From NCBI GenBank assembly GCA_965197905.1, contig CBDAOB010000005.1:2464001-2528000 (forward strand): a stretch of DNA of 64,000 nucleotides. The letters are read 5' to 3'. A model generated the notes under the pieces. It did no database searches. It saw nothing but the letters and a program-made list of their open reading frames with translations, and was not told the origin of the DNA. Within the stretch, counting starts at the first letter, position 1, and each line of letters starts with the position of its first letter. Positions 1-64,000 of the stretch are shown here, piece by piece. A program made the position numbers and the translations under genes. The stretch comes from Candidatus Latescibacterota bacterium. Its GTDB lineage: Bacteria; Latescibacterota; UBA2968; UBA8231.

Positions 1-1205
1 GCTGGTCCATGAGCCAAACGGCACCGATGGGATAACCTATGGGGTGCAACGGCCACCAGGGGATGTTGTGATTCAGCCGCATCAACAACAACATCACCAC
101 CGCGCCCAACCCGGCATGCACCCAACCAGCCCCATTGGGCCCGCTGGGTTGGCTCAACTGGGACGTAATATAAATAAATGGCGCACGAGTTCCACCTCCA
201 AAAAACCAGCTGTTGAGATTGATTCCACCATGGTCATACGCCTGGTGGAGAATCATCCAAACCGATCCGGCAAGAGCGAGCACCAGCGCCAGTATCATGA
301 CCCATAGGAGCGGTCTGAGATTGCGCCCCAGGTATTGGCTCAACTTCAATCCATGGGAGCACGACGCCAACACGAAGGTGCGAATATCGGCGCTCCAGAC
401 GTAGGTGAACGCCAGGGCGACCATGCCGGAATGGCTCACTTGAGAAGAGCCCACCGCTGACACCACGGCGGAAGATGCGATCATGGGGGCAACTGCTGCT
501 GCGACCCCGCCCTCCACCACGATGCGTGTCAAACCTATGAATATCGCGTGAGCCAGCAGGTTTACGGCCAGCGCGATCCACAGTGGCAAGCCTGAAAACC
601 ACAACCAGGAAGTCGTGAGGACCATGCCGCCACACCAAACGAGAAGCGCGCTGCGGTACGACATGATCTCGTCGCAGTCATCTCGACGACTTCCCTTGAC
701 GGCCGCGCCGATGACAAAGGCAAGGTGACGCCTCGAAAACCACAATCCGACGAGAACCAGGATCGCCATCGCTCCCATTCCCTGATGCGCCAGCAGCGGT
801 TGGTTCGCCACCCCATAGATCCCCAGATTCTCGGTACTAACCGTTCCAAGGGTGAGTAGAGTTATTCTCCGGTGTTGCGTAATAGAAGACGCCACTGATG
901 ATGGTCAATAGATATTCGGAGAAACCCATCGTGGGTATGGCCGAGGCCACGATTCCCATGATGTACACCACCAGGAGTTCGCCCTGGCTCAGAGCCCAAT
1001 CGAGTCCCATGAACCGCAGCGCAACATTGGCCACGGCCACCAGAAAAAGGAGCAGGCATATGGCTCCCGGCGTGCTGAAGTCGAGCGCCATGTATGACCC
1101 CCGAATCACCATGTTGGCGTACGGTGCTCCCATGGCGATAGCCACGGAAACGAGGGCCCCTACGGCTACGGCTCGGGCGGTGAACGGAGAAGGGGATGTT
1201 GCCAC
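1..1205 (-). pseudogene. DUF6785/DUF6784-type polytopic membrane protein (putative transporter) with an out-of-frame internal deletion; runs off the left window edge
   Basis: N-terminal part (GTG ~1205: MATSPSPFTARAVAVG...FYYATPENN) stops at 837. A different frame open from ~860 to the edge reads LLTLGTVSTENLGIYG...DEIMSYRSA...WWPLHPIGYP, the hydrophobic C-terminal half of the family. Family assignment is from recalled motifs. Confidence 0.7.
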
Positions 1206-1231
1206 ATCCGAAATGGAGCCCAAAGCGCCGG

Positions 1232-1753
1232 CTATCCTTTTCCCGCCAAGCCCGTTGCGTGGAGTTTGGCCAGCACCCACACCACCAGAAGGCCGATCAC
1301 GAAGCCACTGATCAGACCGCTCAATAGAAACAGAGGGAGCAGGGAAAAAATCCCGGCCGTTCCGATATAGATGAATGCGAGGGCGAGTTGGGCCACCTGA
1401 TGGGTTAACGATCCGAGGATGCTGATGCCGACCGGGCTGAACAGATCGGGGGTGGTCGAGCGAACGACAATCATCAGTGCGACGCTTGTCAAGCCAGCGC
1501 CCCCGCCGATAACAAAGGTTGGGCCCCCCAGACTGCCGGCAAGGAGACCACCGACGACGATCTTCACGACCGCGACGGCGGCGGCGGCTCCGCCTCCGAG
1601 CAGAAGGAGAGCGAGGACGACGGCAATATTGCCGAGACCCAGCTTCATCCATGGCAGGGGTCGGGGAACCTGGGCTTCGACTACGAAAAGGATCAACGCG
1701 AGGCCGGCAAGCATTCCGGTGCGCGCGACCGATCCGTACGGGGCGCGCCTCAC
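1232..1753 (-). CDS. Gx transporter family protein (heptaprenyl diphosphate synthase component I-like)
   Basis: Motif EAQVPRPLPWMKLGLGNI plus hydrophobic helices; GTG at 1753 overlaps the upstream TGA. Confidence 0.8.
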   Translation of the reverse strand: MRRAPYGSVARTGMLAGLALILFVVEAQVPRPLPWMKLGLGNIAVVLALLLLGGGAAAAVAVVKIVVGGLLAGSLGGPTFVIGGGAGLTSVALMIVVRSTTPDLFSPVGISILGSLTHQVAQLALAFIYIGTAGIFSLLPLFLLSGLISGFVIGLLVVWVLAKLHATGLAGKG

Positions 1754-2160
1754 CGCGCCACCGCGTCGAACCTTGCCGATCGTGATTGCCCGCGCACTTC
1801 GGCGACAACCCGATTCGGAACGCAGGCAATTACCTGCCCCACCCGGTGTATGGAACCCGAGCGGATGCAGATCCCGTTGGGGCACGCAGAGGATATAACC
1901 GCTACCGACCCGCGGTCCACAGAAATCCGCGTGATCCCAAGTGGTCCTTCGAACTGGTACTCCTGGTCCAGTGCCAACGAGTAAGGACCGTTCATGGTGC
2001 CTGTGACACTCACCTGGAACTCTCCGCCCTCCCCACTCCAGCGGGAATCGTAAGCTGCCGCGCAGGCTACCAGGCTGGTGATAATCAGTGCCTTGTCGGC
2101 AAATGTCAGGGGACGCCAGAGTTCGCGCCACCAGGCACTCGAAACATCGCTGTCTACCAA
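1750..2160 (-). CDS. NusG domain II-containing protein (Lin0431-like)
   Basis: N-terminal TM segment; CPNGIC...IACVPNRV cysteine motif; usual partner of Gx transporter genes. Confidence 0.8.
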   Translation of the reverse strand: MVDSDVSSAWWRELWRPLTFADKALIITSLVACAAAYDSRWSGEGGEFQVSVTGTMNGPYSLALDQEYQFEGPLGITRISVDRGSVAVISSACPNGICIRSGSIHRVGQVIACVPNRVVAEVRGQSRSARFDAVAR

Positions 2161-2206
2161 GAACTTACCCTCCGGTGGCAGTGCAATTTCAAGCTCCTCG
2201 AACTGC

Positions 2207-2236
2207 TTGACAATCGGCCCTCAATTTGGTTACATT
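2207..2236 (+). promoter_or_regulatory. Putative sigma70 promoter upstream of the 2376 ORF and relA
   Basis: TTGACA-18 nt-TACATT. Confidence 0.45.
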
Positions 2237-2375
2237 CACCGGCGCCCGATTGGACTTAAGTGGTTGAGAACTTGGTGCTTTAAGGATGCACAGAACTCTG
2301 ACATGGTGCCATGACCGGTGCAGACCGGAGCCGGCTCCCCCAAGTCCGGGACGGTAAAGCCAGGAGGACTGAAGA

Positions 2376-2693
2376 ATGTGGTGGATAATAGCGGTTGCGT
2401 CCATTTGTGTCGCCTTGCTGGTACAGTATCTCTGTTCCAGCAAGATCCTGCGTATGAAGCAGGCAATCTCGATCAAGAGCATCTCCCTGCGCGACGTCCG
2501 CGACGAGGGCGATAAGCTGGACCAGCAGGAGATGGAATTGAAGACGCAACAGATCAGTCTCGGCCAAAGTGTGGTTAGACTGCGCAAGGATATCAAAGGG
2601 CTCCAGGAAGCGGTCAGTGACCGTGGCATTCCGGTTCCGGATCCCGGGTTTTCTCTGGAAGAGGATATTCCGACTGGAGACGAGGAGGATTAG
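2376..2693 (+). CDS. Hypothetical membrane-anchored coiled-coil protein
   Basis: GGAGGA RBS, N-terminal TM, heptad-rich body. Confidence 0.65.
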   Translation: MWWIIAVASICVALLVQYLCSSKILRMKQAISIKSISLRDVRDEGDKLDQQEMELKTQQISLGQSVVRLRKDIKGLQEAVSDRGIPVPDPGFSLEEDIPTGDEED

Positions 2694-2882
2694 CAGTTCC
2701 AGGCTGGGAGAGTCCGCCTCGGATTCGCCCCGCACTATAACGTGAAGTCTGTCAGCCGCAAAAGTCGTAACTCGTTTATAGCCATCCAGTTCCGAACAAC
2801 ACACTGCTTTTGAATCAGTTGTCGTACGTGTATATTTGAGGAAGATCTACACGCTTGGAGAATCACCAGGCCAAAGCGACCA

Positions 2883-5096
2883 ATGGCGATGTCTAGTAGC
2901 GAACTGACAAAATCTGACCGCGGGACCAAGACGAATCTGCTCGACGGGGAGTTGGAAAAGGCAGCTGACCATCTGCAACTTCAGATGCTGCTGATCGAGG
3001 TGGCATCCAGCAACGATCAGGCTGACTTCCCGCTCATTTCCCAGGCCTATTTTTTTGCCAATACCTTTCACAGCGGCCAGACTCGCAAGTCGGGGAAACC
3101 GTTTCTACAACACTGTGTGGAGGTGGCACGTATCCTCGCACAGCTGCGGCTAGATGCGACGACGGTAGCCGCCGGCCTGCTGCACGACGTCCTTGAAGAC
3201 ACTCCCGCTACCTACACCATGGTGGCCAAGGAGTTCGGCGAGAAGATCGCCGCCCTGATTGATGGCGTGACCAAGATCGAGCAGTTCCAATTCGAGAGCC
3301 AGGAGGCACGGCAGGCAGAAACCTACCGTAAGATGCTGCTCTCGGTCACCCAGGACATACGCGTCATCCTGATCAAATTCGCCGACCGCTTGCACAACAT
3401 GCGCACCCTTGATCACGTAACCCCCGCCCAACAGCTGCGCATAGCCCACGAAACCCTGGAGGTGTACTCGCCACTCGCCCATCGCTTCGGTTTGGCGCGA
3501 ATTCGCGGCGAGTTGGAGGACTTGAGCCTCAAGTACCTCGATTTCGAAAGCTACCAGAGCATTCGTGAAAACGTGGCCATGAAACGCGCCGAGCGCGAAG
3601 CCTACCTGGAGGAATTCAAGAACCCCATCGAGGAAGAGCTACGCCGCAACGGAATCGAGGCGGAAATCACGGCGAGGGCCAAACGCTTCTACAGCATCTA
3701 CACGAAGATGAGTAGCCGCGAGAAATCGTTCGAGGAGATTTATGACCTCATGGCGGTTCGCATTCTCGTCGGAACCGTCCGCGAATGCTACCACACCCTA
3801 GGCCTGGTCCACACCCTGTACCGCCCGATACCGGACCGTTTCAAGGACTACATCGCAACCCCGAAAAGCAACATGTACCAGTCATTGCATACCTCGGTCA
3901 TAGGTCCCCGGGGTCTCCCCGTTGAGATCCAAATGCGCACCCAGGAAATGCATCACACCGCCGAGATCGGAATCGCTGCACACTGGCGCTACAAGACGGG
4001 CGAGGAAGGGCAAAGCGAGCTAGATCAGCACCTGCATTGGTTGCGACAGGTGCTCGACTGGCAGCAGGACGCCACGGATCCCGCCGAGTTCATGGAAAGC
4101 CTCAAGATCGACCTCTTTCAGGACGAGATTTTCGTCTTCACTCCGCAGGGCGATCTGCACCAGCTACCTAAAAGCGCGACCCCGATCGACTTTGCTTTCG
4201 CGGTGCACACGGATATCGGTTTCCAATGCCTGACCGCTAAGATCAACGGCCAGGTATCTCCGCTGGGTACCGAGTTGAATAGCGGCGACTACGTCGAGAT
4301 CATAACCTCGCGCAATCAGAAGCCCAAGCAGGCGTGGTTGGAACTGGTAAAGACCTCGAAAGCCCGCCATTGCATCCGGAAGTTTCTGAAGGAGGAGCGC
4401 TTCAACCACAGTACGCGGCTTGGGCGAGAAATGCTCGAGCGGGAGCTGCGGCGCTACCGGTCCAAGATCGGGAATGAGGACCTCCTCATTGCCTGCGGAG
4501 ACCTGGGATACGACGACGAGGAACATCTGTACGCCGCACTGGGCACCGGAGATTTGTCATTGCCGCGGCTGGTGAACCGACTGATGCCCAACCAGAAGAG
4601 TCCCAAGAGGCGTCCCGCCGCCAAAGACAGTCGCGGCATTCGCATTCAGGGAATGGACGACACGATGATCTCCTTCGCCAGTTGCTGCACGCCGATACCC
4701 GGAGACCAGATCATCGGGCTCGTGACTCGGGGGCGTGGCGTAACAGTACACCGTCTGGGCTGCGCCAATATTGTGGATCTCAGCGGCCAACCGGAGCGTC
4801 TGGTAGATGTGGAGTGGGATTTAGAGAGCGAGTGTGCGTTCACGGTGAAGCTCCGCATAAGAAGCAACGACCGAAAATACCTGCTGTCGGAAATCGCCAA
4901 GTCCATCAGCGACACGGGCGCGAACATCAAGAGCTCCTCTACCCGCACCGAGGGAAATGTTGCGGTGGAGGAATTTTGGCTCGACGTGAGCGACACGAAA
5001 CAGTTGAAGCTCGCAATCGACCGCGTCATGGAGGTGGATGGCGTCCTCGACGTAAGACGCGTCGATCAGGCAGAGTCGGTAGTCCCCCTGTCCTAA
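2883..5096 (+). CDS. relA: Bifunctional (p)ppGpp synthetase/hydrolase, RelA/SpoT family
   Basis: HD domain (LLHDVLED), synthetase (YQSLHT, EIQMRT), TGS (TPIDFAFAVHT), CC and ACT domains; 737 aa intact. Confidence 0.97.
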   Translation: MAMSSSELTKSDRGTKTNLLDGELEKAADHLQLQMLLIEVASSNDQADFPLISQAYFFANTFHSGQTRKSGKPFLQHCVEVARILAQLRLDATTVAAGLLHDVLEDTPATYTMVAKEFGEKIAALIDGVTKIEQFQFESQEARQAETYRKMLLSVTQDIRVILIKFADRLHNMRTLDHVTPAQQLRIAHETLEVYSPLAHRFGLARIRGELEDLSLKYLDFESYQSIRENVAMKRAEREAYLEEFKNPIEEELRRNGIEAEITARAKRFYSIYTKMSSREKSFEEIYDLMAVRILVGTVRECYHTLGLVHTLYRPIPDRFKDYIATPKSNMYQSLHTSVIGPRGLPVEIQMRTQEMHHTAEIGIAAHWRYKTGEEGQSELDQHLHWLRQVLDWQQDATDPAEFMESLKIDLFQDEIFVFTPQGDLHQLPKSATPIDFAFAVHTDIGFQCLTAKINGQVSPLGTELNSGDYVEIITSRNQKPKQAWLELVKTSKARHCIRKFLKEERFNHSTRLGREMLERELRRYRSKIGNEDLLIACGDLGYDDEEHLYAALGTGDLSLPRLVNRLMPNQKSPKRRPAAKDSRGIRIQGMDDTMISFASCCTPIPGDQIIGLVTRGRGVTVHRLGCANIVDLSGQPERLVDVEWDLESECAFTVKLRIRSNDRKYLLSEIAKSISDTGANIKSSSTRTEGNVAVEEFWLDVSDTKQLKLAIDRVMEVDGVLDVRRVDQAESVVPLS

Positions 5097-5106
5097 ACGC
5101 ATGCAG

Positions 5107-5369
5107 CTAGTCGTCTAAAGCCGCTTCGAGTTTCTGCAATATCGCCCGCTCATCAGGATTGACCACCTTTCCTCCGCCGTAATGCCCCCCGAGTTGTTCC
5201 TCCGCCCAACCGTAAACAATTTGCAGTTGCATTCGGCTCAAATCGAGGGTCTCCCCCCCTCCACAGCCTTTCGCAATTTCGTCAATATCCGTTCTTCGTC
5301 GGGCCAAAACGGCTTCTCTTTCCAGGTCAAGATGATCTCGACCTCGCGATCGCTGAGTGAAAGGTCCAT
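5107..5369 (-). pseudogene. Small two-repeat hypothetical protein split by a frameshift in a G7 run
   Basis: MDLSLSDREVEIILTW...KAVEGG continues in another frame as ETLDLSRMQLQIVYGW...KLEAALDD; C7 run at 5253-5259 on + strand. Confidence 0.6.
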
Positions 5370-5382
5370 ACCTCTCGAATCA

Positions 5383-5411
5383 TTGACTTGGCCTATCGCA
5401 GAACCTATATT
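5383..5411 (+). promoter_or_regulatory. Putative sigma70 promoter of hisC
   Basis: TTGACT-17 nt-TATATT. Confidence 0.55.
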
Positions 5412-5446
5412 GCGGCCCTCTCCGCGTGTTTTCCGCGACGTCCACA

Positions 5447-6505
5447 ATGACAGATTCGAAGACCAAGTACTTTCGCGATAATATCGCCGAAATGCAGCCG
5501 TACGTACCGGGCGAGCAACCGCGAGACGGCGACTACATCAAGCTAAACACGAACGAAAATCCGTACCCTCCCGCCCCTCGCGTAATCGACGACATAAAGG
5601 CTGCATGCGGCGAAGATCTCAGACTCTACCCAGATCCCGATGCGCTCATCGTTCGCGAAAAGCTGAGCCACGTATTCGATGTGGACAGGTCGCAGATCAT
5701 GCTGGGAAACGGATCGGACGAGCTCCTAAATATCATTCTACGCAGTTTCGTCGGAGACGGTCAACAGGTGCACTACCCTACCCCGACCTACGCCTACTAC
5801 AAGAAGCTGGTACAGATCCAAAATGCACAACACGTCGAGATCCCGTTCGCCGATGATTATTCGCTCCCGGAGGGTCTGGGGATCGGGGCAGCCCTCACCC
5901 TGGTCGCGAATCCCAATTCTCCCTCCGGCACATTGGCCGATGGCAAAAGTCTGGCGAGGGTCGCCGAGGCCACCGATGGCGTGCTCGTCGTCGATGAGGC
6001 GTACGTCGACTTCTCGGAAGGGGGATCCATTGGAATGTTGAAGGACCACCGCAACCTAGTGATCGTTCGCACCATGTCCAAGTCGTATTCCCTGGCGGGC
6101 ATGCGCGTTGGTATGGCGCTTGCGCACTCGGATCTTATCGGCGGCCTCACCAAGGTTAAAGATCACTACAACATGGGGCGCTTGAGCCTGGTTGCGGCCG
6201 CGGCAGCCATCGATTCAATAGACGTAATGAGGAAAAATGCGGACCGCGTACGGCAAACGCGTGAATATCTCTCGTTTGAGCTGCGAAGACTCGGAATGGA
6301 GGTTTGGAACTCCAGGGCCAACTTCGTGCTTGCCCGCGTCCGCGGAGCGGACGCCGGCACGATTCAACTGGAGCTGAAGCGGCGGCGGATACTGGTTCGG
6401 CACTTCGATGAGGACAGGCTGAAGGATTGCCTGCGTATCAGCGTCGGCCAGAGGGAGGAAATCGAGGCGTTACTCCGCGAGCTAGGGGATATCCTTGAAT
6501 CTTGA
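5447..6505 (+). CDS. hisC: Histidinol-phosphate aminotransferase
   Basis: KLNTNENPY, GNGSDE, NPNSPSG, VVDEAY, RTMSKSYSLAGMRVG (PLP lysine). Confidence 0.95.
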   Translation: MTDSKTKYFRDNIAEMQPYVPGEQPRDGDYIKLNTNENPYPPAPRVIDDIKAACGEDLRLYPDPDALIVREKLSHVFDVDRSQIMLGNGSDELLNIILRSFVGDGQQVHYPTPTYAYYKKLVQIQNAQHVEIPFADDYSLPEGLGIGAALTLVANPNSPSGTLADGKSLARVAEATDGVLVVDEAYVDFSEGGSIGMLKDHRNLVIVRTMSKSYSLAGMRVGMALAHSDLIGGLTKVKDHYNMGRLSLVAAAAAIDSIDVMRKNADRVRQTREYLSFELRRLGMEVWNSRANFVLARVRGADAGTIQLELKRRRILVRHFDEDRLKDCLRISVGQREEIEALLRELGDILES

Positions 6506-6955
6506 ACGCCCGGGATCGGCGGAAACAAGCGGGTCAGTGGTTCGCTGTTCGAGCATGCGGCTAATAACCTCCACCTCGGCTACCCCCATCCCGAGCCTGC
6601 GGGCAACTTCCGTCGCCGGGACCCCTTTGACGATCAACTCCTGCGCTTTCTTGTAATTGCCATCGCCGTCCGACCGGGTCGACCAACGCGTCGGTTTCGC
6701 CTTTCGCCGAACCCGCGAGCCATTGCCCGTGGACTTCGCGTCTGTTCGAATTCTCGTCTCGATAGCCGAGCAGGTCGTCTGTAGCTGACTGCACAGTCGC
6801 TGTAACTCGGACTGCTGGAACTCGAGGACCTCCAGTCTGGTATCCAAGGCATCGCGCGCACCGCGCAGCCAGGCGCGAAACCACAAACCGAGACTACCGG
6901 CCACCGCCAAGAACAAAAGATCGATAAAAAGCAACTGCCAGCTATCGCTGCTCAC
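6482..6955 (-). CDS. Flagellar-cluster membrane-anchored coiled-coil protein with C-terminal HTH-like segment (DUF2802/DUF6115-like)
   Basis: N-terminal TM, coiled coil, EVARRLGMGVAEVEVI; last gene of the cluster. Confidence 0.6.
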   Translation of the reverse strand: MSSDSWQLLFIDLLFLAVAGSLGLWFRAWLRGARDALDTRLEVLEFQQSELQRLCSQLQTTCSAIETRIRTDAKSTGNGSRVRRKAKPTRWSTRSDGDGNYKKAQELIVKGVPATEVARRLGMGVAEVEVISRMLEQRTTDPLVSADPGRSRFKDIP

Positions 6956-8445
6956 GTCGTGCCTCCGCTACTTGAGATCTCTGACGTCTCCTTGGTTGCC
7001 AGCGGCAGGCGCACGAAGAAAGTAGCTCCTTCTCCGGGCGAGCTTTCCACGGTGAGGCTGCCGCCGTGCATCTCGACTATGCGATAACTGACCGCCAGCC
7101 CCAAGCCGGTGCCTCCCTCTTCGGCGTGGGTAGTAAAGAACGGTTCGAAGATGCGATCGAGATGCTCAGCCGCGATTCCCACACCAGTATCTGCCACTTC
7201 TATTTCGATTCCACCTTCTGCTTCGCGAGCTGAGATCGTCAACCGCCCTCCGTCTGGCATGGCGTGTTGGGAATTTAGAATCAGATTGATAAATACCTGC
7301 TCCAGCTCTCCCATATGACCGCAGACTCGGGGGAGATCATCGTCTACATGCTGGACGACCTGAATCGAATGCGCATCCAATTGATGTTTTACCAGGGCGT
7401 TAGCTTATTGCAAGGCCTGGGCCACATCAAAGTGGAGCCAGTCGCCATCCTGTGCGTTGTTGCGAGCAAAATCCAGCAGCGCGCGAATGATCTTCGATAT
7501 GCGCCGCACGTTGCTCTCGACCAGCTGCAAGCCTTCGACGATTTTCGGATTGCCCTGGCCTTGAAGAACCATGAGTTGGACGCGGCTGAGAATGATTTGA
7601 AGAGGATTGTTGACCTCGTGGGCGACACCCCCCGCGAGCTCGCCGATGGCCGAAAGTTTGGCCGACATCAATATCTGATCCTGCGAATCCTTGAGCTGGG
7701 CGTTTGTGCTTTCGAGGTCGTTGTAGAGCCGGGAATGCTCGATTGCTACGGCCGCATGGTTTGCCAGCACCCCCAGTAGCTCGAGTTCCCCGGCAGTGAA
7801 GGAGTCGCGGGGTTTCTTACAGTGTAAGACGTATATGCCAATCTGGGTCCCCCGAACGATCAGCGGAATCATTACGAAGGTGTGTTCCTCGACACCAGGC
7901 TGGTCGAGGGTTTCCATATCCTCGATGATTACGGGCCGGCGCTCGCGCAACACCCAGTCGATAATCCCGTCTTCCCACAGAGATTCGATCTTCTGACCCA
8001 GCGCGCTTTCGTTCCCCCGCATCGTCATCGGCGAGAGGCTTTCATCGGCGGCGATGGAAAAGACACCACAGCTTTCGTAGGCGACGAATCGGTTGGATAG
8101 ATTCATCAAAGCATCGAGAATATCCTCGACCTTGAAACAGAAGCTGATCGCTTCGGAGAGTTCGTGCAGACTCAGCAACTCGTCCATCGATTCGCGCAGC
8201 TCGGCATATTCGCGGTGCTCGCGCGTGAGATGCGCCTTCATCTGCAGCACTTCGCCCTCGAGACCGGCGAGGCGGGCGGCACCTTCCCCCAGCGCCGTGG
8301 CGATGCCGTCGACGTGGATACCAAGCTCCCAAGCGAGATCGTTGAGCCCGCTTGATTTGACTTGGTTCAGCAGCTCCTTGATGCGCTCCAGCGGCAACTC
8401 TTCTGCGCGCTCGGCGCGAATATTTCGAGCGGGAGTACTGGTCAT
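6952..8445 (-). pseudogene. GAF-domain sensor histidine kinase interrupted by an in-frame TAA
   Basis: GAF, H-box (GVAHEVNNPL), then TAA at 7405-7407; the same frame continues ANALVKHQLDAHS... into the N, G1, F and G2 boxes. Confidence 0.85.
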
Positions 8446-8454
8446 CCTGCTTGC

Positions 8455-9399
8455 CTATCCAACCTTTCGCTCCTGCCCTTCAGAACCTGCCGCATCCTCG
8501 TCGTCGCCGCGGGCAATGCTGGCAAACGCACCTGCGTTCTCCATCTCGTGTCGCAACAGCTCCCCGTATCCGAAAATTCGTTTCATCGCGGCTTTCGGCT
8601 CCTCGTGGATACCGAATGCGCGCAGCGCCGCTGGGTCCAGGCTCGGCATTCGGACACTGCCCCCATCGCCTATCTGCTCTCTCCGGCACAGAAAATCCGC
8701 CAGGTGAATCAAAGCTGGCAGCTCCGCTTCCCGCGGTGGCAGCCGACCCGGCATATGGTGGTAAGCGATGGCGTCTACCAGCTGCTTCGGCATGTTCCAA
8801 CGCTCGCCCAACCAGGCGCCCACCTCGGCATGAGTCAACCCGAGGACCGCCTCTTCTGCCTTCCCAATGTAGAGGTCCTCCGTATTCACCAGATGGAGAA
8901 TCTCGCTGAACTCGTCCGGAAAGAACTGGCTGAGAACCAGCTTGCCGATGTCGTGGAGAATACCTCCGGCAAACGCTTCCCCCTGCCCCCGGGTTCGATA
9001 ACGCACCTTGGCGGCCAATATCCGCGCCGCCACAGCACAGGCGATCGAGTGTTCCCAAAATCGCTGTCGGTCGAAGTCACCGTTGTTGCTTGCCCCCGAA
9101 AACCGTTCCAGCACCGAAACGCTCAGTCCGAGGCTCTTGACGGTTTCGAATCCGAGCACAACCACGGCGTGATTGACCGTGGCGATTTCTCTCGGAAAGC
9201 CGTAGAAGGCCGAGTTCGCCAGCTTGAGCATCTTGGCGGTCAGCGCCTGGTCGGTAGAGATCAGCTTGGCAACGTCGCTGGCGGACGTGTTAGGATTGTC
9301 GATCAAGCTGATCATCTGTGTGACCACGGTCGGCAACGTCGGTAACCCGATTATGCTCTCGGTGATCTTCCTCAGGCGCTGTTGTTTCTGTTCGTCCAA
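8455..9399 (-). CDS. HDOD domain protein
   Basis: LPTLP, DQALTAKMLKLANSAFYG, FWEHS, LHDIGK, HAEVGAWLGERWNMP. Confidence 0.92.
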   Translation of the reverse strand: MDEQKQQRLRKITESIIGLPTLPTVVTQMISLIDNPNTSASDVAKLISTDQALTAKMLKLANSAFYGFPREIATVNHAVVVLGFETVKSLGLSVSVLERFSGASNNGDFDRQRFWEHSIACAVAARILAAKVRYRTRGQGEAFAGGILHDIGKLVLSQFFPDEFSEILHLVNTEDLYIGKAEEAVLGLTHAEVGAWLGERWNMPKQLVDAIAYHHMPGRLPPREAELPALIHLADFLCRREQIGDGGSVRMPSLDPAALRAFGIHEEPKAAMKRIFGYGELLRHEMENAGAFASIARGDDEDAAGSEGQERKVG

Positions 9400-9460
9400 T
9401 ATGGTTCCCGTGGTCGTGGCATGGCGGCACGGGCCGCGCAGCCACCTCTAAGGCAGTGGT

Positions 9461-9781
9461 TCAGGCGACGATGTCGATCCCGGAGGAGTCCGCGCCGTCT
9501 TCGTCGGCCTCGGAGGTCTTGTCCGTCTCGGACTTGTCCGACTCCCGCTTGCGCCGGTCGCGGCGTTCGCGTTCGCGATCGCGTTTTTCGTCGGCACGCA
9601 ACTCGGCCTGGTCGGGCTCTTTGGTTGGTTGGGTTCGGCTCTGGTCCTGGGCGTGCTCGCGAGCCGCTTCCTGTGCCGCCTGCCGTTGGGCTACCTCGGG
9701 TGCTTCCTTCTGATTGTTCTGCAAACGGCTGGCGAGAGGCGCCTTGGAAAGGTTGTCCTGCAAATCGACGGGTTTGACCAT
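9461..9781 (-). CDS. Hypothetical flagellar-cluster protein, charged low-complexity
   Basis: KPVDLQ start and GIDIVA end; tight operon spacing after fliA. Confidence 0.65.
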   Translation of the reverse strand: MVKPVDLQDNLSKAPLASRLQNNQKEAPEVAQRQAAQEAAREHAQDQSRTQPTKEPDQAELRADEKRDRERERRDRRKRESDKSETDKTSEADEDGADSSGIDIVA

Positions 9782-9793
9782 CCGCGACCTACC

Positions 9794-10573
9794 CTATGCC
9801 ATGAAACGCTTTCGCAACTTGACCCGGAGGCTGAGTACCGCCTTGGTGTGCAGTTGCGACACGCGGGACTCGGACAGTTCCAGCACCTGGCCGATCTCCT
9901 TGAGCGTCAGCTCCTCATAGTAATAGAGGGCCACGACCAGGCGTTCCTGTTGGGTGAGCTGACCGAGAGAATCGGCGAGCAGGTCCCGCATCTCCTCGCG
10001 CTCCAGGTTTGACAGAGCACTTGGCTGTTCGGGCGAACGGACGGTGTCGACCAGAGGAACCGGTTTATCGTCTCCATCGCCGTAAGTCAATTCGTCCAAC
10101 GACAGCAGGGAGGCGGAGCTCACATCGTCAATCATGTGGTAATAATCCGACAATTCGACACCCAACCCCTCTGCAAGCTCGGTCTCATTGGGCGAGCGCC
10201 CGAGTGCACTTTCGAGCTTCGAGATGGTCTTCTCGATTTCTCGGGAACGCGCGCGGGTGGATCGGGGCACCCAATCCATGCCCCGCAATTCGTCTAGAAT
10301 CGAGCCACGAATCCGCAGCGAAGCATAGGTTTCGAACTTGACCCCCTTGCCGGCGTCAAAGTTTCGATAGGCTTCAATCAAACCGACGACCCCGGCATTG
10401 ATCAGGTCGTCCATCTCCACCGATCTAGGTAGACCTATGGCCAGCCGCCCCGCGATATACTTGACCAAGGGAAGATATTCTTCCAGCGGTTGCTGCGTGT
10501 TCTGAGCCGCCGGTTTCTGCTGCTTCTCGTACTTCTCGCTGGCACTATGGACTGGAGTCTTGCCGGGACTCAT
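9794..10573 (-). CDS. fliA: RNA polymerase sigma-28 factor FliA/WhiG
   Basis: YLPLVKYIA, FETYASLRIRGSILDELR, DWVPRS, ELSESRVSQLH. Confidence 0.95.
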   Translation of the reverse strand: MSPGKTPVHSASEKYEKQQKPAAQNTQQPLEEYLPLVKYIAGRLAIGLPRSVEMDDLINAGVVGLIEAYRNFDAGKGVKFETYASLRIRGSILDELRGMDWVPRSTRARSREIEKTISKLESALGRSPNETELAEGLGVELSDYYHMIDDVSSASLLSLDELTYGDGDDKPVPLVDTVRSPEQPSALSNLEREEMRDLLADSLGQLTQQERLVVALYYYEELTLKEIGQVLELSESRVSQLHTKAVLSLRVKLRKRFMA

Positions 10574-10579
10574 GCCGTT

Positions 10580-11412
10580 TCATTTCCTCCGGGGTGGTGT
10601 ATTACGGGGCGAATCACCGAGTTTGACGGCGTGCTCGAATAGTCCCTGCTTGCGGTCGTTGGCGATTCCGGAATCCTTCAACAGATCTTCGACGACCCGT
10701 TGCAACGCCTCGGCAGCAGGTGAAGGTGGTGAAGCCAGAACAAAGGGTGTTTGGCGCTTGATCGACTCGCGCACATACCGATCTAACGGAATATAACCCC
10801 AACTGTCAATTTTCGCTCCCAGAAACCGCTCCACCAGCTCCTGGAATCGCTCGTGAAGCCCCGTTGCCTCTTCGGCGCTATCTGCCATGTTAACCAAGAG
10901 TTTAGCTTGTAGATTCGGGTTGACGCCCAAGAGCAGCTTGAGCGTTGCATAAGCGTCGGCGATCGCGGTCGGCTCCGGCGTCACGATGAGCACCGTTTGG
11001 TCGGCAGCACTGGCCAGATCGACTGCCGTGGACGGAATGCCGGCACCGGTGTCGACTATCATGATCTCGTTGGACCGTTCCAGAGCTGTCAGCCGCCTGA
11101 GATTCCCTGGGTCGAGGGGTGCGCCGAAATCGCGCATACGATCGGAAGCGGCAGGCAGATCGTCAAGCCTTCCGGTCCGCTCAAACGCGCATCCTCGACG
11201 GTGCACTCACCCGCGAGCACATTTTCGAGGGTTTCTTCCGGACTTGCACCGAGCAGCAGAGCGATATTGCCCAATCCCAGGTCGCCATCGACCAACAGGG
11301 TGTTCTTGCGCATTCGGGCCAGCGAAACGGCGAGGTTCAGGGCAATGCAGCTCTTTCCGACGCCGCCCTTACCGCTGGTGATCGCGATGCTTCGGGGCAT
11401 TTGCACACTCAT
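10580..11412 (-). pseudogene. flhG: MinD-like flagellar number regulator FlhG, 1-bp frameshift near 11158
   Basis: SGKGGVGKS Walker A in 11412-11089; IVDTGAG, TPEPTAIADAY in the next frame. Restoring one C gives LTILPAASD. Confidence 0.88.
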
Positions 11413-12629
11413 TTTCGAGGTTTCTTCCGTGTTGGAGTCGCCCCGACGATCTTGGCGATAGGCTTGCGAAAATCGCCCGCCTCGATCTGACCGGGAACTC
11501 CCGATCCGACGATGAAGTAGGAACCGGGAATTCCGCTCTCGATGGCGGCACTGACTACGGCACCTGGTCGGGCCGTTTGATCCAGCTTCGTGAATAGCAG
11601 CCGGCGTTCGGGAAACTGGTCACTGGTCTCGATCAGATCGAGCATGTGATCGAAGCCGGTCAAGCTATCGATGACCAGCTGAACCTCGTCGACACCAGCT
11701 GCCTCGAAAAGCCGTCGTTGGCGCTCACATTCCGCTGTTTGACCAGACCCGCACCCCGGGGGATCGATCAGGACCAATTGGGCATCACTGTGGCGCTCCA
11801 ACACCGCTTTGATCTCCTCCTCGGTGTGGGCGATTTCCAGCGGCACGCCAATTATTTCGGCAAAGGCTTTGGATTGATCCAGGGCGCCGACATGTTGATC
11901 ATCGGTTGTGACCCAGACGATTCGATGGCCGCGCTTGAGCGCGAACCCGGCTGCAATCTTGGCTGCCGCGGTAGTTTTTCCGGCTCCCGGAGGACCGAAA
12001 AATGCAACCACTTTTCGTTTCTTGCCTACGCGAATGTCCTTACATTTCGGGACCGCCGCCGACAGCAGGCTTGCAGCCTTGTCGGCCACTTGCTGCTGAT
12101 CGCGCAGCGCAGAGCCCGCCAGATCTTCCAGCATTCGCTGTAGGACGTCGTTGGCGACGCGTTCGGATATTCCCATGCTGGTCATTCGGCCCGATAACCG
12201 CTTGAGTTCGTCGGGAAGGGACACTTGAATGGAGGATCGACGCTCGACGCGATCCATTGCGCTCCGGAGCTCGCGCAGATTTTCCATCACCTCGCTGACG
12301 TCGGGGTCGCTCTTCGTCGGCGAAGGAGTCGGCGCAACCGGGATCGACACACCTGGCGCAGGAATCTCCGGTGTGGGCCTGTCGGCCAGGCGAGTTTCCA
12401 TCGAGCGCGCAAACCTTTGGGCTGCCAGATTCGCTGTCTTGGACGCTACCTCTTCGGTTGCCGAGTCGAAGGCGGCCGTGACTTCCACGCAGGGAGCACC
12501 ATCCAGATTGAAGCGGCTATTCTTTCTCAATTGCCGCGTGTTCAGGATGATGGCACCCTCGCCCAGGTCGTCACGGACCTGTTGCAGGGCTTCCGGCATG
12601 TTCCGGGCTATATATTTCTTGATCTTCAT
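11409..12629 (-). CDS. flhF: Flagellar biosynthesis SRP-family GTPase FlhF
   Basis: MKIKKY...EALQQVRDDLG..A.ILNTR, VEVTAA, GPPGAGKTT, FTKLD. Confidence 0.92.
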   Translation of the reverse strand: MKIKKYIARNMPEALQQVRDDLGEGAIILNTRQLRKNSRFNLDGAPCVEVTAAFDSATEEVASKTANLAAQRFARSMETRLADRPTPEIPAPGVSIPVAPTPSPTKSDPDVSEVMENLRELRSAMDRVERRSSIQVSLPDELKRLSGRMTSMGISERVANDVLQRMLEDLAGSALRDQQQVADKAASLLSAAVPKCKDIRVGKKRKVVAFFGPPGAGKTTAAAKIAAGFALKRGHRIVWVTTDDQHVGALDQSKAFAEIIGVPLEIAHTEEEIKAVLERHSDAQLVLIDPPGCGSGQTAECERQRRLFEAAGVDEVQLVIDSLTGFDHMLDLIETSDQFPERRLLFTKLDQTARPGAVVSAAIESGIPGSYFIVGSGVPGQIEAGDFRKPIAKIVGATPTRKKPRK

Positions 12630-14680
12630 ATTCGAGGGTTATGTTTCCGACGGAAGACACATCCACTTCCGGCACGATTTCGTTGTATGACAGGACGAAC
12701 AAACTCGGAAAATTAGCCGCCGTCAATTTGCGAAACGCCAGTCGAATCTGCGGTGATGCAAGCACCGCTGGCTGTTGCCCGTTGGCAACCATCTGGTCTA
12801 CCAGGCCGGTCATGCTCTGAAACAGCTGGCTGGCAACGTCCGGCGCGACGGCGACGGTCAGGCCTGTTGGCGTGGCCTGCACTGCCTCCTTTATCATTTC
12901 CTCCACCAGGGAGTCGATCGTGAGCACAGCTATGCCCTCGTCCGGCGACTCTTTCAACAACACGTTGCAGATCTGGCGTCGCAGCGCCGTGCGCACGTAT
13001 TCGGTGAGCACCTCGACGTCCTTGATCTCGCCATAATCTGCTAGCGTCTCGAGAATAGTTCGTAGATCGCGAATGGGAACGCGCTCGACCAAAAGGTTTT
13101 GCAGGACCCTTTGAACCTTGCCCAGCGGCATGATGTCGGGTATGAGCTCCTCGACGATGGCCGGGTGAGACTCCTTGAACTCATCCACCAGATGTTGCAC
13201 TTCCTGGCGCCCGAGCAACTCTCGCGCATGGGTATTCAAGACCTCGGTCAAGTGGGTAGCCAGCACGGCGACCGGCTCGACGACATTATACCCCAGGAGC
13301 TCTGCCTTCTCTCGAAGCGAAGGCACGACCCAGACGGCTGCGAGCCCGAACACCGGATCGGTGGTTTCCGAGCCTTCGATCGCATCCTCCGCGAAACCTG
13401 GGTTGATCGCCAACAGGTTCTTCGGCTGCAGCTCGCCCCGAGCGACAAGGTTGCCCTTCACGCGAATCTGGTATTCGGACGGCCCCAGCTCAGTACTGTC
13501 TCTAACCCGCACCTGGGGCGCGATGAATCCCATCTCCAAAGCAGCCACCTTGCGAATCTGGACGATGCGTTCGATCAGGTCGCCTCCCTGCTTGGCATCC
13601 ACCAGGGGCACGAGTTGGTAACCCACCTGGACCTCCAGCAGGTCGACCCGGAGGTAGTCTTCGGGACGTTCCTCAGGTTTTTCCTCTTCCTGGCGAACCT
13701 CCATTTCCATGGCCTTCCGTTGGGCATTGCTGCGGCGAACTAGAAGCGCCAGCCCCACAATCACCGATCCGATCAGCAAGAAGGGCCAGGTCGGCATGCC
13801 CGGGATGCAACCGAGACCGAACAACATGGCACCTGTGATCAATCCAGCCTGCGGTCGAGCCGTAAGCTGGCGATTGATGTCACGACCCATATTCTGGTCG
13901 GAAGAAGCCCGGGTAATAATGATGCCGGCCGAGGTAGAGGTGATCAGAGCTGGGATCTGCGTTACGAGACCGTCGCCAACTGTGAGCAGGGTATAGGTTT
14001 GGGCCGCGTCGGCGATGCTCATGCCGTGCTGCAAAATGCCGATGGCAAGCCCACCGATAATGTTTGATCAAGGTGATGAGAATGCCGGCGATCGCGTCAC
14101 CTCGCACGAATTTGCTGGCACCGTCCATGGAGCCGTAGAACTCCGCTTCCCGGGCAATATCTTCACGGCGTTTCCGCGCCGTCGTTTCGTCGATGAGTCC
14201 CGCATTCAGATCGGCATCGATCGCCATCTGCTTACCGGGCATGGCATCCAACGTGAAACGCGCCGCCACCTCGGCGACGCGGCCGGCGCCCTTCGTGATG
14301 ACGACGAACTGAATGATTATGACGATCACGAAGATGATAAACCCGAGAACGAAGTTGCCACTGACCACCACATCGCCGAATGCGGAGATGAGGCGACCGG
14401 CGTCGGCCTGACTGAGAATCAGACGGGTGGAGGCGACGTTCAGCGACAGTCGCGCCAGAGTGAGAATCAGCAGCAACCCGGGAAACACCGAGAATTCCAG
14501 CGGGGCGACAATGTATATGGTCATCATCAGGACGAGCAGCGCCACACTGATGTTACCCGTCAGCAAAAAATCCATGACATAGGTCGGCAACGGCACGATC
14601 ATCACTCCGAGAATGACGACTACGCCTACGGCCACCAGGACATCCGTGTGCCGCATCACCCTGCCAAAAAAACCGTTCAA
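12571..14680 (-). pseudogene. flhA: Flagellar export gate protein FlhA, +1 frameshift at 14063-14065
   Basis: [24 protein letters not shown] and [12 protein letters not shown], then a frame change; removing one A gives [11 protein letters not shown]...[15 protein letters not shown]. Confidence 0.93.
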
Positions 14681-14757
14681 ACCGTATTACCCCTATCGAT
14701 ATCTTCGATCATCTCAACGCACCGGCAATCCTCAAGAATCCGTGTTCCTTTTTGGTG

Positions 14758-15822
14758 TCACGCATTGCGCCGAAGCTGAAAAACGAATGCGAGCACTTCG
14801 GCAACCGCCTTGAAGAGATCCTCGGGGATCTCGTCACCTATGCGCACCGCTTTGAACAGCGCCCGCGCCAGCGGTTTGTTTTCCACCAGCGGCACGCCTG
14901 CCAGGCGCGCCAGCTCCTTGATCTTCTCGGCAATCAACCGCTGACCCTTGGCCACGACGACTGGCGCGGCCGACTCCTCCGGCGCGTAGCGCAAGGCTAC
15001 GGCCACATGCGTGGGATTGGTTACCACCACGTCGGCCTGGCCGACGTCGTCCATCATTCTTTTCTGCGCCAGCTCCCGCTGCAACGAGCGGACGCGGGCG
15101 CGAATCTGGGGATCCCCTTCCTGCTGTTTCAGCTCCTCCCTCACCTCGTGTCGGGTCATGCGCAGATTCTTTTCGTGGTCCCAACGTTGAAAGGCATAGT
15201 CCAAAATGGCCAGAAGCAGGAGAACGATGCAGATTCGAAACCCCAGCGTCATCAACACGCTGCTGCTGGAGGCGAGGATCTGCGGGACGCCGCTATCGAC
15301 CAGCGCGATGAGGTTGTTCATCTCACCGGCGATGGTCCAATAGGTGATCGCGGTCACCACCGCCACCTTGAATAACCCTTTGGCCAGCTCCACCAGTCCG
15401 CGGCTGGAGAATATCCGCTTCAACCCCGAAAGTGGACTGATTCGGTTCGCTTTCGGTTCCAGGGGCGTTAGGGTGAAGATAACCCCCACCTGGGCGTAGT
15501 TGATAGCCAACGCCGCGGCCACGAGCAACGCGACGAAAGGCAAAACGATACGCACGTAGCTGGCTGCCCAGGTCAGGAGGTAAGTAGGTAGGTTCAAGGC
15601 GTTCAATTGCACCGAAAATCCGTCGGTGAACATGCTGACCATGAAACCTGTGAGGTTATTGTAGACGTAGGAGCTCAGACTTACCATGGCCAGCAGCCCT
15701 GACACAAGTATGGCCAGCGAACTCAGCTCTGCGCTCCTGGCCACCTGGCCTTTACGTCGGGATTCCTCGCGGCGCTTGGGAGTCGCTTGCTCCGTCTTCT
15801 CCTGAAAGGATTCTTCAGCCAT
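14758..15822 (-). CDS. flhB: Flagellar export switch protein FlhB
   Basis: EKTEQATPKR, EGDPQIR, NPTH autocleavage motif. Confidence 0.96.
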   Translation of the reverse strand: MAEESFQEKTEQATPKRREESRRKGQVARSAELSSLAILVSGLLAMVSLSSYVYNNLTGFMVSMFTDGFSVQLNALNLPTYLLTWAASYVRIVLPFVALLVAAALAINYAQVGVIFTLTPLEPKANRISPLSGLKRIFSSRGLVELAKGLFKVAVVTAITYWTIAGEMNNLIALVDSGVPQILASSSSVLMTLGFRICIVLLLLAILDYAFQRWDHEKNLRMTRHEVREELKQQEGDPQIRARVRSLQRELAQKRMMDDVGQADVVVTNPTHVAVALRYAPEESAAPVVVAKGQRLIAEKIKELARLAGVPLVENKPLARALFKAVRIGDEIPEDLFKAVAEVLAFVFQLRRNA

Positions 15823-15830
15823 TACGGCAC

Positions 15831-16598
15831 CTAGAAAAAGCCGATCAACGCAAACATGTTGCGTTCGAGCGTATCGAGTGACTTGTTCATCAGAATGAGA
15901 AACAGGGGCAGTGAGCTGACGAGTACGAGGGACCCCACGGTGATCTGCACGGGAAAACCGACGAGGAACACGTTCATCTGCGGTACGGTTCGCGCCAGAA
16001 CTCCCATGGCTACCGAGATCATCAGCAGAGAAATCATAACCGGCGCCGCGATTTTTAATGCGACGATGAAGATCTCGCTAGACAACGCGATCAGTTTGTG
16101 AATTATGATCTCAGGAAACTGAACCCCGCCCAATGGAACGACCTCAAAGCTGCTGATCAATCCCCGAATTATAAGCAGATGCCCATCAACTGTTAACACG
16201 ATCAAAATCGCCAGGATGCTCATGAACTGGCCAATGATGGAGACCTGCTCACTGGATTGGGGATCGACGACGTTGACGATGCCAAAACCCATTTGGAAAC
16301 CCATCATCTGACCGGCGAATTGAACGGCAACGAAGAACAACAACACGGAAAATCCGAGGATCAGACCCATGAATATCTCGCGGATGACCATGATGGCATA
16401 AGGCAGGAATCCGTCCGGAATGTGCAGGGATTCCGCGTCCACCATGGGAAAGACCACAAACGAGATGACGACTGCCAAACCAATCTTCGACCGCGCCAGG
16501 TAGTTGCGGTGGCCGAACAGTGGCGCCACGATGAGAAGAGCGCTTACGCGCAGAAGAATCAGTAGAAAGACGTGAAACTCGTTAAGCCAGTATTCCAC
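15831..16598 (-). CDS. fliR: Flagellar biosynthesis protein FliR
   Basis: AGQMMGFQMGFG, VDGHLL, RTVPQMNVFLVGFP. Confidence 0.95.
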   Translation of the reverse strand: MEYWLNEFHVFLLILLRVSALLIVAPLFGHRNYLARSKIGLAVVISFVVFPMVDAESLHIPDGFLPYAIMVIREIFMGLILGFSVLLFFVAVQFAGQMMGFQMGFGIVNVVDPQSSEQVSIIGQFMSILAILIVLTVDGHLLIIRGLISSFEVVPLGGVQFPEIIIHKLIALSSEIFIVALKIAAPVMISLLMISVAMGVLARTVPQMNVFLVGFPVQITVGSLVLVSSLPLFLILMNKSLDTLERNMFALIGFF

Positions 16599-16605
16599 TT
16601 TACGC

Positions 16606-16863
16606 TCACCCTACAACAGTTGGAATACTGCTCAGAATGCCGACGGTGAAATCGACCATTTTGCGAATCATCCACGGCAGCATGAACATAAGTACGGCGG
16701 CGACAGCCAGAATCTTGGGAATGAAGGTCAACGTCATCTCGTGGACCTGGGTTACCGCCTGGAAGATGCTGACAACGAGGGCTACGACCAACAGCGGGCC
16801 GGCGACATACAAGACGGTCATCAGTGCATGCTGACCGAGTTGGATGGCGTATTCAGGTGTCAT
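16606..16863 (-). CDS. fliQ: Flagellar biosynthesis protein FliQ (possible 4-aa in-frame deletion)
   Basis: SIFQAVTQVHEMTLTFIPK, LPWM. Confidence 0.93.
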   Translation of the reverse strand: MTPEYAIQLGQHALMTVLYVAGPLLVVALVVSIFQAVTQVHEMTLTFIPKILAVAAVLMFMLPWMIRKMVDFTVGILSSIPTVVG

Positions 16864-16879
16864 TGCCCGTCTCCCTGGT

Positions 16880-17674
16880 TCAGTTGAAGCTCCTCACGAC
16901 GGATTGAACGATTAGGTTCCAGCCGTCGACGAGCACGAAGAGCAAAATCTTGAATGGCAGCGAAACCATGATCGGGGGCAACATCATCATACCCATCGAA
17001 AGTAGAATACTGGCGACCACCAGATCGATCACGAGAAACGGTACGAAAAGGATGAATCCGATCTGAAACGCCGTCCTGAGCTCGCTGATAATGAAACTTG
17101 GAATCAACACGGAATTCGGAATTTCGCTGCGGGTTTTCGGTTGGGAGATTTTTGCCATGCGGATGAACAGAGCCATGTCCTTCTGGCGCGTCTGTTTCAT
17201 CATGAAATCACGCATCGGCTCCATGCCGCGATCCAGCGCCTCTTGATACGGTATTTCCTCGGCGATCAGGGGTTGAATGGCGTGATCGTTGACTTGGTCC
17301 CAAACCGGAGCCATTACGAAAAACGACAGGAACAGCGAGAGACCGATCAGGAGCTGATTCGGTGGCATCTGCTGAATTCCCAGGGCGGATCGGAGGAAGG
17401 ACAACACCACGAGTATCCGGGTGAACGAGGTCATCATGATCAGAATCGAAGGAGCCAGCGAGAGAATCGTCAGCAGGAAGATGATCTGCAGCGAGACGGC
17501 CGCATCTCCTCCCGATGCCGCCTCTTCCACCTGGAGGCTGATCTTCGGTAGTATTTGAGCTTCCAGCCCGGTGAACGGCGTACACAGAAACAGTATGCCC
17601 AGAGGCCAGATCCACCGTCGGTGCCGTGACCGCGACTCTTGGCGCCTGGGAGTGGCGGGATCAGGAATCGCCAT
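16880..17674 (-). CDS. fliP: Flagellar export protein FliP
   Basis: [43 protein letters not shown] at 17674. Confidence 0.95.
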
Positions 17675-18241
17675 TCTTGCCGCCTTCCGATCTGTTCTGC
17701 AGCTGCCCGAGTACGTTCTTGAACTGGCCGCCGAGCGAAATCTCGCCTTCCGGTGGCGAGTCAATTTCAATTCTCCCGGTTGCCATTGCCCCAACAGCGC
17801 GATTTGTGCCTCCGCGACCCCAACCGCAAGCGTATGTTCGCCAATGTCGACCAGATAGATCGCTTTCTTGGGACCCAGGAAAGCGCGCTCTTTGACGCGA
17901 ATACAACCGCTTCCGCCACCCAGTTGCTGCCCGAGCGAACTCTTTCGCAACAGGAATACGGCGCCCCACGCCAAGGCAATAACCGCGGTCAGACCCACAC
18001 CGAGCTTGAACATGAGACTCCAGTAGGAGTCCACCCCCTCGTCGGTGTCCGCCAGGTGCAATAGCGTTGAATCGTTCTTTAAGGAGTCGGAAGGTGCCGG
18101 AGTAACCTCGGCAACCGCTTCTGTGACTCCCGCCGGGGCGGTCGGCGCCTGCATGGTTGCTTCGCCCTGCGCCTGCAGGGGAAAAAACCAGAGGGCACAC
18201 GCGAAACCCGCTGGCAGCAAATGCCGACGTGATCGCTTCAT
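17661..18241 (-). pseudogene. fliO: Flagellar protein FliO; a 1-bp deletion near 17762 reads it into the fliP frame
   Basis: TM followed by [21 protein letters not shown]; the natural C-terminus [17 protein letters not shown]...NGDS* lies in another frame. Confidence 0.8.
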
Positions 18242-18298
18242 CTCGAGTGATTCCCTTTTTTGTCTCTGTGGTCTCTGAACCAACAAGGGACCCATCGA

Positions 18299-18313
18299 GC
18301 AACATATATGCCA
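18299..18313 (-). promoter_or_regulatory. sigma54 (-24/-12) promoter upstream of fliO
   Basis: TGGCATATATGTTGC: GG-N10-GC spacing, ~60 nt upstream of the fliO start, in an intergenic gap. Confidence 0.75.
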
Positions 18314-18483
18314 TGGAAAAAGAAAAAGAGCAGGCCTGTAAAGACCTGCTCCGGCGGAGCATTTTGGTATGGAAGAGAATCTAGAGTGGGAAAATAGTGC
18401 CCGGAAGAGGAAAATTCATCCGCTGGCAGCCGGAATCACGCAACTCCATTGGACTGCCCTGTCCCCACTCTATAAGTTATTGT

Positions 18484-19103
18484 TTATAATTGATTAATAG
18501 GCGTAACCAGCTCCGTGACCCGGACTCCGAAGTTCTCCGACACGGTGACCACCTCGCCGCGGGCGAAGAGGCGTCCGTTGACCAGGATATCCACGGGATC
18601 CCCCACCTGCTTGTCCAGCTCCACCAGCGATTGCTCGCCCATGTCGGTCACGTCTTCGAGGGTCTTTCGGGTTCGACCGAGCTCGATGGACACCATAAGA
18701 TTTACGTCCATGAGGCGTGCTACGTTGGGAGAAACTCCCGCACCGGCAACCATGGCGCCGCCTGCGTCGCCACCCATGCCACCCCCGGCTCTCCGCCCTC
18801 CTCCTCCATGGCTTTGAGCATTTCGGACTCCATCATGCGCTCCACATCCTCCTGGGAGCTCATGTCATCGCCACCGTCGGTCTCGTCCTCCATCATTCGC
18901 AGCATTTCCTCTGCGAGCGGATCGAGATCTCCGTCTTCGCCGGCCTCGCCGTCTTCGTCCCCGCCGCTTACAGCTTCCTCGAGGGCCTCCATTTCGTCGG
19001 CAACGTCTTCGCCACCCTCGTCACCATCCTCTTCTTCTTCGCTGGCCTCTTCCAGGGATTCTTCCAGGTCGTCGCCCTCATGTACTTCGTCTTCTTCGGC
19101 CAT
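18484..19103 (-). pseudogene. fliN: Flagellar motor switch FliN with long acidic N-terminus, frameshifted at ~18782-18795
   Basis: Acidic N-terminal part 19103-18790; SpoA domain LMDVNLMVSIELG...GEVVTVSENFGVRVT in the next frame. Confidence 0.85.
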
Positions 19104-19152
19104 GTCTATATCCTTCTGTGGGTCGCTAGGCTATCTGGCGTTGCCGCTTTTT

Positions 19153-20220
19153 CTAAACCGCGGGAACCGGACGGCTGCGATCCTTGTGCAATTCCTCGTT
19201 AGAGTGATCTACGTACCTGCTTATCTGGACCGCGTTCTTGCGTCCAACCCGACCCGGCCGGCCCAGGAACTTCGGCTCTTCGTTGACGTAGAGGACCGTC
19301 GGCTCATCGATCTCGGTGTCCAGGCGCATGACGTCGCCCACCTGAAGCTCCTGAAGTTCGCGAAACGTCGCTGAACCGCGGGCAAGTTCGGCCCTCAGGG
19401 GAACGTGGGTCTTGCGTAGGCGCGCGCGGTTCATCTGCACCAGCTCGTCTTTGTTCATGCGGTTCGTGCGCACGTAACTCTGTTGACCCAGCCGGGGAAG
19501 AATGGACTCCAGCGTGAAGAAGGGATAGCAGAGACTCACCAGGCCGGAGGCATTGGTGGAGTTCACCTCGAATGCCAAAAGAATGACGATTTCGCTTGCC
19601 GCGGTGATCTGCATGAATTCAGGATTGGTTTCCAGCTCAATATCGGTCACCTCTACTCGCAGAATCGGCTCCCAGGTCGCTTCAAGATCTTCGATGACAC
19701 GTTTGACGATGCGATGAATCACACCGACCTCGATCGGCGTCAGGGTTCGTGCCTCCACTCCCTGGGATGAGCCCTTTCCACCGAAGATCCGATCGACGAA
19801 AGCGAAGGTAACCGGCATGGCGAAATCGATGATCGCCTGACCATTGGTCGGCCCCAGGGTAAACTGGTAGGAACACGACGGGTTCGAGAGCGACATGATG
19901 AACTCGGCATACGTGGTCTGATCAACGAACGCCGTGTCCACATCCACCACCGCGCGCATGGCGCCGGAGAATGTCGAACTCAGCAACCGCGCGAAGTTGT
20001 CGTGCAGATTCTCCAGGGTGCGAAGCTGATCTTTGTTGACCCGCGCCGGATGTTTGAAGTCGTAGCTGGTGACTATGCGCTGCGACGCAGCCTCTTCTAG
20101 GCCGGCATCTCCGCCACCGCCACCACCCATCGCGTCACCACCACCTCCACCACCGGCGTCGTCTCCTTCGGTTGCCGAGAGCAGGGCATCTATTTCGTCC
20201 TGAGAGAGAATATCGGCCAT
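19153..20220 (-). CDS. fliM: Flagellar motor switch protein FliM
   Basis: ILSQDEIDALL CheY-binding peptide, YDFKHP, LCYP. Confidence 0.96.
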   Translation of the reverse strand: MADILSQDEIDALLSATEGDDAGGGGGGDAMGGGGGGDAGLEEAASQRIVTSYDFKHPARVNKDQLRTLENLHDNFARLLSSTFSGAMRAVVDVDTAFVDQTTYAEFIMSLSNPSCSYQFTLGPTNGQAIIDFAMPVTFAFVDRIFGGKGSSQGVEARTLTPIEVGVIHRIVKRVIEDLEATWEPILRVEVTDIELETNPEFMQITAASEIVILLAFEVNSTNASGLVSLCYPFFTLESILPRLGQQSYVRTNRMNKDELVQMNRARLRKTHVPLRAELARGSATFRELQELQVGDVMRLDTEIDEPTVLYVNEEPKFLGRPGRVGRKNAVQISRYVDHSNEELHKDRSRPVPAV

Positions 20221-20229
20221 AGTTCTACC

Positions 20230-20853
20230 CTATTGTATGATGATGCTAGAGAATTCCACCTGGTCGACGACAACCTGCACCTTGTTGGTGTCATCGATCT
20301 TGAACAGCTTCGAAAACAGATCCGTGTTCAGCTTCTTTTTTATCTCGTCCTTCACCTCGTCGACAAACCCGCTCTCCAGCTGATCGATCGTCTTGGAGCG
20401 AACGATGCTTATGGAGATCGCTCTGATCCGTTGGGTATACTGCGCGAGTTTGGTGTTAACCGGTTCGTTTTCCGCCAGGCCTCCAGTGATATCGTCGCCG
20501 CTTTCCGTATCGGTCGCCCGCAGCCCGAGTATGACGCTCAGGACCACGAATCGCTCGGCGTTGGTACCCGCCGGATTCGCGGGGATATCCATCAAATCCG
20601 GAGACTGGAAGTAGTACGGCAGCGCATTGTCGACGCTCTCGTCCAGTTGGCCGGCTGCAGCCTGTTCTTGAGGAAACAGCTCCTCCTGCTCGTCCTCTGG
20701 CGCATTGTCCTTTAGCGTTACCTGGATGACGACCCAGGCCAGCACCACTTGGGCCAGCAGGACGATCGCTGCCAGCGGGCCGTACTTTTTCAGGGCACTG
20801 CCGCCGCCTCCGCCGCCGCCTCCACCTTCTTCTTCTGCAGCTTCCTCAGCCAT
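20230..20853 (-). CDS. fliL: Flagellar basal-body-associated protein FliL
   Basis: N-terminal TM, ANPAGT..RF, C-terminal IIIQ; position between motB and fliM. Confidence 0.85.
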   Translation of the reverse strand: MAEEAAEEEGGGGGGGGGSALKKYGPLAAIVLLAQVVLAWVVIQVTLKDNAPEDEQEELFPQEQAAAGQLDESVDNALPYYFQSPDLMDIPANPAGTNAERFVVLSVILGLRATDTESGDDITGGLAENEPVNTKLAQYTQRIRAISISIVRSKTIDQLESGFVDEVKDEIKKKLNTDLFSKLFKIDDTNKVQVVVDQVEFSSIIIQ

Positions 20854-20877
20854 TCCGATGCCTTCCTTCCGATTGTA

Positions 20878-21657
20878 TCACTCTTCCCCTCGCACTCCCA
20901 GTTCTGCTTCCTGCAGGAATTTCTCCACGCCCTCCTTGGACACGTCCTCTTCGTCTTCGTCGAAGCGTATCTTGATCTCGACCCGGCGATTCTGCGATCT
21001 GTTTTCCGGCGGGTCGTTCTCTACCAACGGTTTGAACTGACCGTGCCCCACCGCCGACAAACGCCGCGGCTCGATGCCCACCTCACCGGCGAATACATCG
21101 AGCACCTGCAAGGCACGAGCGCTGGAGAGCCAGTGATTGTTGCCGAACTCATCGTTCGAGATCGGAACGTTGTCCGTGTGTCCCTCTATTTCGACGGCGT
21201 TTGGCATGCGGCTTATGACAGCACCGATGGTATTCAACAGCGGCAAAATCTCCGGCTTGAGATCGGCCTTTCCGGTATCGAACAACGCCTGGTCTCGTAT
21301 GCGAATGATGACCCCTTCCGGCCCCTGCATAACCTCTACATTTTCCTTTTGGTCCTGCGCTTCGATCTCCTGCTCAATCTCGGCTTGGGCATCCTTCATC
21401 GTCGGACGTGCTTCGGTGATATCGCCCCTGACGATCGGCACATGCATCTTGATCGGCGAGGTCATGATCGGCTCGCCCGCGAGCACGCCAAGAGCGCCCT
21501 GCAGGGCACCGATCGCCTTTTCAAAGTCTTCCTGCGACGTGGTCGAAAATGACAGCAATAGTACGAAAAAGGTCAGCAGCAACGACATGAGATCACTGAA
21601 CGTCGTGATCCATGCAGGCATTGACTTGCAATCAGGACACTTTTGCTGCTTTGCCAT
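20878..21657 (-). CDS. motB: Stator protein MotB (PomB/MotS-like)
   Basis: WITTFSDLMSLLLTFFVLL TM with the conserved Asp; OmpA-like domain EGHTDN...LSSARA...NRRVEI. Confidence 0.95.
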   Translation of the reverse strand: MAKQQKCPDCKSMPAWITTFSDLMSLLLTFFVLLLSFSTTSQEDFEKAIGALQGALGVLAGEPIMTSPIKMHVPIVRGDITEARPTMKDAQAEIEQEIEAQDQKENVEVMQGPEGVIIRIRDQALFDTGKADLKPEILPLLNTIGAVISRMPNAVEIEGHTDNVPISNDEFGNNHWLSSARALQVLDVFAGEVGIEPRRLSAVGHGQFKPLVENDPPENRSQNRRVEIKIRFDEDEEDVSKEGVEKFLQEAELGVRGEE

Positions 21658-21673
21658 GGCGTGAAACCGTCAG

Positions 21674-22458
21674 CTATTCGCCGCCTCCAGCCGCATCCTC
21701 ACCCGAGGGGCGCATCTTGGGAGCCAGGAACACGGAAAGCTTGTGCTCCACAATGCGCGGATTGTCGCCAGACTGTATGGCCATGATACCCTCGATGATC
21801 ATGCGTTTGGACAGGATTTCTTTCTTCGAATACGTACCCAGCTTCGCGGCAATCGGACCAAATAAGATGTTGGCCATGATGGCACCATACATCGTGGTCA
21901 GCAATGCAAGTGCAATGCAAGTGCCATGCCAGGACCGATAGCTGCGGGGTCGTCCATATTCTTGAGCATGATCACCAGCCCGACCAGGGTGCCTATCATT
22001 CCGAAGGCGGGGGCCGTGTCCGACATACGCGCGATGATATCCTGGCCCAGCTTATGCCGCTCTTCAATGAATTGGAGCTCGGTTTCGAGAATGTCCATGA
22101 TCAAATCCGGCTCGGTGCCGTCCACGGCGAGTCGTACCCCCTGGTTGAGGAACGCGTCATCCGCATCCTCCACCGCTTGCTCCAAGGCCAGGATTCCTTC
22201 CCGGCGCGCGGTCTCGGCAAATCCAACTATCTTCTCGATGAGCTCGGTCGGCACCGGGGTTTTGTTCATGATGGCGTTCATATAAACGCCTACCAGATTG
22301 ATCACCTCGGGCAACGGGTTGGCAATAAGCGTCGCAGCTATCGTTCCCCCGACGACGATCAGAATGGAGGGGACATCGATAAACGCCGACACGTCACCCA
22401 TGGCCACGACAATGAGGGTGAAGGCGGCAACGATTCCTATGATTGTTGCGATATCCAT
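21674..22458 (-). pseudogene. motA: Stator protein MotA, frameshifted by an 11-bp tandem duplication
   Basis: MDIATIIG, ARREGILALE, APAFGMIGTLVGL, GPGMALAL|LTTMYG. Confidence 0.93.
21901..21922. repeat. Perfect 11-bp tandem duplication (gcaatgcaagt x2)
   Basis: 21901-21911 is identical to 21912-21922. Confidence 0.95.
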
Positions 22459-22466
22459 AGTGTATT

Positions 22467-22676
22467 CTAGCTCTGTGAAGCCCCACTATACTGGGTCTGG
22501 TGGCACCGTTTGCGGTAATCTATGACCCGCTCGATCACCGTTTCCACCGGTTCGGTGACGGTGATCTTCTTGCCCGAGAGCAGTGTTATAATGGTATCGG
22601 GCACCGAATCGACGAACTCGATCATATCGGCGTTGATCACGAACTCGCTGTTATTGAGCCGCGTGAGTTTGATCAT
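22467..22676 (-). CDS. flbD: Flagellar protein FlbD
   Basis: MIKLTRLN...INADMIE...PDTIITL..GKK. Confidence 0.92.
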   Translation of the reverse strand: MIKLTRLNNSEFVINADMIEFVDSVPDTIITLLSGKKITVTEPVETVIERVIDYRKRCHQTQYSGASQS

Positions 22677-22719
22677 TATCCTGCTGGCCGGGAAAAACGA
22701 CTCGGCCCCTTTCCTATAA

Positions 22720-22748
22720 ATATCGGCCTAAATATCAATATCTACTGA
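22720..22748 (-). promoter_or_regulatory. Possible sigma28 promoter for flbD-motAB
   Basis: GCCGATAT -10 box (22727-22720) 44 nt upstream of flbD in an AT-rich gap; the -35 is weak. Confidence 0.45.
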
Positions 22749-22818
22749 ATATTATCATCGCCTGCGGGGATTTTCCCGGTCCCGACTAGAAAATCAGGCG
22801 TTACTCAAATATAACGAC

Positions 22819-24114
22819 CTACCGCTTCAAATTCACTAGCTCACTGAGTAGCTCGTCAGAGGTGGTGATGGTGCGAGCACTGGCTTGAAACCCGCGCTGA
22901 GAGAGAATCATATTGGTGAACTGCTCAGCCAGATCGACATTGGACAACTCTATCGCCCCCGAGTGAACACTGCCCTGAACCGTGCTTTCAGCGGCACCGG
23001 TTACGGCCTGACCCGAAGATTCGGTCTCGGTAAAAAGATTCTCGCCTTCGCGGCGCAGCCCTGCCGGGTTGCCGAAGGTGGCCAGGATCACCCTGCCCAA
23101 CTCCTCGGCGGTTCCGTTGCTGAACAAGCCAGTGATATTGCCATTGGACTGTATGTTCACGGATAACAGAGACCCCACCGAGCGGCCGTCCTGTTCCCGA
23201 ACCGACGCTGAGGACGGAGCGACGAACTGGGTGATCCCCCCAAGTCGATCGGTCCGATCTGCCACGATCTCGATCGCCAGGGGCGGGGCGCCGTTGGAGG
23301 GCGAGAAGCCGAGGGGTTGCCCGTCCGACGATACAAAGGTGCGCAGAGTGCCGTCATTGTTGAAGACGGCGCGACCATTGTTGCCCCGAGGCGGGTGTCA
23401 ATCCGTCGACGCTTGCCACCCAACTCCACTCATTATTGACGACACTGCGGGTAAAGGTCACGGTGAGCGAGTGGGATTCCCCCGTTTCATCGAAAACCTG
23501 GGTGTTGGTGCTGAACTCGAACGGGGGATCGCCACCAAATATCCCCGAGGTCGTAGCATCGGTAAGCCCATTGTCCAGCAGGGAGAAACTCACATCGAAC
23601 CCGGTGACGCGCGTCTGGCTGGCCCTCTCGGTGAGAATAATCTGACCGCTGCCTCCCGGATCGAGCGCCACATCAACCCCACCATAGACGTTACCCACCG
23701 CGGTGAACAGGTCGGCAAGGGTTGATGGTGGAGGACCATCGGTGTAGTTGAAGGTTCCGTCAAAACGCTCGCCGTTCGGCTTTACGCCGCTGATACGGAT
23801 GACATCGCCGCGGATGACGCTGGCGCCTGAGGTGACTGGAGGAGACAGGTCTTTGGCGACATTGGCCAGATCGTTTAGTTGATCGCCTACGGTGGCGTTA
23901 TCTCCGGTCGCGGCTGTATTTGTTGTAAACCCAAGGGAGCCAGCGACATTGTCGGGGGTTGCGTTATCCACCTGCACCGTGACGTTGGAACCTCCGGTCA
24001 CGGTCCGCAAGACCAATTGACCCAAATTGTTCGCCTGAAACAGCACCTTGTTCTTGAGGGCCCCGTTGGCATTGATAAGGGCGTTCATTTCTGCGACCAG
24101 CTCGAGTTGATCGG
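22819..24114 (-). CDS. flgE: Flagellar hook protein FlgE, exon 2 (with a +1 frameshift in the G4 run at 23384-23387)
   Basis: QVFDETGESHSLTVTF; after removing one G it reads SGNNGRAVFNNDG...; C-terminus ELSNVDLAEQFTNMILSQRGFQASARTITTSDELL. Confidence 0.9.
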
Positions 24115-24863
24115 GTAGGGTCGAGAACTGGCGCGCCAGCCTTAGGGTTCGGTGGGTTCCCCATGGCTTTCGCCATAGCCCTCAGTCCGACTCCCATCGC
24201 TACGTTTCCAGTTCCCGCCGCCTCAAACCGGACGTGCGGATCTCCCGCATCCGGCTTCCCGACGAACGTCACATCCAGGCACACGCCACAAGGACTTCAC
24301 CTGGTAGTCAAGCTGCTTCCGATGCATACTAGTCTTACTGCTGGAGGCAATAGGCTCACGCCACTCTCCAACCCTCTGCACTTCCGCAGCATGTCCGAAG
24401 TCAGGCCCCTTCCCTCCACCGGAGTTACCCGGCTTCCTCGGTACTACGCGCCTGTCCGCCACCTCATCCAGCCCAGTCTGGCCCTCGCGGGTTACCGGTT
24501 GGAGGCACTCGCTGCTTCCACCGGATGAGGCTTCCCGTGTTGCGCCACATCTCCTCTTACACACATGCTGTCGCCACTACCCCGGCGGAACAGCTGGGTG
24601 CGCTTGTCGCTCGACTTCCCCAGCTGCAGCGGCCTTCCCTGGTTTACGGGCAGGTCGGCTTCCGCATTACACTTTTCGAGGCCTGCTCAGCGTTTACTCA
24701 CGTTACGGCCTGTGTGCTCGCCAAGTCGCCCAAGGCGACCCTCTACACCGGAGGCTTCAGCGGCTTCGTCGCCTCCACCACTGCTCCGATTGCTACCGGC
24801 TGGAGCGACCCTTGCCGGGTGGGATTCGCACCCACTGAAGATGTGCGCCTTAGCACGGCGCAC
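24115..24863 (-). mobile_element. ORF-less group II intron (IIB-type ribozyme), 749 nt, inserted in flgE
   Basis: 5' GTGCG at 24863; 3' ...CTCGACCCTAC at 24115 with A at -7; domain V GAAGCCGGATGCGGGAGATCCGCACGTCCGGTTTG (24258-24224); domain III-like GTAGTACCGAGGAAGCCGGGTAACTCCGGTGGAGGGAAGGG; EBS1 CGTAAAC complementary to the exon end GTTTACG; no RT ORF. Confidence 0.95.
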
Positions 24864-25587
24864 CGTAAACTTTCGTGGGAATGTTTATCGTGCTCTCGCT
24901 TATTCTACCGCTGTCGTTGACGGTGATTTTCAGGCCGCCACTAGTATGTATGCTTAGATCGAGCGGAAAGGTGGGATTGGTGGTCGTCGTCAACCGCGCC
25001 GGCTTGCCGAAAACCGTGTTGGCGTTCCAGACCTTGCTGCCGCTGCCCTCAGCGCTGGCATCCAGATTTCCGGAGAGATTCACCTTGGCGGTGGCTTTGG
25101 CTTCCGACTCCCGGTCCAGTGGGATAATCAGATCCTCCAGCTCGGACTTGAAGGTGCCATCCTCATTGGCCACGTTGCCCTGAACAACCAGACCGGTACC
25201 GGGATCGTACAATCTGCCGGTGGCGTCGAATCCGAAGGTCCCGTCACGGGTGTAGAACCGATCCGGACCGGTTCCCATGATGAACATGCCGTCTCCTTCG
25301 ATCGCCAGGTCGGTCTCCACGCCCGTCGACTGGAGGGTCCCCTGGGTTACAATGGAGTCGATGCTACTCACCTTGACGCCGAGGCCGGATTGGATCGGAT
25401 TGGTCGCGGCCACCTGCCCCTGACCAGGTCCTCCTTCGCTGAGCGTCCTGCTCATGACATCGGCGAAATTGACGCGGCCCGCTTTGAAGGCGGTCGTGTT
25501 GATATTGGCCACGTTGTTGCCGATGACGTTGATTTTCGCTTGATGGGCGCGAACACCGGTGATTCCTGTAAAAATGGAGTCTAACAT
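24864..25587 (-). CDS. flgE: Flagellar hook protein FlgE, exon 1
   Basis: MLDSIFTGITG...IGNNVANINTTAFK, TDLAIEGDGMF, YTRDGTF, GNLD; RBS GAGGAG. Confidence 0.93.
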
Positions 25588-25737
25588 GCTAGCTACTCCT
25601 CATCCCAATTGGGTGGTTTGAAACCGCCCCTACCGTTCCTCGGGCGGCGGTTCCGATCCACTCACGACCCTCCTTGACCGATCTGTTGCCTGCTGGATGG
25701 TTCAATCTTGCTCGATTCATGTGTGACGTCTGTAACC

Positions 25738-26418
25738 TCAATTTTTCGGCGACGGCTGTACAATGCCGCTCAGTTCTTCGATTCTCAGTTCTCGTCCGTC
25801 CGCCCAGATCCTCGCTTCATTGCCAACGTAGCGCACCGCCTGGACGTCGACCCGCTTGAGTGCGTTTGCCTGCACCGGCTGGCCGCCGGAGGTCTCGGCG
25901 ATTACCAGCGCCCTATATGCACCCGCGGGCACCTCGCTGCCAGCGGTGCTCTTGCCGTCCCACTCCACCGTGCCGTAGGAGTCGGAGACATCGAGATCCA
26001 ACTCGCGCACGAGTGACCCGCGAGCATCTAGAATTCGCAAGCTTGCTTTGCTCGCCCCTTCGGCGATTCGATACGCCAGGTCATTAGCATCGTTGCCGTC
26101 GAACTCGATCTCCGCCGTGGCAATCTCGACGGTCTTTCCAACCAGAGACGTCACCAGGTTGTTCTGAAACGCATTGTGTAGTTGGGTCTCAGCTCCCAGG
26201 TTCTTTTCCAGTCCCGCGTTCATGTTCTGGAGCTGCTCTAGGGAGCTGAACTGCGCCATCTGGGCGATGAATTCGGTGTTCTCCATCGGATTCAGCGGAT
26301 CCTGATAACGCAACTGCACAGTGAGCAACTTGAGAAAATCGTCCTTGCCCAGCTGATCTCGCCCGACCACAGGTTGGGTCGCCGCCGGGCTCTTGTTCAA
26401 AATGCTGCTTACATCCAT
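25738..26418 (-). CDS. flgD: Hook capping protein FlgD
   Basis: LGKDDFLKLLTVQLRYQDPLNPMENTEFIAQMAQFSSLEQ; WDGK. Confidence 0.96.
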   Translation of the reverse strand: MDVSSILNKSPAATQPVVGRDQLGKDDFLKLLTVQLRYQDPLNPMENTEFIAQMAQFSSLEQLQNMNAGLEKNLGAETQLHNAFQNNLVTSLVGKTVEIATAEIEFDGNDANDLAYRIAEGASKASLRILDARGSLVRELDLDVSDSYGTVEWDGKSTAGSEVPAGAYRALVIAETSGGQPVQANALKRVDVQAVRYVGNEARIWADGRELRIEELSGIVQPSPKN

Positions 26419-26455
26419 TTCGACACCTCGTCAGATTTATTTGCGAATTCCATGG

Positions 26456-27538
26456 TCAAGCAAGAAGATCCAAGTCGCCGTTTCCAGCGCCGCGAACCAG
26501 GATTGGACTGCGCCTGTCCCTCTCAACGCCCTCCGCTGTGGCTTCCCGCGCACTCCCTCCGGAGAGATCGCCGCGAGTTTCCGAACCTTCTTCGCTGCGG
26601 GCAAACTGCCCTTCGCGACCTACACTGACGTCGAATCCTTCCATCGCCAGGCCTTGCTCTTCAAGCGACTCCCGCAGCTTATCCAGCTGCGCTTCGACCA
26701 GATGTTTCAGCTCTGAGTGCTGTACTACCACGTGACCGCGAACGGCTGATTCGGTAGTGCGCACCCGGAGCTCGATTTCACCCAGATCGGGCGGCTGGAG
26801 CTGCAGGCGCATCTCGGCGGCGCCGTTGCGAACCAGGGTCGCGATTCCCCGTGTAATCTGGGGCATGATAGTCTCCGCCAGCTCTTTCAACTGTGGGGCG
26901 CTGGCGGCGACCAACTGGCTCAGACGCGTCACGATCTGTCCCGGAGCTTTCTCGATGATCAGATCGGGATCCATAATCTCGTTGAAATCCAGCAACTCAA
27001 GCGGGTTCGGTTGGGGCCGCTGCAATGCCAGCTCGCCCGCCCCCCCTTCCTCCAGCTCGAAAGCCAGTTCCGTTGCCGCATCAGCCAGCAACCGGGCGGA
27101 CTCGCCCTGTTGCTCGTTCCCCTTGGGCGTGCTAACGATCAGAGCGGGATCGATTTTCTGAGCGGGCTGCTCGCCCTCGTTCTCGGGGTTCGCCTCCTCT
27201 GCCGCTACCGCGACTTGCAGCAGAGTAACCAGTGGCACATGACCTGACTCCGCATCCTCTGTGACCTCGGCGACCGCGTCTGCTTGCCCGTCATCACTTG
27301 GTTCGGCTGCGCCGTGCTCGTCGCGCTCAACAGCGACACCGGCGCGATCCTCCTGCGGGATGCGGTTGGTCGCCTTTGGATCGGCGTTGTCCCTTTCGGC
27401 GTGAAGATCCTGCTCTTCTTGTTCGCGCCGGAGAATCTCGTCGAAATCGAATGTGCCAACCCCATTTTGCCGGGACGGCTTGTCCAGCTCCTGAATTCCG
27501 GGCGCTACGGATGCCGCGGCTCCGAATATTTCGAACAT
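26456..27538 (-). CDS. fliK: Hook-length control protein FliK
   Basis: LQLQPPDLGEIELRV...LRESLEEQGL T3S4 domain. Confidence 0.9.
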   Translation of the reverse strand: MFEIFGAAASVAPGIQELDKPSRQNGVGTFDFDEILRREQEEQDLHAERDNADPKATNRIPQEDRAGVAVERDEHGAAEPSDDGQADAVAEVTEDAESGHVPLVTLLQVAVAAEEANPENEGEQPAQKIDPALIVSTPKGNEQQGESARLLADAATELAFELEEGGAGELALQRPQPNPLELLDFNEIMDPDLIIEKAPGQIVTRLSQLVAASAPQLKELAETIMPQITRGIATLVRNGAAEMRLQLQPPDLGEIELRVRTTESAVRGHVVVQHSELKHLVEAQLDKLRESLEEQGLAMEGFDVSVGREGQFARSEEGSETRGDLSGGSAREATAEGVERDRRSPILVRGAGNGDLDLLA

Positions 27539-27562
27539 CTATTTGCTCCTCAAACGTTTCAG

Positions 27563-28018
27563 CTATTCGCGTTCGTTCCGTCGACGCAGGTACAGCTGTG
27601 TGCCAACGTCGTCCAGCAGTCTCCGTTCCTGCCGCTTTTGTTCACGCTTGTAGGTTTCCTCCCTCTGCTCCCTCAGGATCTCGAACACGCGACGTTCCTT
27701 GGTCGCCTCCATCAAATCCTTCCGCTTCTCTTCAACCACTGATTCCACCTGTCGGATCTGCTCTTGTTTTTCGCCACATTCCCGTTTCAGCCGCTGCAGG
27801 TAGGATGCCTGCACATCGAGCAGGTTGGCGTTTACCGGAGCCGCCGGTTGGAAACGACCGGCCTGCAGACATCGCCTGCGTGTATCCTGCAGATCCCTGA
27901 GAGTCTCTTCTTCCCGATTGAGAACCGACACCACCTCTCCGAGGGCTGCTTTGCGAGCATCTTCCATGCGTCCCTTGATCTCCAGGACCCGCTGAAAGCG
28001 ATACGCGAACTGCCTCAT
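27563..28018 (-). CDS. fliJ: Flagellar export protein FliJ
   Basis: FAYRFQRVLEIK...EQKRQERRLLDD; follows fliI. Confidence 0.9.
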   Translation of the reverse strand: MRQFAYRFQRVLEIKGRMEDARKAALGEVVSVLNREEETLRDLQDTRRRCLQAGRFQPAAPVNANLLDVQASYLQRLKRECGEKQEQIRQVESVVEEKRKDLMEATKERRVFEILREQREETYKREQKRQERRLLDDVGTQLYLRRRNERE

Positions 28019-28025
28019 GAATCAA

Positions 28026-29354
28026 TCAAGCGACTTCCGCCTCGCCGCGCGGCTGGAGAAGACCCAGCAATTGCTGCACGTGCTGACCCATGTTCGATCC
28101 CGCATCAAGCCCCTGTCGCAAGAAATCGTTGATCGGATCTATAAACTCGAGCGCTCTGTCGATTTGCGGATTGCTGCCCCGCGCGTAAGCCCCGATGCTT
28201 ACGAGATCCTCCGCTTCCTGATACGCCGCCACGATCGACTTCACCTCCACTGCCTGCTCTATGTGCTCGGCGCTGGCCACGTCCCTCATGGCGCGGCTGA
28301 TACTCTCGCCGATGTCCACCGGCGGGTAGTGTCCTCTTGACGCCAGGCGTCGCGACAGCACAATGTGGCCGTCCAGCAGGGCGCGACTGGAATCGGCAAT
28401 CGGATCGTCGAGATCGTCTCCTTCGACGAGCACCGTGTAAAGCCCAGTGATGCTCCCCGTCTGGGTTGTACCGACTCGCTCCAGCAATTTCGGCAACATG
28501 GCGAAGACCGAGGGTGTATATCCCTTGGTAGTAGGAGGCTCTCCTGCCGCCAACCCGATCTCTCGCTGAGCCATCGCCATGCGTGTCAGTGAATCCATCA
28601 TCAACATTACGTCATTGCCGTCATCGCGGAAGTATTCGGCGATCGTCGTCGCCACCAGCGCCGCTTTTAGCCGGATCAGCGCCGGCTGATCCGAGGTGGC
28701 TACTACAACTACGGAGCGATTTAGGCCGTCTTCTCCGAGGCTGTCCTCGATAAATTCGATGACCTCCTTGCCGCGTTCCCCGACCAGGGCGATCACGTTG
28801 ACATCGGCTTCCGAATTACGGGCGATCATTCCCAGCAGGGTGCTCTTCCCGACACCGCTACCGGCGAAAATCCCCATACGTTGTCCCTTGCCCAGAGTCA
28901 TGAGACCGTCGATGGATCGGACTCCCGTGCCCAACGGTTCGCTCAAACGGCGGCGGCTCAACGGATCCGGTGATGGATTGTGCGCATTCCGGCGTTCCCT
29001 TGCATGTATCTGCCCTCGACCGTCCAGTGGGTTGCCCAGACCGTTGAGAATGCGCCCCCTCAACTCTCTGCCAACCGCGATCTGCAGTGGCGACCGCGTC
29101 GGAAACACAGCCGTTCCCGGCCGTATGCCTTCGATTTCTCCCAGCGGGGTCAAGAGGACGCGACTGCCATTGAACCCGACGACCTCCGCGCGGATGCCGC
29201 CTCGTGCCGGATCCCCCAAATAACAGAGCTCTCCGAGAGCCACATCTTCCGGGCCGACAGCCTCAACGATCAAGCCGACGATCTGCCTCACCTTGCCGTA
29301 GCGCGTGCGCGGATCGACCGTCTCTATGGTCTGCAGCAGCTCACTCGTGTTCAT
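28026..29354 (-). CDS. fliI: Flagellum-specific ATPase FliI
   Basis: GSGVGKST, LVGERGKEV, MMDSLTR, GEPPTTKGY, LDGHIVLSR. Confidence 0.97.
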   Translation of the reverse strand: MNTSELLQTIETVDPRTRYGKVRQIVGLIVEAVGPEDVALGELCYLGDPARGGIRAEVVGFNGSRVLLTPLGEIEGIRPGTAVFPTRSPLQIAVGRELRGRILNGLGNPLDGRGQIHARERRNAHNPSPDPLSRRRLSEPLGTGVRSIDGLMTLGKGQRMGIFAGSGVGKSTLLGMIARNSEADVNVIALVGERGKEVIEFIEDSLGEDGLNRSVVVVATSDQPALIRLKAALVATTIAEYFRDDGNDVMLMMDSLTRMAMAQREIGLAAGEPPTTKGYTPSVFAMLPKLLERVGTTQTGSITGLYTVLVEGDDLDDPIADSSRALLDGHIVLSRRLASRGHYPPVDIGESISRAMRDVASAEHIEQAVEVKSIVAAYQEAEDLVSIGAYARGSNPQIDRALEFIDPINDFLRQGLDAGSNMGQHVQQLLGLLQPRGEAEVA

Positions 29355-30126
29355 CCTCTTCGGCATCCTCTTTAGCTAGGGCGCCCTGTACGGCAGCCCT
29401 CAATACCTCGACCTGGCTTTCCAGCCGAGCGTCCAAGTTCTCTTCGTCGCCTTCGATCATGCACCCGCCGCGGGACACATGCTCGCTCGCCTGCACCTTG
29501 AAAACCGCGGTCGCCTCCACCTTCTCGACCCACCGCTGCGAAAACCTGCGCGCCAGCTGAAGGTCTTGTGGATGGACCTTGATCAACAGGTTGCTGTGAT
29601 CGCCCAGGTGGCCAAGTGCGTCTTTGATCACCGTTACGAGTACCCGGCGATCCACCTCCGCCTGGAGCCCCGTAATGCGATGAGCGAGAGCGCAGGTCAG
29701 TTCCAGCACTGCACCCTCCGAATCCGCAATCACCTGGGCCCGCTCGGCTTCCAGCGAGCGATGTAGAGCGTCCAGGCGTTCGATCGCTTCCCTAGCTTCG
29801 TCTTCCTTTGAGGTTACACCTTCCTGGTAACCTTCGTCGTACCGCTGCTGTCGGACTTCCTCCAGTTGTTGACGCCAGCGTTCTTCCGTCTCCTCTAATT
29901 CCTTTTTGGCTCCCTCCTTCAGGCTCTCCGTCTCTTGCCGGAGACGGTCTTCCCATTCCTTGGCAACTTCCTTGCGCGCCTTTTCCACCCGCTCGTCTAT
30001 CAGGGCAAAGAGGTTGATTCCGCGATCACCAGCCTCGTCCTCTTCCTCCCCGAACAGCTCGAATTCCCCAAAGTCAAGCGTTACGGCGGTCTCTGACAAG
30101 CGCCCGCTTCGAATAATCTTTGACAC
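29341..30126 (-). CDS. fliH: Flagellar assembly protein FliH
   Basis: EGYQEG repeat, KVHPQDL, RGGCMIE. Confidence 0.92.
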   Translation of the reverse strand: MSKIIRSGRLSETAVTLDFGEFELFGEEEDEAGDRGINLFALIDERVEKARKEVAKEWEDRLRQETESLKEGAKKELEETEERWRQQLEEVRQQRYDEGYQEGVTSKEDEAREAIERLDALHRSLEAERAQVIADSEGAVLELTCALAHRITGLQAEVDRRVLVTVIKDALGHLGDHSNLLIKVHPQDLQLARRFSQRWVEKVEATAVFKVQASEHVSRGGCMIEGDEENLDARLESQVEVLRAAVQGALAKEDAEEDEHE

Positions 30127-30198
30127 GTCCTTGTTTCCCCGCTTTGAGTGAAGTGCGTTGCCGTCAAGTATACCAAATTGCAGACGGGCGACGCACCA

Positions 30199-31723
30199 CT
30201 AACCTCCGCCTTCCTCCATGAGCATTGTGCGGACCAGCTTCGCCGCGTCTTCCGGACGCTCCCGTACCATTCCCTGGATGCGGCTCAACAGCAACTCGTG
30301 CGGCGTCTCGGGTCGTTCGAACTCTTCCTCTTCGACGTCGTCATCGACGACACCCATCATCTCCACCTCTTCCTCGACTCCGACGCCGCGACCGATGGCC
30401 TGGATGATGAAACGCAGGGTGATGAGCGCCGCAATGATACCAAGAATCTTTGCCACGTTTATGGCGATGTCGGTCCAGAAATCGGCGGTCTGTTCCTGTT
30501 CGGCCTCTTCCTTGGCTCTGATTTCCTGGGTTTTGTCGAATTCCATCGCGAAGACCGTCATCTTGTCGCCCCGGCCCTCGTCATATCCGATCGCTTCCTT
30601 GGCCAGCGCCGCCAGCTGGTCGATCTCCTCCAGCTTCCTCGCTTCCTCAACGTAGTCCCGGGTCTCAGGATCGAGCACTACTTTTGTCTTGTCGACGGTC
30701 AGTGCCATTGAAATCCGATCGATGCTGCCGACGGAGCCGATTACGTTTTGTAGCGTGCGGTTGACTTCGTAGTTCCGTACGGCCTGCTCTTCCGAACCCT
30801 GTTCCGCGGAGCTCTTTTCGTTGGTTTCCTCACTGATGATCACCTGTTGCGTGCCCGGCTCCACCAGGGTGCGTTGGGTATTCTTCTGGCTGAAATCGAG
30901 GACGACATTGATGCGCACCCGGGACCGATCCTTGCCGATCACCTGGTCCATCAAGGTCTGGACCTTCTTTTCGAGGGCCCGTTCCACCTGTTGCTTGAGT
31001 TGAAACTGCTTGTTGGCGACTTGTGCCAGCGGGTCGCGCTCGTCGGAGAGGAGATTGCCCTCGTTGTCGACGATGACCACGTTCTCGAAATCGAGTCCTT
31101 CGACGCTTGCGCTTATGAGGTAGGCAATGGCATTGACCTGTTTGGTCTTGAGTCGCGTTTCGCCCTGAAGGGTGAGCGCCACCGATGCGGTGACCGGATT
31201 CTGCTCTTCCACGAACAGACTGGGCTCGGGGATTACCAGATGTACGCGAACGTCGCCGACCCCCTCGATCTCGTTGAGCGTCGACTCCAGCTCCTGCTGC
31301 AAGGCCCTTTGGAAATTGACCTTTTGCAGAAAATCGGTCATGGCCAGCTGGGCTTCGTCGAAAATCTCGAACCCCATGCGACCCGTTCTGGGGAATCCTT
31401 CCCCTGCCAGCTGAAGACGCAGATCGCGGACCTCGTCGTCCGGCACCAGAATGGCGCTGGCATCGGTTGTCAGCTTGTGGCGAATGCCGAGCTCGGCCAG
31501 ACGGTTGCTGATCTGGGCGGCTTCCTTGAATTCCAGATTGGCGTACAGAATGGCGCCGTCCCAGTCATCGTCTGCCCCGCCAAAGGAGAGAAATCCAACG
31601 ACGACGCCGACTATTAGAACTGCCACGCCACCCATGACACCGTAACGCTGTACCTGGCTGGCTTCGCCCCACATCGCGCGGGGTCCGCTCGGCTACATTT
31701 GTAATACCTTCAGGAAGATTCAT
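30199..31723 (-). CDS. fliF: MS-ring protein FliF; probable true start ATG 31723 with a +1 frameshift in the C4 run (31680-31683)
   Basis: LYANL, GFEIFD, RALQQELESTL, VHLVIPE..SLF, RNYEV; ATG 31723 is 49 nt upstream of the ORF ATG at 31674. Confidence 0.9.
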
Positions 31724-31743
31724 CTAGTCCTTTTGAACCCTTG

Positions 31744-32076
31744 TTAAACCTGCATCCTGATGAGTTCCTGGTATCCCTCAAGAACTCGATTGCGAATCTC
31801 CAACATTAAATCCAGAGCCACTCCTGCTTCTTCCACCGCTACCATCACCTGGTGAACGTCGGCCGCCTCACCGGTGACGAGCATGTCAATGGCGTGCCCT
31901 GCCTGAAACTGCATGTTGTTCACATCCGCGGCGAAATCTTTTACGAGGTCGCCGAAACTCGGTTTTTCGGATCGGGCGGCGTCGGTATCTGCAACCTTAT
32001 TTTCCGGGCGTATCTGGACCGTGCGGGACGAGGTCTCGCCGCGGCCGGTGAAATCCCGTATCGACTCAACTGCCAT
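31744..32076 (-). CDS. fliE: Hook-basal body protein FliE
   Basis: SFGDL, DVHQVMVA.EEA..ALDLMLEIRNRVLEGYQELIRMQV. Confidence 0.95.
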   Translation of the reverse strand: MAVESIRDFTGRGETSSRTVQIRPENKVADTDAARSEKPSFGDLVKDFAADVNNMQFQAGHAIDMLVTGEAADVHQVMVAVEEAGVALDLMLEIRNRVLEGYQELIRMQV

Positions 32077-32692
32077 GATTGCTTGGCTCCCGACTCGCAC
32101 CGAGAAAACGTCGGATTCGAAGAACCCGGGGAACGTACTCCTGGGTCTCCAACGGCATGAACTCCCGCTCTACTGCCGTCGGACCCGCGTTATAAGCCCA
32201 CAGCGCTACCTCGACCGATTGGAAACGGTCCAGCATCTCGCGCAGATAGCGCGTTCCGGATGAGATGTTGGTCTCAGGATCAAACCGTTCCTCAGCGCCT
32301 AACTCGACGAACGACTGGGGCATGAGCTGCATCAGCCCGCTGGCCCCCTTTGGAGACACGGCACGAGGATTTCCGCCTGATTCGACGTATATCACGGCGC
32401 GCACCAGATCGGGGTCCAGCTCGTGAATCTCGCTGTACCCGTCAACCAGGTCGTGAAATTGTGCTATCCGGTGAAGGATGGTGCGGTTCAACTCGGTTGC
32501 CACCACTCGATTCGGCGTTGGTGCCGTTTTGACCGACGGGCGGGCTTTGGTGCTGCGACTGAGAATGCTGCTTGCCGTCGTTTGCTCGAAGCTACGAGCC
32601 AGAATGACCCTCTGCGGCGTGTCCCTGGCCCAACCCACGCAACAGGGCAGGAGAAGCGACAGGGAGACAATAATCTTCGGCAGGATTTTCAC
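32066..32692 (-). CDS. Lytic transglycosylase (SLT domain), probable flagellar peptidoglycan hydrolase
   Basis: AVIYVESG, GASGLMQLMP, AYNAGP, ETQEYV; signal-peptide-like N-terminus; start uncertain. Confidence 0.9.
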   Translation of the reverse strand: MKILPKIIVSLSLLLPCCVGWARDTPQRVILARSFEQTTASSILSRSTKARPSVKTAPTPNRVVATELNRTILHRIAQFHDLVDGYSEIHELDPDLVRAVIYVESGGNPRAVSPKGASGLMQLMPQSFVELGAEERFDPETNISSGTRYLREMLDRFQSVEVALWAYNAGPTAVEREFMPLETQEYVPRVLRIRRFLGASREPSNHGS

Positions 32693-32703
32693 GATTGCTC
32701 GAC

Positions 32704-33045
32704 CTATCCTATCCAATCCACTAGGCGTCCGTGCGCGGCAGAGAACCCTTGTCCGGCGTTTCTGCCGGAGAGGTCATATGTCTTCGCCTGCGTCGGTTCT
32801 TCCTGCCCTGCGGCGCCCTCATCCTGAGATCCAAAGTATTGGACCAGCGAAAGAGCCTCTTCGTCGGTCAACTGAGCCTGAAGAGCTGGCGTCGAGGTGA
32901 TCTGGGAAGGCACTTCGGCCGCGCGATTCGCGTCAACTCGGTTGTTGGGCTGAACACCGCGGTCGCTGACCGTCAGATCCACTTTCCGTGGACCTACTGC
33001 CGTTTTGGCTTCTTCGATCCCTGATGTTATGCCGTTGATGTTCAC
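32704..33045 (-). CDS. Hypothetical protein between flgC and the SLT gene
   Basis: RBS GGGAGA, GTG start, C-terminal GRLVDWIG. Confidence 0.6.
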   Translation of the reverse strand: MNINGITSGIEEAKTAVGPRKVDLTVSDRGVQPNNRVDANRAAEVPSQITSTPALQAQLTDEEALSLVQYFGSQDEGAAGQEEPTQAKTYDLSGRNAGQGFSAAHGRLVDWIG

Positions 33046-33065
33046 CGTGTTCTCCCGTTGATCAC

Positions 33066-33557
33066 CTAGATGTCAAGCGACCTGTTGACCATGTCCTTGG
33101 CCGCGTTCATGACGGTAATGTTGGCTTCGTATGCTCTGGAGGCGGCAATCATGTCCACCATCTCCGTTATGGCGTTGACGTCCGGATACATGACATATCC
33201 GTCCTCCCGCGCGTCGGGATGGTTGGGGTCGAACACCATGCGCGGTTTGATCGGCTCTTCCCTGACTTCCTGCGAAAGCACGCCGGATCCGGTAAAGAAT
33301 TCGCCGGGCCGGGGGTCGCCTTCCAACAGGTGCCTATCACTGGTCTGGCGCAACCGGCTTTTCGAGGTCTCGAGCATGGTCGAAAACTTGCTCAGCTTGG
33401 GCGCCTCGAGCATGACGACGCGACGCCGCTTGTACGGGCCCCCTTCGTCTGTACGGGTTGTGTCGACGTTGGCGATATTCGACGCGATCGCGGTCATCTT
33501 GCGCCGCTGTGCGCTCAGGCCGGATGCGCTGATATCGAGTGTGTCAAAAATCTGCAT
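33066..33557 (-). CDS. flgC: Basal-body rod protein FlgC
   Basis: SASGLSAQR, NIANVDTTR..GGPYKRR, DPNHPDA, RAYEAN. Confidence 0.97.
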   Translation of the reverse strand: MQIFDTLDISASGLSAQRRKMTAIASNIANVDTTRTDEGGPYKRRRVVMLEAPKLSKFSTMLETSKSRLRQTSDRHLLEGDPRPGEFFTGSGVLSQEVREEPIKPRMVFDPNHPDAREDGYVMYPDVNAITEMVDMIAASRAYEANITVMNAAKDMVNRSLDI

Positions 33558-33584
33558 GAGTATTCCTCGTCTGTTTCGGTCTGC

Positions 33585-33998
33585 TTATCCCGGACGTCCG
33601 ACGATGCTCTTCTTGAGCCCGTTGAAGCTGCCGGCAAGCAGGCGAGCTCCAACGTTGAAGAACAGGTGATTCTCGGCGAGCGTGGCCATTTCTTTGTCCA
33701 CGTCGACATTATTCAGGCCGCCGTCGTTCAGTTCGGATTCGGGTTCAAATACTTCCGGATTGTTGATCGGTCGAGGGATGGCGATGTGCCGTGAGTCGGA
33801 GGTGTGGCCCTCCACCAGCGGTTTGCGCACGTAGGAATCGAGATACTCTTGAAATCGCACACGCTGGACGCGGTATCCCTTCGTCGACACGTTGGCGATG
33901 TTGTTGGCAATCACCCGTTGCCGCAACTGGGACACGTCGAGCACCGCGTTGAGAACCGGCACCTTCGTCTTGTTAAACAGAACTTTGTCTAGAAACAT
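33585..33998 (-). CDS. flgB: Basal-body rod protein FlgB
   Basis: RQRVIANNIANVSTKGY, NNVDVDKEM. Confidence 0.95.
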   Translation of the reverse strand: MFLDKVLFNKTKVPVLNAVLDVSQLRQRVIANNIANVSTKGYRVQRVRFQEYLDSYVRKPLVEGHTSDSRHIAIPRPINNPEVFEPESELNDGGLNNVDVDKEMATLAENHLFFNVGARLLAGSFNGLKKSIVGRPG

Positions 33999-34054
33999 CT
34001 TCGCCTCCGCGAGCCTCTCGCACAGTTCCGCACACTAAACTGGCTTGCAGTTGA

Positions 34055-34069
34055 GCAATACCCATGCCT
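34055..34069 (-). promoter_or_regulatory. sigma54 (-24/-12) promoter of the flgB operon
   Basis: AGGCATGGGTATTGC, GG-N10-GC, 57 nt upstream of flgB; AT-rich IHF-like tract at ~34085-34115. Confidence 0.7.
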
Positions 34070-34287
34070 TTTTGCCCTTCTGTCGTTGTAAGATATTGTA
34101 ACTGATAGGTTTACAGAGGCACTAATCGGCGGAGCGGCCTTGAAAACGGATCGAGAGAAGGAAGTTTGAACGGGGTTAAAGGAGTGGTGGGGAAACTTTT
34201 ACCAGGAGGTCTCTCCCTGGGGCTAAACGAGGCCGAACCGTTTTAAAGGGGGGCGTTGGGGCCCCTGCGGCGACGAATTGATGTGTC

Positions 34288-35262
34288 TCAGTCGCGCGCG
34301 GAATCCGCTCCGCTGACTGGCGGGCCACCGCTTCTTCCCTGGTGGACCCGTGCCAGCATGTCGCCCAGCAGACCGGTTGAAAACAGCTGGATTCCAACGA
34401 TGATCAGCAGAACACCTAGAATAAGGAGGGGATGTCGGTTCTGGATGTTCCCATGCTCGAACCGGAGGAAAGCGATGTATCCGCAAATGGCGACGCCACC
34501 GAATGTAGACAGCAACCCCAGGCTGCCGAAAAGGTGCATCGGTGTAGACATAAATCGGACGACGAAGGTGATGGAAAGCAGATCCAGAAAGCCGTTGAGC
34601 AGGCGCCTGGTACCGAACTTCGAGCGGCCGAATCTCCGTTTGCGATGTTGGACGGGAATCTCCCCCACCCGATATCCCGCCCAGTGGGCGATGGCGGGCA
34701 GATAGCGATACAACTCCCCGTAGAGATAGGGCAGCGCGTCTTCAGCAACCTCCCGACGATACGCTTTCAATCCACAATTGAAGTCGTGCAGGCGCAAGCC
34801 CGACACCATGGAGGTGACCCGATTGAACAGCTTGGAGGGGGCCGTTTTGGTAATCGGATCCTGCCGGTTTTTCTTCCATCCCGAGACCAGATCGAATCCG
34901 TCGTCGAGCTTGCTCAACAGGCTCGGGATTTCTTTTGGATCATCTTGGAGATCGGCATCCATGGTGACGACTACGTCGCCCCTCGCTTCTCTGAATCCGG
35001 CCGCCAATGCCGCCGCCTTGCGGTAGTTGCGGCGGAAACGAATAAGGCGGACAAAATCGTAGCGCTCGCTCAAACGCTCCAATACGGAGAATGAGTCGTC
35101 GCGGCTGCCATCGTCAACGAAGATCACCTCAGCGTCGAGCTCGAGAGTCCGCAGCACCTCGTCGAGCTCAGCACAGAGGACCTCCAGACTTTCTTCCTCT
35201 TCAAAAACCGGAACAACAACTGAAAGCGCCAGTTCCGCGGCAGAACCCCGTAGCTCACTCAT
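34288..35262 (-). CDS. GT2 glycosyltransferase (ArnC/DPM-like, undecaprenyl-phosphate type)
   Basis: VDDGSRD, MDADLQDDP, HDFNCGLKAY, two C-terminal TMs. Confidence 0.92.
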   Translation of the reverse strand: MSELRGSAAELALSVVVPVFEEEESLEVLCAELDEVLRTLELDAEVIFVDDGSRDDSFSVLERLSERYDFVRLIRFRRNYRKAAALAAGFREARGDVVVTMDADLQDDPKEIPSLLSKLDDGFDLVSGWKKNRQDPITKTAPSKLFNRVTSMVSGLRLHDFNCGLKAYRREVAEDALPYLYGELYRYLPAIAHWAGYRVGEIPVQHRKRRFGRSKFGTRRLLNGFLDLLSITFVVRFMSTPMHLFGSLGLLSTFGGVAICGYIAFLRFEHGNIQNRHPLLILGVLLIIVGIQLFSTGLLGDMLARVHQGRSGGPPVSGADSARD

Positions 35263-37459
35263 GGGTGGTTTTTTTCACCTGAATGGACCGAGCCAATTTC
35301 TTGAGCCTTCCGTTTTTCGGATCCTGGGCCAGAGCCGCTTCCACCGCATCCTGGGCGGCATCGAGGTTGCCTTCTACCAGATGAACATGGGCCAGGTTCG
35401 CCTGCCATTCGGAAGCGTTCTCCGGGGCCCAGTTCAAGGCGCGATTCAGTGACTCCTTTGCCTCCGAATATTGACCTAGAGCCAAATAAACGCCACCAAG
35501 ATTCCCTTGAACCACTCCGTCGCGCGGGCGCAACGTGGCCGCGCGACTCAGTACAGAAAGCGCCTCTTCCAGCTTTCCGGCCTGCGCGTACTCGAACCCC
35601 AAACTCCCGACGAGGGAGGGATCTTCCCGTCTGAACGAAAGCGCCTGTTTCCAAACATCGATAGCCTCCAGGTGTTTGCCGTTTCCACGTCGGGCCAGTG
35701 CCAGGAGCCGGTAAGCCTCCACATCCAGCGGACGGAATCGCGTCAGATGTTTCATCAGGTCTTCCGCGTCGCCGATGTCTCCCAATTTGAAAAGCGACTC
35801 GCCCAACAGCTGCAGCGCAACGGCATTCTTGGGATGAAGCTGCAAACTGCGATGCAGAGCATCCCTCGCGTCCGCATGCCTCCCCATCGCCAACTCGACC
35901 TGACCCAGCATGCGATGATACCTGTGGTCATAGTCGCGCCAATCGATCGCCCTCTCGAAAGCGAGCTTGGCGCGATTGGCATGCCGATCTTGAATGTAGC
36001 TTTTCAAACCTCGCAAATAATAGTGATCTCCCATGATTATGGACAAACACCTGTGGGAACCCGCAAACAGCACGGTAGCAGCCAGCGCGGCCAACGCGAG
36101 TCGAGGACCGAAAGAAAGCTGCTTGCTGACGCGAGGAGATTCACCACTCCGGCTGGCCGCAAGCAACAGGCCCGCAAACAGGTAGAAGTGAGTCGCGGCG
36201 GTGGGATCCTGCAAGGTGAAGCTGAACAGGTTGTGGCCGAGCACGCCGATCATGGCCGCCTGGCAGCCAAGCACGACCAGCCGTGCAGGGTTCGCGGCCC
36301 TCCTTCTCACAATCGCCCCACCGGCCCAGATCAAGCTGCCCAGCATCCAAAGGAATGCCCCCAGGCCGACGATCCCGGTCTCGGCGGCCTGTTCCAGGTA
36401 TTCGTTGTGAGCGCGGTAGGCGATGTGCTGACGATCTCCCATCAGCTCGCTCCATTCCCGGTGTCGCGCCACGGACCTGTGGGAAGGGAGATGCAGCTCG
36501 AAGTTGCCCGGCCCGGTCCCAAGCAAGAGTCTGGACCGTATCAGGTCCACCGAGTCTGACCAAATGATTCGGCGCATCGCGATGGAGAAATCGTCGCGGT
36601 CGAACGCCGACTGCGCCCGCTGCCAGGCGTCGCGGGCGATATACTCGAACCGCTGGCTCAGTCGGTCGCCAGAGCTGAGCGTGATTTCTCGGCTGCCCAA
36701 CCAGAGCCCGGGGGCCAACAGCGCCATGACCAGAGCGCTTCTAGCCAGGATCGGTAGGATTCTGATGTCCCGCCTTGTGGCGATCAGGATGAAAAGCAGG
36801 GACAGTGCCGCCACCGCCCATCCAGCTCTGCTGCGCGTTATCAATAGATGGAAAGAGGCGAAAAGAATGGTCGAGGACAGCCAAACCTTTGCCCAGGTCG
36901 AACGCGAGTGGAGGAGCAGCACCGCCACCACCGGGAGTACCATACACAGATAGTGTGCCACGAAGTTGGGGTTTCCGAGAGTGGAAACAGGATGATCCCC
37001 ATACGCGGCGGGAAGGGGAATGAGATGAATTCCGAAGTACTGCAGCAGCCCGAGGAAAGCGACTGCATGGCCAACCAACGACACGATCCAGAGTATTCCG
37101 GCGATCTCTCCCACCCCGCGAACACTGTTGGCCACAACCAGGCAGAAAACCAGCAGGCTTACTTGAGCCGCCAGGATTTCCAACGACAACGCCCCGTTCT
37201 GTGCCAAAAGCATGCAGAGCAAGGAGACGCACCCAAAGGCGAGCATAGGCAGATGCGCCTGAAAAGTCACCCATTCAAGGCGTCGGTCCAGAATCCAGCC
37301 AACGAGCAGAAGGCAGAGCAACAAACCGCCGCCGGCGTAGATTGCGGCTTTCTTCGCAATCATGTAGTCGCTGAGGCCGTCCGAGTAAGGTAGGGTCGTA
37401 GCGGCGAGCACTAGGGGAATACCGACCCACACGATACCCCGGCGCATGCGCTCCGCCAT
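35255..37459 (-). CDS. O-antigen ligase (Wzy_C) family protein with C-terminal TPR repeats
   Basis: TLGNPNF, TRSRAGW, GTGPGNF, RAHNEYLE..AETGIVG, followed by TPRs; ATG at 37459. Confidence 0.85.
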   Translation of the reverse strand: MAERMRRGIVWVGIPLVLAATTLPYSDGLSDYMIAKKAAIYAGGGLLLCLLLVGWILDRRLEWVTFQAHLPMLAFGCVSLLCMLLAQNGALSLEILAAQVSLLVFCLVVANSVRGVGEIAGILWIVSLVGHAVAFLGLLQYFGIHLIPLPAAYGDHPVSTLGNPNFVAHYLCMVLPVVAVLLLHSRSTWAKVWLSSTILFASFHLLITRSRAGWAVAALSLLFILIATRRDIRILPILARSALVMALLAPGLWLGSREITLSSGDRLSQRFEYIARDAWQRAQSAFDRDDFSIAMRRIIWSDSVDLIRSRLLLGTGPGNFELHLPSHRSVARHREWSELMGDRQHIAYRAHNEYLEQAAETGIVGLGAFLWMLGSLIWAGGAIVRRRAANPARLVVLGCQAAMIGVLGHNLFSFTLQDPTAATHFYLFAGLLLAASRSGESPRVSKQLSFGPRLALAALAATVLFAGSHRCLSIIMGDHYYLRGLKSYIQDRHANRAKLAFERAIDWRDYDHRYHRMLGQVELAMGRHADARDALHRSLQLHPKNAVALQLLGESLFKLGDIGDAEDLMKHLTRFRPLDVEAYRLLALARRGNGKHLEAIDVWKQALSFRREDPSLVGSLGFEYAQAGKLEEALSVLSRAATLRPRDGVVQGNLGGVYLALGQYSEAKESLNRALNWAPENASEWQANLAHVHLVEGNLDAAQDAVEAALAQDPKNGRLKKLARSIQVKKTTHE

Positions 37460-39990
37460 CAGGCTACCTCTCTGTGAGATTGAACCGGGTGCGAAGGGCG
37501 CAGCACGAAACGGACGAGCAGCAACCCCAGACCCCCGGAAACGATGTTGAGCTTGACATCCTTGAGTTCGAAGTAGCGGTCCGGCAACACCCACTGAATC
37601 GTCTCGTCGCCAAATCCGATTATTGCCGTTACAAGAAAGCTCACGACATATGCCCTGCCGTGATTCATGTGGAGGGCGAGAGCTCGAAAGAGGAAAAAAC
37701 TCACGAACCCGTACTCCACGAGATGCAGCCTTTCGGCGGGATACACCGCAAATCGGTTCAGCAGGTAAGCGTAGGCCAAGACAACGAGCGACAGCACCAC
37801 TCCCGATGACCAGGGATGCCGGCTCAGAGATCGCCAGGAACCGACTGTGGCGCCCAGTACGGCTGCGGCTACTGCCACGATCCCGAGATACCTAACGGCA
37901 CCTTCGGTGTATTCGTTCAAGACCCCCCACACCAGGGGCAACAGCGGAATCGTGGCAAAAACGAAGGCGAGGTAACAAACGACGGCCAACCAGGCTAGTG
38001 ACTTTTTTCTGCCCAACCTCGCGAAGGTAGGCTGGAGAATCGCCGCCACGATCGCCAACAACAGCGCGTACGCGGCGATGTCGGAAACCGGCACCGAACC
38101 CGCCCAAAGCAGAAGATCAAGGAAACCCTTTCCCAACCCCACAACGAGATCGATGGAAACAGACGTCATATGCCTAAGAGTTCCAGGCATCGAGATCAGG
38201 GTCGACCAGAACGAAACTGCAGCCGGTCCAGCGGCCGTCGGAACCAGGTGAAAGGTCACCCATGCACTCTTGGCACCGGGTCTGTTCTGCTGATAAACGC
38301 GAAATTTGAACGGATTGTAGAGCGCGAGGGAATTCCAGAAGGTCTCCTGATAGGGACCGTAACCCGGCGACGCGTTCGACACCTCCAGCTCACCTTCGAG
38401 ATGGTATGCCGCATGGCCTACTACGTACTCGATTACGTACGCGGCTCGCGGCTCCCCCGTCCAGTGCAGCTGAATGGTATACTCCTCTCCGCGATACCGC
38501 AGGCTGTCGCCCTGGGTTGGGAACAAGATCTGCGGGGGACCTTCGGTTGCGCCGGAAGGCCAAGCACCTGTTGCGCTCTTTCCTTCCCCCGCATCTTCGG
38601 TCGCGCTCGAGGTACGCGGCTGAGCAGCAAAGCCCCAGTGGTGCAGTCGCGTCCGCAGGCTGTCGGCAACGTCGGGGAAATCGGACTTGACGTCCTCGCT
38701 CTCATACGGATCGGCCCCAAGGTCGAAAAGGGTGAATTCCTCTTCCTCCACGCTGTGCACCAGCTTCCAGCGGTCGGTGCGCACAGCTCGGTAGCGCCGT
38801 TTGTACTGTTCGGGATTCGCCGTGTACCCCCCACCCGAGGTTTCGACGAAGACCGGGCGCTGACGCCAACCCCTGCTGCGGTTGATCAGGGGCATAAGCG
38901 ACTGCCCCGGCAACCCGGAAGGCTGAGCAAGGTCCAGCAGGTCGAGGACGGTAGGGACGATATCGATATTTTGGACCAGCTCCTCTATCACCACGCCTTC
39001 ATTGATGACGCCGGGATACCACAGGAGAAGAGGGATGCGGATCACCTCGTCGTACAACCGGCCCTCTTGGTAGGTAGACACATGGCCCACGAGGCCGTGG
39101 TCCACTAACTCTTCACCGTGATCGGCGGAAACGATCACCAGGGTGTTTTCGGCGAGGGCCAACCCCTCCAGTGTCTTCCGAAGCCGTTTGAAAAACAGCT
39201 GATCCAAACGCCTGATCTCACCGTCGTACAGGGCCTCCACCCACGGCCTGTCCAGGGACCCGAAGTCCAGATCGCCGCGCAGAATCATCACGTTTTTCTT
39301 GACCAGATCGATCTTTTCCCGCGCTAGGAACCAGCGGATCCGACCCCATATGCCCAGCGGAGAATCAAACGCCGCAGGCAAGAACATTTCTTCGAAGGGC
39401 GAGCCCGGCGCATACGGAAGATGCAGATCACGGTAATGGTAGTAGAGAAAGAAAGGCCCATTGTGGGCCTCGCCTTCCAACCATTTGAAGAGTATCTCGT
39501 CTCCGTCCGGCAGGTAGCGAGCGCGAGCGGGGTACGACTCCAGACCGAGATTGCTGAAATTGGGAATGCCGCTCAGAAAAAAGATATCCGGAGCGCGATA
39601 CCCGGCCCTCCGCAGCAACTCGGGCAGGGTTTCGACCGCCTCATCGAGGCGTCTCCCTCGAATGTCGACCCCGTGGGTAGGGGCGTAGAGACCGGTGAGG
39701 ATGGAGATCAATCCGGGAGTGGTCCAGCCCGAACTGCTGAACGCCTGTTTGAAAAAGGCACCTTCGCGACTGAACCGATCCAGATGCGGGGTGGTCTCTT
39801 TTTCGTATCCGTAGTAGCCAATGTGGTCGGGTCGGAAGGTATCTACTGTTATGAGGATGATGTTGGGTCGGGGTGGCTCTGGCGAATCCGTCGCGATGAG
39901 CGATGCGGGCGCGGCCGCGATCGCGACGCCGATGAGCCACGGACCGACCCTAGCAGCCCGAATGGCTTTTCGCCACTGGCTGCTAGGCAA
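37459..39990 (-). CDS. Sulfatase/alkaline-phosphatase-superfamily protein fused to a C-terminal VanZ-like membrane domain
   Basis: PNIILITVDTFRPDH, SADHGEE, RIPLL; C-terminal ERLHLVEYG...DETIQWVLPDRYFELKDV..N. Confidence 0.85.
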   Translation of the reverse strand: MPSSQWRKAIRAARVGPWLIGVAIAAAPASLIATDSPEPPRPNIILITVDTFRPDHIGYYGYEKETTPHLDRFSREGAFFKQAFSSSGWTTPGLISILTGLYAPTHGVDIRGRRLDEAVETLPELLRRAGYRAPDIFFLSGIPNFSNLGLESYPARARYLPDGDEILFKWLEGEAHNGPFFLYYHYRDLHLPYAPGSPFEEMFLPAAFDSPLGIWGRIRWFLAREKIDLVKKNVMILRGDLDFGSLDRPWVEALYDGEIRRLDQLFFKRLRKTLEGLALAENTLVIVSADHGEELVDHGLVGHVSTYQEGRLYDEVIRIPLLLWYPGVINEGVVIEELVQNIDIVPTVLDLLDLAQPSGLPGQSLMPLINRSRGWRQRPVFVETSGGGYTANPEQYKRRYRAVRTDRWKLVHSVEEEEFTLFDLGADPYESEDVKSDFPDVADSLRTRLHHWGFAAQPRTSSATEDAGEGKSATGAWPSGATEGPPQILFPTQGDSLRYRGEEYTIQLHWTGEPRAAYVIEYVVGHAAYHLEGELEVSNASPGYGPYQETFWNSLALYNPFKFRVYQQNRPGAKSAWVTFHLVPTAAGPAAVSFWSTLISMPGTLRHMTSVSIDLVVGLGKGFLDLLLWAGSVPVSDIAAYALLLAIVAAILQPTFARLGRKKSLAWLAVVCYLAFVFATIPLLPLVWGVLNEYTEGAVRYLGIVAVAAAVLGATVGSWRSLSRHPWSSGVVLSLVVLAYAYLLNRFAVYPAERLHLVEYGFVSFFLFRALALHMNHGRAYVVSFLVTAIIGFGDETIQWVLPDRYFELKDVKLNIVSGGLGLLLVRFVLRPSHPVQSHREVA

Positions 39991-41005
39991 AGGCGGTATC
40001 CCTTCGTTCCACCCAGACCGCGATGACAGTCAATACCGCGACCGCGCTTCCGACAAGAAAGAGACCAATGAGATTTTCTCCGGCCTGGAACGACAAGGCA
40101 CCTGCGCCAAACAGGGAGGTCAACACCAGGGCCATGATGTCTACCCGGCCGTGACTCCAGCCCAGCTGGCTGAGCCGCTGATACAGGTGTTTCCGATGAC
40201 CCTTGAGAATGTTCTCCCGCCTCAAGGCGCGGCGCACCACCGTGTAACCGGTGTCGAACAGGTAGTAACCCAGAATTAGGGAGAATACCCAAAAGGGAAT
40301 GCCGGCCGCTTGTGCCAGAATCCCCATGACGGCGATCATGAATCCGAGAAACATCGAACCCACGTCGCCCATGAAGATGCGCGCCGGCGGAAGATTGAAC
40401 GCCAGAAATCCCAGGGCGCCGCAGCCGAGGACAAGGGGCAACAACCACAGGTCGGATTCCACCTGGCGGAAGAGCACCAGCGCAAAAAGGCTCATACAGA
40501 TGACCTGGCTGGCGGAGATCCCATCGATGCCATCCATGAAGTTGTAGACGTTGCAGATCGCCGCGATCCACAGGAGGGAAATAATCCAGCCGCTTCTCCC
40601 AAGGTGCGTGGCCGCATACATGGGAAGCTCGACCAGGTCGAACTGGGCACCTATCTGCACCCACACCCCACCGACTGCGAGCTGGACCGCTGCCTTTTCC
40701 CACACGCTAAGGGGACGGACGATGTCGTCCACCACCACCAGAGCGAGAACGGCGGTGCAGACCAAGAGCGGGAAGACCAGCTGTTCGAGCGCCGCGAACT
40801 GGGAGCTGCCGGTTGCCCAAGCGATGAGGAGGCCGGACCAGAAACCGGCCACGATGCCTAAGCCGCCGGCGGTGGGCATCGCCGTTTCGTGGGAGCTGTG
40901 TTCGCGCGGCTCGTCGAGTCCTCCAAAGATTCGAGCTAACTTGAGCACACTCCAGGTGGCTGCCAGGGAGGCGGCCAACGCTCCAACCGGAAGCATCCAG
41001 CTCAT
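39983..41005 (-). CDS. MraY/WecA-family (polyprenyl-phosphate HexNAc-1-P transferase) protein
   Basis: HSSH..MPTAGG, DD, NVYNFMDGIDG, IFMGDVGS, HRKHLYQRL. Confidence 0.92.
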   Translation of the reverse strand: MSWMLPVGALAASLAATWSVLKLARIFGGLDEPREHSSHETAMPTAGGLGIVAGFWSGLLIAWATGSSQFAALEQLVFPLLVCTAVLALVVVDDIVRPLSVWEKAAVQLAVGGVWVQIGAQFDLVELPMYAATHLGRSGWIISLLWIAAICNVYNFMDGIDGISASQVICMSLFALVLFRQVESDLWLLPLVLGCGALGFLAFNLPPARIFMGDVGSMFLGFMIAVMGILAQAAGIPFWVFSLILGYYLFDTGYTVVRRALRRENILKGHRKHLYQRLSQLGWSHGRVDIMALVLTSLFGAGALSFQAGENLIGLFLVGSAVAVLTVIAVWVERRDTAFA

Positions 41006-41858
41006 TCTCGAACCTCCCCAAGCCCGGTGGTGTAGATCCTCGCGAGGGCGTCGTTGAAACTGAGCGGTGCGAAATTGAAGTCCCGAACCGCCGCTTCGAT
41101 GGACGCGGTTTTGTCCTCCTGCAGACGCATCACCTGCTCCCTGTCTATCCCCGGCCGCAAGCCGAGCTTCCCCGCCAACTGGAGCGCCAGGGCGCAGAAC
41201 CTGGGGGGCAGATGAATCTTCACCGGATTCGTGCCCACCGCTGCTCCGACCAGATCGATCATTCGGTCGTATGATATCGGTTCGGGCCCTGCAATTTGGT
41301 AGGTCCCGCAAGAGGTGCTGAACAAAGCCGACAGCGCGACGTCGACGACGTCGTCTACGAAAATCGGCTGCTGCAGACCGCTACCGTCTCCGAACGCCGG
41401 GATGAATCGCCAGCGGTGCAGGTAAGCAGCCAAGCGGCTGACGTTGCGATCTTCCCCGGGGCCAAAAATCATCGAAGATTGTAAGATCGCTGAGGGCAGC
41501 CCAGAGGCAACAATCTGCTCCTCCCCCCTGATCACCATCTCGACGGTAACAGACGCCACCGTCGAGAAACGGCGGAGCTCAGTGCGACGACCCGATCCAG
41601 GTGGCGGTTTGCGCATTCGATCACGGTGGACGCGACCTGCATCCCCGCCAGATGTAGGATCCGGTCAACCCCTTCGAAACCGGCGCGGACCGAGTCCGCC
41701 TTCTCCAGATCGCCTATCCATACCTGGACCTGCATCCGCTCGAACAGCGTGCGCTGGCGCTCGGAGCGTACGAGGCATCGCACCGGGTGACGGTCGGCCA
41801 CCAGTCGCGATACCAGTCGCCGACCGGTGTACCCTGCCGCTCCGGTTACCAGAATCAT
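41002..41858 (-). pseudogene. NAD-dependent epimerase/dehydratase (SDR), frameshifted near 41575
   Basis: ILVTGAAGYTG Rossmann motif; continues in another frame as RRFSTV...MIFGPGEDRN...QPIFVDD. Confidence 0.8.
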
Positions 41859-43009
41859 TGAGTGAGACTCTGGGCGGCCAGCAGACGCTCGTACACGGTC
41901 TCGACGCCGCGAATCATGCGCTCGAGAGAGTAACGGGAGCGGACCTGTTCGCGGCCAGCTCGCGCCAGACGTTTCTTTCGGGTCTCATCTCCGGCGAGCT
42001 CGCAGATAGCAGCGGCAAGTGCGCAGGAATCACCGGGCGTTATCAGCATGCCGGTCCCTTGATCCTCGATGAACTCCGGTATGCCGCCGACACGGCTGGC
42101 GATGACCGGGCAGCCCGCCGCCATCGCCTCCAGCAGAGCCAGCCCCTGCCCTTCTCGCAGGGATGGCTGCACCACCAGATCGAAGGCGTGGAGCCACGGC
42201 CGCACATCCTCCACTCTTCCCAAGAATTCTACCGTTTCCTCCAGCCCCAAATGCTGGGCACGGTGCTCGAGCTCAGCCCGTAGCGGCCCGTCACCGATGG
42301 CGTAGAGTTGCACTTCAGGGAAGCGTCGCTTCACCTGGACCATGGCGTCCAACAGTACCTCGAAACCTTTCTCCGGAGTCATGCTGCCAATGGCTCCCAG
42401 GACTGGCTTTCCCGCTGTCGAGTTCCGATGGGACGGCACTCCGGATGCCGGAAAGCGCGTCAAGTCGATACCGTTTGGCACGACCGAGTAGAGAGGACGA
42501 GTTCCGATCCCGTTTTGCAAGGCATCCTCCACCACGCTGTGGCTCACGGCAATCACGGCGTCTGAGGCTCGAGCCGCCAGTTTTTCGCAAGCCAGAAGCA
42601 GGCGCCCAGCCGCGTTCTGGTCGTGGAGCTCCTGCACCCACCCGTGATAGGTGTGAACCACTACCGGAACGCCCGCGCACCTGGCCGCCAGGCGCCCGAT
42701 AAACCCTGCTTTCGAAATATGGGTATGCACGAGATGATAGCTTCCAGCACGCATCAGCTGGTAAATGGCGACAAACGCCCGCGCGTCTACCAAGGGGTCG
42801 ATCCGCCGCTGCAGAAGGGGCAGCTCCATGACCGTAATACCGCGCGATCTGGCATCGTCCAGCAGCGATCCTTCGCCGGGATCACTCTGGCCCGCAAGCA
42901 CCACTGTCTCGTATCTGCTTTTGTCCAGACCCGCAGCAAGATTCAGAACGTGGTGGGGCACCCCCCGAACGGCGAGGCGAGTGACGATCTGTAAAACGCG
43001 AACCTTCAA
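41855..43009 (-). CDS. GT4 family glycosyltransferase
   Basis: VHTHISKAG, VPNGID, EKG, EGQGLALLEAMAAG. Confidence 0.93.
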   Translation of the reverse strand: MKVRVLQIVTRLAVRGVPHHVLNLAAGLDKSRYETVVLAGQSDPGEGSLLDDARSRGITVMELPLLQRRIDPLVDARAFVAIYQLMRAGSYHLVHTHISKAGFIGRLAARCAGVPVVVHTYHGWVQELHDQNAAGRLLLACEKLAARASDAVIAVSHSVVEDALQNGIGTRPLYSVVPNGIDLTRFPASGVPSHRNSTAGKPVLGAIGSMTPEKGFEVLLDAMVQVKRRFPEVQLYAIGDGPLRAELEHRAQHLGLEETVEFLGRVEDVRPWLHAFDLVVQPSLREGQGLALLEAMAAGCPVIASRVGGIPEFIEDQGTGMLITPGDSCALAAAICELAGDETRKKRLARAGREQVRSRYSLERMIRGVETVYERLLAAQSLTQ

Positions 43010-43024
43010 GGGAACCGGTTGACC

Positions 43025-43980
43025 TCACACCCAGCCGCGGAAGAAACGCCTGATATGACGCTCCTCAACCGTGCGCCCGCCTTGGATCGCCCTGCGTTTG
43101 CGCAGGGTTTCAGGAAGCAATCGGAAGACGTCGATGTAAGCCCACATCAGCAGCGGAATCCTCCATGGGGATCGCACGATCAGAAACAGCCACAGCAGCA
43201 AATCCGCCAGCGCCAGGGCGGGCAACAGCGTGATCGCTGTGGTTCCGGAGGCGTTCTTCACGAGGGCGAGGTACCTGTTCTTGATTACGTGCCGTTGAAA
43301 CATCACCGGCTTGGAAATAAAACGTAGACGTCCGTCGAGCGAGCCGGAGCCTACGTGATGCGCCCGGGCCAGCGGATTGAAGCGCGCCTTCCAGCCGTTT
43401 AGCTGCGCGCGCCAGGCCAGGTCGATGTCTTCGCAGTAAGCAAAAAACTCTCGTCGAAAATCTCGCCTTCCAGACGGACAGAGTCTAGCATTTCACCGCG
43501 GCAAAGCAACGCCGCCCCGGTGCATCCAAACACCTCCTCGTCTTTTCTCAAATTCGAGCTTGGTCGAATACGGAGCGGGCGCCTCATGGAGAACCCGCCG
43601 TTGAGCTCTTCGCGAGTCGCTTCCTGATAGATCAGGCCTGTGGTCGACCCGGTGTCCGGAGATCGCTCGAGCGTAGCTAGACTTTCGGCGATAAAATCCG
43701 GTCCGAGGAAAACATCTGTATTGAGTATCAGAATAAAACGGCTTCGACAGGCGGCGATGGCTCGATTGTAACCCGCAGCGAAACCCTCGTTCCGTCCATT
43801 CTCGATCAGCTCCACCTCGGGATGATGGCGCCGAATCCACTCCCTGGAACCATCTGTGGAGCCGTTGTCGACCACTACGATCTGCGAAGGAGGATGGGAC
43901 TGCTCAAAGAGTGATTGCAGGCATCTGGGAACGAATTCCAATCCGTTCCAGTTTGCCAGCGCTACCGCTACATCTCCCAT
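43025..43980 (-). pseudogene. GT2 family glycosyltransferase, frameshifted in a T run (43442-43447)
   Basis: VDNGSTDGS, LNTD; adding one T gives FDESFFAYCEDIDLAWRA, open to the stop at 43025. Confidence 0.85.
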
Positions 43981-43989
43981 GCGCGGGAA

Positions 43990-45219
43990 TCAGGACTGCT
44001 GTTCTACCTGAGCTCCGCTCCTCAGGCTCTTGACCTCGGAGAGGTCTTTTTTGAAGCGTTCGAATTCCTCCGCGATCTTCGCACGACGCACCTCGCCCGC
44101 GCGCGACATAGATTGCAAGTACCGTTGCGTAGCCACGAAGAAATGCTCGTCAAACTGCTTCCAATCCCCGCTTTTCGCCGCCGTCTTGGCATTCTTCCAG
44201 CTCAACCTCGCCATGCGGTGAAGATAACCGCGTTGGATCTCGTTCACCTCGCGAATCGCATTCAGCGCTTCGCCGGAGCTCGTCCGTTGATACACCATCG
44301 CCAAAGCGGCGAACGCATGTTCGGCGTTGTACTGCAGCTTTCTTCGACTGACCGTTTCTCGCTCGGCCGCGTTCAGGTATATCTTTCCGAGCGCCAGGAG
44401 GCCGGCATTGACCCGAGTTGAGATCTTGCCGATACGCAAGAGATCCCCACGCGCGCTCATGGTTGTTCCTTCCCGCTTGGTCCTCAGCATGGTATTGGCG
44501 CGCTCGACCCTCACCTGCGCTTCCATCAGGGACGACTCGTGCACCGTGACCAGATCCTTCATGGCTCGAATGGAGTCTCTGGCAGTCACCGCCAACCCGA
44601 GATTGTGGCTGGCAATCTTCAGCGCTTCCTTGAAGTAGGTGGTGAGGAACTCAGTGCCGACGTTTTCCAAACCTTCGCTCAGCTGAGCTTCCCGGTAGAG
44701 CGCCATCGCAAGAAACTCGCTGGCTCGCTCCAATGCGGTCTCGGTCGGACGGATGCCGTAAAACTCCTTCTTCGCCAATTCGATGTAATAAAGGGAGTTG
44801 TTGGGAACCACCTTACCCTCGGATCTTTGCCGGGTTACGTAGGCGCTCTCCCGTTTCGACCCCACCTCGAGCACTTGATCGAAATAGGTATCGAGTTTCG
44901 CTTCGCTGTTGATGTAGGTGCAAAGGTCAGCCATCCATGGCAGATCCAGGGATTTGGGGGTCTCTTTGATCTGCTTGAGCAGAATCAGCGTCATTTCCTG
45001 TCGGTGTCGCCGCTCCTCTTCCTGACGCTGTTCCAGCGTGTCGACCGGCTCAGGTTCGGGTTTCGCGACCGCGACCTTCTTTTTGGCGGCGGTTTTCGAC
45101 TTGGCCTTCGCGGCCGGTGACGCATCCTCGCTCAACAGGCTCACGACAAACAGACCAACGGCGCCGAGAATAAAAACCACGCCGACAATTAGAATTATGG
45201 GAGAACTTTTGGCAGCCAT
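43990..45219 (-). CDS. Hypothetical membrane-anchored, largely helical protein
   Basis: 409-aa ORF, N-terminal TM, K/A/P-rich linker. Confidence 0.75.
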   Translation of the reverse strand: MAAKSSPIILIVGVVFILGAVGLFVVSLLSEDASPAAKAKSKTAAKKKVAVAKPEPEPVDTLEQRQEEERRHRQEMTLILLKQIKETPKSLDLPWMADLCTYINSEAKLDTYFDQVLEVGSKRESAYVTRQRSEGKVVPNNSLYYIELAKKEFYGIRPTETALERASEFLAMALYREAQLSEGLENVGTEFLTTYFKEALKIASHNLGLAVTARDSIRAMKDLVTVHESSLMEAQVRVERANTMLRTKREGTTMSARGDLLRIGKISTRVNAGLLALGKIYLNAAERETVSRRKLQYNAEHAFAALAMVYQRTSSGEALNAIREVNEIQRGYLHRMARLSWKNAKTAAKSGDWKQFDEHFFVATQRYLQSMSRAGEVRRAKIAEEFERFKKDLSEVKSLRSGAQVEQQS

Positions 45220-45312
45220 TTTTTCCTGAGAAAAGCTTCGATTACAAATTTAACCTAGCGCTAAGTCGTTGGCAACAAAGCACATCACAGCTTCCGGGAC
45301 GGGCTCAACCGC

Positions 45313-45342
45313 TTGACATATTCGGCCTCCCCGGAGTATATA
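45313..45342 (+). promoter_or_regulatory. sigma70 promoter of mpl
   Basis: TTGACA-18 nt-TATATA ending 5 nt before the ATG. Confidence 0.55.
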
Positions 45343-45347
45343 GCGTC

Positions 45348-46778
45348 ATGTTCGTCAAACCGGGTGGGCACATTCATTTCATCGCCGCTTGCGGCACCGC
45401 CATGGCTTCGTTGGCCTCGCTGTTGAAGCAGCGCGGTTATCGGATCACTGGCTCTGACCAGCATGTCTATCCTCCCATGAGCGAATACCTTCGTCGCCAA
45501 GAGATCGAGATCGAGAGTGGATTCTACGGGGAGCGTCTCTCGCCCCCTCCCGACCTGGTCGTCGTCGGAAACGCGGTTTCTCGGGGAAACCCGGAGGTTG
45601 AAGCTACGCTGGATGGCCGCGTGCCGTACATGTCGCTTCCGGAGGCACTCAGAGAATTTTTTCTGCGCGAGAAGCGTCCGATCGTGGTCGCGGGAACCCA
45701 TGGCAAGACCACAACGACGGCGATCACCGCGCATATCCTCTCTTCCAGTGGCCTTGACCCCTCTTTTCTCATCGCCGGCTTGCCGCGCAAAAACGGAGAG
45801 CCCTGCCACCTTGGAAGTGGGGACCATTTCGTCATCGAAGGCGACGAATACGACAGCGCTTTCTTCGCCAAGTTTCCCAAATTTATCTACTACATGCCCG
45901 AGATTCTCGTTCTGACGGGCATCGAGTTCGACCACGCCGACATCTATAAAGACGTCTCCGAGATCGAGAAAGCATTTGCGCAGCTGATAAATACCGTACC
46001 TGGGAGCGGCTTGCTGTTGGCGACAGAAGGAAACGTGCGCGTGGCAGGGCTGGCGCTGAAATCCTTCGCGCCGGTGCAGTCGTTCGGATTCTCGGCAGGC
46101 GCGTATTGGCGCGCGATCGATCTGGTCTCCACTCCGGGCGTGACTACCTTTTCGATTCTTCGGGAGGAAAAGCTCGAGGGCGACTTCGAGCTTCCTCTCA
46201 ACGGGACCTACAACGTATGTAACGCGCTCGCGGCAGTAGGTGCCGCTACAGCGGCCGGCGCGCCGATGGAGGCGATCCGCGATGCCCTCGCTTCGTTCGC
46301 CGGGGTCTCACGTCGACAGGAGGTGTTGGGCACGGTGAACGGCATAACAGTCATGGACGACTACGCTCATCATCCCACCGCCGTGGCGGAAACTCTTGGC
46401 GGACTGCGCGAGGTCTACCCCGACCGTCGCCTGTGGGCGGTCTTCGAGCCGGCCAGCGCCACCAACGCCCGAGCCCTTTTCGAAGAGCGCTACATCGATG
46501 CGTTTGCCGCTGCCGATCGCGTCGTCATGACAAAGGTCCCGCGTCCAGAGCGGGCCCGCGACGACCCCCCGATGGATGCGGCTCGAGTCGTCGATGCCCT
46601 GGCCAGCCGGGGCATCAGATCCGTTTACCTTCCCGATCCCGAACAGGTTGTCGCTCACCTCCTGCAGAAGGTCGATTCGGGCGACCTCGTCATATTCATG
46701 AGCAACGGTGGTTTCGGCGGTATTCAGAAACTCACCTTGCAATCACTGAGGGAAGCGTTTGAACCGACGCGAAGATAG
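45348..46778 (+). CDS. mpl: Murein peptide ligase (MurC/Mpl family)
   Basis: HIHFIAACGTAM, YPPMS, GTHGKTTT, IEGDEYDSAFF.K.PKF, DDYAHHPTA, MSNGGFGG. Confidence 0.93.
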   Translation: MFVKPGGHIHFIAACGTAMASLASLLKQRGYRITGSDQHVYPPMSEYLRRQEIEIESGFYGERLSPPPDLVVVGNAVSRGNPEVEATLDGRVPYMSLPEALREFFLREKRPIVVAGTHGKTTTTAITAHILSSSGLDPSFLIAGLPRKNGEPCHLGSGDHFVIEGDEYDSAFFAKFPKFIYYMPEILVLTGIEFDHADIYKDVSEIEKAFAQLINTVPGSGLLLATEGNVRVAGLALKSFAPVQSFGFSAGAYWRAIDLVSTPGVTTFSILREEKLEGDFELPLNGTYNVCNALAAVGAATAAGAPMEAIRDALASFAGVSRRQEVLGTVNGITVMDDYAHHPTAVAETLGGLREVYPDRRLWAVFEPASATNARALFEERYIDAFAAADRVVMTKVPRPERARDDPPMDAARVVDALASRGIRSVYLPDPEQVVAHLLQKVDSGDLVIFMSNGGFGGIQKLTLQSLREAFEPTRR

Positions 46779-47721
46779 CACTCCGCTCAAGCCGAGGGTT
46801 CTGCGAAACGGCGATCGGGTCGCACTCATAGCGCCGTCGCGTCCGTCCTCCACTGATGCGATCGACCGCGCTGTTCATCATATTGAGCAACGCGGATACG
46901 AGGTGGTTTGTGGGTCCCATATCAAAGCTCGCTATGGCTACCTGGCGGGCAGCGACGAGCAACGCGCCGGCGATCTGAACTGGGCGTTCCAGGACCACCT
47001 GACTCAGGCGATCATCTGCGCCCGTGGCGGGTATGGCAGTGGTCGGATCCTAGATCGCGTGGACTACGATCTGGTTGCCGCCAATCCGAAGATCCTAGTC
47101 GGTTTCAGCGACACCACCGCCCTGCAGCTGGCCTTACTGCGCAAGTCGGGGCTGGTCTCGTTCTCGGGGGCCCTCGCCGGCCTCGACATCCGTCGCGACG
47201 GAGAATCGAGCAGCACGCTGAGAAATCTTTGGAGGGCGGTGGAATCGGCCGAACCATTGGGGCCAGTATCATCGAAAGGAGGCCGCGTTCATGTCTGGAA
47301 CCAGGGCCGCTGTAGCGGACCGTTGCTGGGTGGTTGTCTCGCGCTTGTCTGTTCGTTGCTGGGCACCGAGTATCAGCCAGATTTTGATGGCGCGGTACTC
47401 CTGCTGGAAGACATAGGCGAAGATCCCTACCGCGTCGATCGAATGTTTAACCAGCTCCGATTGGCGGGGATCCTCAAGCAGATCTCGGGTTTGGCACTGG
47501 GCCGTTTCAGAGGATGTTTCACAAGAGCGGCCGTGCCCGATTCTTTCACTCTCGAAGAGATCGTTTGTGATCATTTGGCGGGTATTCAGATCCCCGTAGT
47601 GGCCAACCTTCCGTACGGCCACTATAGAACGCGGGTTGTGGTACCGTTTGGAGTAAACGCCGTGCTCGACACCGATTCGCGCAACCTGCAGATCACCGAG
47701 TCCGCCTTTTCCACCGCTTAA
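46759..47721 (+). CDS. LD-carboxypeptidase (peptidase S66)
   Basis: RGGYGS, GFSDTTAL, GGCL, LEDIGE, YGH. Confidence 0.92.
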   Translation: MNRREDSTPLKPRVLRNGDRVALIAPSRPSSTDAIDRAVHHIEQRGYEVVCGSHIKARYGYLAGSDEQRAGDLNWAFQDHLTQAIICARGGYGSGRILDRVDYDLVAANPKILVGFSDTTALQLALLRKSGLVSFSGALAGLDIRRDGESSSTLRNLWRAVESAEPLGPVSSKGGRVHVWNQGRCSGPLLGGCLALVCSLLGTEYQPDFDGAVLLLEDIGEDPYRVDRMFNQLRLAGILKQISGLALGRFRGCFTRAAVPDSFTLEEIVCDHLAGIQIPVVANLPYGHYRTRVVVPFGVNAVLDTDSRNLQITESAFSTA

Positions 47722-47746
47722 GGCTTCGCTCCCCAATGCCGAAGAA

Positions 47747-48646
47747 TTGCACATGACAATGCGGTTTTTCTCGCTTGCAATTTGCGCCCTTTCCCTTGCC
47801 GGACCTTTGGCCGCTCAAGACCCTCACATTGCACGTCTCGCAGAGGAGTTGGAGAGCCCGAACGTCGCACTCCGCCGTCAGGCAGTGAAAAGCTTGGGTC
47901 GGGTGAGCCAGCCCCAGAGCATTACCTTGCTGAGCTCGGCGATGCAGACTGAGGAGAACGTCTCCATCCGACTCGAGATCGTGCGCGCCCTCCGCAATAT
48001 CGCGTTCCTTCGCGATCCGGGGTTCAGGCAGGCGCTGGGTGCCATCGCCAACGCCGCGGACGAGGCGGAGGAAGAGGATCACCTGGTGCGTTTGCGAGCC
48101 ACCGAAGCGCTTTGGGAAGCGGGCCGCAAAGACCTTCTCGATCCAGTTCCCTTTCTCGATCGCGGGCTTTCCGACCCCAGTCCCCGCCTGCGGCTAGCTG
48201 CGGTGCAGATGCTGCGCAAGCTGGGCACCCCCGAAACCATCGATCCGCTGGGTCGCGCCGCCAACGACCCCGATCAACCGGACACGATCAGGCTCAAGGC
48301 GATTGAGGCCATCGGCGCCGTTGCCCTCATGGATCTGGGACCCGCCGGCAGGAGTGTGGCCCAGGCGAACGTGCGCACAACGGACCTGGTCCGAGTTGCC
48401 CCCCTCGTGGATGTCAATGCGATCAGTCGCCGCCATGAGAAGCAGATCGGGTATCTCGCTGCGGTTGTGAGAGATAGCGACAATACCCCGACTTTGATAC
48501 TGCGCGCAGTGAAATCGATCGGACAGGTCAAGGACAGGTCCTCGATCCCTGTCCTGCAGGAGATCATCGAGACCCACCGCAACGAAGCTGTGCGCAAGCA
48601 AGCCACGCGGGTGCTCAGCCACGTACTTGCGCGGCAGTACGAATAA
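47747..48646 (+). CDS. Secreted HEAT-repeat protein
   Basis: Signal peptide; repeated LRxxAVxxLG units. Confidence 0.82.
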   Translation: MHMTMRFFSLAICALSLAGPLAAQDPHIARLAEELESPNVALRRQAVKSLGRVSQPQSITLLSSAMQTEENVSIRLEIVRALRNIAFLRDPGFRQALGAIANAADEAEEEDHLVRLRATEALWEAGRKDLLDPVPFLDRGLSDPSPRLRLAAVQMLRKLGTPETIDPLGRAANDPDQPDTIRLKAIEAIGAVALMDLGPAGRSVAQANVRTTDLVRVAPLVDVNAISRRHEKQIGYLAAVVRDSDNTPTLILRAVKSIGQVKDRSSIPVLQEIIETHRNEAVRKQATRVLSHVLARQYE

Positions 48647-48843
48647 CACGACCCCCAGCACCCGTACCTCATTCTTCTACGCCTCGATGTAACTCTAGGG
48701 TTGCAGTTTCGTCACCTTTGTCTCGCGCCACCGCCTGGGCTACTCGGCGAGATCCCTCACTGATCAGAGAAATGGCTCACCGGTACGGTTATTGCAATCT
48801 CCGCCCCAACTGTACTCGGAGACACGTTGAATGGAGGTGTATC

Positions 48844-49500
48844 GTGCTTTTTATTTTTATAGCGCTATTGGTCGCTGCCGGACCGACCCTCGCCGGTGAG
48901 GAGACCGTCGTTTTCAGCGAGATCATGTGGATGGGAAGTACCGGATCCACCGCTGACGAGTGGATCGAACTTCACAATCACTCAGATCGGGCAGTGGATC
49001 TCGTTGGTTGGGCGATAACCCGAATGACGGCCGAGGGCGAGCGTTTAATGTTGGCGATCGAAAGCGGAACCCTTGCCCCACGGGGCGTTTTCCTGATTTC
49101 CAATTTTGCCCCCGACGACCCGCGGTCCCGCCTCGAGGCGATACCGAATCTCGTAAGCAGTTCGGTCGCCTTGGCAAACTCGAAGTTGCAGTTGCGCCTC
49201 TATGACGGTGCGCCGTCGAGCGACGGCACCCTGGTCGACGTCGCCGATGACGGCTCGGGTGCACCGCTGGCCGGCGATCCCAAACTCAAACAATCGATGG
49301 TGCGCATCGACTTTCAGGGAGATGGCACCGAGTCTGCCCAGTGGGAGACCGCGACAGAGTCGCAGGGGTGGGATGATGACGCCTCGGAGCTCGGCACGCC
49401 CGGCTCGATGCCGGGCCATCTGATGGAATCGGCGGAGCAGGAGCGGACCGCTGTTCAGCGCGAAAGCTGGGCCGGCTTGAAGGTGAGTTTCACCAGATAG
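48844..49500 (+). CDS. Secreted lamin-tail-domain protein with C-terminal SWAxLK tail
   Basis: GGAGGT RBS and GTG; VVFSEIMW...DEWIELHN..VDLVGW; GTPG. Confidence 0.82.
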   Translation: MLFIFIALLVAAGPTLAGEETVVFSEIMWMGSTGSTADEWIELHNHSDRAVDLVGWAITRMTAEGERLMLAIESGTLAPRGVFLISNFAPDDPRSRLEAIPNLVSSSVALANSKLQLRLYDGAPSSDGTLVDVADDGSGAPLAGDPKLKQSMVRIDFQGDGTESAQWETATESQGWDDDASELGTPGSMPGHLMESAEQERTAVQRESWAGLKVSFTR

Positions 49501-49523
49501 ACTGCAACACTCGGCGGTAGGAT

Positions 49524-50456
49524 CTATCGCCGGAAGGAGCGCTTGAGGATGCCCCAGGAGGTGGCGGTTACGCTGGTCGGCCGAAAGCGCTGCTCCAGGG
49601 GCATGAGGATGACGTCGGTAAAACGATCGGCCAGCAGGTGCGCGTTCTGCCCGCCCGAGAGCGACCATCTGGCGTCGGCGATATTCGGACCGCGCGCATC
49701 GAAGTCCCAGAACTCGACGTTCACCCCGATGATCTCATCCTCAACGAGACGGTGCTCGCGGCTGAGGAAAGCGGCGCGCATGTCAACGCGATCGAAGGGG
49801 ACGAGCATGAGCTCGTAGTTTGTCACTGTCGGTCCTCCCACACCACCGCTGACTGAGTAGGACGCGGCCGTGAACGAGCCCTCCGGCAACGCATACCAGC
49901 CAGCAGCTGAAAAATTGACGAAGAAATCGTCATCTGGTGGCGGGCCGGCGATAGTGAACCATTGCGCCTGCGACCCGGTGAGCTGGAGCTGCTCTTCGGC
50001 GGTGACGTTGCGGAAATTGCCGTATTGCCCTCCAGAGTGGTCGGCGTCCAAGTAAACGCTCATGTTGTCGTCTTGCCAAATCAGCAACCCGGCTGTTCCT
50101 GAAGGCCGATCGATTTGATGAAAATCATCGGTAACCTGCGCGGCGAAGAAGAGTTTGTTTTCGTTTTTGTTCCAACCCATCCGGAGTTGAACCGAAAAAT
50201 CGTTCTCATCGAGCTCCCCGGCGTCGATCAAATCGACAAATCGCTCCGTGGCAACAAGGTAAGACTCGTCAACCATTGCCCAGTCGCCGAGATCGCCATC
50301 GATGGTAGGCACGAGGTCATCCGTGAATTGAAAAGCCTTGAACACTGTCTGCACCGGAAGATGGGGATAGGCAAGCTGGGGGAAACTGCAGAGCACAAAC
50401 CAAACGATCGCAACCTTGATCCGCAGAAATCGCGATTCAGACACGATCGAACCCAC
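49524..50456 (-). CDS. Secreted CBM9/DOMON-like sugar-binding protein with C-terminal SWGILK tail
   Basis: PTIDGDLGDW, W....LFFAAQVTDD, YLDADHSGG. Confidence 0.7.
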   Translation of the reverse strand: MGSIVSESRFLRIKVAIVWFVLCSFPQLAYPHLPVQTVFKAFQFTDDLVPTIDGDLGDWAMVDESYLVATERFVDLIDAGELDENDFSVQLRMGWNKNENKLFFAAQVTDDFHQIDRPSGTAGLLIWQDDNMSVYLDADHSGGQYGNFRNVTAEEQLQLTGSQAQWFTIAGPPPDDDFFVNFSAAGWYALPEGSFTAASYSVSGGVGGPTVTNYELMLVPFDRVDMRAAFLSREHRLVEDEIIGVNVEFWDFDARGPNIADARWSLSGGQNAHLLADRFTDVILMPLEQRFRPTSVTATSWGILKRSFRR

Positions 50457-51132
50457 TCAGTGTGCGAATACGCGTTTCGATCACCCGCATGAGTTCGGAT
50501 AGTTCCGCGTGTTCATTGGATAGAATGGGTTCGCCGACGCGGAAGAAAACCCGGGATAAGGGTCGCGAAAAACTCTCGTATTCGAGACCGATGGGAATGA
50601 TCGGTATGCGCAGTCCATGGTTCTTCTCCACATGCAGGGCGTGCTCCACGATTTCCTTCTGCAGGCTGCCCATTTCGTCTTGAAATCGCATTCCCTCGGG
50701 ATGGGAGACAATCAACTCTCCGCCGCGATACAACCATTCCAGGTAGTCCAGCGTCTTCTGATTCTTTTCCCGGGCTCCTTTAATCAACGACCTTCTGGCA
50801 TCGCGATCTTTGATCTTTCTGATGTCTTTCGGGCGCACGATCTTTATGCCACCCGGCGCCTCCAACAGACTGTAGAGTCCCGCCTTCATGACGTAGGTAG
50901 CAAGTCGTCGCGTAGCTCGGTAGAGCTGCACCCCTTCCAGGATGATATCGCGGTAGGCTCGGTGTTTCGGCAGAATGAGAGCGGTGCCTGTGTGCGGCAA
51001 AAATTCCGCGCCCTCCATCGAGACTCGATGGTACAGGAATGCCCGCGCTCCCAACCAGCGGACCGACTGCGCGACTGCATCTATCCGTCGTAACGAATAG
51101 CCGTTTTTCGATTCGGGGGCCGTCTTGTCCAT
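50437..51132 (-). CDS. PlsC-family acyltransferase
   Basis: KHRAYRD (HxxxxD-like), HPEG, IPIIPIG. Confidence 0.75.
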   Translation of the reverse strand: MDKTAPESKNGYSLRRIDAVAQSVRWLGARAFLYHRVSMEGAEFLPHTGTALILPKHRAYRDIILEGVQLYRATRRLATYVMKAGLYSLLEAPGGIKIVRPKDIRKIKDRDARRSLIKGAREKNQKTLDYLEWLYRGGELIVSHPEGMRFQDEMGSLQKEIVEHALHVEKNHGLRIPIIPIGLEYESFSRPLSRVFFRVGEPILSNEHAELSELMRVIETRIRTLSGFDRV

Positions 51133-51200
51133 TGGGCATAAAAAAGGAGGCTTGCGAAGGTAAGCCTCCCGAAGATCCCGCTGTTCGATTCGATTTCTGC

Positions 51201-51692
51201 TTATTGGAAAAGTTCCTTGATCTTGCCCCAGGTGCTCTCGTCTATCTCGGTGACAACACCCCTGTTTCCCGCTTGTGCCAGCACACGGCCCAAATCGCTT
51301 CCGGGACCGTCGGCGACTATTCGCCCATCCGCGTCGACGAGGATCGCGTGGTCATTCTCTTGAGCAAAGAAGGATTCCAGCTCTGTTGGCATTTCGATAC
51401 GCGCGGCTGCCCGGGTCATCAGCTGGTAAGACAGCTGGAGTTCGTTTTCCGAGATAGACTCTTCTCGTACAATCCCCGTCACCACAAGATCGGCGCCAAA
51501 CGGCTGGACGAGCCGCTGCAGATCCACGGCGCGCTCCCGTTGTTCCGCCTCTTCCAACGAAAAGAAATAATAGAACCGCTCGGAAGCTCCCTCGTTTCGC
51601 CTTACCCTCTCATCGCCACGGGCGCTTCCGTTAGTGACGCAGAGGAGAGCGACGGCGACAAGGGCGAGCGAATGGGGCATTCGGTGTTTCAT
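51201..51692 (-). CDS. Secreted hypothetical protein (possibly thioredoxin-like) with C-terminal STWGKIK tail
   Basis: Signal peptide, ILVDADGRI, TEIDESTWGKIKELFQ. Confidence 0.7.
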   Translation of the reverse strand: MKHRMPHSLALVAVALLCVTNGSARGDERVRRNEGASERFYYFFSLEEAEQRERAVDLQRLVQPFGADLVVTGIVREESISENELQLSYQLMTRAAARIEMPTELESFFAQENDHAILVDADGRIVADGPGSDLGRVLAQAGNRGVVTEIDESTWGKIKELFQ

Positions 51693-51815
51693 TAAGCCGA
51701 GAATTCCCTTTGGTACATGATGGTGAATCCTACGTGATAGCCCATATAATATAAGCGGTCGGGTCGGCAGCACCCAATTTTTTTTCATGTATCTTCAACT
51801 GTGATCGTAAATATA

Positions 51816-53099
51816 TTATTTGCAACTATTTACGGTTTTTGATCGAGCCAATACGTACGGACCTTTGGGCACGGCGACTATGGAAGCATTACGGCCGTGG
51901 CGATCCAGAGCTTGTTCGAGTCCCGCCTCCAACGATTCTACATGGTCTATCAGAAGTCGACCGGCGAACCGGGTGTCGATGCCTTCGGAGAAGAGTTTTA
52001 CGTCTGCTTTTTTTAGTACCTTACACAACTCTTGCAGTTGCCATTGGTCGATGACGAAAAATCCCGGATCGTCCAGACGTTCCATAAACGCCTCCACGTT
52101 CGGGGTGTCCGTGATCAGCTCGGTAAATTCGGGACTTCCGATCCCTTCCTCGCAACGAGCCGCGATCAATATGGTTCCGCCCTCTTTCAGAATGGGAAGC
52201 ACCGACGTCAATCCCTTGACCGCCTGGTAAAACGTCAGATCCAAGGGGAAACCGGCGCTGCATGTAATCACCACATCTACCGGCTTGCTTACATAGGCAG
52301 CGTTTTGAGTTTCGACGAATCGAACACCCTCGTCGTGCGCCTTTTCGAGATCGCCTGCGAACACGCCGGTGATTTCGCGCTGGGCGTTCATAGCTACGTT
52401 CAAGGTGAAATCCACCCCGGCTTTCTGCGCGACTTCCAACGCCTGCCGGTGAAACGGATTCCCTTCGATGATTCCTTCAGAAGAGTTGGGGTCGCCCATA
52501 AGCTCGGGACCGTGCAGAACCCGCATGGTCTCCACCCCCATGAGCCCGGGGCAGATCGCTTTGCGCCCGCCGGAGAAACCGGCCATGAGGTGGGGTTCGA
52601 TCAGCGAGGTAGCCACCTTCAAGTCTGCCTCGACGTAGATCCGATCTATCCAGATCGGTGCGCCGCACGATGTCTCACCGAGGTGCACCAGAGACTCCCG
52701 ATCTCGGGCCCGGTGGTTCACCACGATGTAGTTATCGGCGACCTCCGAGCCAACCAGCGAGACCAGCTCTTCCCCTTCGTTGGCACGGTGCAGCCCTGTT
52801 CCGATAAGAATCGTGATCGCTTCCCGGTCGATCCCAGCTTCTTCCAATGTCCGTAGCATCGGCGGCAGTATGGTGCTGTTAGGGACGGGGCGGGTGATAT
52901 CGGAGATTACGATACACGCGTTTTTTCGCCTTCGGGCAAGCTTGCCTAGGGCTGGTGTGCCGATGGGGCGTGACAGCGCGTTCTCGAGCGCCTGGTCCAC
53001 CATCGGCAGGCCCGGTGCGGGGTCCATTTCGAGAACCTGCGTTCGTGGAGGGACATCAAGCTCGATGCCATCATGGCCGTAGTCCAACCGAATCTTCAT
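51816..53099 (-). CDS. larA: Nickel-pincer-dependent lactate racemase family protein
   Basis: SDITRP, GTGLHR, VNH, EPHLMAGFSGGRK..PG, LTFYQAVK. Confidence 0.9.
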   Translation of the reverse strand: MKIRLDYGHDGIELDVPPRTQVLEMDPAPGLPMVDQALENALSRPIGTPALGKLARRRKNACIVISDITRPVPNSTILPPMLRTLEEAGIDREAITILIGTGLHRANEGEELVSLVGSEVADNYIVVNHRARDRESLVHLGETSCGAPIWIDRIYVEADLKVATSLIEPHLMAGFSGGRKAICPGLMGVETMRVLHGPELMGDPNSSEGIIEGNPFHRQALEVAQKAGVDFTLNVAMNAQREITGVFAGDLEKAHDEGVRFVETQNAAYVSKPVDVVITCSAGFPLDLTFYQAVKGLTSVLPILKEGGTILIAARCEEGIGSPEFTELITDTPNVEAFMERLDDPGFFVIDQWQLQELCKVLKKADVKLFSEGIDTRFAGRLLIDHVESLEAGLEQALDRHGRNASIVAVPKGPYVLARSKTVNSCK

Positions 53100-53974
53100 T
53101 CGGCTAGTTTATCCAGAAGATATTGGCGGAAAAGCTCGCCATGCTCCGGGTCGGCCAGGGCGAAGTCGGCGAAGGCACGGAAGTAACTCAGGGGCATGCC
53201 GATGTCGTAACGCCGTTCACCGGATTGCAGACGAACGCAACGGACTTCCTTTCCATCATCAAGGAGCGTGCGGATCGCATCGGCGATCCACAACTCGCCC
53301 CCTACTCCCGGTGCGATGCGATCGATCGCGTCGAAAATGTCAGGGGTGAAGACATAGCGAGCGGCCACAGCCAGACAGCTGGGTGCTGCATCCACCTTTG
53401 GTTTTTCGACGATGTCGGAGATGGGAAAGTCGTCGCCGGGTTCGTATGCCGGTTTGACCACACCGTACTTGTAGGTTTCCTCTCGGGGCACGTCCCAGAC
53501 GCCGATCGTAGCCGCCGAACCGTGGCGCTCGTGGGACTCCATCATGCGCGCCACAACCCCGGGATCGTATGGAGATGTTATGATCGTATCGCCGAATCCG
53601 ACCACGAAAGACTCAGAGCCGACAAACTCCGCCGCCAGACGAACAGCGTCGGCGTTGCCCGCGGGACGTCGTTGGCGCGCATACAGGAATTCGACTCCTT
53701 CAGCGGCATAGTCGATCTCGTCGATCCCTTCATCCTTGTCGGATAATCTGGCGTTCAGTTCCGGGTCGTCATCGAAATGATCTTCGATCGAGCGTTTCTT
53801 GCGACCTGTGATGAAGAGCAGCTTCTTGAGGCCCTGCTCGATCATCTCTTCGACCACGTACTGCACCACCGGTTTGTATCCCACCGGCAACATCTCTTTG
53901 GGTTGTGACTTCGTAGCTGGCAAGAGACGCGTGCCCATCCCAGCTACGGGGAAAACCGCCTTTCGGATAGTCAT
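53096..53974 (-). CDS. galU: UTP-glucose-1-phosphate uridylyltransferase
   Basis: KAVFPVAGMGTRLLPATK.QPKEMLP, VEKP, RYDIG. Confidence 0.93.
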   Translation of the reverse strand: MTIRKAVFPVAGMGTRLLPATKSQPKEMLPVGYKPVVQYVVEEMIEQGLKKLLFITGRKKRSIEDHFDDDPELNARLSDKDEGIDEIDYAAEGVEFLYARQRRPAGNADAVRLAAEFVGSESFVVGFGDTIITSPYDPGVVARMMESHERHGSAATIGVWDVPREETYKYGVVKPAYEPGDDFPISDIVEKPKVDAAPSCLAVAARYVFTPDIFDAIDRIAPGVGGELWIADAIRTLLDDGKEVRCVRLQSGERRYDIGMPLSYFRAFADFALADPEHGELFRQYLLDKLAE

Positions 53975-55824
53975 TCGTAAGCCGCCTCGATCAAGGTGCG
54001 ATACTGCTCCGCCACGGCGCCGGGAACGATCTTTTTCAACCCTTTGGTTAGGGTGCCCTTGTCTTCGTGCAGAGGCTCAGGTAAGAGTAGTATCTTCTGC
54101 GGTCGGGCGTACGCGGGAAGTCCCGCCTCGTGCGCCTCGCCGACTATCAACTCTCTTATTTCGTGTGCCAGCCCTTCGTCGCAGCGAACCACTTCATCGG
54201 GCTGCTTCTCCAACTCCGGAAACGCTCCTTCGCCAATCTGCCTTCGCACTTCTTCTACATCTACGCTGACCACGGGCATCGGATAGGTGCGGGACTGGTC
54301 ACCGAAGATGACCACATGCTCGATCAAGGGAACTCGCGAGAAAATGCGCTCCAGGAGCTCTGGATTGATAAACTCACCATTCTTGAGTTTGAACTGCCGG
54401 CCCAAACGCCCGTGGAAGGAAAGGTATCCTTCGTCGTCCATACTGAAGAGGTCGCCCGTTCGATACCATACCCGACCCTCGTCGTCCCCCACCAGCACGA
54501 GCGCGCTTTGCTCGGGATCGTTCAAATATCCCTTCATGACGTTAGCGCCGGAAGCCCATAGCTCGCCAACCGCACCACCGCTGCCCCGGTACTCCCGTTT
54601 GTCGGGATCGCCGGATCCGATGATCGCGCCCGAGGCGTCAACAAGCTTGACCGCGATCAGTGGGCGGCCCACTGTCCCTGTTTTGCGTCCGCCCAGGTGA
54701 TTGGCGGCGATCAAGGGCGCGCATTCGGTAACGCCGTAACCCTCGAACGTGGTGATATCCAGAACCTCTTGGAAGAAGTCGAGCGCCTCCGGATCGGCTT
54801 TAGCTGAACCGACCACGAGCAGCTCCAAGTTCCGTCCCACCTTGCTCGCCAGCTGGCTCTTGATTTTCCCAATAACCTTGGATCCGACGAGCTTGTGAAA
54901 CATTCGGTCAGCCAGCGACCCTTCGCGTCGGGAAAGACGCTCTTTGCTTCCCACCGCTCGCGCTATCAGCGATCCCTTCAGTCCGCCGGCATCGATCTCT
55001 TTGCGAACGTTGCCGTACACCTTGTCGAGTACGAGGGGGACCGTCAGCAGCGCTTGGGGCTCGGAAAAGCGGATGTCGCTCAACACCCGATCTGGTGAGC
55101 GGGCAAGATCAAGCTCCCATCCCTTTGCCAGCGGATAGTAGAGGTTGAGGATACCCATAGCGTGATAGTCTGGAGCGGACTTGAAGAACCGCAGAACCTC
55201 CCGACGGCTGATCACATCCCACACCTCGAGCAGGTTTGCGACGATGTTGGCATGGGTTTGGACGACTCCTTTTGGCAGCCCTGAAGAACCGGAGGTATAC
55301 AGAATCTTGGAGTCGTCATCCGGTCGAACCTCCACAGCGGGCACCTCACCCTCTTCACCATTAGTCAGCTGGGACCAGGTGGTCTGACCTTCCCGTCCCT
55401 CCCCGGTCAAGACTAACTGGGGCGCGTTTTCCAGAAACTCGTCAACCTTCAGGTACTGCTCATGGCCCGTCCTGTCGACCACCAACAGAGCGAGGGAGGC
55501 GTGATTGATCCCATGGATCAAGAGCTCCGCTGGCGACTGTGTGCACAGCGGGACCGCGCACATACCACACTTGTCCGCGGCCAAAAAGACCAGCAACGGC
55601 TCCAATCCACCGTCCGTCAGTATTCCGACGCGATCTCCCTTGCGCAGCCCGAGTTTCGCGAATCCCGCCGCCACCAGGTCTCTCTGGCGCGCCAGCTCCT
55701 CGTAGCTCATCGCTTCGTACTGCAACTCCCCCCCTGGCCCGGACTTGCCTAACGTGCGAACCGCGGTTCGCTGCCCAAAGCGGGCGAAACTGTCATCTAA
55801 CAGGTCGACGAGAGTCCGCTTCAC
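53971..55824 (-). CDS. Long-chain fatty acid-CoA ligase (AMP-binding)
   Basis: YTSGSSGLPKG, EGYGVTE, YRTGDL, LKNGE. Confidence 0.9.
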   Translation of the reverse strand: MKRTLVDLLDDSFARFGQRTAVRTLGKSGPGGELQYEAMSYEELARQRDLVAAGFAKLGLRKGDRVGILTDGGLEPLLVFLAADKCGMCAVPLCTQSPAELLIHGINHASLALLVVDRTGHEQYLKVDEFLENAPQLVLTGEGREGQTTWSQLTNGEEGEVPAVEVRPDDDSKILYTSGSSGLPKGVVQTHANIVANLLEVWDVISRREVLRFFKSAPDYHAMGILNLYYPLAKGWELDLARSPDRVLSDIRFSEPQALLTVPLVLDKVYGNVRKEIDAGGLKGSLIARAVGSKERLSRREGSLADRMFHKLVGSKVIGKIKSQLASKVGRNLELLVVGSAKADPEALDFFQEVLDITTFEGYGVTECAPLIAANHLGGRKTGTVGRPLIAVKLVDASGAIIGSGDPDKREYRGSGGAVGELWASGANVMKGYLNDPEQSALVLVGDDEGRVWYRTGDLFSMDDEGYLSFHGRLGRQFKLKNGEFINPELLERIFSRVPLIEHVVIFGDQSRTYPMPVVSVDVEEVRRQIGEGAFPELEKQPDEVVRCDEGLAHEIRELIVGEAHEAGLPAYARPQKILLLPEPLHEDKGTLTKGLKKIVPGAVAEQYRTLIEAAYE

Positions 55825-56028
55825 CTATCCTCCCTATGGCTGTAATCGTACCAGAAAGATTACTGCAACTCGCTAATTGTATGGGATTTACATACATCTA
55901 GCAAGGTGGTCCGGAGCTTTGTTTTCACAATCTGATTGACAGATTTACACTAAAAATCCACTATATAGGTAACTGTTTTCCCCGACACATGTAGGTAGTT
56001 CCCCTTCTCGGGGTATCTGTTTTTCGCC

Positions 56029-58953
56029 ATGGACGAAGAGCGCGCGAAAGATCAAGCATCTGAAGCAGACGGCGAGGACCTTGCCGGCAGCTTGGAGTCA
56101 CTTCTGGAAGAGGAAGGTCTCGATCTAGGTGGTGACGATGACGCGCTGAGCGAAGACGATCTCGATGCTCTGTTCGACGGCGACGAGGAAGATTCAAAAC
56201 CCACCGTTTCGGACCGTCGCGATACCGGAACCTCGCGCACCGCGCGCGCCGACCGCAAGAAAAAGGACGTAGCCGACTACCGCGACCTCGAGGCCCAGAT
56301 GAAGCTGGATCCGCTGGGCATCCAGATCTCGGACGACAAGATGACGGCGTGGATCAGTCGCATCACCGCCGACAACAGCCTCGAAGAAATCGTCGGCTTG
56401 CTTGGGCGGCACAAAATAAAAGCCGGCATAGATTACGAGAGCATTCGCAATGCGCTCACCCGCGCCAGCCGCGGGCAGATTCAGTATGGTGTCGCCGTCG
56501 CCCGCGGCACCGCCCCTTCCACCATCAAGCCAGCTGAGATCATCTACCACATAGCCCGAGACTCCGATAAGGAGAGCAAGAGATCCAAGCTGACTTCGTT
56601 TGAGAAACTGAAGCACGCCCTCGACGGCTCTCACGTGGATGCGGCCAAGTCCTGGACTGGCGCCGCACGACTGGTTCCAAAAGGCGAGCTCATCGCCGAG
56701 ATCGTACCAGCAGAGGTGGCATCGGGGACGAATGTGTTTGGCGAGCAGATCTTTCCCAAGAACGATCAGCAATTGACGATCGAGCCCGGCGACAATGTCA
56801 GTTTGTGCGAAGACGGCACTCAATGCGTTGCGGATTTTCTCGGATACGCCGGCCTCGTGGAAGACAAGCCGACGGTCCTCGCACCGATGTGGATATCGGA
56901 CGATCACATGGAAGCCCGCTTTGTCTACACCACCCCGCAGCCCGGTGAGGTGCGCCCCATTCCGACCATGGAAGATCTCCTCGAGCTTCTGGAGATGGCG
57001 TGGATCGAATACGGGATCATGGACAAGCAGATCGACCTGATCGCCAAGCGGCTGGCCAAGAAACTGCCGTTGCCCGTGACAACGCCGATCGCCCAGGGCA
57101 CTCCGGAAATATCCGGCGAAAGCGCGCAGGTCAAATACGCCTTCGACCCGTACTCGGTCATGTCGTGGAACCAGCTGCAGAGCGTGTTGGGGCTCAAGGA
57201 TGCTGAAGAAATCGAAAATGCGTTCCACACCTATTTCGAGGAGGAGGGAGGCCACACCTTTGTGGCGTTCCGGACCGACGACCTTGTCGTCGAGAAGATA
57301 CCCTGCACCGAAGGTATTCCCGGCACTGACATTCAGGGCGAAGAGATCGCTGCGGACGATGGCCATGACACCCCCCTCGAGGTGGGAGATTTCCTGACCA
57401 TTTCGGAGGATCACTTAAGGGTCGTCTCCGAGTGTTTCGGACTCGTTTGCCTAAAATGGGACATTCAGGTTTCCCTGTTGCCTCCCATCCTGATATCACA
57501 GGACAAGAACAAGGTCTTCTATTTGAACCTTCCGCAAGGAAATATGCCGAAGCATCCCAGCATGGAAGAGATGCAAGATCTGATGGAGCGCCACGAGGTC
57601 AAGTTCGGATACAGCGACGAGCGCTGGGTTGAGATTCTTGCACGACTGGAAGCGGGCGAACAAACAGACTACCTCATCTGCATCGCCGAAGGGATACCCT
57701 CGGAGCGTGGAAAGGATGCCGAATTCGAATGGGCCCTCCAGATCGAAGATAGCAAGCCGGGCAGCATTATGGATGATGGCTCCATCGACTTTCGCGAGCG
57801 CGGACTGAACACCGTCGTAAAAGAGGGAGATATGCTTGGACGTCTGGTGCCTCCCAAGCCGGGAGTGCCGGGAAAGGATGTGCACGGCAACGATCTTCGA
57901 CCACCACCGCCACTCAACATCGAGGTCATCACCGATTCCCGCATCTACGCCGAAGCCACCGAAGAGGAAGGCATTATGGCCTTCTTCGTGGAAGCGGGCG
58001 GTGGCATCAGCACCAGCAGCGAGGTCAAGAAAGAGAAGGGGAAGCGGGCTAAGCGAATAAATATAGGGGTCTATCCCATATCCAACATCGAGGGCGATGT
58101 CGACTACCACACGGGCAACATCGATTTTAATGGCGATGTGGTTATCAAAGGTTCGGTGCAGCCGCAGTTTTCGGTCAAAGCCACCGGAACAGTTAGTATA
58201 GGTGGGTATGTGGAGTCCGGTGCATACATCTCCGCCGGAGGCGATATTCTGGTGAAGAGGGGCGTGGTCGGAGCGAACACCGAGCTTGTGGCCGGCGGCG
58301 ACGTGATGACCAAGTACATCCAGGAGGCGACGGTTCGTGCCGGGGCTAATGTGAAAACCGGCTCTTACATTTTCAACGCCTCGGTCAGGGCCGGAGGGAA
58401 GGTCGAGGTCGTCGGCAAGGGCGAAGGCAAGTCGAGGGCGTTGGTTGGCGGTTTGATCTGGGGCGGCGCCGAAATCATGGCTAAATCGATCGGCTCGCCC
58501 TACAACACCAGCACCAAACTCGTTGCCGGCATCAATCCCGACTTCGTTAACCGGGCAGAGCAGATCCGCTCCAACATGCAGGTGTGCGAGGGCAAGAAAC
58601 AGAAGATCATGAAAACCATTGGGGTCGAGAGTTTGGAGGTGGAGTTCATCAAACAGCGCTTGACCCTTGCCCGGTCTCCGAAGGATAAACAGTCGATCCT
58701 GCTGAACGTCAAACGAATCGCCAAGGTAGCCGAACTCGAGCAGAACCTGCAGAAGGAGTTGGAGGATATCGCTGAAGAGCAGCGCAAAGTGGCCCTCAAA
58801 GCGAGTATCAGAGTTGCCAGTGAGCTGTTTACAGGGGTGGAGTTGCGCATCGGCGAGCAAACGATGGTGATCAACGAAGACAAAGACAAAGTGGGATTCA
58901 AGCTGGTGCAGGAAGAAGAAGAGCTAAAGATCCAAGAGGGTCCACTCCGATAG
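56029..58953 (+). CDS. FapA/DUF342 family protein with three tandem N-terminal modules
   Basis: GSIDFRE, IEGDVDYHTGNIDFNGDVVIKGSV beta-solenoid, coiled coil. Confidence 0.88.
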   Translation: MDEERAKDQASEADGEDLAGSLESLLEEEGLDLGGDDDALSEDDLDALFDGDEEDSKPTVSDRRDTGTSRTARADRKKKDVADYRDLEAQMKLDPLGIQISDDKMTAWISRITADNSLEEIVGLLGRHKIKAGIDYESIRNALTRASRGQIQYGVAVARGTAPSTIKPAEIIYHIARDSDKESKRSKLTSFEKLKHALDGSHVDAAKSWTGAARLVPKGELIAEIVPAEVASGTNVFGEQIFPKNDQQLTIEPGDNVSLCEDGTQCVADFLGYAGLVEDKPTVLAPMWISDDHMEARFVYTTPQPGEVRPIPTMEDLLELLEMAWIEYGIMDKQIDLIAKRLAKKLPLPVTTPIAQGTPEISGESAQVKYAFDPYSVMSWNQLQSVLGLKDAEEIENAFHTYFEEEGGHTFVAFRTDDLVVEKIPCTEGIPGTDIQGEEIAADDGHDTPLEVGDFLTISEDHLRVVSECFGLVCLKWDIQVSLLPPILISQDKNKVFYLNLPQGNMPKHPSMEEMQDLMERHEVKFGYSDERWVEILARLEAGEQTDYLICIAEGIPSERGKDAEFEWALQIEDSKPGSIMDDGSIDFRERGLNTVVKEGDMLGRLVPPKPGVPGKDVHGNDLRPPPPLNIEVITDSRIYAEATEEEGIMAFFVEAGGGISTSSEVKKEKGKRAKRINIGVYPISNIEGDVDYHTGNIDFNGDVVIKGSVQPQFSVKATGTVSIGGYVESGAYISAGGDILVKRGVVGANTELVAGGDVMTKYIQEATVRAGANVKTGSYIFNASVRAGGKVEVVGKGEGKSRALVGGLIWGGAEIMAKSIGSPYNTSTKLVAGINPDFVNRAEQIRSNMQVCEGKKQKIMKTIGVESLEVEFIKQRLTLARSPKDKQSILLNVKRIAKVAELEQNLQKELEDIAEEQRKVALKASIRVASELFTGVELRIGEQTMVINEDKDKVGFKLVQEEEELKIQEGPLR

Positions 58954-59072
58954 CCGACGAAAACAAACATTTATCCGGTTGCCCCGCATACTGAACCGCC
59001 GTACACTCCGACTCACTTTCAAGCTTTGCCTCAGTACGAACCGCACCAACAATCCTTCACAAGGAGCATTCG

Positions 59073-60728
59073 ATGAAGCACAGAAGCGGATCTTGCGCAT
59101 GGTCCTTCCTGCCACTCGCATTCGCACTGCTCGTGCATTCAAGCGTTACAGGCGAGGAGATCGCCTCCAATGACAGCTATAGTGGTGGCATGGGAAGCGT
59201 CACCGTAGATGGACAACAGTTTTATCGGATCAACTTCCGTCCCGACATTCCGATCGGCGCGTGGGGTGTGGCACTCGACGTCGAGCTTTTCATCGATGAA
59301 GAAGGCGGCTTCAGCGACCGCAGCTGGCGTTTCGGTACCGGCACGGAAGCGTTCGATACCTTCTTGAGGAAGCTCTACTACGTAAGGTACGGGCGGCCCG
59401 GAAGTGACACCTTCGTAAAGGTTGGCGCGCTGGACGATGTCACGCTGGGCTACGGTCTGATCATGAAGGGTTACCGAAACACCCTTCAATACCCTGGAAT
59501 CAAGAAGACGGGTTTGCAGTTTGAGCTCAAGAACCTTGGCACGATGGGCTTCGGAGTGCAAGGTGTGGTCAACAACTTCCAGGACTTCGAAGCGGGCGGG
59601 GCGCTGGTTGGACTGAGACTCTCCGCGAAACCCGCAGGAAAGCTCGAATTCGGGATAACCTACGTGGTAGACTTGGATCAGTACGGCGGTCTCCTGGACA
59701 GTGACGACGACGGCGTTCCGGATGCGGTCGATGCCTTTCCGAACAACGATCGCCGGTCCCTGGACAACGATGGCGATGGCGTCAGCGACGAGCAAGACAG
59801 CGACGACGACAATGACGGCGCCATCGATGTCGACGCGGGCAGCGGCCTTCCGGATGAGGTGAAAAGCGCGCTCGGGCAGCTGAACAGCCAACACGGCGAT
59901 GCCGTGTTTCCGATCGATGCGGATGTCAGCCGCAAGAATCCGTTCAATCGCGACCGCGTCGATGGCGACCGCTTCTCTATGTTGGGTTTCGACGCTTCCT
60001 ACCCCATCGTCAGCGGCTCAGCGCTCCAGCTGCGGCTCTATGGCCAGCTAGCGATGCTTCTCGATGACGACGACGAACTGAGCCTCGCCGAATCCGGAGC
60101 CCAGGGGGTTCAGGGCGGCAACCGCAAGGCCGAGGGTCTGGGCATTGCCGCTCCAGGACTCTGGCTCAAAGCCGGGCCCCTCAACGGACAAATCGAGTTC
60201 CGTCATTTCCGCGACGACTTCGACTCGGGCTATTTCGACAATCTCTACGAGTTGGACCGGGCCCGAATCGATGTGGCGACCGGTTTGGCCAATCCAAAGG
60301 ATGCATTGCTGCGACGCGATGAAAGCGCCTCGGGCATCTACGGAGGGTTGAGCACCCATATCTCCCAGATTATCACGGCTTCGGCCGACTACCAGTATCT
60401 GACCGGTGGCGACAACCCCAAACAGCAGGTGCATGCCAGCGCCAGCATCTCCAAAGAGTTTTTGAAGAATGTTCCCCGATTGACCATGGCACAGGCGTAT
60501 TACCAAAAGAACAATATCGGCGCGCGCACCAACCAGGATGGGGATCCGGGGTCCGAGGACGATTTCTTCGAATCGACCGAGGATACCTTTTACGGATACC
60601 TGCTGGGGTTGGAAATGGCAGGCGGAGTGTCGGTCCGATGGGATACGAGGTACGTGTTTTCTCGGGATTCCGGGGGCGAGCTCGATCGCGACAAGATCAT
60701 GACGATAGAGACCGTATTCAATTTCTAG
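59073..60728 (+). CDS. Secreted, probable outer-membrane protein with DxDxDG calcium-binding (thrombospondin type-3-like) repeats
   Basis: Signal peptide, beta-strand pattern, DSDDDGVPD/DNDGDGVSD/DDDNDG, C-terminal Phe. Confidence 0.75.
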   Translation: MKHRSGSCAWSFLPLAFALLVHSSVTGEEIASNDSYSGGMGSVTVDGQQFYRINFRPDIPIGAWGVALDVELFIDEEGGFSDRSWRFGTGTEAFDTFLRKLYYVRYGRPGSDTFVKVGALDDVTLGYGLIMKGYRNTLQYPGIKKTGLQFELKNLGTMGFGVQGVVNNFQDFEAGGALVGLRLSAKPAGKLEFGITYVVDLDQYGGLLDSDDDGVPDAVDAFPNNDRRSLDNDGDGVSDEQDSDDDNDGAIDVDAGSGLPDEVKSALGQLNSQHGDAVFPIDADVSRKNPFNRDRVDGDRFSMLGFDASYPIVSGSALQLRLYGQLAMLLDDDDELSLAESGAQGVQGGNRKAEGLGIAAPGLWLKAGPLNGQIEFRHFRDDFDSGYFDNLYELDRARIDVATGLANPKDALLRRDESASGIYGGLSTHISQIITASADYQYLTGGDNPKQQVHASASISKEFLKNVPRLTMAQAYYQKNNIGARTNQDGDPGSEDDFFESTEDTFYGYLLGLEMAGGVSVRWDTRYVFSRDSGGELDRDKIMTIETVFNF

Positions 60729-60784
60729 TGTAGGGAACAGCAGACCGTTCGCGCGAGCTTACATCACCTTCGACACAGCCGATG

Positions 60785-60824
60785 CAAAATATGGGCACTT
60801 TTCACCAAAGGTGCCCATATTTTG
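60785..60824. terminator. Long inverted repeat, probable intrinsic terminator
   Basis: caaaatatgggcactttt-cacc-aaaggtgcccatattttg. Confidence 0.7.
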
Positions 60825-60886
60825 TGTACACAGTACAGAAATAGCGATACGTTTCTCCAAAAGATGCGATTTTTCTAAATCTGAAC

Positions 60887-60915
60887 TTGCAACAATCCGA
60901 AATATACAGTATAAT
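60887..60915 (+). promoter_or_regulatory. sigma70 promoter of ilvBN
   Basis: TTGCAA-17 nt-TATAAT. Confidence 0.7.
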
Positions 60916-60972
60916 CGCCCTGTATAGTATACATAATGTAAGTTACGTTACGAATCTGAGGACAACTGACCT

Positions 60973-62676
60973 ATGCGAGGAGCCGATGCCGTCATCAAGG
61001 CGGTCGAGCGGCAGGACGTGGACTACATCTTCGGTCACCCCGGCGGGGCGGCCATGCCGATCTTCGACGCCCTTTTCGATTCCGAGAAACTGGAGCTGAT
61101 CCTGACCCGCCATGAGCAGGGAGCCACCCACATGGCGGATGGCTACGCCCGGGCAACCGGCAAGACGGGAGTGGTCCTCGTCACCTCGGGCCCCGGTGCG
61201 ACCAACACCGTGACCGGTCTGTTGACGGCCCATATGGATTCGACCCCGATGGTTGTCCTTACTGGACAGACCATCACGCCGATGCTGGGCAAGGACGCCT
61301 TCCAGGAGGCGGACGTATTCGGGGTTTCCATGCCAGTGGTTAAACATTCCTATCTGGTACGGGAAGTCGACGATATACCCAGAGTCATGACCGAGGCTTT
61401 CTACATTGCCAGCACCGGCCGGCAGGGCCCCGTTCTGGTTGACCTTCCGAAAGACGTGTTGACCGATGAATGTTCGGCAGAATTTCCCGAGAAGGTCTAC
61501 CTCAGTGGATACAACTGGAAAACCAAGCCTGATGAAACGGCTCTGAAGGAAGCTGGAGACCTGCTGCGCGCAAGCAAGCGACCCCTGCTCTATCTGGGGG
61601 GCGGTTGCATATCCTCGGGGGCACATGACGCTGCCCTTGCCTTCGCGGAGAAAACGCGCATGCCGGTAACCAACACCCTGTTGGGCAAGGGCAGTTTTCC
61701 AGAAACACACAATTTGTCGGTGGGCATGCTTGGAATGCACGGAACCGCGTATGCCAACAAGGCCGTCATTGGCTGCGATCTCATCATGTCCGTCGGCGGC
61801 CGCTGGGACGACCGAATCACCGGAAAGCTCTCCGAGTTCTGTCCGGACGCCACCAAGATTCACGTCGATATCGATCCTGCCGAATACGGCAAGGTGGTGA
61901 TGCCGGACGTCTTCATCGAAGGGGACGCCAGACAGGTTCTCGAAGAGCTCATCCATTACGTAGACCCCCTCGACTCAGAGGCCTGGCTTACCCAAATCGA
62001 GGGTTGGAAAGCCAAATATCCGCTGAAATACGGACGCAAGGGCGGCCTCAAGATGCAGGCGGTCTTCGATCGGCTCTGGAAGTTGACAAAAGGCAAAGCG
62101 GTGGTCACCACCGACGTAGGACAGCATCAGATGTGGGCTGCCCAGTTTTATCGTACCAGCTATCACCGGCAGTGGCTGTCGTCGGGAGGAGCCGGCACCA
62201 TGGGGTTTGGATTCCCCGCCGCCATCGGGGCGCAACTTGGCCGACCGGACGACCTCGTAGTGGCGATCGCCGGTGATGGCGGCTTTCAGATGACCATGAG
62301 CGAGCTGGCCACGGCAGCTATCAACAAGCTTCCGATAAAGATACTGGTCATGGACAACCAGTTTTTGGGAATGGTGCGCCAGTGGCAGAACCTGTTCTTC
62401 GACAATCGGCTTTCTGGCGTCGATCTGGAAGGCAATCCGGACTTCGTCAAGCTGGCCTCGGCCTACGGAATCGCCGGCTTTCATCTGCGCCGGACCGCCG
62501 ACATCGACAAGATTCTACAGCAGATGATCGATCACGACGACGGACCCTGTATCGTGCACGCCCACTGCGAAAAGGAAGACAATGTCTACCCGATGATACC
62601 AGCGGGCGCAGCTGTGCACGAGATGCTGATCGAAGCGCCGAAGAAGAAGCTCGGACAACCAACCGGGAGCACCTGA
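60973..62676 (+). CDS. ilvB: Acetolactate synthase large subunit
   Basis: [51 protein letters not shown]. Confidence 0.97.
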
Positions 62677-63236
62677 TGAACAACGGAAACGGGGATATGG
62701 ACGAGCAGCGGGAGCCCGATCTGGCACTGGCGACACCGCAGCGGAAAGCCAAGAAGACAACGATAGGCCTGCTGGTGAATGACCGGCCGGGTGTTCTCAT
62801 GCGCATCAGCCAGGTGTTCAGCCGACGAGCCTACAACATTGAATCCCTGGTGGTCTCTCCGGCCCACGTCTCGAATACCTCGCGCATGACCATAACCTGC
62901 ACCGGTCCCGAGGACGTGCTGCTGCAAATCATTCTGCAGCTGAACAAACTCGTCGACGTGGTGCACGCCAGAGACCATACTGATGACGAAGCGGTCACGC
63001 GGGAGCTGGCGCTGTTCAAGGTGGGATGTAGCGTGGCGCAGCGAACGGAGGTTCTGCAGATCACCGAAGTTTTCCGCGGCAAGACGGTGGACATCTCGGA
63101 TGACACCGTCACCCTGGAAGCAACCGGAACGTCTGAAAAGATGGATGCGCTGGAGTCGCTGCTGGGAAAGTTCGACTTGCGGGAGGTAGTGCGCACCGGC
63201 AAGATCGTCATGGCCCGCGGCGACGAGAGTACCTGA
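62676..63236 (+). CDS. ilvN: Acetolactate synthase small (regulatory) subunit
   Basis: VNDRPGVLMRISQVFSRRAYNIESL, QLNKLVDV, RELALFKV, EVVRTG. Confidence 0.95.
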   Translation: MNNGNGDMDEQREPDLALATPQRKAKKTTIGLLVNDRPGVLMRISQVFSRRAYNIESLVVSPAHVSNTSRMTITCTGPEDVLLQIILQLNKLVDVVHARDHTDDEAVTRELALFKVGCSVAQRTEVLQITEVFRGKTVDISDDTVTLEATGTSEKMDALESLLGKFDLREVVRTGKIVMARGDEST

Positions 63237-63245
63237 GCAAACCTC

Positions 63246-64000
63246 CTAGAAATGAACGCCGAGCTGCAGATAGGTCAGGCGGCCGATCTCGGGCGCCCCT
63301 ACCGACTCGCGGTGCTCGTTGTTCAGCAGATTACTCACATCGAGCTTGAGCGCTGCCCTGTACTGTAGCGGCAGGTTGTAGACGAGATTGGCGTCAACGA
63401 CCGTGTAGGAATCCACTTCGCCGACGTATACCCCGGAGTTCATGGGGAAGGCGTCGGCATAACGCAACTGTGCTCCCAGCTGCAGGTCCCAACGCGGCAG
63501 GCGATACGAGCCGCCGGCCTTTATCTTGTGCCTCGACGCGTTCAACGCGACGTCGGCGATGCCGGACAGGTTGGGAAAGAAATCGTCGCTGACATACGAA
63601 TAGCTTCCGCTCATGCTCCAGATATCGTTTGGAAAGTAGGCCAGGTTGACATCCAAGCCGTTAATCGTCACATCGCCGAAGTTGCGATAGGCGAGGATGA
63701 CCGCCGTCGGATCCGAGGCCTGTACCGGCGACACGGTGCCAAACGGAATCCGGGCTACCCCGCCGGCAAAGAGACTCGTTAGATCATCGGTTGCCGTGCC
63801 GTTCCTGTTCCCTACGAATACGCCAGGTATGTTGAGCGTGTCGACCCCCGCCAACACCGCTGCGATCTCCGCGTTGGCGTCATCCGCCAGGGCAGCACCG
63901 ATCGCCGGACCCAGAGCGACCCCCAGGCTCGGTCCGTCCAGAAACACATTGGGCGTCTCCACTCCCAGCGGCCCCACGAAATCCTCCGTCTTGGTGCGGT
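63246..64000 (-). CDS. TonB-dependent receptor, C-terminal part (partial, runs off the right edge)
   Basis: YRNFG..GLD, beta-strands, SNLLNNEHRE..GAP.IGR, terminal Phe. Confidence 0.85.
   Translation of the reverse strand, partial: RTKTEDFVGPLGVETPNVFLDGPSLGVALGPAIGAALADDANAEIAAVLAGVDTLNIPGVFVGNRNGTATDDLTSLFAGGVARIPFGTVSPVQASDPTAVILAYRNFGDVTINGLDVNLAYFPNDIWSMSGSYSYVSDDFFPNLSGIADVALNASRHKIKAGGSYRLPRWDLQLGAQLRYADAFPMNSGVYVGEVDSYTVVDANLVYNLPLQYRAALKLDVSNLLNNEHRESVGAPEIGRLTYLQLGVHF

Follow-up and report, generated by a model that had tools for sequence, protein, structure and literature searches.

An ORF-less group II intron interrupts flgE

The window, meaning the whole 64,000-nt stretch of DNA that was analysed, comes from a genome (G000) of 6.69 Mb in five contigs, C1 to C5, estimated as 91% complete. 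The hook gene flgE in its flagellar cluster is split by a 749-nt insert. The parts of gene and insert, given in window coordinates, are as follows.

24115..24863, minus strand: 749-nt ORF-less group II intron that recognises its exons in IIB fashion; the genome has 12 full copies
24864..25587, minus strand: flgE 5' exon, 724 nt, phase-1 junction
22819..24114, minus strand: flgE 3' exon, 1296 nt, itself frameshifted
23384..23392, minus strand: flgE frameshift of one extra base, placement approximate, also found in an intron-less allele
24698..24837, minus strand: 5' part of domain I, the covariance-model match to Rfam group-II-D1D4-4
24259..24404, minus strand: compact domain IV in which about the first 22 codons of an RT ORF survive as a decayed remnant, a type shared with ORF-less introns of family f4
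24224..24257, minus strand: domain V (intron 607-640), AGC triad at 24254-24256 and AC bulge
24115..24221, minus strand: extended domain VI as folded, branch A bulged at -7 (24121)

The original prediction, made from the sequence of the window, described a 749-nt insert with group II intron ends, an AGC triad and AC bulge, and an A at -7; all were recovered in place. The termini, 5' GUGCG and 3' AC, are the same in 12 copies with differing flanks. Proposed searches with covariance models divided: Rfam group-II-D1D4-4 (RF02003) scores 106.8 bits, far above its gathering threshold of 49, whereas Intron_gpII (RF00029) scores 39.2 bits (E 6.6e-6) against a threshold of 40, falling 0.8 bit short because the long domain VI costs score. 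The minimum free energy fold of the whole intron shows no extra stability over shuffled sequences (z -1.33). The case for an intron is made by the covariance models together with covariation at the exon-binding sites. The longest sense frame without a stop is 117 aa, so the intron holds no RT ORF, in keeping with the prediction. Pairings EBS1/IBS1, EBS2/IBS2 and a single-base EBS3/IBS3 place it in subgroup IIB, EBS2 being the weaker and sliding in register. The insert is genuinely a group II intron, ORF-less and mobile, and of the TeI3-like kind already known; its variant features are a likeness to class F, targeting of the attC top strand, and a mosaic history.

The exons join as ...TKVYADQLELVAEMNAL..., in frame, and to that extent the predicted exact restoration of the frame stands, but the joined frame still ends after 494 aa. 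The 672-aa FlgE that had been proposed (724 + 1296 nt) has the right length provided that the extra base near 23384-23392 is omitted. Perfect splicing would yield a 494-aa hook protein lacking the C-terminal Flg_bbr_C domain. Any precisely inserted group II intron is expected to restore the frame exactly, and for that reason the restoration is not evidence of function. Comparison with relatives, also suggested at the outset, found flgE uninterrupted in 19 other genomes with fetched loci, the matched part being free of stops. In G002, which belongs to the same genus and is assembled as one contig, the query used did not find flgE. The flgD and flgE of the relative G001 are continuous in a single 865-aa open frame, through either a fusion or a lost stop (L060:4590-7184).

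Copies of the intron and their host genes

A search of the genome for sister copies and for an RT-encoding relative, as had been recommended, returned 12 full copies and one sister intron with an RT/maturase. The full copies are 99.7-100% identical (nine identical, two at 99.87%, one at 99.73%), with the flgE copy 100% identical to eight others. A 13th copy is truncated at nt 700 (C3:359767-360466); the 79 bases upstream of it are identical to those ahead of the copy at C2:7475, a hint that a cassette end was duplicated or that a rearrangement took place.

Four copies lie within genes, each in the sense orientation of its host: flgE, nuoH, a gene that we take to be FG-GAP-like, and an ankyrin-repeat gene, the last labelled from its sequence rather than by a library hit. 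The frameshift in nuoH is upstream of the intron, and that in the FG-GAP-like gene is 36 codons past it. With flgE, three of the four host genes thus carry another frameshift, compared with a background of 24 of 414 orthologues broken elsewhere, 13 of them by frameshift, in 39 stretches of G001 (binomial p 0.0007; p 0.012 at an assumed background of 15%). The nuo operon is itself decaying (C1:55000-80000), with frameshifts in nuoH and in two further genes whose G001 counterparts have 458 and 589 aa.

These counts suggest that insertions last mainly where they are costless, as is proposed for Thermosynechococcus elongatus in the accessible text of PMC2882425. Insertion into a live gene has nevertheless been tolerated at least once. 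The ankyrin-repeat gene at C3:919022 is otherwise intact, with 420 + 250 = 670 codons as in G002 (gene and copy span C3:917827-920523, or L159:2828-5523), and could be the best candidate in this genome for splicing that matters to the host.

Exon recognition

Every exon position was scanned for covariation against every intron column in 62 introns, namely the window copy and those 61, out of 80 related loci, in which a 5' end was found. The rows are related, so the counts are not independent, yet the pairings co-change in many combinations. Intron positions 216-222 are complementary to exon positions -1 to -7 in 48, 48, 54, 54, 55, 34 and 31 of the 62 introns (expected 17-24). Positions 192-195 pair with a site that slides between exon -15 and -10. 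EBS3 was scored in a set of 35; both intron ends were found in 34 of the 80 related loci. The resulting elements at flgE are listed here.

24642..24648, minus strand: EBS1 CGUAAAC, intron 216-222, in a hairpin loop; the same letters make up the L' box in several of the local attC sites
24669..24672, minus strand: EBS2 core GUGU, intron 192-195, from covariation
24577, minus strand: EBS3 (G287), which pairs with exon +1, by four pair types, in 30 introns out of 35 against an expectation of 11.4
24864..24870, minus strand: IBS1 GTTTACG, 7/7 pairs with EBS1
24875..24878, minus strand: IBS2 CCAC (-15 to -12), 3/4 pairs in a shifted register, without the TA present upstream at 10/13 sites
24114, minus strand: IBS3 C, paired with EBS3

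The copies have a target rule in common, T-A-A-C-A-C ... GTTTACG before the insertion point and C after it, read by EBS2, EBS1 and EBS3 respectively; the copy at C2:7999 makes 6/7 of the IBS1 pairs. Among 122 empty sites that read GTTTACG followed by C, 21 have an IBS2 score matching that of flgE, and the rule is therefore incomplete.

Integron attC sites as the main target

Five of the 13 copies split a full integron attC site right after its L'' box, and a further three come after an R''-L'' half. All of these lie on the cassette strand. For this attC-reading family, flgE is a side target. Same-strand frames end just upstream of the insertion sites. Empty attC sites mostly pair poorly, 19 of 22 at 5.5 or fewer of the seven IBS1 positions. 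One empty attC scores 7/3/1, from which it follows that targets are not saturated. A full integron integrase is encoded at C3:204281 (367 bits). Large cassette arrays occupy C2:1-36000 and C3:290000-365000, and a truncated integrase-like ORF occurs at C2:37267.

When the attC model of this genome was applied to related introns, 3 of 32 lay at attC, all in the closest sub-lineage and two from one record; the nhmmer model, built from 15 sites, favours short attC and may overlook the attC of other genomes. It also missed the attC at C2:33951, which was recovered by box complementarity.

Insertion into integron attC sites recalls the group IIC-attC introns of the S.ma.I2 lineage. As those are described in the portions of PMC7923331 and PMC4424553 available, they enter the bottom strand, opposite to the cassettes, and have an EBS1 of 3-4 bp, no EBS2 and a CGC triad. 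The flgE intron family instead enters the top strand after L'', and the attC model hits empty sites on the strand that the intron occupies; its RNA has a 7-nt EBS1, an EBS2 and an AGC triad. Closer in type are the cassette-array introns UHB.I2 (IIB1/CL1) and H.ha.F1/F2 (class E) of Sonbol and Siam 2021 (excerpts of PMC7923331), which likewise are IIB introns within cassette arrays, UHB.I2 being in cassette orientation. According to the same excerpts, UHB.I2 is a single case that lies just downstream of attC and encodes a CL1 protein; here, by contrast, several copies split attC after L'', with R'' and L'' read by base pairing. Cassette excision could be affected by a IIB-type intron that recognises attC boxes on the cassette strand through RNA-DNA pairing, and such an intron could itself be a small natural targeting vector.

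The sense strand of the intron is the locally G-rich strand in 13/13 copies, which represent only about eight independent regions and in which local GC skew may track gene orientation. This bias fits the lagging-template bias reported for En-minus introns such as RmInt1 (PMC4075523, accessible text).

A second, different ORF-less group II intron extends from C3:348603 to about 349430 (L166). It has another domain I, and its domains V-VI are 85% similar; it apparently occupies the same spot in another attC and has its own matching EBS1.

An RT-encoding sister intron and probable mobilisation in trans

The sister intron (C3:1187174-1189158) is 1985 nt long and carries a 441-aa ORF with matches to TIGR04416 (323 bits, cut-off 300), RVT_1 and GIIM and with a YADD motif; the domain search found no endonuclease domain in it. 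The closest relatives of the protein, at 82-83% identity, are in a Latescibacterota record, and the host is thus probably a member of that phylum. Identity is 47-48% to g3 (47% to Ni.ha.I1, 48% to an A. caldus g3 fragment), 33% to g2 and 30% to g1, the references compared being from g1-g3 only. The RNA is 70% identical to Ni.ha.I1 over 366 nt.

Compared with the sister, the ORF-less intron is 99.6-100% identical over the first 225 nt, 84.2% over the next segment and 88.4% over the last 149 nt. Beyond the first 225 nt it is nearer to an intron of genome G020, at about 87.7% in the middle and 93.2-93.8% at the 3' end. The genome has 13 RT loci belonging to three families. No real RNA similarity was detected between the sister and the other two families, and their best class references differ. 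One of the others, at L002-L012, comprises 11 intron copies whose 557-aa RT comes closest to g1 within the set of references used; the copy at L004:940-2610 splits a transposase gene that is presumably IS256-like.

One ORF-less copy and the sister form a head-to-tail tandem with no exon between them (C3:1186425-1189158, L001). The 5' exon of the sister is now the end of the ORF-less copy, without a match to IBS1, and consequently the sister should splice only after the upstream copy has been removed. IBS3 is mismatched at that upstream copy. Most simply read, the ORF-less intron made renewed use of the same IBS1 ahead of its helper, which may be impaired today.

The original prediction of a non-autonomous intron with a trans-acting maturase to draw on gains from the 12 copies and from a sister identical in the first 225 nt. 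Judging from these sequence relationships, the 441-aa protein probably supports splicing and retrohoming of the ORF-less intron in trans, at replication forks. The protein would bind the ORF-less RNA and aid lariat splicing, and the resulting particle would reverse-splice into single-stranded DNA at the fork with the nascent lagging strand as primer. Its main targets would be integron attC sites, whose cassette (top) strand would be cut directly behind the L'' box, while flgE would have presented a perfect IBS1 and IBS3 by chance.

Spread by self-splicing together with some other RT, such as the 557-aa RT with its 11 copies or a sister since lost, is an unlikely alternative to this role for the 441-aa protein, though the tandem may block splicing of the sister, the ORF-less RNA outside its first 225 nt resembles the G020 intron more than the resident sister, and the assembly is 91% complete. 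Against it, the remaining RTs belong to other lineages at loci without RNA similarity, and identity of the first 225 nt with the resident sister points to recent contact. We prefer the 441-aa protein as helper.

Decay of the flagellar cluster and the order of events

Compared with four relatives, flgE is joined by flhA, motA, fliN, fliO and a MinD-like gene beside flhF in being frameshifted. From its position next to flhF, we take the MinD-like gene to be flhG/fleN.

14060..14066, minus strand: flhA frameshift, in the only copy found in the genome
21914..21925, minus strand: motA frameshift by an 11-nt duplication, lacking in an X2 contig and retained in an X1 contig
18740..18790, minus strand: fliN frameshift, in common with X2, missing in X1 and X5
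17755..17762, minus strand: fliO frameshift, which could be private to the assembly
11150..11160, minus strand: frameshift in the MinD-like gene beside flhF

Frameshifts affect 4 of 24 genes of the cluster against 13 of 414 in the background (Fisher p 0.010), a count that omits fliO and fliN and for which 29 overlapping-locus rows were de-duplicated by hand. In the flgF/flgG region, 0 of 11 orthologues are broken. A histidine kinase gene adjoining the cluster has an internal stop relative to G001 (window ~8445, C5:2472445 region). No fliG lies between fliF and fliH in the interval 30126-30199 of the window, or between these two genes in the relatives compared. Open frames persist in ten flagellin-domain loci (C5:1962804-2007322, C5:2453910 and three loci on C4) despite the broken export gate gene.

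Logan contigs from 4 of 23 listed public runs (X1, X2, X5 and X7) were compared with window positions 9000-28900; no RNA run was listed among those with the locus, a result without bearing on expression. In X2, a contig of 1935 nt omits exactly the 749 nt of the intron, joining 23327-24114 to 24864-26010 with two substitutions and no gaps, and this intron-less allele carries the flgE frameshift. Even cover of 30/30 bins suggests that X2 is a DNA run. In X1, a 9.6-kb contig with three gap letters retains the flhA, motA and flgE breaks. The X1 contigs enter the two ends of the intron by 28 and 22 nt, which, under the proposed check for reads spanning both junctions, lends the intron ends weak support, as both lengths fall below the 31-letter bridging rule. 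X5 and X7 are more distant strains with flgE uninterrupted by the intron, and flhA is intact in X5; neither X1 nor X2 contigs have a deletion that would repair flhA. X1 and X2 come from different studies, but X1 may be the source sample, which leaves X2 as the one independent run, and contigs lose rare alleles. That the flgE break is an assembly error was rejected on the strength of the frameshift in the intron-less X2 contig; the fliO break may still be one. Copies of repeated mobile elements have 0-5 gap letters per 2-3.6 kb, a figure that does not separate error from variation.

The breaks in fliN, motA and probably fliO vary among strains, and those in flgE and flhA are more widely shared than the intron. 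Because the intron-less X2 allele carries the same break, the flgE break is older than the intron: flgE was already dead when the intron arrived, and the insertion is that of a selfish element in a pseudogene, an ordinary event. This order could be reversed if the X2 allele lost the intron precisely.

An intron that arrived first and inactivated flgE by poor splicing, with decay of the operon to follow, is very unlikely. The IBS2 at flgE is indeed weak (3/4, shifted, without TA), and breaks polymorphic among strains point to recent decay; however, the flgE copy is 100% identical to eight others, and the intron-less allele has the flgE and flhA frameshifts but no intron.

Still less probable, and by our estimate scarcely credible, is a functional flgE whose other break is an assembly error and whose hook synthesis depends on splicing, the consequence that the original prediction had drawn. 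It would account for an intron sense to the gene with 7/7 IBS1 pairs and a paired IBS3, for the intact appearance of the flagellin-domain loci and the flgF/flgG region, and for the absence of the fliO, fliN and motA breaks from some runs. Yet the flgE frameshift recurs in X1 and X2 contigs from different studies (X1 with the reservation above), one of them intron-less; the single flhA is broken and no deletion mends it in X1 or X2, while X5 has an intact form; and splicing yields only 494 aa. Splicing-dependent hook synthesis is accordingly not supported.

We regard the flgE insertion, with high confidence, as a recent copy of a non-autonomous and actively spreading IIB intron with class-F-like kin, with the sister as helper, attC sites as targets and a dead flgE as a side site. 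With equal confidence we attribute its persistence there to neutrality: the copy would persist since the gene was already dead, and splicing there would no longer matter to the host.

Relation to known group II introns

The best-known parallel is in T. elongatus, where ORF-less TeI3 introns move with the help of TeI4 proteins (Mohr et al. 2010, PMC2882425, accessible text). As with TeI3, there are many ORF-less copies at EBS-matching sites and a related IEP in the genome. According to that text, the TeI proteins carry an endonuclease domain, whereas the helper here lacks one and is class-F-like; the TeI introns belong to one genome, with ORF-less families as clades, whereas the domain IV described below spans genomes of two families on differing scaffolds; and trans-mobilisation was demonstrated for TeI, while for the flgE intron family we infer it.

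Class F, or group g3, introns such as Ni.ha.I1 are described by Toro and Martinez-Abarca 2013 (PMC3552965, in part). Like g3, the present family has IIB RNA, a complete form of about 1.9-2.0 kb and an RT-X protein of about 440 aa without an endonuclease. It differs from the Ni.ha.I1 type, as far as the excerpts describe it, in that the flgE intron is ORF-less and its EBS are directed at attC; the group was set against g1-g3 references only. The flgE intron does not resemble the domesticated, splicing-only type (organellar introns, C.te.I1): its host gene is otherwise broken, the insertion is absent in relatives, and the genome holds a sister IEP and 12 near-identical copies. Our literature search found no report of a flagellar gene with a group II intron, nor any paper on this group of hosts. 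Group II introns without an ORF are, in bacteria, treated in reviews as rare, short-lived derivatives of a local intron (PMC4424553, accessible portion).

Domain IV in two families of the class

A query spanning domain IV was searched in 168 genomes. It gave an unbroken match in 11 of the 22 genomes of family f4, at 71-78% identity and often in multiple copies, and, besides the source genome, in no other genome of family f1, out of 75. Complete f4 ORF-less introns are 730-942 nt long with no long frame. The domain IV motif is present in 16/16 distinct ORF-less rows and in a second, 761-nt ORF-less intron in L126, and in 0/51 RT-encoding rows. In a tree of the first 118 nt of domain IV, 17 ORF-less rows fall on one side of a branch (SH-aLRT 99); this is a quick tree of 120 columns in which the row of the source genome is a long branch. 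In the adjacent ribozyme segment the ORF-less rows are dispersed among those of RT-encoding introns, and the test rejects one clade for them (AU p 0.0086, from 36 of 73 rows). Domain IV of the source genome is 75.7% identical to f4 ORF-less introns against 68.7% for the best RT-encoding intron. Its predicted fold has modest support, with two-sided change in 7 of 42 pairs.

These patterns make it an even call whether one old deletion gave rise to a domain IV that has since recombined onto several scaffolds. Under such scaffold swapping, the module would recombine onto the scaffold of a resident autonomous intron (domain I with its EBSs, and domains V-VI) and so would gain that intron's protein fit and target; the latest swap in the source genome would have supplied the resident intron's attC-reading 5' end. 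We hold evenly balanced, too, the broader proposal that the compact ORF-less domain IV marks an old, single-origin, SINE-like parasite of class-F introns, present in at least two families of the class and repeatedly recombined. Alternative sources of the same pattern are an unsampled RT-encoding lineage with the same domain IV, or long-branch attraction of decayed sequences. Our literature search, for which most subscription papers were out of reach, found no non-autonomous or mosaic ORF-less intron lineage. The occurrence of this domain IV in 11 of 22 f4 genomes and in the source genome suggests lasting non-autonomous lineages that RT-based surveys miss, and such lineages are relevant to the question of how introns came to depend on shared splicing factors.

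A lone match to domains V-VI occurs at C5:668275-668349 (55.6 bits); neither an RT nor a similar 5' part was found close by. In the loops of the ORF-less relatives at L072 and L078 (G056) there are several short insertions with inverted repeats (GCCTGCCTG...CAGGCAGGC), and one of these relatives has lost domains II-III.
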